Source of the DNA: Candidatus Iainarchaeum sp.
GTDB lineage: Archaea > Iainarchaeota > Iainarchaeia > Iainarchaeales > GCA-2688035
Direction of reading: 5' to 3'
NCBI GenBank assembly: GCA_028713935.1
Contig: JAQTNI010000003.1
Location: forward strand, 1-32,000
Length of the DNA: 32,000 nucleotides
In this document: piece by piece, positions 1 to 32,000 of the stretch
Layout of the letters: each line of letters begins with the position of its first letter
How positions within the stretch are numbered: position 1 is the first letter of the stretch
Notes under the pieces: generated by a model
What the model saw: only the letters and a program-made list of their open reading frames with translations
What the model was told of the DNA's origin: nothing
Databases searched by the model: none
Made by a program: the position numbers and the translations under genes

Positions 1-294
1 GTAGGTAACAGTTTCGCCTGATTTTTGTTTTTCGTGGATTTCCCTGTGGCAATTGGCACAAACCAAAATTGTTTTTTCAGCTTCGTTTAAGATTCTTTTC
101 CAGCCGCGATTATAAATTTTTGAAATCTGGCCTTCTTTGCTTGAATCTTTGTGGTGAAATTCAAGTGCAGTAATACACTTTGCATAACCGCAAAGCGAGC
201 ATTTGCCGCCTTTGAGTTCAACCAATTTTTGCTTATATTTTCTGCGCCTTTCGGAAATATAATTTGCCACTTTCTTTTTGTCTTTCCACGTCAT
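1..294 (-). CDS. HNH endonuclease family protein, N-terminal 98 codons (continues past the left edge; absent from the ORF track because no stop lies in the window)
   Basis: ATG at 294-292. My translation is MTWKDKKKVANYISERRRKYKQKLVELKGGKCSLCGYAKCITALEFHHKDSSKEGQISKIYNRGWKRILNEAEKTILVCANCHREIHEKQKSGETVTY. It shows the CxxC ... HH ... CxNCHxxxH spacing of HNH (His-Me finger) nucleases. Confidence 0.75.
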   Translation of the reverse strand, partial: MTWKDKKKVANYISERRRKYKQKLVELKGGKCSLCGYAKCITALEFHHKDSSKEGQISKIYNRGWKRILNEAEKTILVCANCHREIHEKQKSGETVTY

Positions 295-302
295 TCAAAT
301 CA

Positions 303-333
303 ACGGGCGCTCTACCTACTGAGCTACTTGGGC
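303..333 (-). tRNA. tRNA 5'-half-like fragment (acceptor 5' strand, D-arm and 5' strand of the anticodon stem only)
   Basis: Reverse complement 333->303 reads GCCCAAG TA GCTC AGTAGGTA GAGC G CCCGT, a canonical cloverleaf 5' half. What follows is TGATTTGA-ATG(HNH). No ACGGG stem partner, T-arm or CTTGGGC acceptor strand occurs in the remaining 302 nt. Confidence 0.5.
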
Positions 334-614
334 ATAAATTATCCAAGCTCACTAAGTAATTATTTGCTTAAAGTTTATTAAGCTTTGTTGAGCCTGTTTT
401 TTCTGGTTTGCACAGGCTACATTAAAAAAAAGGAAAATTAAAAACCTTTGAAATAAAAATGCAAAATTATTTTCAAAACCATTTAACATTTTCTCGCAAG
501 AAAATTTTAATTTGATATTAATACCCTGCCAATAAAAATAATTTTTTTAAGCCTTAAAAACAATCAAAAAAAACAGCCCTAAAATCGCTCAAAAGCGTTC
601 AATTTTCCTTTTTT

Positions 615-727
615 TGTTGTTTTGCCAATCATAAACCGACTTTTTTTAATTTAAAGCAATTTTAACACTTTTTCCATAAAAATTGATTAAATTGGGTTAT
701 TTTTGGCAATAATTGGCAAAAACATTG
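615..727. repeat. Inverted copies of ATTGGCAAAA(A)CA flanking an A/T-rich spacer, inside a roughly 490-bp ORF-free AT-rich region
   Basis: 615-629 tgttgttttgccaat is the reverse complement of ATTGGCAAAACAACA. 712-727 reads ATTGGCAAAAACATTG. Related cores are TGCCAAT at 527-533 and TTGGCAAT at 703-710. Confidence 0.55.
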
Positions 728-871
728 TTTTTTCGGTTGTTTGCTGATTTTTTTTTAAAAGAAGCGTAATTTGGGCTTTATACATAAAATGGAACATATA
801 TTAATGAGTTTAGGCGTATTATATACAACTATTTTTTTTCTTATTTTGCGTAAAAAATAGGAAAAAAAGGG

Positions 872-1951
872 GTGATATTTTTGAAGACTCTAATAGAAAG
901 CGCAGTAACCAAATCTGCGAAAGCAACTGAAGACGACAAGATTGAAGAATTCGGAACCCCAAAAATCATGGTAATAGGGGTCGGCGGAGCAGGATGCAAC
1001 GCTGTTAACAGAATTGCAAACATGGGAATTGCGGGAGCACAGCTTGTTGCAGTAAACACTGACAAACAGCACCTTGCAATCATAAACGATGAATTGACAA
1101 AAATCCTTATTGGAAAAAGCGTTACAAGAGGATTGGGAGCAGGCGGCTATCCTGAAATCGGAGCAAAAGCAGCTGAAGTCAGCAGGTCAGCACTTGAAGA
1201 AGTATTGTCACACGTTGACATGCTTTTCCTCAGCGCAGGAATGGGCGGAGGAACAGGAACAGGAGCAGCCCCAATAATCGCACAAATTGCAAAAGAACAA
1301 GGCGCAATTGTAATCGCAATGGTAACATACCCTTTTGCACTTGAAAAAGCAAGGCTTGTAAAAGCAGAAGAAGGAATTGAAGCATTAAGGTCCTGCACAG
1401 ACACTGTAGTTGTAATCGACAACAACAGACTGGTTGAATTGGTTCCTAATCTGCCAATACAGGACGCATTCAAAGTTGCGGATGAAGTCACAGCAAGAAC
1501 AGTGAGAGGAATAACAGAAACAATCACACAGCCATCACTGATAAACCTGGATTATGCAGATGTAAGAAGCGTAATGTCAAACCAGGGCCTTTCAGTAATC
1601 GCAGTGGGAGAAAGCAAATCAGTTGACAGAGTCAATGAAGTTGTTGAAGACACACTGAAAAACGCTTTGCTTGATGTTGACATCACAGGCGCAACAGGCG
1701 CATTGATTCACATTACAGGCGGGCCGGAACTGACTTTGGGAGAAGCAAACTCTGTCGGAGAAATGCTGACAGAAAAAGTCGACCCAAGGGCAGTAGTAAT
1801 CTGGGGAGCAAGAGTGGACCCAACATTCGAAAACAAGATTGAAGTAATAACAATCTTCACAGGAGTCCACAGCCCATACATCAGAGGATCAGAAAGCGCA
1901 AAAGCGGCAATGGGCAAAGGCAGAACAGGCCTCGGATTAGACTCTCTGTAA
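872..1951 (+). CDS. ftsZ: Cell division GTPase FtsZ
   Basis: Tubulin/FtsZ motifs GVGGAGCNAVNRI, GLGAGGYPEIGAKAAE and GMGGGTGTGAAPIIA. GTG at 872 or TTG at 881, preceded by AAGGGGTGAT (SD-like), so the start is ambiguous by 3 codons. Confidence 0.95.
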   Translation: MIFLKTLIESAVTKSAKATEDDKIEEFGTPKIMVIGVGGAGCNAVNRIANMGIAGAQLVAVNTDKQHLAIINDELTKILIGKSVTRGLGAGGYPEIGAKAAEVSRSALEEVLSHVDMLFLSAGMGGGTGTGAAPIIAQIAKEQGAIVIAMVTYPFALEKARLVKAEEGIEALRSCTDTVVVIDNNRLVELVPNLPIQDAFKVADEVTARTVRGITETITQPSLINLDYADVRSVMSNQGLSVIAVGESKSVDRVNEVVEDTLKNALLDVDITGATGALIHITGGPELTLGEANSVGEMLTEKVDPRAVVIWGARVDPTFENKIEVITIFTGVHSPYIRGSESAKAAMGKGRTGLGLDSL

Positions 1952-1967
1952 AATCAACATCAAATAG

Positions 1968-2014
1968 TGAGAGCAAATTTTTGCTCTCAATTTTTTCTTT
2001 TTTTTCTCTTTTTC
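1968..2014 (+). terminator. Hairpin plus T-tract terminator after ftsZ
   Basis: TGAGAGCAA-ATTT-TTGCTCTCA is a 9-bp stem (1968-1989), followed by ttttttcttttttttctcttttt. A second perfect 12-bp A/T-rich hairpin lies at 2019-2045 between the convergent ftsZ and S2P genes. Confidence 0.6.
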
Positions 2015-2111
2015 TGCCTTTTCTTTCTTTGAAAAAGAAAGAAAATGTAAGTTGCCAAAAGAAAGAAACCCTGAACTTTTGATAAACAAGCTGCCTTCTT
2101 TTTTTCTTTCC

Positions 2112-3512
2112 TTAAATAAAGAACGGCACTGCGTTCAGGATTAGCAGTGCAAGCACAAACCAGAAAAAGATTTTGCTGAGAGTTTTTTCCTTTTCTTCTT
2201 TTGAAGCTTTCCAAAAGCCAAGATAGGGCACTATTAGGGCTTTTGCTATTTTGCCGCCATCAAAAGGCTCTAACGGCAGAAAGTTTGCAATTGCAACCAA
2301 AAAGTTTAACAGAAAAAACCAGAACAAAAAGCTATAGATGAAGCTGATTGCAAAAATAAAGTAAACATAGGCCTGTGAAAATTTTGCGCCTGTTTTTAGT
2401 TTGTCTTCAACACTATAACCCTGATAACCCATTTCATCTGGCGTGATTGCAATTGTTTCCGCTGCTGAATTCTCATCTTTTTGTACTGTAAGCTGGTAAG
2501 GGTTTTTTCCAATTTCCTTGATTTTTGCTGACCAGCCATTTGCGGATTCAACTTTTATTCCATTAATTTCTTTTACAATCATTCCCGCTTCAAGCTTTCC
2601 AAAAGCAGGGCTTGGAGTGATTCTTCCGCACAGATTAATGTTCTGGTCAACACTGGAAATTGCCACACTGCCAATGTTATTGTTGTATTCCAAAAAAGAA
2701 AATGTTATTATTGAAGGGAAAACAAAAAACACAAAAAGCCCGGTTATTACTGCACAAAAAAGGTTTGCAGTTGGCCCAGCGGAAAAAACCCTTAATTGGT
2801 CCCTTTCATTTGTATGCTTTAATTGCTCTTCATCAGGCTCTACAAAAGCGCCTATTGGAAGAATTCCAAGCAATAAGAGGCCAGCGCTTTTGATTTTAAT
2901 GCGTGCTTTGCGTGCAAGCGCTCCATGCATTCCTTCATGGACAAGAAGAATAATTAAAAGAGAAATCCAGCCATGCAATGGCACTGTAACAGGGAAATTT
3001 GGCAATGAAACTCCTGGAAGGAGAGGCGCGACTCCTGGGCAGGATTTTTGGCCCGCAAGAGCGCTTGTAATCACAAATTCAGAGTAAGCCGCAAGCATTA
3101 CAACCATGAAGCCGGCAAAACCCATTACTCCAAAGCCAAGTGACATGAAAAAATTGTATTGTTCAATGAAAGGGTTTGAAAGCAATACTGAAAAGCTTAA
3201 ATTGAAAAGAACAAAAAGAATTGCAGTGCTTGCAATAAAAAGAAGAATTCTTGGGATTAACCTGAGTTTTTTTCCAACCAAAAAATCAATTGCAATTGCA
3301 CCAAAGCCAAGCACAAGCCCAATGTCAGCAAAGGCATTCAGGATTTTTTCATGCTTTGAAATTTTGTCAAGCAAAGGCAAAAAACGCGTTGTCTTCACCA
3401 TTGAGCCAATGTAAAAAGTCTGGGCTTTTGCAAATTTTTTCAGCAAAAAAGTTGTGACTACAAAAAAAGCAAGTATTCCAATTATCCAGAGTGCTATTTC
3501 AACGAGTTCCAT
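2112..3512 (-). CDS. Site-2 protease family (M50) membrane metalloprotease with internal PDZ-like segment
   Basis: HExxH in a TM helix (VHEGMHGALARK), distal NFLPLEPFDGGK motif, and multiple hydrophobic helices. Confidence 0.85.
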   Translation of the reverse strand: MELVEIALWIIGILAFFVVTTFLLKKFAKAQTFYIGSMVKTTRFLPLLDKISKHEKILNAFADIGLVLGFGAIAIDFLVGKKLRLIPRILLFIASTAILFVLFNLSFSVLLSNPFIEQYNFFMSLGFGVMGFAGFMVVMLAAYSEFVITSALAGQKSCPGVAPLLPGVSLPNFPVTVPLHGWISLLIILLVHEGMHGALARKARIKIKSAGLLLLGILPIGAFVEPDEEQLKHTNERDQLRVFSAGPTANLFCAVITGLFVFFVFPSIITFSFLEYNNNIGSVAISSVDQNINLCGRITPSPAFGKLEAGMIVKEINGIKVESANGWSAKIKEIGKNPYQLTVQKDENSAAETIAITPDEMGYQGYSVEDKLKTGAKFSQAYVYFIFAISFIYSFLFWFFLLNFLVAIANFLPLEPFDGGKIAKALIVPYLGFWKASKEEKEKTLSKIFFWFVLALLILNAVPFFI

Positions 3513-3528
3513 GCCACCACAAAAAAAG

Positions 3529-3915
3529 TCATTCCTGTTTTTCAGTTAACTTTACCTGAAGGGCTTTTTCCAGTTTTGAAATCAGTTTGTCAGAAGGCTT
3601 TATGCTTTCAGATTCAATCCTGTGCAGCAAGGAAACAGGTTCAAAAATTTTTTTTCCAAGTTCCTCAAAAGTCAGGCCCTGTTTCTGCCTTGCCATTGAA
3701 ATAATTTTTCCAAAACCTTTTTTCAAATCCAAACCCAAATCAAATGCGCCTGCTTTCCTGATTTCCATTTCCTCAAAATCAATTTTTTTTGTTTTTTGGG
3801 GAGGGGCCTCTTCAATTCCAAGGGAAGAGCACTCTTCGCAGGCAAGCATTTCAACGCCTTCAAGCAAAATCTTTTTCAAATTGCCGGAAGGCCTGCCGCA
3901 AACCTCGCAGAGCAT
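3529..3915 (-). CDS. mbf1: Archaeal MBF1-like protein (N-terminal zinc ribbon plus XRE-type HTH)
   Basis: CEVCG...CEEC zinc ribbon, then an HTH segment RQKQGLTFEELGKKIFEPVSLLHRIESE. Lies 16 nt upstream of the S2P gene on the same strand. Confidence 0.8.
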   Translation of the reverse strand: MLCEVCGRPSGNLKKILLEGVEMLACEECSSLGIEEAPPQKTKKIDFEEMEIRKAGAFDLGLDLKKGFGKIISMARQKQGLTFEELGKKIFEPVSLLHRIESESIKPSDKLISKLEKALQVKLTEKQE

Positions 3916-3975
3916 ATATCTTTAAAAAAAAGAAATTCTTAATAAAGAATTGCAATGAAAAGGAACAAGGCTAAT

Positions 3976-4329
3976 TCAATAAAATTCCAGAATATCTCCT
4001 GTTCCCATGTCCTGTTTTTCCACTCCTTCAACAGTAATGGAAACAAGCTTGCCAGCGCCCGCTTCAACAACATTTGCCCTGCGCCTTTCAATGTTCAAAA
4101 CTTTTCCTGTTTTTTCCCCTGCATTAAAAGACAGGCCTGGCTTCAAAACTCCTTCTGAAACAATTCCAACAACAACAATGCCAATTCTTGGAATCTGGTA
4201 AGAACCCCTCACTTCCAGCTTTGCAGTGCCCCTCATTGGGCCATCCCAATTGGAAGTTCCCTGTTTTGAAACAGGCTTTTCCTCGCTTTTTCCGCCAAAA
4301 ATCTTTCCAAACAAACCCACAAAAAACAC
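3976..4329 (-). CDS. Small stand-alone protein resembling translation-GTPase domain II (EF-Tu/EF-1alpha beta-barrel)
   Basis: The pattern IGIVVVGIVSEGVLKPGLSF..GEKTGKVLNIERRRANVVEAGAGKLVSITVEGVEKQDMGTGDIL mirrors the G.V..G.V..G.l..G....k.V.si.....v..A.aG..v.i.l.gv...d...GDil consensus. No G domain is present. Confidence 0.5.
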   Translation of the reverse strand: MFFVGLFGKIFGGKSEEKPVSKQGTSNWDGPMRGTAKLEVRGSYQIPRIGIVVVGIVSEGVLKPGLSFNAGEKTGKVLNIERRRANVVEAGAGKLVSITVEGVEKQDMGTGDILEFY

Positions 4330-4414
4330 CTCTCAACCTAAAATTCATTAAAATAAGTGAAAAGAAAAATAAATAACCTTATCTGAAAAAGGGTTTTTGC
4401 TGCAAAGAAGGCAA

Positions 4415-5818
4415 TTATTTAATAGCTTTAACAATTTTTTTAATATTGCTGAAATCTTTAAATAAATAATCTGGTTTTTCTTTTTTCAGCCTTTCAACTG
4501 TTTCATGGCCAGTCGCTACAGCAATTGACTTTACTCCCGCTTCTTTTGCACAAACAATGTCGCGAATAGTGTCACCTATAATATAAATATCCTCTTTTTT
4601 GAATTCGCGCCCTGTTTCTTGCTTTGCACTTTTCATTGCAATCGGAACCAATTCGCTTCTTTTGCTTGTTGCATCACCAAATGCCCCGACCTTGAAATAT
4701 TTCCAAAGCCCAACATTTTTTAGTTTTGCCTGCGCCTTATCAAAAGTATTTCCTGTAAGCAAGCCAACAACCTGTTTTTCCTCAACCAGCCTCTTAATTA
4801 ACTTTTCAACGCCACGGATTTTTTGCAATTGCACTTTTTGGATTGCTTCTAAAACAATACTTCCAATATCTTCAAGTGCAGGCAAAAAACGCGCGTCTTT
4901 TTCGGGTTCTTTTACTCCCTTGCTCTGAAGATGGTCAATTAAAATGTCCCTGTCAGTTCTTCCTTTCAAAACCACATCGTTTCTGTCTAAGTTAATGCCA
5001 AAATGCTTCTTGGCAACTGCTTTCCAATAATCAAATTCCACAGAACCAATTGGAAGCAAAATACCATCAATATCAAATAAAACCAGTTTCATTGGATTCC
5101 CTTTATCAAGCCTGCTTTTGTCACGCAATCCTTTCATCATTTCTGAAACAGAAACTTTTTTGCTTTTTGAAAGCTTTCCATACATTGACTTTGTTTTCCC
5201 GTATTGAATGCCAAATTTTGCCAGGTCTTTTTTTAATTGTTCAAAAGAGCGGAACCAAATTGCCTTCATTCCAAGCTTTTGCGCTGTTTCAATGCATTTT
5301 TCCTGGTCATCAATAAACAGGCATTCTTCAGGTTTTAACCCAAGCTTTTGAATTGCAATCTCATAAATTTCTTTTTCAGGCTTCAAAATCCCCAATTCAT
5401 GCGATAACACAAGCACTTCAAATGGCTTTAACCAGCCTTTTTTCAGATGGTTTGGAAAATTGACTGGATCTGAATTTGAAATCATTCCAAGCCTGTAATT
5501 TTTTTTCAATTTTTTTACAAGCCCTGCCATTTTTGGGTCTAGTTTCCAGTTGTTTGTCCAGAGCTTTACAAGCTGTTTTTCCTGTTCAATTGAAATCTGC
5601 ACATTAAAAATTCTCCTGAAAAATTCCTGAATAGTAATTTTGCCGCTGTTAAACATTCCATCAACAGTAACCCCTTTTTCCGCTGAAACAATTTTGCTTA
5701 TCCCAAGAACCCTAAAAGCCTTTTTTGTAAAAACAGCAAAACTGCCTTTTAGATAAACACCGCCAGCATCAAACAAAACAGCCTTAATCACCAAACCACC
5801 AAAAGAATTGTTTCTCAT
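4415..5818 (-). CDS. Tandem HAD-superfamily hydrolase fusion (two complete HAD modules)
   Basis: Module 1 has AVLFDAGGV (DxG variant), ISNSD and FIDDQ. Module 2 has LVLFDIDGIL, LLTGNT and IIGDTIRDI. ATG at 5818 is preferred over the upstream start in the track. Confidence 0.75.
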   Translation of the reverse strand: MRNNSFGGLVIKAVLFDAGGVYLKGSFAVFTKKAFRVLGISKIVSAEKGVTVDGMFNSGKITIQEFFRRIFNVQISIEQEKQLVKLWTNNWKLDPKMAGLVKKLKKNYRLGMISNSDPVNFPNHLKKGWLKPFEVLVLSHELGILKPEKEIYEIAIQKLGLKPEECLFIDDQEKCIETAQKLGMKAIWFRSFEQLKKDLAKFGIQYGKTKSMYGKLSKSKKVSVSEMMKGLRDKSRLDKGNPMKLVLFDIDGILLPIGSVEFDYWKAVAKKHFGINLDRNDVVLKGRTDRDILIDHLQSKGVKEPEKDARFLPALEDIGSIVLEAIQKVQLQKIRGVEKLIKRLVEEKQVVGLLTGNTFDKAQAKLKNVGLWKYFKVGAFGDATSKRSELVPIAMKSAKQETGREFKKEDIYIIGDTIRDIVCAKEAGVKSIAVATGHETVERLKKEKPDYLFKDFSNIKKIVKAIK

Positions 5819-5872
5819 GCTTATTAACATTTTACTGAGTTTTTTGCAGGCAAGCAAAAGTTAGGCAGAGTT

Positions 5873-6229
5873 TTAAGTGCTTGCCAGTTGGATATCTAAC
5901 GAAGTATAAAGCGCTTTTAGATAAATCATTTGCTTTTCTTTGATTTTTTCTATTAAGTCGTATTTTTTCAGCAAGTTTGCGTCTCTGCTTATTGCTTCTT
6001 GTTTTCTTTTTAGTTCATAGGCTATTTCGCTTATTGTTTGCCTCTCGGCCTGGTGCTTAATTAGATGCCTGAGAAGTTCAAATCTTTTTGGCGAAAGAAT
6101 TTTGTATAAGTCTTCAGTGGAATCCAAAAAAAGAGTGTGCGTATTTTTTTTTGCTTTTTGTGGATTGCCAAAAACAGCCCTAAGCTCTTTTTTTTTATCC
6201 GCTCCAACCATAATTATCAAATTATCCAT
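5873..6229 (-). CDS. Winged-helix DNA-binding protein, putative antitoxin partner of the upstream gene
   Basis: LSPKRFELLRHLIKHQAERQTISEIAYELKRKQEAISRDANLLKKYDLIE is a wHTH. The N-terminal region ending in FLDSTEDLYKILSPKR resembles COG4190/HVO_A0114-type regulators, from my recollection of that family. Confidence 0.6.
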   Translation of the reverse strand: MDNLIIMVGADKKKELRAVFGNPQKAKKNTHTLFLDSTEDLYKILSPKRFELLRHLIKHQAERQTISEIAYELKRKQEAISRDANLLKKYDLIEKIKEKQMIYLKALYTSLDIQLAST

Positions 6230-6269
6230 TTTTATCCCCTTGAATTTTAAATCAATTGTCTATTAATAT

Positions 6270-6288
6270 TATAACCCCATAGGTTATA
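6270..6288. promoter_or_regulatory. 7-bp inverted repeat TATAACC-n5-GGTTATA between the toxin-like and HTH genes (possible operator)
   Basis: tataaccccataggttata read directly from the sequence. Lies 41 nt upstream of the ATG at 6229. Confidence 0.3.
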
Positions 6289-6316
6289 TAAATAGTTTGT
6301 TGTGTTTTAATGCCCC

Positions 6317-6718
6317 CTATTTTTCCTTGAATTTTGCCAGATATTGCCTCCAATTTTTTTCTATATTGCCAACAAATTCTTGCATTGTATCATAACTCAT
6401 TTTTTTATTCAACTTTTTCTTTTCGTGATGATTGTAGAAAAACTGGTGCACATGCACTTCTTCCCGGGCTGAACAATCGTAACGTACTATTTCCTTTGGC
6501 TTCTCGCCAATTATCAGGCAATAGCTTACTGAAAACTCTTCCAGGTTTTTGCCATCTGAAGTGAAAACAAAGCGAATAAAGACCTGGTTCTTTTTTTCCT
6601 TGTCAAGATACCAACTGTAACTTAGTTGCCTTTCCTTTTCAACCATGCAAAAAACCAGCCATTGATTATTCTCCAACAATGGCGTAGTTTCTTTTAATGG
6701 TTTGTGTTGTTCCGACAA
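6317..6718 (-). CDS. DUF6516/TumE-like protein (putative toxin of a type II TA pair)
   Basis: The core IVRYDCSAREEVHVHQFFYNHHEKKKL ... MSYDTMQEFVGNIEKNW matches my memory of the R-Y-D-n..H.H...... pattern of that family. TTG start. Gene pairing with a wHTH protein. Confidence 0.45.
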   Translation of the reverse strand: MSEQHKPLKETTPLLENNQWLVFCMVEKERQLSYSWYLDKEKKNQVFIRFVFTSDGKNLEEFSVSYCLIIGEKPKEIVRYDCSAREEVHVHQFFYNHHEKKKLNKKMSYDTMQEFVGNIEKNWRQYLAKFKEK

Positions 6719-6924
6719 TCAGCGATTAGCCTTGGCGATTCCGTTTTTGCCTTCACTAGAAAGAATCAGAAGTTATAACCACGCCTAAGCATTGGCACGT
6801 TTATTGCTGTTTCCCTACTCCAGTTATATAGCAACCCAATTTAAACTTTTAGCAGGAGATTGTGTATTGACAAATTGTTGAAGAAATGCCAGAACAAAAA
6901 GGGAAGTGATAAATCATACCGCCA

Positions 6925-7263
6925 TTGGGAAAACTATTGCCAATTACAGTTGGAAGTGCAATCTGTTGGTTTGCTGTTTTGATTTTACTACTTATCTATG
7001 CCTCTGGCGCATTTGAGTTCAAAGTTTTATTGCCTATCGGCTTCCTTTTCTTCTTAGGCATTTTCTTTTGGATTGACGACGACTTGCACAAAAAAACCCA
7101 ACTGCGGGAAAAACCCAGCGTCCACGAAAGGATATTTTATGAAAAAAACAGAAACGAAGCGCTGGGCAGGGCAGAAGTTCAAAAATATATAATCGCTGCT
7201 ATCGCTCTTGGCTTTTTATTATTGACAATCATAGTTTATGCCCCAAAAATTCCGTTCAATTAA
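6925..7263 (+). CDS. Small membrane protein (about 3 TM), function unknown
   Basis: Hydrophobic helices AICWFAVLILLLIYA, LLPIGFLFFLGIFFWI and IIAAIALGFLLLTIIVY. TTG start. First gene of a tightly spaced operon. Confidence 0.5.
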   Translation: MGKLLPITVGSAICWFAVLILLLIYASGAFEFKVLLPIGFLFFLGIFFWIDDDLHKKTQLREKPSVHERIFYEKNRNEALGRAEVQKYIIAAIALGFLLLTIIVYAPKIPFN

Positions 7264-7288
7264 CAAAAAAATTTGTAAGTGATTTTTT

Positions 7289-7588
7289 ATGGGAGTAGGA
7301 ACAAAACAAATACAAGAAATGGAAAAACAAAACAAAATATTGCTTGAAACAAATGCCAAAAACGAGAAACAATGGAGCTTTGAACAATTATTGCTAATGT
7401 ACCTTGCGCTTCTGGCGGCAGTTTTTGGAATTGTTGCAGGATTAGCACAAGCCACATTTACAAAAACCCTTGAATTGTACCCTTCTCTTGTTTTTGTTTT
7501 CTTGGGCGGGTTGGCAATTACAATTATTGTATTGGCAATCGCCTTGAAAAAAATAGCCAAAGAAATAGACAAATTTTTTAAAGTGTGA
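7289..7588 (+). CDS. Small membrane protein (2 TM), function unknown
   Basis: Helices LLLMYLALLAAVFGIVAGLA and LVFVFLGGLAITIIVLAIAL. Starts 25 nt after the previous stop. Confidence 0.5.
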   Translation: MGVGTKQIQEMEKQNKILLETNAKNEKQWSFEQLLLMYLALLAAVFGIVAGLAQATFTKTLELYPSLVFVFLGGLAITIIVLAIALKKIAKEIDKFFKV

Positions 7589-7595
7589 TTTTTGA

Positions 7596-7994
7596 ATGCA
7601 AAAAACTGGAAAAGGCGCAGAAATTGAAATCATAACGCAATGGCTAAAACAAGCAAAAAAACAGTTTCCTCAAAACAAAGGCTGGAAAATAATGTCTTCT
7701 GAATCATACGCAGGGAATATTGTGGGTACAAAGGGTTACCCTGACTTTATGATTTTCAACAAAAAAACAAAAGAACTGGTTTTCATAGAATTAAAAGCCA
7801 AGACGCATGGTTATCATTCCTTTCAGAAACAAACAATAAAAGTGCTGATGACTGCACGTAAAAAGAAAGCAAAACTCATAACTTTTGACTGGAATGAAAA
7901 AAAGAAAAAATATTCCAAATTACATGAGGAAGATGCACTAAAAGTAGAACCAGATGGAAACTACGAACGTGCAGAGAACATTGGTTTTTTGTGA
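7596..7994 (+). CDS. PD-(D/E)XK nuclease of the VRR-NUC / Hjc-like type
   Basis: GYPDFMIF ... ELVFIELKAK ... FQKQ gives the G-x-P-D ... (I/V)-E-x-K ... Q signature. Starts 7 nt after the previous stop. Confidence 0.6.
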   Translation: MQKTGKGAEIEIITQWLKQAKKQFPQNKGWKIMSSESYAGNIVGTKGYPDFMIFNKKTKELVFIELKAKTHGYHSFQKQTIKVLMTARKKKAKLITFDWNEKKKKYSKLHEEDALKVEPDGNYERAENIGFL

Positions 7995-8003
7995 GGAAAA
8001 AAA

Positions 8004-8510
8004 GTGATTGAAATGAAAAACAGCCCTGCAAAACAAAAGAATTTTCTGTTTAGTTATGTTATTGACCATGACGGAGACCCCGATTTTGTAGGCAAAAAAC
8101 TGGTTTTGGGAACACAAAACTGTAAGGCATACATGCGCCCGCTCGTGCATAAAAACGATTGGATTATTGCAACGCTTGGAAAAAAATTTCCCACAGGAAA
8201 AACAAACAGTGACTTTACCAGGGCAAATAAAGATTATTGGCAATATTTGATTTGTGCAATGCAAGCAACAGAGAATCCCAAGCGGGGCAAAATTTATTCA
8301 AACAATTTTTATGTCTTTTTTGCAAAACCCGTCAAACTAAAAAGCGAAAAAAGCAATTTTCTTGCTTTAATCAAAAGGGGGCGAAGGCACAAAAAAATCC
8401 CTCTTGAAACAAAAAAGGTTCAAAAATTTTTGAGCTGGATAAAACACCAAAAACATAGCAGGGGGAAAACTCAACAAGCAAAAACCTGCAATCAAATATG
8501 GGCCCAATAA
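8004..8510 (+). CDS. Hypothetical protein, tentatively Nmad2-like (nucleotide-modification-associated domain 2)
   Basis: The N-terminus FSYVIDHDGDPDFVGKKLVLGTQNCKAYMRPLVHKNDWIIATLG is colinear with my recollection of the Nmad2 pattern Y-V-v..D.GFAPNPF.G.CTLA.CKP.IR.....GDWvvG. Divergent and unverified. Confidence 0.4.
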   Translation: MIEMKNSPAKQKNFLFSYVIDHDGDPDFVGKKLVLGTQNCKAYMRPLVHKNDWIIATLGKKFPTGKTNSDFTRANKDYWQYLICAMQATENPKRGKIYSNNFYVFFAKPVKLKSEKSNFLALIKRGRRHKKIPLETKKVQKFLSWIKHQKHSRGKTQQAKTCNQIWAQ

Positions 8511-8515
8511 AACAG

Positions 8516-9205
8516 CTATTGCTCTGTTGGCAATTTTGTGCCAAATGTTTCTGTAATATACTGTGCAGTCTTTTGTGAAAGGGATTTCAAGCCAGATACT
8601 GCAGTAGCGATAAGCTCAATTGCTTCTTTACCATTAGATAAAATCATTTGCTTTTCATTGTTATTTCGAGGGAGACATAATTTATTTTTCATTAAAAATT
8701 CAATCCAAGAGTTTGCCAAATCAACTGTATCTTGAATCAGATATAACGCTTTTTTTAAATCAAAGGAGGATTTGTTATCTATTTTATTGTCAAGGACTCT
8801 GGCAAAATAATCTGCATCAAGATTGGGAATTTTAATGGCAGGTACTGACTGGAATGAAAGAGTTTGCAAGTAGGAATCTGTAATGCTGGGACGTACCGAT
8901 TCCCCAAAAACAGTTAGTATCCCCCCAGAGACATAATCCAGTTTTACCAATAACAGTTGTAAATATTGTTCTTGTTTCTTTCTATGGTTAAAAATTTTGA
9001 ACAGCAAATCTATTCGCCATAGTCCAACAGCAAAAACTATTGCAAAAATAGCCAGCAAACCTTGTGCTTTGTTAACTTCCCCTAAGAAAATTTGTTCCTT
9101 GTTAAAAAAAACTGCCAACAAATAAAACAAAGTCGGGAAAGACATCATTATAAAAATTGGAATTAATTCTTTTTTTTGCTGTGCAATAAAATCAACATAA
9201 GACAT
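8516..9205 (-). CDS. Membrane-anchored protein (2 N-terminal TM plus about 150-aa soluble domain), function unknown
   Basis: TM helices IPIFIMMSFPTLFYLLAVFF and LLAIFAIVFAVGLW. No motif recognised in the C-terminal domain. Confidence 0.5.
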   Translation of the reverse strand: MSYVDFIAQQKKELIPIFIMMSFPTLFYLLAVFFNKEQIFLGEVNKAQGLLAIFAIVFAVGLWRIDLLFKIFNHRKKQEQYLQLLLVKLDYVSGGILTVFGESVRPSITDSYLQTLSFQSVPAIKIPNLDADYFARVLDNKIDNKSSFDLKKALYLIQDTVDLANSWIEFLMKNKLCLPRNNNEKQMILSNGKEAIELIATAVSGLKSLSQKTAQYITETFGTKLPTEQ

Positions 9206-9236
9206 GCTCTGTGCCCCCTTGTAATAAAAGTTCGGC

Positions 9237-10031
9237 TTAAAATATTTTTGAATTTGGTTTTTTTCTTTGAAGCATTCCAGCCATGCTTTTTATTCTTAAT
9301 AAATCATTGTTGCTGAAATCGGTTGTTCCTTGACTATAAAGCTTTTCCGTTATTACTTCTTTTTTTTCTGTTTCTGTTTTTGCCAGTTGATAATCTTCTG
9401 AACTAAGAAGCTCTTTTGCAATGCCTTCAAAGAGTTTTGTTTTTTCTTGCAACTTCGCAAGATTTATTTTTGCGATAGCCCCTTTGATTGTTGGCTCTTC
9501 CTTAAGTCTTTCAAAATAAGTGCGAATGGAATGCCAACGAGAGTGCTCTGAATCAATTGCAGCAATTTTTTTAAGCTTTGGAATTTTTTCAAAAACAAAA
9601 AATTGGAAAGGCGCTTTATCCAAAAAAAATGTATCCTCTATTCCTTGGTTTTTTTCCAAGAACTCTGATAAAACAGTAAGCAAGCTTTCTTTTTGGATGC
9701 CTGCTTTTTCCAAATCCTGTTCAATTGTCAAGTCGGAAAATAATTCGCTCGCATCTTCTGATTCATGCAGTTGTTTCAACTTTGCAAGCTTTTCATCGGA
9801 AACTATCTGTTCTTCAAAACCAAAATACGTTTGGCTCTCTTTGTCAAAAACAATTTTGTTGGTTTTAACAGGAACTTCTTCCCCATTTTCATCTTCAATA
9901 GTACTGGGAAAAGAAAAAAAGTATTCTTTATTTTCAGTTTTTTTAACAAGCTTTTCAAAATCCAATTTTTCTTCTAACCAAATTGTTTCGCGCATTAATT
10001 TTTCGCTGGGAATTATAGGCCTAAAATCCAT
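9237..10031 (-). CDS. Acidic soluble protein, function unknown
   Basis: 264-aa ORF rich in E/K/D with no recognisable motif. Lies 31 nt upstream of 8516-9205 on the same strand. Confidence 0.5.
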   Translation of the reverse strand: MDFRPIIPSEKLMRETIWLEEKLDFEKLVKKTENKEYFFSFPSTIEDENGEEVPVKTNKIVFDKESQTYFGFEEQIVSDEKLAKLKQLHESEDASELFSDLTIEQDLEKAGIQKESLLTVLSEFLEKNQGIEDTFFLDKAPFQFFVFEKIPKLKKIAAIDSEHSRWHSIRTYFERLKEEPTIKGAIAKINLAKLQEKTKLFEGIAKELLSSEDYQLAKTETEKKEVITEKLYSQGTTDFSNNDLLRIKSMAGMLQRKKPNSKIF

Positions 10032-10251
10032 TGTTTCTTACCTTAATAACTATCCCTACTGAGGTTTTTAAATGATTTTTGAGTAGGTTTCCGCTATTCT
10101 TTTTTGGTTTTTTCAATAAAAACCGCTTTAAAGCTAACTTTTAAACTGTAAACAGTTGCTTTTAAAAAGAAGGCTTTTATATTGGGAAACACTTGTTATT
10201 TTAAAAAAACAGCAGAAGGAAGTATTATTTTATAACGAGGGTGATTTTGGT

Positions 10252-10410
10252 ATGGCTAAACCAATTAGAGCAACTCCAACGCTTATTGGTGAAGAGGCAA
10301 TTCGCTTTTTGGATAAAATGAGGAGAACGGATTCTGAGAACAGGCTAAGCCCGTCAGACAAAATTTTGGTCGAACTAATGCATAAGAACGAAAAATTGTT
10401 CAGGGTTTAA
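10252..10410 (+). CDS. Small (52 aa) hypothetical protein
   Basis: ATG at 10252 preceded by GAGGGTGAT (SD-like) 8 nt upstream. Sequence is MAKPIRATPTLIGEEAIRFLDKMRRTDSENRLSPSDKILVELMHKNEKLFRV. Its 3' end overlaps the convergent GNAT gene by 11 nt. Confidence 0.4.
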   Translation: MAKPIRATPTLIGEEAIRFLDKMRRTDSENRLSPSDKILVELMHKNEKLFRV

Positions 10411-10999
10411 TTTTCTCCTCTTCTTTTATTATATTTACCAAATTTTTGTACATGTGAACCACATTGCTTTTTTCTTTGGTTTTCAAAATTTCAAAACCAT
10501 TCTTTTTGTAAAATCTTTCAGGCTTTAAGCGCTCTGGGATTATCTCATCATTTTTTGCATCAACTGTAATAAACCTGCAAGCTGCAATCCTATGTATTTT
10601 CACTGCACGGTCTACTGCAAAAGCAATCATTTTTGTTCCAATGCCCTTCCTGCAAAAAGATTTTTGAACTCCCATCCGGCCTATTTTTAAGGCGGGCAAT
10701 GACTTGTAATTAATGCCACGCCTAATCATTTCATCTTTTTGAACCTTGTCCAAATTAATCGCATCAGCACAAATAGTAATGTAGCCAAGAATTTGGTGGT
10801 ATTCGCGAGACATCCACAAAAAAGTCCTGTTCACGCCTTCCTTTTCCTGCTTTAACGCATCTTCCTTAAGAAACGCTTCAATTTCCTTAATTTCGGATTC
10901 AAACCCGCTAATAAAAACACTTGAGGAGTCCCCCAACTCAACAATTTCAATATCCTCTCCAGGATACGGAATTTTATCTTGCTCAATTGAATCTTGCAT
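10400..10999 (-). CDS. GNAT family N-acetyltransferase, TacT/KacT-toxin-like
   Basis: Acetyl-CoA binding segment LPALKIGRMGVQKSFCRKGIGTKMIAFAVDRA, C-terminal FYKKNGFE, and an N-terminal FISGFESEIKEIEAFLKEDALKQEKEGVNRTFL reminiscent of TacT-type toxins. ATG at 10999. Confidence 0.7.
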   Translation of the reverse strand: MQDSIEQDKIPYPGEDIEIVELGDSSSVFISGFESEIKEIEAFLKEDALKQEKEGVNRTFLWMSREYHQILGYITICADAINLDKVQKDEMIRRGINYKSLPALKIGRMGVQKSFCRKGIGTKMIAFAVDRAVKIHRIAACRFITVDAKNDEIIPERLKPERFYKKNGFEILKTKEKSNVVHMYKNLVNIIKEEEKIKP

Positions 11000-11151
11000 G
11001 CACAAATCCTATATTAAAGTATTTAAAAATCCTGCGACCTTTCTTGTCATGGCACTAGAACTTGTTGTTCCCACATTATCTTCCCTTCACAGCAATTGTT
11101 TCTTTTGGCAACAATCATTTTGCAAGCAATAAAAAAATTAGAAAATTTTAG

Positions 11152-11226
11152 TGCCCTCACTGGGATTTGAACCCAGGTCATCAGCTTGAAAGGCTGAGGT
11201 CCTTAACCGGTCTAGACCATGAGGGC
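11152..11226 (-). tRNA. tRNA-Glu (anticodon UUC)
   Basis: Reverse complement folds as GCCCTCA TG GTCT AGACCGGTTAA GGAC C TCAGC CTTTCAA GCTGA TGAC CTGGG TTCAAAT CCCAG TGAGGGC A. It is a full 75-nt cloverleaf with no encoded CCA. Confidence 0.9.
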
Positions 11227-11388
11227 TGCTTTGTTGTTTTTCAATGCTTTTTTTGCTTCAAAATGGTTTTTGTCCTATATTTAAAAACTGTTGCGATTTC
11301 AATAATTAGTGGACAATCCAACAGATTGTTTTGTGAAATAATTAAATAACTTGTTTTTGAGAATTATTTTAAAACAATGGGTTTTTTT

Positions 11389-11562
11389 ATGGCGCGCTTT
11401 GAAGAGGCAGACAAAAGGCTTTTCCTGAATGTCTGGATTTGCATGAAATGCAATGCAAAAAATCGGTCAGGGACGGGAAAACCGAGAAAATGCAGGAAAT
11501 GCGGAAGCAGCAGGTTCAGGTTAAAGCACAAGGTAAAGAAAAGCGCTTCAAAAGGAAAGTAA
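11389..11562 (+). CDS. rpl40e: Ribosomal protein eL40 (L40e)
   Basis: [48 protein letters not shown] carries a C-x2-C ... C-x2-C zinc ribbon and the conserved MARF start. Confidence 0.85.
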
Positions 11563-11609
11563 AAAGCAAAAATTATCCTTAAAAACCATTTTGAACTACT
11601 TTTTATTGC

Positions 11610-12440
11610 ATGCAAATAAAAGCTTTTTTTGAATTAATCAGGCCATTGAACTGCCTAATGGCTGCTTTTGGAGTTTTTGTAGGATATTTCATTGCGTTTT
11701 CAGGTGCAGGAATTGTTTTTTCAGAAACACAATTGATAATTGCAATGTTAGCTGCTTTTTTTGTTTGCGCTGCAGGCCAAACAATAAACGATGTTTTTGA
11801 TTCTGAAATAGACGCGAGAATAAGGCCAAAAAAGCCGATTCCAAGCAAAAGAATTACAAAAGACAGCGCTTTCTGGTATTCAATAGGGCTTTTTGCAATT
11901 GGGAACATTTTAGCGCTTTTCTTGATGCCAGCATCAATAGTAATTTCAATCAGCTTCACAGTGCTATTGATTGTTTATTCTGCAAAAATGCAGAAAACAA
12001 AATTCCTTGGAAACTGGATAGTGGGATTGGGAACTGCTTTTACACTTGTTTTTGGAGCAACAATAATTGGAAATTACAACATTGTCTTGTTTTTGGCTGC
12101 GGCTGCATTGCTTGCAAATGTTGCAAGGGAAATAATCAAGGACACAGAAGACATTGATGCGGATAAAGGATTAAAGGTTTCATTGCCAATGGTTGCGGGC
12201 AAGCAGTTTGCAAAGGCATTTGTTTTTGCGCTTTACATTGTTGCAATTATCCTGCCCTTGTTTGTTTTTTTTGCATTAAAATTTGGGAATATTCTTTTTT
12301 TGGTTTTTGCAATTGTTTCAGCAGCAATCTTTTTGTATTCGGGAAAAATGTTTTTTGATGGAAAAAATGACAAGGCACAGCTTTTTTCAAAAATAGGCAT
12401 GCTCATTGCATTAATTGGTTTTTTTGCAGGGGCTTTTTGA
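11610..12440 (+). CDS. UbiA-family prenyltransferase, probable digeranylgeranylglyceryl phosphate synthase
   Basis: NDVFDSEIDARIRPKKPIPS (NDxxDxxxD) plus a second Asp-rich segment KDTEDIDADKG. About 8 TM helices. Confidence 0.8.
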   Translation: MQIKAFFELIRPLNCLMAAFGVFVGYFIAFSGAGIVFSETQLIIAMLAAFFVCAAGQTINDVFDSEIDARIRPKKPIPSKRITKDSAFWYSIGLFAIGNILALFLMPASIVISISFTVLLIVYSAKMQKTKFLGNWIVGLGTAFTLVFGATIIGNYNIVLFLAAAALLANVAREIIKDTEDIDADKGLKVSLPMVAGKQFAKAFVFALYIVAIILPLFVFFALKFGNILFLVFAIVSAAIFLYSGKMFFDGKNDKAQLFSKIGMLIALIGFFAGAF

Positions 12441-13357
12441 TGCGCGAAGTATTGTTAATGAAAATAATTGCCCTGCTGAAAGAAAAAGGGTTTTTGGTTG
12501 AAAGCTTTTTGCATGCGCATTCCTGCTTTGATCTGGCAGGGAAGGGCCATGGCTTGTTTTTTTTGGTAAAAGTTTTGAATAACATTGATGCTTTGCGGGA
12601 AGAACAGGCTTTGGAGCTGAAAAAGCTTTCCTCGCTTTTTGCGGCAATTCCAATGGTTGTTGGAGAAAAAAGCAAGGCTTTTTCTCTGAAGGAAAATTCT
12701 GTTTATGAAAGATATGGCATTAATGTCCTGAGCTTCAGGGGTTTTTCGGAATTGTTAGAGGAAAACCTGCCTAGCATTAGGGTTTTCAAGGGAAAAGAAA
12801 TTGTTGAGCTTGACCCTGAAAAATTAAGGCAGAGAAGAAAAGAAATGGGCTTTACTCTGGAAGAAATTGCGCAAAAAATTGATTCAACAGTTGAATCTGT
12901 GCACAGGTATGAAAAAGGCGCAAATGTTTCTCTTGGAAAAGCAGAGGCATTGGAAGATTTGCTTGGAACAAGCCTTATTAAAAAAATTGATTTGTTAAAA
13001 GGGGAAAAACAGGAAAAAAATGTTTTTGACAGTGACATTGAGGATGAATGCCTTGGGAAAATTCAGGGCCTTGGAGTTGAATTGTCTGTTTTCAAGCATG
13101 CTCCTTTCAGGGCAAGCGTAAAAAAAGAAACTTTGATAATTGGAAAGGGAAATACTAAAATCGAAATAAGGAAAAAGGCTGTTGAGCTTATTCATGCAAA
13201 AAATGTTTTTGGCTCAAGCCCTTTGATTCTTGCAAAAGAATCAAGCCAGAAGGCAGTCGGGAATGTTCCTGTAATTGAGGAAGAAGAGCTTGAAAGCATG
13301 AGCAGGTTTAATGAGCTGCGGGAACTGATAAGGGAAAGGTCGCGGAAAAATGCGTGA
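12440..13357 (+). CDS. Archaeal HTH (XRE-type) transcriptional regulator, COG1395-like
   Basis: The central HTH is RKEMGFTLEEIAQKIDSTVESVHRYEKG. An N-terminal domain has the SCFDLAGK motif. The ATG overlaps the preceding TGA (ATGA). Confidence 0.65.
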   Translation: MREVLLMKIIALLKEKGFLVESFLHAHSCFDLAGKGHGLFFLVKVLNNIDALREEQALELKKLSSLFAAIPMVVGEKSKAFSLKENSVYERYGINVLSFRGFSELLEENLPSIRVFKGKEIVELDPEKLRQRRKEMGFTLEEIAQKIDSTVESVHRYEKGANVSLGKAEALEDLLGTSLIKKIDLLKGEKQEKNVFDSDIEDECLGKIQGLGVELSVFKHAPFRASVKKETLIIGKGNTKIEIRKKAVELIHAKNVFGSSPLILAKESSQKAVGNVPVIEEEELESMSRFNELRELIRERSRKNA

Positions 13358-13994
13358 AAACAATTTTTCTGAAAAAAGAAAAAGTCTTGTTCAAGGCATG
13401 GTTAGCGAGGGAGCATTGAAAAGCAGGGAAATTGAAAGGGCTTTTTTGTCTGTGAAAAGGGAAATTTTTTTTCCGGAAAGCCTGGGAAAGTTTGCTTATG
13501 AAGACAATGCTTTTCCAATAGGCAGGGGGCAGACAATTAGCCAGCCAAGCACAATTGCAGTTATGCTTGAAATGCTTGATTTGCACAGGGGAATGAAAGT
13601 ACTTGAAATTGGTGCTGGAAGCGCTTATGTGCTTGCATTGCTTTCAAAAATTGTGGGCCTTGAAGGAAAGGTTTTTGGAATAGAAATATTGCCGGAATTA
13701 AAGGCGCTTGCGGAAAAAAATTTGAAGTCAGCAAAATGCGGGAACATTGAATTGCTGCTTGGCAATGGCTGTGAAGGCTGGCCTGAAAAAAGTCCTTTTG
13801 ACAGGATTCTTATAAGCGCTGCCTGTTCTGAAATTCCGAAAGCGCTTGAAAGCCAGTTAAGGGAAAACGGAAAAATTGTTGTGCCTCTTGGAGAAAAATT
13901 TTCCCAGGAAATTGTTTTGATGCAAAAGCAAAAAGGGTTTTTGGAAGAAAAAGAAAGAAAATGCTGCTTTGTCTTTGTGCCGCTGCAATGTTGA
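13350..13994 (+). CDS. pcm: Protein-L-isoaspartate O-methyltransferase
   Basis: GQTISQPSTIAVMLEMLDL and the SAM-binding segment VLEIGAGSAYVLALL. Confidence 0.85.
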   Translation: MRENNFSEKRKSLVQGMVSEGALKSREIERAFLSVKREIFFPESLGKFAYEDNAFPIGRGQTISQPSTIAVMLEMLDLHRGMKVLEIGAGSAYVLALLSKIVGLEGKVFGIEILPELKALAEKNLKSAKCGNIELLLGNGCEGWPEKSPFDRILISAACSEIPKALESQLRENGKIVVPLGEKFSQEIVLMQKQKGFLEEKERKCCFVFVPLQC

Positions 13995-14438
13995 TTACTT
14001 TTTTGCAATTTCCTTTTTTATGCCATCAATGCAAACCCAAATTAGCTGAAAATAATTATCATACCTGCGCAGGGAAAAAAGCGCCTTTTCAGCTGCATTG
14101 TGATATGCCTCATAATCCCTATGTTCCAGGGCAATAAGTTGTTCCCTCATTTTCCCAATTCTTTCACGTGCAACGGCAATATCAGTTTTTATTGCTTTTA
14201 TTGCTTCTGGAATTGTTTTCATGTTGCCTATCCCGATTTTGTGGTTAACCAGCTTTAATGCAAATTTGTCAAAATCTGCTTTGCCAGTGAATTTTTTATT
14301 TCCGGCTTCTTTTTCAAATTCGCCCAGATAACGCCTGCCAGAAAAAAGCCTTCTCCGCAGCCATTCATGGTAGCTTTTTCCGATTGTCAATTGCACTAAC
14401 CTTTTGGTATTGATGATTGGTCTTTTTTTTGGCCGCAT
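13995..14438 (-). CDS. Hypothetical basic protein translationally coupled to fen1
   Basis: The ORF starts at ATG 14438, or at TTG 14444 which abuts the fen1 stop at 14445-14447. No motif recognised. Confidence 0.5.
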   Translation of the reverse strand: MRPKKRPIINTKRLVQLTIGKSYHEWLRRRLFSGRRYLGEFEKEAGNKKFTGKADFDKFALKLVNHKIGIGNMKTIPEAIKAIKTDIAVARERIGKMREQLIALEHRDYEAYHNAAEKALFSLRRYDNYFQLIWVCIDGIKKEIAKK

Positions 14439-14444
14439 AATCAA

Positions 14445-15470
14445 TCATATCCAGGAACTGAGCCTGCTTTGCTTTGCGCTGAAATCAACTCTTTCCACTA
14501 TTTTGTTTAAGGCGTTTTCAACGCGTTCCCTGCTGAAATCGCGCTCGTCGCACAAAAAAGACATTATTTTTTCTTTTTGCATTGGCTTGAATTCAATTTT
14601 GAAGTCTTCTGAAAACTTTGGATGCAAAAAAATTTCCTCTATTCCCCTGTAATCAAAATCAGGCTCGTGCTTTGTTTCTTTTATGATTTCTTCAAAAGAA
14701 GAAAATTTTTTTACTAACTGCAAAGCTGTTTTTGGGCCAATTTTTGGGAATTTTTTGTTAAAATCGGTTCCAACAAGAATGCCTATCCAGACAAGCTTTT
14801 TCCTGTCAATGCCGAGCAATGATAAATTTTTTTCAAGCTCAATCAGTTCAGGCTTAATGTCATAATGATAATTTTTTCCAGGCACTTTTCTTTTTCCGGA
14901 AACAGTTACATTCCTGAACAGGCGTTTTGCTCCAAAGAGGAGAGAATCAAAATCCTGGGAAACACAGCCATAAAGAGTGCCATTGTCAACCATTTGTGAA
15001 GCCTGTGCTTCCCCATCGTTTATGGCTTGCACAACTGGCAAACCCATTAATTCAACAAGAGTTTTTGCCTCTTCAACCATTTCAGGAGTTAATCTTGTTG
15101 CCTGCATTGCAAATTTTCTTGCTTCCTCTGTTTCGCCTTTTTCTTTTGCCTCTTTGAATTTTTTTTCTGCTGCGGTCCGTATTTCATTTCTTGCTTTTGA
15201 AGTTTCTTTTTTGAGTTCAATTGGCTTTCCGTCAAAAACAAAAACAGGCAAGGCACCTGCTTCAAGCAGATTGATTGTCCTGTAAAGCAGTCCTGTTAAG
15301 TGAGAAGTAATCCTTCCCTTTGAATCCATCAAAGGAGTTCCGTCTGCCCCTCTTATAATTGAAAGAAACTGGTAAAGCACATTGAAAGAATCAATTCCAA
15401 TGCGCCTGCCATTCAAAAAAGAAAAATCTATTTCCTGCTTTTCAAGGATTTCCCCAATCTGCGTGCCCAT
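14445..15470 (-). CDS. fen: Flap endonuclease 1
   Basis: MGTQIGEIL...GIDSFNVLYQFLS...GRITSHLTGLLYRTINLLEAGALPVFVFDGKP, and a C-terminal PIP-like KQSRLSSWI. Confidence 0.9.
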   Translation of the reverse strand: MGTQIGEILEKQEIDFSFLNGRRIGIDSFNVLYQFLSIIRGADGTPLMDSKGRITSHLTGLLYRTINLLEAGALPVFVFDGKPIELKKETSKARNEIRTAAEKKFKEAKEKGETEEARKFAMQATRLTPEMVEEAKTLVELMGLPVVQAINDGEAQASQMVDNGTLYGCVSQDFDSLLFGAKRLFRNVTVSGKRKVPGKNYHYDIKPELIELEKNLSLLGIDRKKLVWIGILVGTDFNKKFPKIGPKTALQLVKKFSSFEEIIKETKHEPDFDYRGIEEIFLHPKFSEDFKIEFKPMQKEKIMSFLCDERDFSRERVENALNKIVERVDFSAKQSRLSSWI

Positions 15471-15533
15471 AAAACCAATCAAAAAATAAAGGCGGAAAAG
15501 GTATTTAAAAAGAATTTACACAAAATAAATCGC

Positions 15534-16379
15534 ATGACAGAAAAAGTGACCATTATTATTCCTGCTTATAATGAAGCACTTTACCTGCCAAAAATGTTGC
15601 AATCAGTATTGCGATTGAAGTCTCGGTTCCCACGATTTCAAAAGATGAATCCACTGGTTCACTATCTGATTGACGATGTGATTGTCGTGGATGACGGAAG
15701 CACGGATAATACAGCTAGAATAGCAGTCCAAAATGGGGCTACGCTTGTTTCTCTGGAAAAAAATTGTGGAAAAGCTTTTGCAGTCTATGCCGGTTTTAGG
15801 CGCGCCCGCGAGAATGGTTCTACTATTGTTGTCACGCTGGATGCCGACCTTAAACCAGTTACAAAAAAACAATTGGACAAACTGGTGCTGCCAGTTGCTA
15901 AAAAAGAATGCAAAATGACAGTTGGCCTACTTACTGCAGATCTTGCTGATTTGACAGGTCAACGCGCCATTCGCATGAGCGCTTTAGAACCGCTTTTTAG
16001 TCGCAATAGAAAATGGAGAATATATTTTGGAATTCGCAATGGGAGAATGGTACGTCGAGCAGGGTTTGGATTGGAAGTTGCACTTAATGAACTCATTGGC
16101 CGCATTGGCCCTTATTTTGGAACAGTTTCACCCCACAAGAACGTTCGAGCGGTTCAAACAGATTTCGAAACTCAAAGGAAGGCATACCAAAAGAATATTG
16201 TGGGGAAACCCGAATTGGATAATATGCTCGAACAAAACTTTGACATAAATCGGTACAGCAAGGTTTGGAACCGACGATATGATATGGCTCGCAAGCGACG
16301 AGAATTTCGTGCGAGCAACAAAGCTCAACACGCACGAGCACTGCACAACAGGCATAACAAACAGGCAGTTTTACGGTAA
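15534..16379 (+). CDS. Family 2 glycosyltransferase (glucosyl-3-phosphoglycerate-synthase-like)
   Basis: IIIPAYNE, VVDDGSTDNT and TLDADL motifs, with a basic C-terminal tail. Arg codon usage is atypical for this window (see findings). Confidence 0.8.
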   Translation: MTEKVTIIIPAYNEALYLPKMLQSVLRLKSRFPRFQKMNPLVHYLIDDVIVVDDGSTDNTARIAVQNGATLVSLEKNCGKAFAVYAGFRRARENGSTIVVTLDADLKPVTKKQLDKLVLPVAKKECKMTVGLLTADLADLTGQRAIRMSALEPLFSRNRKWRIYFGIRNGRMVRRAGFGLEVALNELIGRIGPYFGTVSPHKNVRAVQTDFETQRKAYQKNIVGKPELDNMLEQNFDINRYSKVWNRRYDMARKRREFRASNKAQHARALHNRHNKQAVLR

Positions 16380-16494
16380 AACTAGTGCGCGACTTGTTTC
16401 CATGCTAAAGCGTGGTTTGCTATCGCAGATTTATCGCGCTGGATTTAACAATATCCTTATTAATGAATTAAATCTAATTTTATCTGGTTTTTTT

Positions 16495-17106
16495 ATGGAA
16501 GAGAAGGGAAAGAAGAACAGGAAGGCCTGGAAGAAGTTTGGGTTTCCAGAGGTTTATCTGGAAGGGTTGAAAGAAGAGAAAAAAGAGCTTCTTAAAATGG
16601 CTGAAATAAGCATCTGGATAGATGTTTATGATGACTTGTTCTCGGATTTTGACCCAAGGCCTTACTCGCAGAGGGCATTGTCTGACGATTTTTTGAGGGA
16701 AGCAAAAAAAGCAAGCGAAGACAAGAGCACAGGCACAATAGAACTAAGGTTTTTAGTGCCTGCAGAACAAAGAAATTTTGCAGAAGAAAAACTAATCAAA
16801 AAAAGGCTTTTAACACATTTTCAGAAACACGCCTCACTTTTGGGAAAAGCAATAGCAAATCATAGAAAAAAAGGCATAATACTGGCAGGGCTGGGTTTTT
16901 CCTTAATGGTGCTGGCAGCATACATAGCTGCAAATGACCTGAAAGACATTCTGCAAAGCATACTAATGGTTTTTTTAGAACCCTCAGGATGGTTCATAAC
17001 CTGGGTGGGATTAGAAAAAATAGTTTACACTGCAGGGCAAAAAAAAGCGGATTTTGAGTTTTACAAGAGAATGGCAAAAAGCAGGATAATCTTCACATCC
17101 TATTAA
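16495..17106 (+). CDS. Hypothetical protein with two C-terminal TM helices
   Basis: ATG at 16495. Contains DVYDDLFSDFDPRPYSQRALSDDFL and the helices GIILAGLGFSLMVLAAYIAA and ILMVFLEPSGWFITWVGL. The longer track ORF from 16279 overlaps the GT2 gene and is unlikely. Confidence 0.5.
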   Translation: MEEKGKKNRKAWKKFGFPEVYLEGLKEEKKELLKMAEISIWIDVYDDLFSDFDPRPYSQRALSDDFLREAKKASEDKSTGTIELRFLVPAEQRNFAEEKLIKKRLLTHFQKHASLLGKAIANHRKKGIILAGLGFSLMVLAAYIAANDLKDILQSILMVFLEPSGWFITWVGLEKIVYTAGQKKADFEFYKRMAKSRIIFTSY

Positions 17107-17211
17107 AAACAAGCAAAAAAACAGAGGTTATGCAAAAAAGATAACAAAAGTTCTCTTTTTTATATCAAAATAATGCAAATGTTTTTATAGAAGATTAGAC
17201 ACCATATATTC

Positions 17212-17375
17212 TATTGTAGAAATCTCTGATTTCTATAATCCAAAAGAACTTAGTCTGGTGAGCCTATCCCAATTCTTGGCCTAAGTTCAACCAACTCTCT
17301 TGTGGAGGTATCCTTCGGGATGCCTTCATCTGATTTCACAAAACCCAATTGAAAGGCAAAAAAAGCTCTTTTTTT
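17212..17375 (+). ncRNA. Candidate structured small RNA (three hairpins plus T7 tract), class unknown
   Basis: Hairpin 17213-17239 has an 11-bp stem. Stem 17246-17253 pairs with 17281-17288 (GAACTTAG/CTAAGTTC) and encloses CCAA-TTC-TTGG. Hairpin 17304-17327 has a 10-bp stem with a UUCG tetraloop. A T7 run lies at 17369-17375. The G-U pairs fit only the plus strand. TATA-like TTTTATAT and TTTTATAG lie upstream. Confidence 0.3.
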
Positions 17376-17473
17376 AACTAATTTGGGTTAATCAGTTATA
17401 TTTAAATACTTCTTGGGTACATAATTATGTAACAACACATTCAGGCGACAGTTTTTGCAAAGGAGTGTTCTCA

Positions 17474-17806
17474 ATGAAAATCAAAATTTTGTTTTTGGCA
17501 ATCGCAGCAATTTTTTTGGCTAGCCAGGTTTCTGCCTATTATTATTGGGGCGGAAGTTATGGCGCCCTGGAATATCCTAACAGCTATTATAATTACACTT
17601 ACAGTGGCGCAAGCTATGGGCCTAGCTACGGATATGATTATTACTACAATTTCACTCCGTATTCAACCTATTCCTATTATTCAAGCTGGCAGCCATATGC
17701 AACATATTATGAGCCTGTATATTACACATACCCTGCTTATTACTCAGGATATGACAAGGAATTTTATTGGAGCGGATTCGGCTTTAATTTTGCCTATCTG
17801 CATTAA
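17474..17806 (+). CDS. Secreted tyrosine-rich low-complexity protein
   Basis: AAGGAG lies 8 nt upstream of ATG 17474. The signal peptide is MKIKILFLAIAAIFLASQVSA. By my count the mature part has 30 Tyr in 88 residues, plus NYT and NFT sequons. Confidence 0.6.
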   Translation: MKIKILFLAIAAIFLASQVSAYYYWGGSYGALEYPNSYYNYTYSGASYGPSYGYDYYYNFTPYSTYSYYSSWQPYATYYEPVYYTYPAYYSGYDKEFYWSGFGFNFAYLH

Positions 17807-17814
17807 ATAATTTG

Positions 17815-17833
17815 GCAGGCAAATTTTGCCTGC
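17815..17833. terminator. Palindromic hairpin between convergent genes (bidirectional terminator candidate)
   Basis: GCAGGCAAA-T-TTTGCCTGC read directly. Flanked by T-rich sequence on both strands. Confidence 0.5.
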
Positions 17834-17851
17834 AATTCACTATTTTTAATC

Positions 17852-18448
17852 TCAGGCTCTTCCGTTCTTTTTTCTTAAATAATAGGCTATTGCAAGCTCG
17901 TCTGACTTCTGAAGAGCTGTTATGAACAATGGCACTAGAATTGATTTTAGGTAATGCAATGGCCTTTTAGGGGAAATTCCGCGCAGTTTTTGTATGTCTT
18001 TTATTTCCAAAAAATCCCTTTCAATTTCAGGCAAAAACCTGAATAACGCGAAAATTGGAAGTGAAACTGCTTCAGGCATTCTTAATTTTTGGAAAAGCCT
18101 TGCAAGCGCAAAGGCATCAGTGGAAAAGGAAAAAAAGCTTGTTGCCATCAGCAAATTGAAAACCCTTATGTTTGAAACAACAATTAATTGAACCAGGTTT
18201 ATTCCCGTACCTTTAAGAAAAAACCAGAAACCAAAATCAGCAAGCAGCAGGAAAGGAATTACTCCAAGAAAGCCTTTGAAAGAATCAAAGCCAGCAATTG
18301 CAAGAAGAAACAGCAAAATAGCAAACAGGGCTAGCTGTGCTTCAATGCTGTTAAGCAGGACAGCGAGGACAAAAAAAAATGCAAATAAAATTATTTTCAG
18401 TAATTCTGGAGCCCCTGAAAAAAGCGATTTGCTTTTGTATTGGAACAT
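17852..18448 (-). CDS. ecfT: ECF transporter transmembrane (T) component, CbiQ/EcfT-like
   Basis: A polytopic membrane protein with the C-terminal coupling segment ALFRFLPEIERDFLEIKDIQKLRG. Last gene of the ECF operon. Confidence 0.7.
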   Translation of the reverse strand: MFQYKSKSLFSGAPELLKIILFAFFFVLAVLLNSIEAQLALFAILLFLLAIAGFDSFKGFLGVIPFLLLADFGFWFFLKGTGINLVQLIVVSNIRVFNLLMATSFFSFSTDAFALARLFQKLRMPEAVSLPIFALFRFLPEIERDFLEIKDIQKLRGISPKRPLHYLKSILVPLFITALQKSDELAIAYYLRKKNGRA

Positions 18449-19569
18449 TCTTCCAGCACCCCCTTTTCAATAATAAAAACCCTGTCACAGTAATCAAGCA
18501 ATTTTTTGTCATGAGTTGAAATTATCATTGAATCACTGCTATTGCTTATGAAGCCGTAAACAACTGCCTTGTTTTCAGAATCAAGCCAGGTTGTTGGCTC
18601 GTCAAGCAAGGCAATTGTGCCTGCTTTTACAGCTGCAATGCTGACAAGTTTTTGCTGGCCCCTGCTGAGCCTGTCAGGAGAGCTTTTCAACAGGTGAGAA
18701 ATTCCAAGCAAGTGCGCATTTGCCTTGTCAAACAACTCTTCTTCAACTGTTTCATTGAAAAACAAATGGGAAGGATTCTGGGGAGCAAAAGAAACCTTTT
18801 CTTTGAGCAATAGTTTTCCTGAAAACTTATTAAGGCGGGCAATTGTTTTCAGCAAAGTTGTTTTGCCTGAACCGTTTCTTCCAATAATTGCAATTTTTTC
18901 GCCTTTGTGAAGAGAAAAACCAGCAGAAAGCACTGTCGGAGCAGAAATTTTAAAATCCGCTTCCAGGACAATTTCTTTTAATGTGTTTTTTTTCTTTTCT
19001 GGCAAAAAAACTTTTTTTGGCTTCTGCAAAAAAAACTTTTTTTCAGCGGAAACAAAATTGTCTTTCTTGTCAAACCAAACAATTGCGCCTCTGCCCGCTT
19101 TTTCAAGCATTTTCCTGAAGCGGCCTGATTCGACAGGGTCCAATAGTTCCAAAGGCTCATCAAGAAGAAGCGCTTCAGGCTTAAGGGCAAGGTTTGCTAT
19201 CAGGTTGAGCTTCTGCTTTTCCCCTTCACTGAACTGAAAAATGTTTCTTTCAAGCAAATGCCCAGCATTAAGCTTTTTTGCAAGCAAAACCCCTTTTTCT
19301 CCAAGCTCTTCTTTCGCTGAAATCGCAAAAAACTGGTTTGAAGGATTCTGCATTATCAAGGAGGCCTTTGCAGGCAATTTGTATTTTCCTGAAATTTGTG
19401 CAGGAACAAAATCAGGAATAACTCCTGCCAGAAAAAAAGCCAGGCTTGTTTTTCCTGTTCCATTGGCACCTATTATTGCAATCTTTTCATTGGAGCCAAT
19501 CTGCAAATTCAGGCCTTGAATTATTTTTTTGGCTTTAAACGCAAGTGAAAAATTTTCCAGCTTAATCAT
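18397..19569 (-). CDS. ecfA: Fused double ABC ATPase (EcfA-EcfA'-like), compact
   Basis: NBD1 has GANGTGKTS, FSEGEKQKL and LLLDEP. NBD2 has GRNGSGKTT, LSRGQQKL, ALLDEPT and the H-loop ISTHD. NBD1 has no H-loop histidine at the corresponding position (IVWFDKKD). Confidence 0.85.
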   Translation of the reverse strand: MIKLENFSLAFKAKKIIQGLNLQIGSNEKIAIIGANGTGKTSLAFFLAGVIPDFVPAQISGKYKLPAKASLIMQNPSNQFFAISAKEELGEKGVLLAKKLNAGHLLERNIFQFSEGEKQKLNLIANLALKPEALLLDEPLELLDPVESGRFRKMLEKAGRGAIVWFDKKDNFVSAEKKFFLQKPKKVFLPEKKKNTLKEIVLEADFKISAPTVLSAGFSLHKGEKIAIIGRNGSGKTTLLKTIARLNKFSGKLLLKEKVSFAPQNPSHLFFNETVEEELFDKANAHLLGISHLLKSSPDRLSRGQQKLVSIAAVKAGTIALLDEPTTWLDSENKAVVYGFISNSSDSMIISTHDKKLLDYCDRVFIIEKGVLEECSNTKANRFFQGLQNY

Positions 19570-20098
19570 CCAATCTGGCCTTCAGGCGTGTTGAAAAAAC
19601 AAGGAAATAGGCAATCCAAAAATCCATTGCAGCAAGAATAATGTTTGGCACAATAAACAATTCCACTGGAAATTTTTGCAAGGCAATTTCAGTCGGAATG
19701 CCAAAAAAAACAGGTATTGCCCAGTAATAATTGAACAAAACCATTATTGCAGGCCTTGCAGCAAGGCACAAAACAAAGGCAGCAACCATTGCTTTTTTTC
19801 CAAAACCGAATTTTTTGCCAATAATGCCGACAATCAGGACCATTACAATTGTTGCTGCAAATTTCATTATTGCGCCGACAATGCCGGTTGGGGCAAAAAT
19901 TGCTATTCCGATTGCGGAAACAAGGCTTGTCAATAATCCCCCTGAAAGGCCGAGAATAAAAGTGCCTGCAAGCCATGGCACACCAACAACATCAATGTCG
20001 ATTACCCCTCCATACGAATAGGAAATTTTCCAGATCTGGAGTATGACACTGATTGCAGCCAGTATTGCTGCCGCAAAAATAATCCTGTACCTGTGCAT
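19562..20098 (-). CDS. ECF transporter substrate-binding (S) component; substrate unknown, riboflavin suspected from context
   Basis: About 178 aa with 5-6 TM helices, from ATG 20098. An 8-nt overlap with the ATPase start. In the same operon as ribL. Confidence 0.6.
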   Translation of the reverse strand: MHRYRIIFAAAILAAISVILQIWKISYSYGGVIDIDVVGVPWLAGTFILGLSGGLLTSLVSAIGIAIFAPTGIVGAIMKFAATIVMVLIVGIIGKKFGFGKKAMVAAFVLCLAARPAIMVLFNYYWAIPVFFGIPTEIALQKFPVELFIVPNIILAAMDFWIAYFLVFSTRLKARLDD

Positions 20099-20171
20099 AT
20101 GAAAAGAATGCCAGGCATTACTTAAAAATGTTTTGCTTAACAAAAAAGAGTAACCAACATAATATTGCTTT

Positions 20172-20594
20172 TTACTTTTGCTTCCTGCGCAGCTCCAATT
20201 CTTCCAGGATTTTGCCAATGCCCCTTATTTCATACGGAGTCCATTGTTTTGTCGGAATATCATAGGCCCTTGCACTTTTTTCAAACCGCCCAAGGAATTC
20301 CTGGACAGCCATTATTTCTCCATAATGGCCTGCAATTGCTTCCAGCGAAGCGAGAGGCAGGTTTTTGATTTCTTCTGGTTTCAAAGCAATTTCAATTATT
20401 TGCTTTCCACCCTTGGTATGCATGACTGCGAAGCCCGGCAAAAATGATGCAAAAGACATTCCCAAAAAAGTTACCCTGGTTTGAGCCAATTCAAAATCAA
20501 GCAATTTTTCTTCCAATTCCATGTGAATTTTAGACTTCTGGCTTGCTCGTTTGGGACGCAGAGTGACTCTTAGATTTTTTAAAAACCTTAACAT
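20172..20594 (-). CDS. Hypothetical protein
   Basis: A 140-aa ORF with ATG at 20594, lying between ribL and the S component. No motif recognised. Confidence 0.45.
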   Translation of the reverse strand: MLRFLKNLRVTLRPKRASQKSKIHMELEEKLLDFELAQTRVTFLGMSFASFLPGFAVMHTKGGKQIIEIALKPEEIKNLPLASLEAIAGHYGEIMAVQEFLGRFEKSARAYDIPTKQWTPYEIRGIGKILEELELRRKQK

Positions 20595-20601
20595 GCCTTA
20601 A

Positions 20602-21018
20602 TCACTTTTCCTTGTTTTGCAGTATTTTGCTTGTCTTGAATTTTTCAGGTTGGAAAGGCTTTATGCGCACAATCATTGGATGCAAGCCGAGCTTTCCAAG
20701 CTCCTGCGCCAGGGAAAACTCGCTTTTCCACTGGTCATAGCCCAAAGCAATTATTTGAGGCCTGTGCTTTTGGATTGTGCTCCAGGAGCGCATTTCCCTA
20801 TCCCCCAAAACAGCTTCATTTACAAAATCAAGTTTTTTTATTTCTTCCAGGCGGGCTTTTTCATTGTGCAAAGGCTTCTTGCCTTTTATAACAACTGAAT
20901 TTTTGTCGCGTGCAACAACAACAATCAAATAATCGCCAAGCTTTTTTGCCTCCTGCAAATAATAAAGGTGCCCTTGGTGGACAATGTCAAAAGTCCCGAA
21001 AGCCATTACCTTGCGCAT
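20602..21018 (-). CDS. ribL: Archaeal FAD synthase RibL (cytidylyltransferase fold)
   Basis: AFGTFDIVHQGHLYYLQEAKKLGDYLIVVVARD carries GTFDxxHxGH. Size and the remaining sequence are colinear with archaeal RibL as I recall it. Confidence 0.8.
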   Translation of the reverse strand: MRKVMAFGTFDIVHQGHLYYLQEAKKLGDYLIVVVARDKNSVVIKGKKPLHNEKARLEEIKKLDFVNEAVLGDREMRSWSTIQKHRPQIIALGYDQWKSEFSLAQELGKLGLHPMIVRIKPFQPEKFKTSKILQNKEK

Positions 21019-21031
21019 AAAAAAAACCAAT

Positions 21032-21643
21032 TTATCTTTTTGACGGGGAAGTGATAATTGAATTCAACAGGCGGATTGCATACTCTGCAGATGCAGCCCT
21101 TTCAAAAGAGTTCCTGTCAAACAATTTTCTGTTAAACTTAAGCACAGCAATAATCTCAGGCCTAAAGTAAGATGGATCTTCAGCAAGAGCGCTTTCAAGT
21201 ATTTTTTTCCATTTGTTTAATTCAGTTCTAAGTTTCTCGGAATCAGCCAAACCGCGATGCCTTGCTCTTAACTCAATTAAAATAAAGTTTTTTAATTCTC
21301 TTCCAAGAGCAGTTCTAAGAAATTCGTCAATTATCTTTTTTCTTTGCAATCTTGCTTTTATGTTTACAGGCTGACCAGGTGTGGAGCTCGCATAAAACCT
21401 GCCTTGAAAAGCCAAAAGCCTTCGCGCTGGCTTGCCCTTAAGCGAACCAGTCAGAAAACCAGCCCTGTCAAATTTTAAGCCTGTTGCCTTTGATTTTCTT
21501 CTTTCCGCCCTGGCTTCTGCAGAGCGCTGGGCAAAGCTTGCGCTCTTCCTCTTTGCAACTACAGTTGTCCTTTCTGGAGATCTTTTTTGGCCTGGGGTTT
21601 TTCTTTCTGCCTGCGGTTGTTTTCTTGGTGCAAAAGGCTTCAT
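21032..21643 (-). CDS. Basic hypothetical protein (Lys/Arg-rich disordered N-terminus plus helical C-terminal domain)
   Basis: ATG at 21643. The N-terminus reads MKPFAPRKQPQAERKTPGQKRSPERTTVVAKRKSASFAQRSAEARAERRKSK. First gene of the ribL-ECF operon. Confidence 0.5.
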   Translation of the reverse strand: MKPFAPRKQPQAERKTPGQKRSPERTTVVAKRKSASFAQRSAEARAERRKSKATGLKFDRAGFLTGSLKGKPARRLLAFQGRFYASSTPGQPVNIKARLQRKKIIDEFLRTALGRELKNFILIELRARHRGLADSEKLRTELNKWKKILESALAEDPSYFRPEIIAVLKFNRKLFDRNSFERAASAEYAIRLLNSIITSPSKR

Positions 21644-21707
21644 GGCAAACACAAACTCCAATTAAGTATAAATACTTTCACAATATATAATTTAGCTGGT
21701 TATTGGC

Positions 21708-22778
21708 ATGAATACTGAACAAAAGGTTGCGCTTGTAAGGCAGGTTGGCGAGGAAATTATTACTGAACAGGAACTATTTGAATTGTTTGACAAAAAAAAA
21801 CAGCCAGTTGCCTATGACGGGTTTGAGCCGAGCGGAAACATTCACATTGCACAGGGCCTGTTAAGGGCAATTAATGTGAACAAGATGACAAAGGCAGGCT
21901 GCAAATTCAAGATGCTTGCTGCTGACTGGCATGCATTGGCAAACAACAAGTATGGCGGGGACCTTGAAAAAATCCAGGCCTGCGGAGATTATCTTATAGA
22001 AGTGTGGAAAGCAACTGAAATGGATTTTAAGAATGTTGAATTTGTAAGGTCAAGCGGCATTGTAAAAAAAGAGGATTACTGGAAAAAAGTAATGCGGATT
22101 GCAACCAAAATAACAGTGAACAGGGCAGTAAGGTCTTCACAGATAATGGGCAGGAAGGAAAGCGAAACCCAGAATGCTTCACAAATTTTTTATCCCTGCA
22201 TGCAGGCAGCTGATATTTTCCAGTTGAGTGTTGACATAACAGAATTGGGAATGGACCAGAGAAAAGTGAATGTGCTTGCAAGGGAAATAGGGCCTGAACT
22301 GGGTTTCTGGAAGCCTGTTGTTGTGAGCCACCATATGCTGATTGGCTTGTCACAAATTAAGAGCGATGCGCAGGGCATTGAAAGGGCAATTGAATTGAAA
22401 ATGTCAAAATCAATTCCGGATTCCGCTATTTTCATGACTGATTCTGGAGAAGAAGTTGAAAGAAAAATAATGAAGGCTTATTGCCCTGAAAAACAATTGC
22501 AGGAAAACCCGATTATTGAATATTGCAAATTCATTGTTTTTGAAAAAAACAAAAAAATGAAAATTGAGCGGCCTGCAAAATTCGGCGGTGACATTGAAAT
22601 CAATTCTTTTGAAGAGCTTGAAAGGCTTTTTTCCGGCGGGGAACTGCATCCAATGGATTTGAAAAAAAGCCTTGCCTTTTACATCAATGAAATGCTTTTC
22701 CCAGTGAGAAAGCATTTTGAAAAAGGAAAGGCAAAAGAGCTTCTTGAAAAAGTCCAGGGTTTCAAGGTTACAAGGTGA
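21708..22778 (+). CDS. tyrS: Tyrosyl-tRNA synthetase (archaeal type)
   Basis: PSGNIHIAQG (HIGH-like) and the KMSKS motif (LKMSKSIPDS). 356 aa. Confidence 0.92.
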   Translation: MNTEQKVALVRQVGEEIITEQELFELFDKKKQPVAYDGFEPSGNIHIAQGLLRAINVNKMTKAGCKFKMLAADWHALANNKYGGDLEKIQACGDYLIEVWKATEMDFKNVEFVRSSGIVKKEDYWKKVMRIATKITVNRAVRSSQIMGRKESETQNASQIFYPCMQAADIFQLSVDITELGMDQRKVNVLAREIGPELGFWKPVVVSHHMLIGLSQIKSDAQGIERAIELKMSKSIPDSAIFMTDSGEEVERKIMKAYCPEKQLQENPIIEYCKFIVFEKNKKMKIERPAKFGGDIEINSFEELERLFSGGELHPMDLKKSLAFYINEMLFPVRKHFEKGKAKELLEKVQGFKVTR

Positions 22779-22783
22779 AAAAA

Positions 22784-23149
22784 ATGAGGAGGAATGCGTT
22801 AAAATCCATTAAGCCAACCACTTCCCAGGTGAGAAGGCTGCGAACTTCACAAGTTGAAAAAGCACAGAGGGCGTCAGCAGGCATTGGGCCTGGGCTTGCA
22901 CAAAGAGAAAGAGATTTTATAATAAAAGTTAGGGCAACTGCAGCAAGCCTTCAAGGGTGGTTTCCAAAAAAAGTTGCTTCTGGAACACTGGCGCGGCTGA
23001 TAGCCCAAACAATGTATGAAAAACCAAGTGAGCCTGCAGTTTTTGCAATAAAAAGAATAATTGAAACTCCAAAAAAGGAAGACATAGTTCCGCCCCAAGA
23101 AAGGCAAAAAATGCCCCCAAGGCCTGGCTTGAAAAGGAAAAAGAAATGA
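22784..23149 (+). CDS. Small basic protein, paralog 1
   Basis: ATG at 22784, or a GTG at 22775 overlapping the tyrS stop. Basic N-terminus, and C-terminal RIIETP...RPGLKRKKK. Confidence 0.5.
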   Translation: MRRNALKSIKPTTSQVRRLRTSQVEKAQRASAGIGPGLAQRERDFIIKVRATAASLQGWFPKKVASGTLARLIAQTMYEKPSEPAVFAIKRIIETPKKEDIVPPQERQKMPPRPGLKRKKK

Positions 23150-23189
23150 TTGCGTTAAAAAATTATTTTTTTATTCAGGAGGCAAAAAA

Positions 23190-23546
23190 ATGGCGAGGCG
23201 TATCAGCAGAAGCCCTAGTCATAATGATACTTTTGGAGCTAAATTAAGAGTTTCCAGAGTTGCAAGTGCGAATAAGTTACGAATCCGTGATAGGCCGGGA
23301 ATTGAAGAGGCAGAAGCTGCTTTCAGGGAAAGAGTTTGGAACCTGGCAAAGGAAACCCCAAAAAATGCGAAGCTGCACACCAGAGCAGTAATGATAGCAA
23401 ACAGAATTTATGCCCCTGCAAACCCCAGCACTATTGCAATAACGACAATAGAGAGAATACTCCAAACCCCGCTTGCAAGCGCCGAAATAACAAAAGAAAA
23501 ACAAAAATTTGAGGCAAGGCCAAGAATGCCAAAAAAGAAAAAGTAA
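23190..23546 (+). CDS. Small basic protein, paralog 2
   Basis: GGAGG lies upstream of ATG 23190. Colinear with 22784-23149 and ends RILQTP...RPRMPKKKK. Confidence 0.5.
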   Translation: MARRISRSPSHNDTFGAKLRVSRVASANKLRIRDRPGIEEAEAAFRERVWNLAKETPKNAKLHTRAVMIANRIYAPANPSTIAITTIERILQTPLASAEITKEKQKFEARPRMPKKKK

Positions 23547-23605
23547 GAAAATTGCAGTGAAAAAATTTAAATAGCTGGAATTCCTTATAAACTAAGTGAT
23601 TTTGA

Positions 23606-24223
23606 TTGAATCTGAATATTTTCAAGGTAAGCAGTTCTGTTGACGGCAATTTTGAAAAGCCGAACATTGCATTGGCATTGGTTATTGTGATTGTGCCTGC
23701 AATTATTGCGGCAATCGGCTATATTGCGGATGGCCTGAACATTGACTGGGCAGAATTTGCAATCCAGCACATTGTAATGCGGTATGTTTTGTTCTTTGTT
23801 TTGGCTGCAATGATTTTTGCAATAGGAATTGCTTTTCACAGGAAAAGCCGCGAAGGGCTTTTTGCAGGAGTTGTTTCCGCGCTTGGCTTTTTTTATGTTT
23901 TTGCAATAATACTTGCAGTAATTTCACAGCTTGCACAGAGGCTTGTTTTTTCCCCAGCTTTCCTTGCAAAGCTACAGTTGCTTTCGGCTGCAACAACACA
24001 GGAAGCAGCCGCAACAGTCGCATTGCTCATTGCAACAATGCCAAAGGAAATTAATTTTCCGCTTTTTTTTGCATTGATTATAATTGGCCTGATAATTTAT
24101 GTCTGGCAGTATTTTACATTGTACAAAATAATTTCTTTTTCTTCCGGAGAAAGGCCATGGGTGAACATTGCCTGCTGGGCAGTGGTTGTTTTCATATACG
24201 GGCTTATTTCCGCAGCACTATAA
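23606..24223 (+). CDS. Polytopic membrane protein, function unknown
   Basis: About 5 hydrophobic helices. TTG start, so the true start is uncertain. Confidence 0.5.
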   Translation: MNLNIFKVSSSVDGNFEKPNIALALVIVIVPAIIAAIGYIADGLNIDWAEFAIQHIVMRYVLFFVLAAMIFAIGIAFHRKSREGLFAGVVSALGFFYVFAIILAVISQLAQRLVFSPAFLAKLQLLSAATTQEAAATVALLIATMPKEINFPLFFALIIIGLIIYVWQYFTLYKIISFSSGERPWVNIACWAVVVFIYGLISAAL

Positions 24224-24251
24224 AACAGGGGTGGCTTGATTGTCTCTTGAA

Positions 24252-24686
24252 ATGGAATTGTTTGACCCTTTCAGAAAAAAGAAAAAATTTGAGAATTTCA
24301 TGCAGGATTTTTTTGAACCCATGAAACTGCCTTTAAGCGCTGGCCTGCGCTCACCGCTTGTTGACATCAGGGACAAGGAAAAAATGCTGGAAGTGACTGC
24401 CGAGCTTCCCGGAGTTGAAAAAAAAGACATTGACATTGATATCCAGAACGGGAGCATTGCAATCAGGACTGAAATGCACAGGGAAAAAAAAGAGGAAACA
24501 AAAAGCAAGGGCTATTACTTTCACGAAAGGGCTTACAGCGGCTTTTACAGAATGCTGCCATTGCCAAGCGAAGTAATCCCTGGCAGGGCAAAAGCTGAAT
24601 TTTCAAACGGCTTGCTCAGGATTGAAATCCCAAAAGCAAAGCTGATTAAAGCGGCAGGCAAAAAATTCAAAGTCAAGGTAAAATAA
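24252..24686 (+). CDS. hsp20: Small heat shock protein (Hsp20 / alpha-crystallin family)
   Basis: PLVDIRDKEKMLEVTAELPGVEKKDIDIDIQNGSIAI ... FYRMLPLPSEV...AEFSNGLLRIEIPKA. Confidence 0.88.
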   Translation: MELFDPFRKKKKFENFMQDFFEPMKLPLSAGLRSPLVDIRDKEKMLEVTAELPGVEKKDIDIDIQNGSIAIRTEMHREKKEETKSKGYYFHERAYSGFYRMLPLPSEVIPGRAKAEFSNGLLRIEIPKAKLIKAAGKKFKVKVK

Positions 24687-24731
24687 TTTTTTCATTGCCT
24701 TTTTTCTTTTTTTTGCTTGCTATTTCTAATT

Positions 24732-25289
24732 ATGAAAAAACTGCTCAGGCTGCAGAACCTGCAGAAACGCAATTCCCTTTCCCAAAAAGAAATAATTGAA
24801 AAAAGCTTTGCAATAAAAGAAAGGCTTTTTTCCCTGCAGGAATTCAAAAAGTCTGAAAAAATCCTGTTTTATGTGGGAATCAAGAGTGAGGCCAGGACAA
24901 GTGAAATGATTGGGGAAGCGCTTGGCCTTGGAAAAACTGTTGCAGTGCCCTTATGCGATTTTGAAAAAAAAGAAATGCGCGCAGTGCAAATAAATTCCCT
25001 GGATTGCCTGGAGGAAAAAAAATTCGGCCTGCTTGAGCCAAAAACAGGAAAAAAAATTCCTGTTCAAGAGATTGACCTGATTATAGTGCCGGGAACTGCT
25101 TTTGACTTGAAATGCGAAAGGCTGGGTTATGGCGGAGGGTTTTTTGACAGGTTCCTGAAAAAAACAAAAAAAAGCGCAAAAAAAATCGGGCTTGCTTTTG
25201 AATGCAACATTGAGAAAAAAATCCCAAGCACAAGCCGGGATGTAAAAATGGATAAAATAATAACTGAAAAAAGAATTATTATCGCTTAA
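24732..25289 (+). CDS. 5-formyltetrahydrofolate cyclo-ligase
   Basis: LIIVPGTAFDLKCERLGYGGGFFDRFL carries the GYGgGyYDR motif. The N-terminal region RNSLSQKEIIEKS also fits. Confidence 0.85.
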   Translation: MKKLLRLQNLQKRNSLSQKEIIEKSFAIKERLFSLQEFKKSEKILFYVGIKSEARTSEMIGEALGLGKTVAVPLCDFEKKEMRAVQINSLDCLEEKKFGLLEPKTGKKIPVQEIDLIIVPGTAFDLKCERLGYGGGFFDRFLKKTKKSAKKIGLAFECNIEKKIPSTSRDVKMDKIITEKRIIIA

Positions 25290-25304
25290 AAAGGAGATGA
25301 AAAT

Positions 25305-26390
25305 TTGATTTATTCAGGAGAACATTGCATAGGGGAATTTTTTTCTTGCCCAAAAAAAAATTTAAATAACAAGAAAAAAATAGAAAACCTGCTTATTACA
25401 GGAATAAAAAAATTCGGCCTAACACTTATAGGAATCCACACCCACCAATTTAAGCCATTTGGCCTAACCTCAATAGCAATTATTGGCGAATCGCATATTG
25501 CTATACATACTTACCCTGAAAATGGGCGTGCCTCCATTGATATTTATACCTGCTCTGAAAAATCAGAAATTCCATTAAAGTTGCTGCAATTTTTTAAATG
25601 CAAGCTAAAGCCGCAATCAGTAAAAAAAATTTTGGTTTGTAGGGGGAATAGGCTCCAAGTAAAGAATGGCGATTGGGTTGCTGATTCTTCTTGCCCTGAT
25701 TTTACCGTAAAATATAAAGTCAAGAAAAAACTTTTTAGCAAAAAATCTAAGCATCAGCAAATAGATATTATTGAAAATAATGCCTTTGGCAGAATGCTAT
25801 TTTTGGACAATGATTTGCAAATAGCTGAGAGAGGGTTTGCAAATTATAATAAAGCTCTGATTTCTCCATTAATCAAAGCAAAAAATAAGCTGAGCAAAAT
25901 ACTCATACTGGGCGGAGGAGACGGCGCACTTGCAGCAGAGCTCTTGAAACATAATCCAAAAAAGGTTACTATTGTAGATATTGATGAAGAAGTTATTAAT
26001 GCATCAAAAAAAATTTTGCAAAAAATAAACAAAAATTGTTTTAATGACCAGAGAGTAAAAATCATAATTGATGATGCATGCAGATTCTTAGAGAAAGAAC
26101 ATAGCTTTGATGCAATCATATGTGATTTAACTATGCATCCTGAAATTTTTTCGAAAAAGAAAAGAGGAGCCTATTTCCATGAAATCTTTTCAAACATAAA
26201 TAAAAAATTAACTGCGAATGGGATGATAACAATGCAATTGTGCGCAGAAAATGATATCAATACTTTTAAAATTATAAGCAAATTATTATCAAAATACTTC
26301 GCAGGTATTCAATTCACAAAACAATTTATCCCGGCATATCTACAAAATTGGGTTTTTGTTTCTGCAAAACAAACAGAAAAAAACATTTGA
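25305..26390 (+). CDS. Fusion of pyruvoyl S-adenosylmethionine decarboxylase (SpeH-type) and spermidine synthase (SpeE-type)
   Basis: The N-terminal part has IIGESHIAIHTYPENGRASIDIYTC, with the Glu-Ser self-cleavage site. The C-terminal part has QQIDIIENNAFGRMLFLDNDLQ, ILGGGDGALAAEL, VDIDEEV and IIDDA. TTG start after AAAGGAG. Confidence 0.8.
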   Translation: MIYSGEHCIGEFFSCPKKNLNNKKKIENLLITGIKKFGLTLIGIHTHQFKPFGLTSIAIIGESHIAIHTYPENGRASIDIYTCSEKSEIPLKLLQFFKCKLKPQSVKKILVCRGNRLQVKNGDWVADSSCPDFTVKYKVKKKLFSKKSKHQQIDIIENNAFGRMLFLDNDLQIAERGFANYNKALISPLIKAKNKLSKILILGGGDGALAAELLKHNPKKVTIVDIDEEVINASKKILQKINKNCFNDQRVKIIIDDACRFLEKEHSFDAIICDLTMHPEIFSKKKRGAYFHEIFSNINKKLTANGMITMQLCAENDINTFKIISKLLSKYFAGIQFTKQFIPAYLQNWVFVSAKQTEKNI

Positions 26391-26407
26391 TTTTATTGGG
26401 GAATAAA

Positions 26408-27697
26408 ATGAAGATTTTGCTTGTTGGAAGCGGAGGAAGAGAACATGCGCTTGCCTGGAAAATAAGGCAAAGCAGGCTTTGTGAAAAGCTTTTTTGTGCG
26501 CCTGGAAATGCGGGAACCTCTGAAATTGCGGAGAACATTCCAATCAATGCAGAAGATGTCAAGGCACTGGCTGATTTTGCTGAAAAACATAAAATTGGCT
26601 TGACAATTGTGGGGCCTGAAGCGCCTCTTGTTGAGGGAATTGTGAATGAATTTGAAAAGCGCGGCCTGAAAATTTTTGGGCCAAGCGCAAAAGCCGCAAT
26701 GCTTGAGGGAAGCAAGATTTTTGCAAAAAAAATAATGCAAAAATATGGGATTCCGACTGCGGAATCAGGGGAATTTGTTTCTGCAGAAAAAGCCCTCGCC
26801 TACTTGAAAAACAAAGGCGTGCCAATTGTGGTAAAGGCGGATGGCTTGGCAGCGGGAAAAGGGGTTTTTGTCTGCAACAGCCCCGAAGAAGCGGAAAATG
26901 CTGTTAAAAAAATTCTTCTGGAAAGCGCTTTTGGCTCTGCGGGAAAAAAAATCCTGATTGAAGAGTTTCTTGAAGGCGAAGAGGCAAGCTTTTTGGCTTT
27001 CAGCGATGGAAAGAACATTCTTCCAATGGTTTCAAGCCAGGACCATAAAAGGGCTTTTGACAAAGACCTTGGGCCGAATACTGGCGGAATGGGAGCTTAT
27101 TCGCCTGCGCCGGTTGTCACAAAAAAACTTGAAAAAAAAATTTTGAAAGGGATAATGCAGAAAACAATTGATGCAATGAAAAGCGAAGGCGCAGAGTACA
27201 AAGGGGTTCTTTATGCGGGGTTAATGATAAAAAACTGGGAAGCAAAAGTCCTTGAATTCAATGCACGCTTTGGCGACCCTGAGACACAGGCAATTTTGCC
27301 TCGCATGAAATCCGACATTCTGGAAATAATGCTTGCCTGCATTGAAGGAAACCTTGCTGAAAAAAAAATCAAATGGTCAAAAAAGCACTGCACCTGCGTA
27401 GTGCTTGCCTCAGGGGGATATCCGGGCAGGTACAAAAAAAACAAGGAAATTTTTGGGCTTGAAAAAGCTCGGGAAATCAAAAATGCACTTGTTTTTCATG
27501 CGGGAACAAAAATTGAAAATGGGAAGATTTTAACAAATGGCGGCAGGGTTCTTGGAATAAGCGCGCTTGGAAAAACAATTGAGGAATCAATAGGCAATGC
27601 ATATTCAGCTGTTTCAAAAATTTCCTTTGAAAAAATGCATTGCAGGAAAGACATTGGAAAAAAAGCGATTAAGAAAAAATTATCTCACATAGCCTAA
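26408..27697 (+). CDS. purD: Phosphoribosylamine-glycine ligase
   Basis: MKILLVGSGGREHALAWK, ATP-grasp segments VVKADGLAAGKGV and LEFNARFGDPE. ATG at 26408. Confidence 0.92.
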   Translation: MKILLVGSGGREHALAWKIRQSRLCEKLFCAPGNAGTSEIAENIPINAEDVKALADFAEKHKIGLTIVGPEAPLVEGIVNEFEKRGLKIFGPSAKAAMLEGSKIFAKKIMQKYGIPTAESGEFVSAEKALAYLKNKGVPIVVKADGLAAGKGVFVCNSPEEAENAVKKILLESAFGSAGKKILIEEFLEGEEASFLAFSDGKNILPMVSSQDHKRAFDKDLGPNTGGMGAYSPAPVVTKKLEKKILKGIMQKTIDAMKSEGAEYKGVLYAGLMIKNWEAKVLEFNARFGDPETQAILPRMKSDILEIMLACIEGNLAEKKIKWSKKHCTCVVLASGGYPGRYKKNKEIFGLEKAREIKNALVFHAGTKIENGKILTNGGRVLGISALGKTIEESIGNAYSAVSKISFEKMHCRKDIGKKAIKKKLSHIA

Positions 27698-27925
27698 TTC
27701 TTCCATTGCCTCTTCAACAATTACTCCTAGCCTGTTGCTGCCTGGTTTTTCATCCTGCTTCTCTCTGGAACAATCAATTGCACCCTCATTAATTTCCTTG
27801 AGAAGGGAACGCACAGCATGCTTAATCAGGTCAGTGCGGTTCTCAAAAGAAGAATTTTCAAGGGCAGAATCAATTTCTTTCAGAAGCTTATTGCCTAAAC
27901 GAAGAGTAACCAATTTATTTGCCAT
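27680..27925 (-). CDS. Ribbon-helix-helix (CopG/NikR-like) DNA-binding protein
   Basis: MANKLVTLRLGNKLLKEIDSALENSSFENRTDLIKHAVRSLL has a beta-strand-helix-helix pattern. ATG at 27925. The 3' end overlaps purD by 18 nt in convergent orientation. Confidence 0.6.
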   Translation of the reverse strand: MANKLVTLRLGNKLLKEIDSALENSSFENRTDLIKHAVRSLLKEINEGAIDCSREKQDEKPGSNRLGVIVEEAMEELGYVR

Positions 27926-28000
27926 ACAAAGATATATACATTTGTTGTATAAAAATCTTTGCAAATAGGGCCAAATTATGTATAAGGCGCATAAGAAGGC

Positions 28001-28016
28001 AATTGTATATACAATT
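28001..28016. promoter_or_regulatory. Perfect 16-bp palindrome AATTGTATATACAATT between the purN stop and the RHH gene
   Basis: Read directly from the sequence. A second, imperfect palindrome ACAAAgatatatacaTTTGT at 27926-27945 abuts the RHH start codon. Confidence 0.35.
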
Positions 28017-28019
28017 AGA

Positions 28020-28634
28020 TTACAAATCAGTAATTTTTACCTTGTTTTCTTCGACTTTTATTTTTCCTTCCGCAAATAATTTTATTGCCTTTATGATTAC
28101 TTCCTGTTCTGCTTTCTGCACCTTGGCTTTGAGGGAATCAACTGTCTCGTTTTCCGCAACAGCCACTGCTTTCTGCATTACAATCGGACCTGAATCTGCT
28201 TCTTCTGACAAAAAGTGCAGTGTGCAGCCAGTCACTTTTACGCCTGAATCCAGAACTTCTTTGTGCACGTCTTTGTCCCAGCCCTTGAAAGAAGGCAGAA
28301 GCGAAGGGTGAATATTCATTGCCCTGTTCCTGAATGCATCAACAAAAATTTTTGTAAGAATCTTGTTATAGCCAATAAGAAGAACCAATTCCACTTTGCG
28401 CTTTTCAAGCTCTTTTACCAACTGCAAATCAAATTCTTCCTTGCTTTTGAAATTTTTTGGATTAAGAAAAATCGCTTCAATGCCGTGCTTTTTCGCGCGT
28501 TCAAGCGCAAATGCATCTGCCTTGTTTGAAACAACACAGGCAATCTGCGCTGAAAGCTTTTTCGCGGCAATCGCATCAATCACTGCCTGCAAATCACTCC
28601 CTTTTGTGCTCGCCAGAACACCAATTTTAAGCAT
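28020..28634 (-). CDS. purN: Phosphoribosylglycinamide formyltransferase
   Basis: IGVLASTKGSDLQAVIDA, NIHPSLLPSFKG and a downstream Asp-containing segment. The ATG directly abuts the folD stop. Confidence 0.9.
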   Translation of the reverse strand: MLKIGVLASTKGSDLQAVIDAIAAKKLSAQIACVVSNKADAFALERAKKHGIEAIFLNPKNFKSKEEFDLQLVKELEKRKVELVLLIGYNKILTKIFVDAFRNRAMNIHPSLLPSFKGWDKDVHKEVLDSGVKVTGCTLHFLSEEADSGPIVMQKAVAVAENETVDSLKAKVQKAEQEVIIKAIKLFAEGKIKVEENKVKITDL

Positions 28635-29486
28635 TCAAACCCCTAAAATTTTTTTTGCAGCAATTATTGTGTTTTCCATTAGGCAGGCAACTGTCATTGG
28701 CCCAACTCCCCCCGGAACAGGAGTTAGCCAGGAAGCGATTTTTTTTGCTGATTCAAAATCAACATCCCCAAAAACCTTTTTTTCTTCCACAAAAATTCCC
28801 GCGTCAATAACAATTGCACCCTGCTTTATTATTTCTCCCGAAACAAGGTTTTTTTTCCCTGCTGCGCTTACAAGAATATCTGCTTTTTTCGTGAAATCCG
28901 AAATGTTTTTTGTTGCCTTATGGCAAATGCTTACAGTTGCATTCCTGTTCAGGAGCATTAGTGCAAGCGGCTTTCCAACCACAATTGAATGGTTGATTAT
29001 GCAGGCATTTTTGCCCTCAATTTTAATGCCAGTGCTTTCAATCAGCTTAATTATTCCTTTTGCAGTGCAGGAAGCAAGTGTTTCTGTTCCCTGGCAAAGC
29101 AGGCCAAGGCTTTCAGAGCAGAAGCTGTCAACATCTTTTTCAGGGGAAATTGAATTCAATATTTTTTCCCTGTTAATGTGCAGGGGCAATGGCAATTGCA
29201 CTAAAATTCCATGCACTGCTGCGTCGGAATTCAGGTTTTTGATTTTTTCAATCAGCTCTTTTTCTGAAATTTTTTCAGGCAAAAAAATGTTTTTTGATTC
29301 AATTCCGATTTTTTTGCATGCATCGTGCTTTTTCTGCACATACAATTTTGAATCAGGCCTTTCCCCTACAAGAATAACTGCAAGGCAGGGAACAATTCCA
29401 GTGCCTTTAAGCATGGCAACTTCTTTTTGGAGGCTTTCAAGAAGCTGTTCAGACAATTTTTTTCCGTCAAGAATTTGTGCTGCCAT
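28635..29486 (-). CDS. folD: Bifunctional methylenetetrahydrofolate dehydrogenase/cyclohydrolase
   Basis: MAAQILDGKKLSEQ..., LAVILVGERPDSKLYV, GILVQLPLP and PVPGGVGPMTVA. ATG 29486 is preferred, because the longer track ORF would overlap guaB. Confidence 0.9.
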   Translation of the reverse strand: MAAQILDGKKLSEQLLESLQKEVAMLKGTGIVPCLAVILVGERPDSKLYVQKKHDACKKIGIESKNIFLPEKISEKELIEKIKNLNSDAAVHGILVQLPLPLHINREKILNSISPEKDVDSFCSESLGLLCQGTETLASCTAKGIIKLIESTGIKIEGKNACIINHSIVVGKPLALMLLNRNATVSICHKATKNISDFTKKADILVSAAGKKNLVSGEIIKQGAIVIDAGIFVEEKKVFGDVDFESAKKIASWLTPVPGGVGPMTVACLMENTIIAAKKILGV

Positions 29487-29512
29487 AATAAAACGCTTTT
29501 TAAAAAAAAGTT

Positions 29513-32000
29513 TCAGCTGTAATTCTGGGATTCTTCTGTTATTGTAACATCGTGGGGATGGCTTTCGCGAAGCCCTGCAAGCGTTATTCTGCGCCATTTT
29601 GTTTTTAACCTGAGGTCATCAATTGTACCTGCCCCAACCATTCCCATTCCGCTTCTTAAGCCTCCAAGAAGCTGGAAAGACACTTCGCCTATTGTGCCCT
29701 TGAATGGGACAACTCCTTCAATGCCTTCGGGGACAAGTTTTGCTTCTTCTGCCTTGTCCTGGAAATACCTGTCTGTTACATCGGAGTCTTTTCTTTCTGT
29801 CATTGCCCCAAGCGAGCCCATTCCCCTGTATTGCTTGAGTTTTCTTCCGCCAAAAAAAATCATTCTGCCGGGTGTTTCCTCGCAGCCAGCAAAAAGCTTT
29901 CCAACCATTACGCTGCTTGCGCCTGCTGCTATTGCCTTTACAATGTCTCCTGAATACCTTATGCCGCCGTCTGCAATTATTGGGCAATTGTGCTTTTCAG
30001 CCGCTTCTGCGCATTCTGCTATTGCAGAGAACTGCGGAACTCCTACGCCTGCAATGATTCTTGTGGTGCAATTGTGCACTGCCAAGCGATTTGCAACATA
30101 AGAATTGTCTTCCTCAACTTCCAAGTTATAAACATTCATGTCCACCTGCTGTTCTTTTACGGAGTCAATTGAAAAATAAATATAGTTGCTGTCAGACCAA
30201 GATTGTTGTTTTTTTGTAATAGTTTCCAATGGCTTTGCATCAAGGCCAAGATCTTTCAAAAATGAATCATATTGCTTTCCAGATACTCCAAGAATATAAG
30301 TGTCTGCCCAATTCTGGTTCTTTGGCTTATGGAGCCCCAAGGAAGGCAAATAGCCCAATCTGGAAATGATTTCCGTAATCTGGAATGCCAGAGAGGGGGA
30401 GGTTGTTTTATATCTCAATCGCCCTGCCTCTGTAAGGCAGCCGTCACCATTTATTGCCCCAACCAAAAAAGATTTTAGAAGGGTAGAATCTTGGTTTAAA
30501 ACAAGCTCGGGGGCCTTTTTGTTGTTCGCGCCAAGCACGAATAAAGATTCAAAAAAACCAGCAATAATATTTGAAAACACATGCACAGTTGCACTATTCC
30601 TTTTACTGCTGAATATTACTTTCGATTTGGAATAGCCAAAAACTGTTTCAACCAGCTTTATTATTTCTGAATGGTATTCTTTTTCTTCTGCAGAAAATGC
30701 GAAGCAGAGCTGCCTGTTGTTGGCATTTCCCATTACATAGCCTTCTGCCGCAAAGTATCCAAACAGTTTCATTAGATTCGCATCCAGAGAAACAAACCTG
30801 TTTATTTTGTTTGGCTCAATTTCGCGGGAATAACTGGTTTCATTCAAATAAAAATTGATTTCCTGATTCAGCTGCATGTCAAAAGATTTTCTGCCATGGA
30901 CAATGTTTGCAACTATTCTCGGCGTTGTGGAAAATTTTTCAGCAAGCACCGGGAATGACTCCTTGTTCTGGTTAAAACCAATTTTGCCAGCCCAAATTTT
31001 TGCATTATCCCATTCATAATTCGGAAAAAATTCTAAAAGGTCAAAAGTAATTCCTGGGCCTTCAATTTGCCTTGATTCTGCTTTTGGAACAGCAACAATA
31101 TCTTCCGGCTCCAGGAGCCCGGCCGGAATCCAGGACAAACCCTTATTATGCTTGCCTTTCCCAAAAAAATATTTTGCACCAAATTTCTTTTTCTTATCCA
31201 CGGGGTAAAAAAAATGCATCCCATAAACAGGGTGATTCGGAGTTATAAATAATTCGCCTGGAGTTCCGCCGGTTTTTATTTTAAGCATTTTCCCCTTGTG
31301 CCTGCGAACATATTTTTTTGTTACCATTCGAGACCTGCCCCTGTGAGTGATAACAAAATCGCCAACTGCTATGTCCGCTATTGGCTTTACAGAATAATCT
31401 GCCATCAAAACTTGCGCATTCCCATCAAGGCATATGCTTCCCGGCCCAATTCCCACTTTTATTGCGTCTGCTCCCGCTGAAATCAGGTCTTCTGTTGCCT
31501 CTGCTGTTGCAACATTTCCCGCAACAACCTGAATTTCAAATTCTTTTTTGATTTTTTTTAATGCATCAATTACAATTTTGTTATGGCCATGGGCAGTGTC
31601 AAGGACTATTGCATCAACTTCTGCTTCAACAAGTTTTTTTGCGCGTTCAAATTCTTTCTGGCTTGGCCCTACTGCTGCGCCTACCAAAAGCCTGCCCTGC
31701 TTGTCTTTCAGGGCAAGGGGAAATTTTTCTTTTTTTTGGATGTCTCCTGCAGTAATCAGGCCTTTGAGCCTGCCATCTGAATCCACAATTGGCAATTTTT
31801 CTATTTTGTGCTTGTGGAGTATCTGCTTTGCCTCTTCTGTTGAAACAAATTTGTCAACTGTTACAAGGTTTTTTGTCATGATTTCTGAGACCTTTTTTTG
31901 AGGGTTATTCTCTAACCACAAATCCCTCTGGGTTACTATGCCGACAAGCCTGTTGTTTTTGTCAAGCACTGGGAAGCTTCCGATGCCGCTGCTTTTCATC
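29513..32000 (-). CDS. guaB: IMP dehydrogenase, 5'-truncated by the window edge, interrupted by an intein
   Basis: A CBS pair ([40 protein letters not shown]). Catalytic loop GIGPGSI-[intein][13 protein letters not shown]. Also [14 protein letters not shown] and [10 protein letters not shown]. Confidence 0.9.
30071..31432 (-). mobile_element. 454-codon intein with LAGLIDADG homing-endonuclease domain inside guaB
   Basis: Starts with Cys ([10 protein letters not shown]) and has block B ITPNHP. Dodecapeptide motifs are [10 protein letters not shown] and [10 protein letters not shown]. Ends ...NRLAVHN and is followed by the +1 Cys. Coordinates were checked codon by codon: TGC at 31432-31430, AAT at 30073-30071, and TGC at 30070-30068. 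Confidence 0.85.

Follow-up and report, generated by a model that had tools for sequence, protein, structure and literature searches.

A probable three-exon tRNA-Asn(GUU) gene of a DPANN archaeon with an HNH nuclease gene in its first intron

The stretch of DNA analysed here, referred to as the window, is 32,000 nucleotides long and carries on its minus strand, from position 333 to position 1, the 5' four-fifths of one tRNA-Asn(GUU) gene. The window contains exon 1, the whole of intron 1, a micro-exon and the first 5 nt of intron 2, and comparison with a close relative (L002) places the rest of intron 2 and exon 3 beyond the window edge. The genes and associated elements are as follows:

367..373, minus strand: CTTTAAG box, at -40..-34 from tRNA nt 1, a candidate archaeal TATA element
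357..365, minus strand: AAATAATTA box, at -32..-24, not conserved in L002
304..333, minus strand: exon 1, tRNA nt 1-30 (acceptor 5' strand, D-arm, nt 26 and anticodon stem nt 27-30)
333..304, minus strand: letters of exon 1, GCCCAAG-TA-GCTC-AGTAGGTA-GAGC-G-CCCG, followed by TTGATTTGA and the ATG at 294..292
13..303, minus strand: intron 1, 291 nt, at position 30/31, placed by the splicing rule and by 31:39 covariation
1..294, minus strand: HNH endonuclease open reading frame (ORF), ATG at 294..292, 98 codons in the window, running off position 1
6..12, minus strand: micro-exon ACTGTTA, tRNA nt 31-37, with the anticodon GTT at 9..7
1..5, minus strand: start of intron 2 (CCTAC, 5 nt), at position 37/38, which also pairs with the D-loop in the outer helix of the first splice motif

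The host of the window is a DPANN archaeon close to Candidatus Iainarchaeum. The relatives matched at the locus are Iainarchaeum and Micrarchaeota MAGs, and the window also has genes of archaeal type, coding for FEN1-type XPG domains and a UbiA-family prenyltransferase. Twelve full-length relatives were compared, from Iainarchaeum and one Micrarchaeota MAG, with HNH protein identities of 65-97%. The closest of these, L002, has an HNH protein that is 97% identical and the same gene order as the window, and it serves as the stand-in for the missing 3' part; only 5 nt of intron 2 fall within the window, and exon 3 of its gene is assumed from L002. For the neighbouring M50 peptidase, a search by exact protein identity led only to one Logan contig of 1.8 kb, which falls short of the tRNA locus.

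The 3' part of the tRNA lies directly after the ORF in L002, L003, L007 and nine more loci (12/12), and in all 12 full-length relatives it begins 14-20 nt past the anticodon micro-exon. A single splicing rule yields a 73-nt tRNA-Asn(gtt), called as such by default ARAGORN, at each of the 12 loci, with exons of 30 nt (nt 1-30), 7 nt (nt 31-37) and 36 nt (nt 38-73), and removal of the introns in silico restores a standard cloverleaf in every case (12/12). Intron 1, which measures 287-301 nt across the relatives, occupies the non-canonical position 30/31, and intron 2, of 14-20 nt (17 nt in L002), occupies the canonical position 37/38. The micro-exon between them is 7 nt long across the relatives and consists of R31 followed by CUGUUA. 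The two introns are separable, because one relative (L177) has intron 1 and lacks intron 2, its micro-exon bases being contiguous with the 3' anticodon stem, and another (L169) has an apparent ORF-less intron of 13 nt at 30/31, with a compensated central helix (CAAC:GTTG).

An earlier note on this DNA had recognized a tRNA 5' half running from 333 to 303 directly into an HNH ORF. The assignment of tRNA nt 1-30 stands, but the exon ends at G304, and T303, which had been counted as the fifth base of the anticodon stem, is instead the first base of the intron. The note was also right that 1..302 holds neither a T-arm nor an acceptor 3' strand, both of which lie just past the window edge in the arrangement of L002. 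Its statement that the cloverleaf stops in the anticodon arm has to be revised, since the micro-exon at 12..6, with the anticodon GTT at 9..7, lies inside the window and had gone unseen. The second, canonical intron had likewise been missed. The ARAGORN search that the note proposed succeeds on the spliced sequences, as described above; in default mode ARAGORN, like Rfam, calls no tRNA at the window locus, so the gene would be missed in annotation. Rfam at permissive thresholds gives noise only, for the end of the window as well as for the complete L002 gene.

Each pair of junctions is predicted to fold into a motif of the bulge-helix-bulge (BHB) type, which serves the archaeal splicing endonuclease EndA as substrate. 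The elements of the first motif (BHB 1) in the window are these:

310..320, minus strand: 5' strand of the outer helix, tRNA nt 14-24, pairing with 11..1 (MFE fold and covariation)
306..309, minus strand: 5' strand of the central helix, CGCC, nt 25-28, 4 bp, then the bulge
305..303, minus strand: 5' bulge of 3 nt, C305 and G304 followed by T303, containing the 5' splice site
297..302, minus strand: 5' strand of the inner helix, TGATTT, intron nt 2-7, pairing with AAATCA at 24..19
19..24, minus strand: 3' strand of the inner helix, AAATCA (covariation and MFE fold)
13..18, minus strand: 3' strand of the central helix, GGCG (18..15), and the bulge bases AA (14..13)
between 13 and 12, minus strand: 3' splice site of intron 1 (covariation and MFE folds)

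In BHB 1, two bulges of 3 nt each, CG/U and AA/R (the slash marks the splice site), flank a 4-bp central helix formed by nt 25-28 with GGCG, which is 100% paired in 14 sequences and shows compensatory changes in L171 (A-U) and L168 (U-A). The inner helix has 6-9 bp and is 82.5% paired, with two-sided changes in 7 pairs; in place of TGATTT:AAATCA, relatives carry GGTCGAAG:CTTCGATC. The outer helix, in which nt 14-24 of the D-loop and D-stem pair with the micro-exon and the first 6 nt of intron 2, has 11 bp and is 95.4% paired, compared to 23-67% with slid partners, and three of its pairs are changed on both sides. The central helix of the second motif (BHB 2) pairs nt 32-35 with ACGG, GCAG or GCGG; it is 96% paired and is imperfect in L014. 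Evaluated jointly, the inner helix of BHB 1 and the central helices of both motifs have 89.7% of positions paired, compared to 31-43% with slid partners, and nine pairs changed on both sides. Unconstrained MFE folds reproduce BHB 1 both for the L002 precursor (z -3.6) and for the window's own 333 nt (z -2.0).

The cloverleaf obtained from the spliced sequences behaves in the same way, with 95.6% of the cells in 14 sequences paired, compared to 25-52% with slid partners, and eight pairs changed on both sides. Position 31:39, which joins the micro-exon to exon 3, covaries as A-U or G-C in 13/13 sequences, and position 27:43 of the anticodon stem is mismatched in 12/13. The covariation at 28:42 and 31:39 identifies the NCGRA block beside the variable loop as the partner of the 5' anticodon stem. 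A pairing of CCCGT with the ACGG(A) just past the stop codon had also been considered and was rejected, as it forces a long variable arm and finds no partner in L007. The arrangement as a whole is not a product of chance, because 13 independent assemblies share it and each of its stems shows compensatory changes.

The gene structure and its covarying RNA helices, as they emerge from sequence comparison, make it very probable that the locus is a functional tRNA-Asn(GUU) gene of three exons and two introns, whose intron 1 encodes a small, most likely homing-type, HNH nuclease. This agrees with the second of three readings in the earlier note, in which a large ORF-bearing intron breaks the tRNA at a non-canonical place; here that place is 30/31, and the junctions are BHB motifs with covariation. 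Splicing would likely proceed in an order in which intron 1 is excised first, while the outer helix keeps the 7-nt exon in place for the ligase; the anticodon stem would then form, and its formation would create BHB 2, from which the canonical intron 2 would be removed.

Upstream of the gene, the A/T box AAATAATTA that the earlier note placed about 24-32 nt before the tRNA is present, but it is unconserved even in L002. The CTTTAAG box of the window's clade is conserved in the close relatives L002 and L009, and a box of the TTTWAW type is found at about -32..-43 in 9/13 loci examined, which suggests a promoter role for the CTTTAAG box.

The start codon of the ORF (GTG in L012) comes 9-11 nt past the 5' splice site. 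In the window the frame opens with the ATG at 294..292 and is intact over its 98 codons up to the window edge; the L002 ORF has 99 aa, and one more codon and the stop are predicted beyond window position 1. The HNH identity is confirmed by a match to phrog_2255, “HNH endonuclease” (E 1.6e-25), and by a CxxC...HH...N...CxxCH motif in 18 homologues, in which C32, C35, H47, H48, N81, C82 and H83 are invariant and C79 and H87 nearly so. Pfam HNH matches are weak and fall below the cut-off. Compared by fold with the PDB, the AF2 model (pLDDT 82) gives matches that are all weak (best E 0.05), nearly every one of them an HNH or related nuclease; by sequence, the top PDB match, also weak (E 0.005), is to a group II intron protein, in its HNH domain. 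These sequence and fold matches are generic to HNH proteins and uninformative on DNA specificity.

At most loci the ORF crosses the anticodon micro-exon and reaches its stop in intron 2. The nuclease core lies wholly within intron 1 and ends near residue 88; the tail of the protein, being read through the micro-exon into intron 2, is therefore a by-product of the RNA elements. In the window's clade the end of the ORF coincides with the last base of the intron, and circularization of the intron would bring a stop two codons past the junction (GAA/TTG ATT TGA, with the slash at the junction). The excised, circularized intron could thus serve as the mRNA from which the HNH ORF would be translated. 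The ORF is intact in 14/14 loci, with no degenerate copies seen, and median pN is 0.16 compared to a pS of 0.81; dN/dS is about 0.09 and at most 0.135 over lineages in which synonymous sites are saturated. Across these aligned loci the ORF is under strong purifying selection.

Phage contigs carry relatives of the protein, 45-60% identical, as stand-alone genes within tRNA arrays, and their most frequent place is directly upstream of tRNA-Asn. The association was measured on a selected sample, the best 80 of the viral and metagenome matches listed: among the best 80 viral homologues, a tRNA lies within 1.5 kb of 74/80, and the nearest tRNA is a tRNA-Asn just downstream on the same strand in 30/53 (Fisher p = 1.5e-14). 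The trend is repeated in genome and metagenome loci (p = 9e-5, among the matches listed). A metagenome search with the HNH alignment gave no further intron-bearing archaeal loci among the matches listed, which are 43-60% identical and mostly phage-like. Two Iainarchaeum relatives also have the HNH gene upstream of tRNA-Asn: in L013 there is no 30/31 intron, and in L169 the gene stands apart from the apparent ORF-less 30/31 intron. An empty 30/31 site was not found in any close relative; in the DNA of an intron-less tRNA-Asn gene the junction would read ...GAGCGCCCG/GCTGTTAACCGG..., with the slash at the junction.

The position of the phage relatives directly upstream of tRNA-Asn suggests that the HNH protein is a homing endonuclease whose target is the tRNA-Asn gene, and the protein is most likely a homing-type endonuclease that would recognize tRNA-Asn gene DNA. 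The intron-resident form probably descends from free-standing relatives directly upstream of tRNA-Asn, of the kind seen in the phage arrays and in the two Iainarchaeum relatives. A more specific proposal, which can be put forward tentatively and at somewhat less than an even chance, is that an active, tRNA-Asn-specific homing HNH gene moved from the upstream, free-standing position into a pre-existing 30/31 mini-intron. If true, it would make this BHB intron the first in a tRNA gene to be both mobile and protein-coding, and it would provide a concrete DNA-level mechanism for the gain and spread of non-canonical archaeal tRNA introns.

The alternative that survives best accepts the structure as described, but holds that the HNH protein is no longer, or never was, a homing enzyme and acts instead as a domesticated, maturase-like helper of folding or splicing, or as a general nuclease. 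Long-term purifying selection is compatible with a domesticated function as much as with active homing, and the low dN/dS over saturated lineages and the lack of degenerate copies among the 14 loci count on this side, as does the presence of one neighbourhood (ftsZ, a small gene and tRNA-Asn) at six loci, the window included, which suggests long vertical inheritance rather than recent invasion. Such domestication is nevertheless rather unlikely: the relatives are free-standing and scattered through phage tRNA arrays, as is typical of selfish nuclease genes, the position of the gene varies (inside the intron in 13 assemblies, upstream of tRNA-Asn in L013 and L169), which implies movement, and to our knowledge EndA-type splicing requires no maturase.

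In its intron mode (-i), ARAGORN arrives at a tRNA with a long variable arm and one long intron, placed after nt 33; it calls an intron-containing tRNA over the same span in L002, L003 and L007. These orthologues, however, each come out with an identity of their own, Lys(ttt), Leu(gag) and Val(tac), whereas the two-intron rule gives Asn(gtt) in all 12 loci and accounts for the 28:42 and 31:39 covariation and for the conserved GGCG and ACGG/GCAG blocks; moreover, in L177, which lacks intron 2, the Asn anticodon loop is contiguous with the stem. The single-intron structure is accordingly very improbable.

It is also very improbable that the 5' part is dead sequence left at the edge of an HNH-bearing mobile element, in line with the note's suggestion of a destroyed or duplicated tRNA gene. 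An integrase gene does lie beside the locus in L002 and L007, and L172 has an additional tRNA-Asn 3'-half fragment downstream. But the integrase gene is directly 3' of a complete tRNA in both L002 and L007, so the tRNA is also an integration target, and the HNH gene is not part of the integrase element, because L003 carries the HNH intron without an integrase. No tRNA-derived direct repeat, as expected of an att-site copy, was found in the 10 kb downstream of the L002 gene. Pairing partners of the 5' part lie in a 3' part at a distance of about 350 nt, and the acceptor, T-stem and anticodon-stem pairs between the supposed halves show compensatory changes, which a dead copy would lose. The gene is intact, and the matching 3' part and BHB junctions found in the relatives also dispose of the note's decayed fragment.

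Two further readings are extremely improbable. A split tRNA of the Nanoarchaeum type, with its 3' half elsewhere and joined in trans, was suggested by the note, and the window does end ahead of the 3' part in a host from the DPANN archaea, which are known to have split tRNAs; the 3' part is, however, contiguous in 12/12 full-length relatives, L002 among them. A self-splicing group I or group II intron with a homing endonuclease would fit the common occurrence of HNH genes in such introns and the weak group II match mentioned above, but no Rfam intron family is found on L002 9850-10450 at E up to 10 or on window 1-900, the ORF fills the intron except for about 10 nt, the junctions are BHB motifs with covariation, and the host is archaeal.

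As a probable three-exon gene with an HNH-coding intron, the locus offers a tRNA intron that is predicted to be protein-spliced and carries a selected nuclease gene, and hence a system for testing how introns originate and move. The relatives capture a nuclease gene beside the tRNA gene, an apparent ORF-less 30/31 mini-intron and a nuclease gene inside the intron, and because they are in these different states, homing becomes directly testable as a route of intron gain. The packing of information is unusual, in that a protein frame runs across the anticodon loop of its host tRNA and two introns are structurally interdependent around a middle exon of only 7 nt. Since default tRNA finders miss the gene, genomes of Iainarchaeota and Micrarchaeota may be wrongly scored as lacking tRNA-Asn.

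Among known systems, archaeal rRNA BHB introns encode LAGLIDADG homing endonucleases such as I-DmoI and I-PorI. Homing endonuclease genes occur in archaeal BHB introns (PMC6125680). The likeness lies in an EndA-type intron with a nuclease ORF in a stable-RNA gene; those cases involve rRNA and LAGLIDADG proteins, whereas the present one involves a tRNA and an HNH protein, its ORF overlaps an exon and a second intron, and its BHB motif is built partly from the second intron. Multi-intron tRNA genes with non-canonical introns have been described in Thermoproteales, Methanopyrus kandleri and ARMAN/DPANN (PMC4090602, PMC5829648, PMC3239211, PMC4033280), and EndA types of broad specificity have been reported in DPANN lineages (PMC5829648). 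Such genes resemble the present one in combining a non-canonical and a canonical BHB intron, and in occurring in lineages known for disrupted tRNA genes. Archaeal tRNA introns are described as short, under 100 nt, with no mention of coding ones (PMC4033280), and those of the multi-intron genes are short and non-coding, while intron 1 here has 287-301 nt, codes for a protein and is followed by a 7-nt middle exon. In the literature searched, in which journal coverage is incomplete, no paper was found that describes a tRNA BHB intron coding for an HNH or any other protein.

Free-standing HNH endonuclease genes are known from phage tRNA clusters, with examples in phage T5. They share the family (phrog_2255) and the linkage to tRNAs, above all tRNA-Asn, but they stand between genes, as a rule with their ends no more than about 70 nt from the tRNA-Asn start or overlapping it by 3 nt, whereas the present gene is contained in the tRNA gene and its removal by RNA splicing is predicted. 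Group I introns of bacteria and phages that sit in tRNA anticodon loops, some of them with homing endonuclease genes (PMC3984707), likewise interrupt a tRNA gene with an intron able to carry a nuclease gene. They are ribozymes in the anticodon loop; the present intron 1 lies in the anticodon stem, with BHB junctions and no ribozyme signature. In Nanoarchaeum equitans, the pieces of split tRNAs are joined via a BHB-like helix. The split tRNA genes of this archaeon (PMC2237900, PMC3218864) have in common with the present gene a DPANN host, a 5' part ending near the anticodon arm and BHB-like joining, but here all pieces are contiguous on one transcript unit.

Both elements described in the earlier note, a tRNA 5' half and an HNH ORF, are present on the minus strand, at 333..304 and 294..1. 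The tRNA 5' part reads GCCCAAG-TA-GCTC-AGTAGGTA-GAGC-G-CCCG and is followed downstream of 304 by TTGATTTGA and by an ATG (294..292), from which an open frame of 98 codons extends to position 1. The anticodon-stem strand is where the note placed it as CCCGT, but is one base shorter, and the cloverleaf does not stop in the anticodon arm, as had been supposed: the anticodon GTT, which was overlooked, lies in the window at 9..7.

Features of the interrupted tRNA gene at the window end
333..304, minus strand: exon 1 (tRNA nt 1-30)
303..13, minus strand: intron 1, between tRNA nt 30 and 31
294..1, minus strand: HNH ORF, 98 codons within the window
309..306 with 18..15, minus strand: central helix of bulge-helix-bulge motif 1 (BHB 1)
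302..297 with 24..19, minus strand: inner helix of BHB 1
12..6, minus strand: micro-exon, anticodon GTT at 9..7
5..1, minus strand: first 5 nt of intron 2

Exon 3 of the window gene would lie beyond the window edge, and the 3' part was read from relatives such as contig L002, in which the gene order (M50 peptidase, ftsZ) is that of the window. The homologue encoded on L002, P0001, has 99 aa and is 97% identical to the window's HNH fragment, which is therefore short of only one codon and the stop. The sequence 3' of the HNH stop codon in L002, ACGGAGATCGGATGGTC-GGTGG-TTCAAGT-CCACC-CTTGGGC-G, comprises a T-arm and an acceptor strand complementary to GCCCAAG. The same layout is found in contigs L003 and L007, whose acceptor stems differ yet are complementary (GCCTCGG/CCGGGGC and GCCCCTG/CGGGGGC). 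Further loci were taken from a genome scan and from the contigs of additional HNH homologues, and a single splicing rule accommodates 12/12 full-length loci.

Gene structure under the common splicing rule
Exon 1: tRNA nt 1-30, 30 nt
Intron 1: between nt 30 and 31, 287-301 nt
Micro-exon: R31 and CUGUUA (nt 32-37), 7 nt
Intron 2: between nt 37 and 38, 14-20 nt (25 nt in the 5'-truncated locus L012)
Exon 3: A38 to G73, 36 nt

The product spliced in silico is 73 nt long and is called tRNA-Asn(gtt) by default ARAGORN in 12/12 loci. A one-intron model (ARAGORN intron mode) is rejected because it gives orthologues different identities, namely Lys, Leu and Val for three of them. On the window as it stands, the ARAGORN check proposed in the earlier note yields in default mode a sole call, tRNA-Glu at 11151-11226, and Rfam gives no match at the window end, permissive thresholds included. 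With 14 sequences aligned, pairing in the cloverleaf is 95.6%, as against 25-52% when the partners are slid, and eight pairs are altered on both sides, including 28:42 and 31:39, the latter of which bridges both introns. The anticodon-stem pair 27:43 is mismatched (C.A, U.C or C.U) in 12/13 intron-bearing genes, and nt 27 (window 307) is always paired with the intron GGCG block (alignment A3, columns 27 and 83); the splice motif of intron 1 may constrain the mature tRNA sequence.

The BHB helix model is 89.7% paired overall, compared with 31-43% for slid partners. In BHB 1 the central helix joins nt 25-28 to the GGCG just 5' of the 3' splice site and is 100% paired, with the substitutions A26-U in L171 and U27-A in L168; it is bordered by two bulges, C29 G30^N on one side and N N^R31 on the other (^, junction), and the inner helix pairs intron nt 2-10 with the 9 nt preceding GGCG, seven pairs being altered on both sides. 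The unconstrained minimum-free-energy fold of the L002 precursor reproduces BHB 1 (z -3.6). In it, nt 14-24 of the D-loop and D-stem also pair over 11 bp with the micro-exon and the first six intron 2 bases to give an outer helix; the window's own 333 nt fold likewise (z -2.0). This outer helix is 95.4% paired (23-67% slid), with three both-side changes (16:i4, 17:i3 and 19:i1). BHB 2 is a standard canonical motif, in which nt 32-35, next to the anticodon stem, pair with ACGG, GCAG, GCGG or ATGG, and a 3-nt bulge terminating in A38 comes after them. The locus L014 (3290-3310), from a Micrarchaeota MAG, has ACAGGTG before A38, a poorer fit to the 4-bp helix and 3-nt bulge than in the remaining loci, and its exact 3' splice site is uncertain. 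Since the BHB 1 outer helix draws on intron 2 and cannot coexist readily with the D-stem or the anticodon stem, for whose bases it competes, we infer that intron 1 would be excised first, while the outer helix keeps the 7-nt exon tethered until ligation; formation of the anticodon stem and of BHB 2 would come later. A self-splicing intron is rejected: no matching family was found among self-splicing introns, and the ORF leaves a ribozyme core no space.

The AAATAATTA box noted earlier as TATA-like is in the window but is not kept in L002. What recurs from locus to locus is a TTTWAW-type box at -32..-43 (CTTTAAG at 373..367 in the window), a candidate promoter element.

The ORF is identified from its sequence as an HNH nuclease. 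Pfam HNH matches fall below cut-off, PHROG HNH families match at E 1.6e-25, and across 18 homologues the Cys pairs, HH and N...H motif vary little or not at all; comparison of an AF2 model (pLDDT 82) with PDB folds gives only weak hits (best E 0.05), nearly all of them to HNH or related nucleases. The frame is unbroken in 14/14 loci, with median pN 0.16 against pS 0.81 and dN/dS <=0.135 in comparisons with a finite dS (0.09 between the window and L002). Its stop falls within intron 2 in most loci, within intron 1 in L010, L011, L175 and L012, and within exon 3 in L177. Because the stop position varies and the L009 tail is frameshifted, the conserved ...SGEAVTF tail is judged to mirror the GGCG block and anticodon loop rather than protein function, the predicted nuclease core ending near residue 88. 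In the window and L002 the frame reaches exactly the last base of intron 1 (window 15..13), and a hypothetical intron circle would bring a stop two codons past the junction (GAA^TTG ATT TGA/TAA). The bases just 5' of the ATG (window 303..295) resemble a Shine-Dalgarno core (GTTGAT here, GGTGAT in L171).

Several loci depart from this arrangement. The L177 tRNA-Asn (250-420) has intron 1 without intron 2, GCTGTTAACCGG being contiguous, and an extra insert of ~80 nt in the T-loop (TTCAAAT^...^CCTTC). In L169 (2600-3200) and L170 the HNH gene lies upstream of the tRNA-Asn gene and reads into it, and the gene immediately before the pair encodes a class IIb aminoacyl-tRNA synthetase (Asn/Asp type, Pfam). 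The preferred parse gives this tRNA gene a canonical intron and, at 30/31, an ORF-less intron of 13 nt (central helix CAAC:GTTG), an alternative parse also existing. In L013 (AR10 Iainarchaeum, 3370-3500) a free-standing HNH gene lies ~95 nt upstream of a tRNA-Asn gene with a ~39-nt D-loop intron, a canonical intron and none at 30/31, and 27:43 is a normal A-U, unlike in genes with the 30/31 intron.

The association with tRNA-Asn extends to the wider family. In the viral set (the best 80 homologues in IMG/VR contigs, L178-L257, 45-60% identical) tRNA genes lie within 1.5 kb of 74/80 and within 150 nt of 53; in 30 of these 53 the nearest is tRNA-Asn(GTT), which comes next after the HNH gene in the same orientation (Fisher p = 1.5e-14, Asn near versus far). 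Among the matches listed, genome and metagenome loci have a like bias (p = 9e-5). In both the viral and the metagenome contigs (the latter L088-L167) the homologues sit in phage-like tRNA arrays, with a preference for the place just before tRNA-Asn, and the end of the aligned ORF falls between -3 and +72 nt of the tRNA start. No tRNA 5' fragment was found upstream of the homologue in the wider-family loci among the matches listed, and the gene there is therefore free-standing. The HNH protein may recognise tRNA-Asn gene DNA, the main and indirect reason being that the association holds across hosts.

In L002 (10386-11603) and L007 (6396-7601) the complete tRNA-Asn gene is followed immediately on its 3' side by a gene for a tyrosine recombinase (Phage_integrase), and L172 has, a short way downstream (about 3340-3400), a second, intron-less tRNA-Asn 3' half that spans anticodon loop to 3' end. 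Integrated elements, or what is left of them, with tRNA-Asn as attachment site would account for their appearance; a search of 10 kb downstream in L002 did not reveal where the element ends.

The host is classed as an archaeon because of the window's gene set (FEN1-type XPG nuclease, UbiA-family prenyltransferase, FtsZ, IMP dehydrogenase with intein) and because the closest genomes are Candidatus Iainarchaeum MAGs. Within the IMP dehydrogenase gene (29513-31999, minus strand) lies an intein whose endonuclease domain is of the LAGLIDADG type (Pfam: IMPDH as two separate parts, Hint/Intein_splicing and LAGLIDADG_3), a second selfish nuclease element in the window. From an HTH (MBF1-like) gene to tRNA-Glu(UUC), window about 3900-11150 and L002 1800-5900 are wholly different, with DUF7718, Nmad2 and GNAT genes in the former and DUF3795, Bro-N and DDE transposase in the latter; this stretch is a variable island beside tRNA-Glu.

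An HNH-coding, or any protein-coding, tRNA BHB intron was not found in the full-text literature, the coverage of which is incomplete. By the account of reviews, archaeal tRNA introns are short (PMC4033280) and the mechanism of their transposition is unknown. Already described are BHB introns as such, tRNA genes with several introns or with introns at non-canonical positions, and archaeal rRNA BHB introns that contain homing endonuclease genes (PMC4090602, PMC4033280, PMC5829648, PMC6125680).

Follow-up and report, generated by a model that had tools for sequence, protein, structure and literature searches.

Does a run of four closely spaced genes, among them a predicted nuclease and an Nmad2-like protein, represent a conserved functional system, or are its members unrelated genes that came to lie side by side? 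The question is raised by positions 6925–8510 of a 32,000 nucleotide stretch of Candidatus Iainarchaeum sp. DNA (contig JAQTNI010000003.1, positions 1 to 32,000), which as a whole is called the window here. An initial annotation, made from the sequence, saw in these genes a possible small defence or abortive-infection cassette, or the remnant of an archaeal virus. The features that matter for the discussion are the following, in window coordinates.

5873–11005, strand not applicable: low-GC accessory stretch containing the array, flanked by a HAD hydrolase gene and tRNA-Glu
6719–6924, strand not applicable: divergent intergenic region, presumed to hold the promoter(s) for the array and for DUF7718
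6925–7263, plus strand: gene 1, 112 aa, TTG start
7289–7588, plus strand: gene 2, 99 aa
7585–8009, plus strand: DNA homology block to locus L003, 88% over 432 bp, gene 3 only (blastn, alignment, tblastx)
7596–7994, plus strand: gene 3, 132 aa
8013–8510 (or 8004–8510 with an earlier start), plus strand: gene 4, 165 aa (or 168 aa)
11151–11226, minus strand: tRNA-Glu, 2.6 kb from the array

Organization and expression of the four genes

The four plus-strand open reading frames reported earlier are all present at their coordinates, and the gaps between them are 25, 7 and 9 nt when gene 4 is begun at position 8004. The NCBI record begins gene 4 at the ATG at 8013, giving an 18 nt gap to gene 3, and this ATG, rather than the GTG at 8004, is most likely the true start. 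The sequence GTGAT occurs exactly four times on the plus strand of 6700–8600, at 6906, 7279, 7585 and 8004, and its first base lies 19, 10, 11 and 9 nt upstream of the start codons of genes 1 through 4, respectively. We note that the GTGAT of gene 1 is unusually distant from its start codon.

Host codon usage is positive in the annotated frame of all four genes (0.23–0.53 bits per codon), and the scores of their other five frames are about zero or below. Because of this frame-specific codon usage, the GTGAT that precedes each start and the purifying selection on gene 3 (see below), all four are real genes. The initial annotation considered them almost certainly co-transcribed; the tight spacing and the common Shine-Dalgarno (SD)-like motif make co-transcription plausible, and the genes are probably transcribed together. 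The divergent intergenic region contains the TATA-like A/T-rich words TTATATA (6824–6830) and TTTAAA (6840–6845) as well as the first GTGAT, at 6906, and from this sequence it is presumed to have a promoter role. A promoter and terminator scan with bacterial (sigma-70) models, which are not applicable to archaea, gave background-level scores.

Genes 1 and 2 encode small membrane proteins

Hydropathy analysis finds three transmembrane-like segments in the gene 1 protein (amino acids 7–25, 32–50 and 88–106), with a charged loop of about 37 aa, and two in the gene 2 protein (34–52 and 67–85), which follow a hydrophilic N-terminus of about 30 aa; both thus agree with their earlier description as small multi-TM proteins. 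Gene 1 is annotated by NCBI as PHD95_00795 and is absent from the gene calls on Logan contigs; its codon usage score is +0.23 bits per codon, positive in the annotated frame alone, and that of gene 2 is +0.53 bits per codon. Each of the two is a singleton cluster. Family-model searches gave no match above noise for gene 1 and matches at noise level only for gene 2, PHROG gave no meaningful match for either, and neither has a relative on the viral contigs of IMG/VR; the exhaustive family search was made with gene 4 only, and distant relatives of genes 1 through 3 could be missed by the other searches. The labels "holin-like" and "sensor/effector-like", which had been attached to genes 1 and 2, are without evidence. 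A holin or viral lysis cassette was considered for the pair and rejected, as there is no endolysin and no viral hallmark gene nearby.

Gene 3 encodes a predicted PD-(D/E)XK-type nuclease

The 132 aa gene 3 product is a basic, stand-alone protein in which the motifs E9/E11, GYPD50, E65-L-K67 and Q77-K-Q79 follow one another in this order; P49, D50, E65, K67, Q77 and Q79 are invariant across three homologs. The elements of the PD-(D/E)XK catalytic motif are therefore all in place (an acidic residue in the first helix, the P-D and the E-x-K, conserved in the homologs). The C-terminal tail, ENIGFL, is also conserved, with the homolog consensus E[ND]IG[FI]L, and we know of no description of such a tail for the VRR-NUC, PDDEXK_3/GxxExxY, YraN/UPF0102 or Hjc families.

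Matches to family models fall below the curated cutoffs: PDDEXK_3 (PF13366) scores 21.6 bits (cutoff 22.0), VRR_NUC (PF08774) 20.9 bits (cutoff 23.8, E = 3.8e-4, residues 44–87 only) and GxxExxY (TIGR04256) 19.1 bits (cutoff 35), and PRK14674, an NCBIfam model titled "hypothetical protein", is below its cutoff as well. HSDR_N_2 and SduA_C also give sub-threshold matches, in the same motif region as PDDEXK_3 and VRR_NUC. NCBI names the product "GxxExxY protein" despite the sub-cutoff score. An AF2 model built from a two-sequence alignment has a pLDDT of 49, its Foldseek matches are noise, and it gives no confirmation of the alpha-beta-beta-beta-alpha-beta core fold of PD-(D/E)XK nucleases. The catalytic motif, together with the near-threshold matches to superfamily models, confirms the nuclease signature first noticed by eye, and the protein, as judged from its sequence, is a PD-(D/E)XK endonuclease in minimal form, comparable to Hjc, VRR-NUC and YraN. 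The gene 3 protein shares its size of about 130 aa with VRR-NUC, PDDEXK_3, YraN and Hjc, and the order of N-terminal acidic helix, P-D, E-x-K and conserved Q with VRR-NUC and Hjc, but it differs from VRR-NUC, PDDEXK_3 and GxxExxY in scoring under every curated cutoff and in its accessory, mobile-element-like contexts. It is most likely a Mg2+-dependent DNA nuclease, which is perhaps structure-specific.

A word-indexed homology search with gene 3 returned the query itself and one close homolog. This closest relative, at locus L003, has 89% amino acid identity and a dN/dS of 0.13 with gene 3, showing that gene 3 is under purifying selection. The homology of L003 at the DNA level is confined to the block 7585–8009, which has a AAAGTGATT motif at the edge on each side, and the rest of L003 contains no further DNA that matches the window. 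The L003 homolog has as neighbours genes for a lipoprotein and for Zn-ribbon, YidD-like, TraC-like, VirB6-like and TrbC-pilin proteins, a setting of type-IV-secretion-like or conjugation-like accessory genes. At L015, which carries the third homolog, the downstream gene is different again; of these two other gene 3 contexts, L003 is the one with readable flanks, and one is truncated. No relative of genes 1, 2 or 4 was found by tblastn near the relatives at L003 and L015, and GenBank phages, PLSDB plasmids and IMG/VR contain no gene 3 match. The best reading of these contexts is that gene 3 circulates as a single-gene module among mobile-element-like surroundings.

The initial annotation had allowed that this nuclease might turn out to be the organism's housekeeping Holliday-junction resolvase (Hjc). 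Its small size, an E...D...E-x-K order that resembles Hjc and a weak match to a PHROG Holliday-junction resolvase family (E = 6.8e-4) would fit such a role. However, the Pfam Hjc model has no match to gene 3 at E <= 1, the 89% identical relative lies in an entirely different, mobile-element-like context, unlike a core Hjc, and a gene of the archaeal core would not be distributed so sparsely, with two relatives found in very large databases. With no Hjc match and an accessory context, an Hjc identity is effectively refuted, and we give it next to no chance.

Gene 4 and the short, stand-alone Nmad2 family

The founding members of the Nmad2 family were tied to DNA base modification by gene neighbourhood, which is the basis of the family name. 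A literature search on Nmad2 found no paper discussing the domain, and we know of no Nmad2 protein with a known biochemical function. Gene 4 matches the Pfam Nmad2 model (PF18753) with 31.2–31.3 bits (E = 2e-7), above the curated gathering cutoff of 26.1, so that its earlier identification as an Nmad2-like protein stands. Its match spans positions 4–67 of the 200 in the profile; its relatives match positions 1–67 and 133–195, and the central part is matched by none of them. Nineteen of 21 aligned relatives match Nmad2, the best with E = 3.6e-15. Full-length coverage of the 200-position model was not found, and the gene 4 family is a shortened variant.

An exhaustive search among 1.84 billion proteins gave 22 representatives of this family, all stand-alone and mostly 125–194 aa long (one weak 571-aa match was excluded from the family alignment), and the family is apparently largely archaeal or DPANN. 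The gene 4 product is very basic, and the family shares conserved motifs. A word-indexed homology search returned the gene 4 query alone, a scan of GTDB genomes with the family motif returned a Micrarchaeota locus already in the set and nothing else, and IMG/VR, GenBank phages and PLSDB plasmids contain no gene 4 relative. The relatives are like the Nmad2 founding members in that several lie near DNA-modification or restriction genes, but the family is unlike PF18753 in being without roughly the central third of the model, in standing alone and in being rare, and gene 4 in the window is unlike the founding members in having no base-modification genes adjoining. Modified nucleotides or nucleic acid are the most likely binding partners or substrates of the protein.

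The AF2 model of gene 4 has a pLDDT of 64.5 and a pTM of 0.66. Its top Foldseek matches in the PDB are EVE domains (2p5d, 2gbs, 1zce), YTH domains (YTHDF1/2, Mmi1, CPSF30), ASCH domains (2e5o, 8alz, 5y7d, 6kir) and the McrB N-terminal domain (6n0s), so that nearly all of them come from the PUA-like superfamily; the best match, with E = 0.16, a probability of 0.57 and TM of 0.44–0.49, is below significance. When the gene 4 family profile was run against PDB sequences, nothing relevant emerged, and PDB searches with the gene 3 and gene 4 sequences, the profiles of both families and three genes neighbouring gene 4 relatives gave nothing meaningful. The modelled fold suggests that gene 4 may be a PUA-like (EVE/YTH/ASCH-like) beta-barrel.

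Eight other gene 4 contexts were examined, with long flanks in six (L004, L005, L007, L009, L011 and L012):

L004: homolog adjoining REase_II, MTase and S genes, with REase_II directly following
L007: homolog adjoining a type I restriction-modification (RM) system
L009: homolog follows an IS transposase at a distance of 24 nt, with an MmeI-like RM gene nearby
L005: homolog adjoining an NYN nuclease gene, no RM genes
L011: homolog between proteasome-alpha and Pelota genes, no RM genes
L012: homolog between NusA and S12, no RM genes
L016 and L017: homologs on two short contigs

RM genes are thus present within a few kb of three of the six relatives with long flanks (L004, L007 and L009). The homologs of L011 and L012 are solitary genes inserted in housekeeping clusters, with no nuclease adjoining. 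No RM or base-modification genes were found near gene 4 in the window stretch, and tblastn found no relative of genes 1 through 3, or of any window neighbour, in the eight contexts. Gene 4 would on this showing be scattered as a solitary gene, often adjoining restriction-modification genes. We note that the 137-aa gene upstream of the Nmad2 gene in L004 had by eye the look of a GIY-YIG nuclease, an assignment unsupported by Pfam and PDB.

The surrounding accessory stretch

The array lies within a 5873–11005 stretch that has housekeeping genes on either side. Besides genes 1 through 4 it contains an HVO_A0114-type HTH gene, a DUF7718 gene, an 84-aa ORF, a GNAT acetyltransferase gene and two minus-strand genes without assignment, whose products are 229 aa and membrane-anchored and 264 aa and acidic, respectively; its unassigned genes are all singleton clusters. 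GC content is 0.33–0.355 in the 1-kb bins of 5001–12000 and 0.32–0.44 in the other bins, with most of 12001–32000 at 0.37–0.43. Among the PHROG phage families, an acetyltransferase family matches the GNAT neighbour (E = 3e-32), and phrog_11214 matches the HTH neighbour (E = 4e-11). No virion, integrase, replication, capsid, terminase, lysis or secretion genes were found in the stretch, and searches for att-like direct repeats of tRNA-Glu and for inverted repeats at the ends of the stretch or of gene 3 gave only short A/T-rich matches of chance quality.

The earlier description of the array as close to a tRNA holds, tRNA-Glu being 2.6 kb away. Its placement "between toxin-type genes" does not, as the flanks are DUF7718 and HVO_A0114-type HTH genes on one side and a GNAT gene on the other, none an established toxin. 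The stretch is like tRNA-adjacent genomic or defence islands in its lower GC, its singleton and accessory genes, its TA-like neighbours and its tRNA edge, but is unlike them in having no tRNA 3'-end repeat and no recognised defence system. We infer a mobile origin for this stretch, which has neither an integrase nor an att site.

Patchwork or system?

The four genes are probably, though with substantial room for doubt, a patchwork specific to this lineage, made up of accessory genes that were acquired independently, and not a conserved system, given that they are not together elsewhere among the contexts sampled. The array would then sit in a low-GC flexible stretch of the Candidatus Iainarchaeum (DPANN) chromosome adjoining tRNA-Glu, and the gene 3 and gene 4 proteins would act independently of each other. 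The conserved four-gene defence or abortive-infection cassette that had been proposed was to be judged by co-occurrence of the genes outside this genome; the eight gene 4 and two gene 3 contexts sampled contain no such co-occurrence, and the cassette thus fails. PADLOC gave no system match at a meaningful level either: the best PADLOC-DB 2.0 scores are PDC-M47B for gene 3 (E = 0.016) and PycTM for gene 2 (E = 0.12), and the array neighbours gave nothing beyond generic HTH matches. Some observations run counter to a patchwork. The spacing of 7 and 9–18 nt and the shared orientation resemble a functional operon, the sample is small, at two further contexts for gene 3 and eight for gene 4, and the nuclease adjacency in L004 could hint at a recurrent nuclease-Nmad2 pairing in which the nucleases are interchangeable.

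By analogy with type IV restriction systems or restriction/modification pairs, genes 3 and 4, perhaps joined by the membrane proteins, might form a minimal nuclease-plus-reader module. Nmad2 would recognise or alter a modified base and so direct or restrain the PD-(D/E)XK nuclease, and could be swapped between different nucleases as their partner. The two genes are 9–18 nt apart and preceded by the same SD motif, both proteins are strongly basic, the structural neighbours of the gene 4 model (EVE, YTH, ASCH, McrB N-terminal) are type IV modified-base readers, and RM genes lie near half of the long-flank gene 4 relatives, with REase_II directly after the one in L004. As in type IV systems (EVE, YTH-like McrB N-domain, ASCH or SRA plus a nuclease), a putative PUA-like basic protein adjoins a PD-(D/E)XK nuclease, and restriction genes are found repeatedly near gene 4 family members; in those systems, however, reader and nuclease are as a rule joined in one fusion protein or inherited strictly together, whereas the pairing here is found in one genome only. 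No gene 3 relative occurs near gene 4 relatives, nor the reverse, and the DNA block that moves with gene 3 holds this gene alone. At L011 and L012 the gene 4 relative sits by itself among housekeeping genes, without an adjoining nuclease; the structural similarity is below significance and PADLOC has no match. The weak resemblance of a moderate-confidence gene 4 model to modified-base readers makes a partnership possible but leaves it unsupported, and we regard such a module as unlikely. The broader proposal, that short Nmad2 proteins are a new class of PUA-like modified-base readers or modified-base enzymes of DPANN and other archaea that team with interchangeable nucleases, is decidedly unlikely; if it were true, the partners would be the mobile PD-(D/E)XK gene 3 here and REase_II in the Micrarchaeota genome, and genes 3 and 4 would together make up a minimal restriction module of two proteins that senses modification.

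The array could also be a defence or abortive-infection system peculiar to this lineage, with membrane effectors or sensors and a nucleic-acid-sensing nuclease/Nmad2 pair. According to a recent survey (PMC12988326), few known defence systems are present in DPANN archaea, which seem to prefer compact ones; further systems are therefore to be expected in this group, and the operon-like arrangement in an accessory stretch with TA-like neighbours and a tRNA nearby would suit one of these. This is very unlikely all the same: the four genes are together in no other sampled context, genes 1 and 2 are without detected relatives, neither PADLOC nor PHROG lends support, and a one-genome system is indistinguishable from a chance juxtaposition. 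We see just as slim a chance that the stretch descends from a virus, plasmid or conjugative element that integrated and then decayed, the four genes having been one of its functional modules, for example membrane or exclusion proteins with DNA-processing proteins. The TraC-like, VirB6-like and TrbC-pilin genes beside the close relative of gene 3, the phage-family matches of the GNAT and HTH neighbours, the low GC and the adjoining tRNA point in that direction; against it, genes for integrase, replication, capsid, terminase and secretion are all absent from the stretch, as is an att-like tRNA-Glu repeat, genes 1 through 4 are unmatched in IMG/VR and genes 3 and 4 in GenBank phages and PLSDB, and sharing with L003 is limited to gene 3. 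The virus remnant envisaged in the initial annotation loses ground on the same points, since the stretch lacks virion, integrase and lysis genes and the tRNA has no att-like repeat.

Implications

Genes can be packed this closely without forming a defence cassette, and the present combination of four is seen in one genome only. The array has little importance as a system, and its two by-products, an Nmad2 family and a mobile nuclease gene, may be of modest value. Gene 3 is a clean example of single-gene transfer between unrelated contexts in DPANN-type genomes, with exchange boundaries that coincide with ribosome-binding-site motifs. The short stand-alone Nmad2 family is now delimited: it has 22 representatives, most of them apparently archaeal, and restriction-modification genes are repeated neighbours. 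The EVE/YTH/ASCH reader fold is a first, weak structural lead for Nmad2. As Nmad2 is without a known function, it would be reasonable to choose a small and tractable member for structural and binding work.

The four-gene array and its surroundings

The four plus-strand ORFs proposed in the initial annotation are confirmed; 25, 7 and 9 nt separate them, and they lie inside a stretch, 5873-11005, in which all genes are of accessory type or have no assigned function.

Features of the stretch and of the neighbouring tRNA gene
Within 5873-11005, minus: HVO_A0114-type HTH protein and DUF7718 protein
Within 5873-11005, minus: two uncharacterised genes
6925-7263, plus: gene 1, small membrane protein
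7289-7588, plus: gene 2, small membrane protein
7596-7994, plus: gene 3, PD-(D/E)XK-type nuclease
8013-8510, plus: gene 4, Nmad2-domain protein
10156-10410, plus: 84-aa ORF, weak match to the small phage protein family phrog_16712 (E 4.7e-4)
10400-11005, minus: GNAT acetyltransferase, matching a phage acetyltransferase family (E 3e-32)
11151-11226, minus: tRNA-Glu

The window belongs to a metagenome-assembled genome with the database label 'Candidatus ainarchaeum sp.', taken here as Candidatus Iainarchaeum (DPANN). Domain searches of the window ORFs show that the rest is mostly ordinary chromosome, with genes for FtsZ, an M50 protease, a HAD hydrolase, UbiA, PCMT, FEN1, ECF transporter components, a TyrRS/TrpRS-type synthetase, spermidine synthase, GAR synthetase and IMP dehydrogenase (IMPDH). 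GC content is 0.33-0.355 in the 1-kb bins of 5001-12000, compared with 0.37-0.43 in most bins of 12001-32000; equally low values (0.32-0.36) also occur in a few window bins elsewhere. The 84-aa ORF and the GNAT acetyltransferase gene are convergent and overlap by 11 nt at the 3' end of the latter, a layout unlike that of a GNAT-toxin/antitoxin operon, and the records of the 84-aa ORF in the protein collection come from Logan assemblies only, with no NCBI entry.

Two chromosomal genes have features of their own. The IMPDH gene (29513-31999, minus strand), whose ORF continues past the window end, has Hint, Intein_splicing and LAGLIDADG_3 matches between the two halves of its IMPDH match, and so seems to be split by an intein carrying a LAGLIDADG homing-endonuclease domain. 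The ORF at 25305-26390 (plus strand) carries both an S-adenosylmethionine decarboxylase domain and a spermidine synthase domain and is a predicted fused polyamine-synthesis enzyme.

Genes 1 through 4 are real. The window's own codon usage gives each a positive score in the annotated frame only, and the plus strand of 6700-8600 contains exactly four copies of GTGAT, a motif complementary to the archaeal 16S rRNA 3' end, one lying 9-19 nt before each of the four start codons. Co-transcription is a reasonable inference. The placement of GTGAT sets the start of gene 4 (NCBI PHD95_00810) at ATG 8013, which agrees with the NCBI entry. The annotated TTG start of gene 1 is slightly odd, since its GTGAT (at 6906) is 19 nt away, compared with 9-11 nt for genes 2-4; because in-frame ATC (6913) and ATA (6916) codons, directly after a TAA stop, stand at the normal spacing, the true start is uncertain within 6906-6927. 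NCBI annotates gene 1, and two Logan assemblies of the same population have no call for it. By hydropathy gene 1 has three TM-like segments and gene 2 has two. Each is a singleton cluster, family searches gave matches at noise level only and no relatives were found in IMG/VR. The labels "holin" and "effector" suggested for them find no support.

Gene 3, a divergent PD-(D/E)XK nuclease

The matches of gene 3 to PDDEXK_3 (21.6 bits, cutoff 22.0) and VRR_NUC (20.9 bits, cutoff 23.8) are below threshold, as are those to HSDR_N_2, a PHROG Holliday-junction resolvase family, GxxExxY and PRK14674, an NCBIfam model titled only "hypothetical protein" that we take to be YraN/UPF0102. These matches agree with one another and all cover one motif region, G-Y-P-D50 ... 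E65-L-K67 ... Q77-K-Q79, which is invariant in the alignment of all three homologues collected; the Hjc model gave no match in the Pfam profile search. On these grounds we file gene 3 in the PD-(D/E)XK superfamily and in no particular family. A housekeeping Hjc is effectively excluded. Gene 3 probably resembles Hjc and VRR-NUC, both small dimeric nucleases, in its mode of action; its structure model (pLDDT 49) is too poor to show the fold. A C-terminal tail, E[ND]IG[FI]L, follows a variable acidic linker in all three homologues (window 7971-7991; 1569-1589 and 241-261 in the other two, on contigs L003 and L015, respectively). The tail differs from a canonical PIP box and could be a short partner-binding peptide.

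The sole close homologue (89% aa identity) is on L003, a 5-kb JGI contig of 35% GC with the same GTGAT ribosome-binding motif, where its near neighbours encode a lipoprotein, a Zn-ribbon protein, a YidD-like protein and an unrelated 184-aa protein. Beyond these (2223-4986) are genes for TraC-like/PrgI, RHH_12, VirB6-like polytopic membrane and TrbC/T4SS-pilin proteins, which may make up machinery for conjugation or for DNA import (Ced/Ted-like) in a DPANN-type organism. Nucleotide homology between window and contig (88% over 432 bp) is confined to 7585-8009 and 1181-1611, respectively, a block that is exactly gene 3 and its ribosome-binding site, with a copy of the SD-like motif AAAGTGATT at each edge. 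Such boundaries suggest a gene-sized exchange through recombination at ribosome-binding-site microhomologies. With a dS of 0.44 and dN/dS of 0.13 between the two copies, gene 3 is therefore functional and was either transferred or kept as a unit of one gene. The third copy, on L015, is partial and 55% identical, with a different, unrelated gene downstream.

Gene 4, a short Nmad2 protein

The Nmad2 match of gene 4, proposed at the outset, is borne out at 31.2 bits (Pfam threshold 26.1). Among 1.84 billion representatives scanned exhaustively with HMMER, only 22 proteins matched at E ≤ 1e-3, all of them stand-alone and 125-194 aa long except for one weak 571-aa match, which was excluded from the family alignment. 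Nineteen of the 21 aligned members match the Nmad2 model, in its N-terminal (1-67) and C-terminal (133-195) parts with the centre unmatched; the family is a shortened Nmad2 variant. SYVIDHxGDP, LGxxxC, MRPxVxxGDWVIATLGK, YLVYAMxVT and F..W recur in it as conserved motifs, and gene 4 itself is very basic (K+R 34, D+E 10). The AF2 model of gene 4, built on nine sequences, reached moderate quality (pLDDT 64.5, pTM 0.66), and Foldseek found no significant PDB match for it. The top sub-significant entries are nearly all PUA-like modified-base readers, namely EVE (2p5d, 2gbs, 1zce), YTH (YTHDF1/2, Mmi1, CPSF30) and ASCH (2e5o, 8alz, 5y7d, 6kir) proteins and the McrB N-terminal domain, and the viral structure library gave a few ASCH/EVE entries too. 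A PUA-like reader fold is a lead, not a result.

Eight contexts of gene 4 relatives were read besides the window, six of them with long flanks.

Neighbours of gene 4 relatives
L004 (Micrarchaeota): relative followed by REase_II/NmeDI_C, N6-MTase and S subunit
L005: relative divergent from a NYN nuclease gene
L007: HTH gene ahead of the relative; type I RM system about 1 kb away
L009 4789-6507 (also L010): DDE_Tnp_1 transposase gene upstream on the same strand, 24 nt from the relative; MmeI-like RM enzyme and prim-pol element nearby
L011: relative flanked by proteasome-alpha and Pelota genes
L012 3369-4697 (also L013): relative (opposite strand) and two uncharacterised genes, between NusA and S12-S7 genes
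L016, L017: short contigs, neighbours uncharacterised

The L009 relative may be an IS-element passenger gene, and the L012 genes form a small accessory insert that interrupts a core operon, in an archaeal cluster conserved apart from it. Restriction-modification genes are near the relative in three of the six long-flank contexts. A tblastn search with genes 1-3 and the full set of six neighbours in the window gave no match in any of these loci, and gene 4 is therefore solitary and patchily distributed; it is enriched near restriction-modification genes and has no fixed partner.

Origin of the array

The most economical explanation, and in our judgement a fairly probable one, is that the array is a mosaic: accessory genes, each acquired independently, that by chance ended up in one transcription unit. 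Gene 3 would then be a PD-(D/E)XK nuclease of mobile-element type, and gene 4 a rare short Nmad2 protein, probably binding or processing modified nucleic acid. The strongest alternative takes genes 3 and 4 as a nuclease-plus-reader pair in which Nmad2 can be swapped among different nucleases; the tight gap between them, the REase adjoining the L004 relative and the PUA-like lead for gene 4 speak for it, but conserved pairing is wholly absent from the contexts read, and we consider it unlikely.

The four-gene defence system initially envisaged is improbable, since within the limits of sampling the genes do not co-occur outside this genome, the result named with that idea as refuting it, and PADLOC, one of the checks proposed, matched no system among genes 1-4 or their neighbours. 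Equally doubtful is a decayed integrated element, given that searches of 5873-11005 found no viral hallmark genes (viral protein families) and no integrase, and a repeat search found no att-like repeat at tRNA-Glu. The initial domain calls are largely correct, but the proposed system finds no support; what is new are divergent members of domain families already known.
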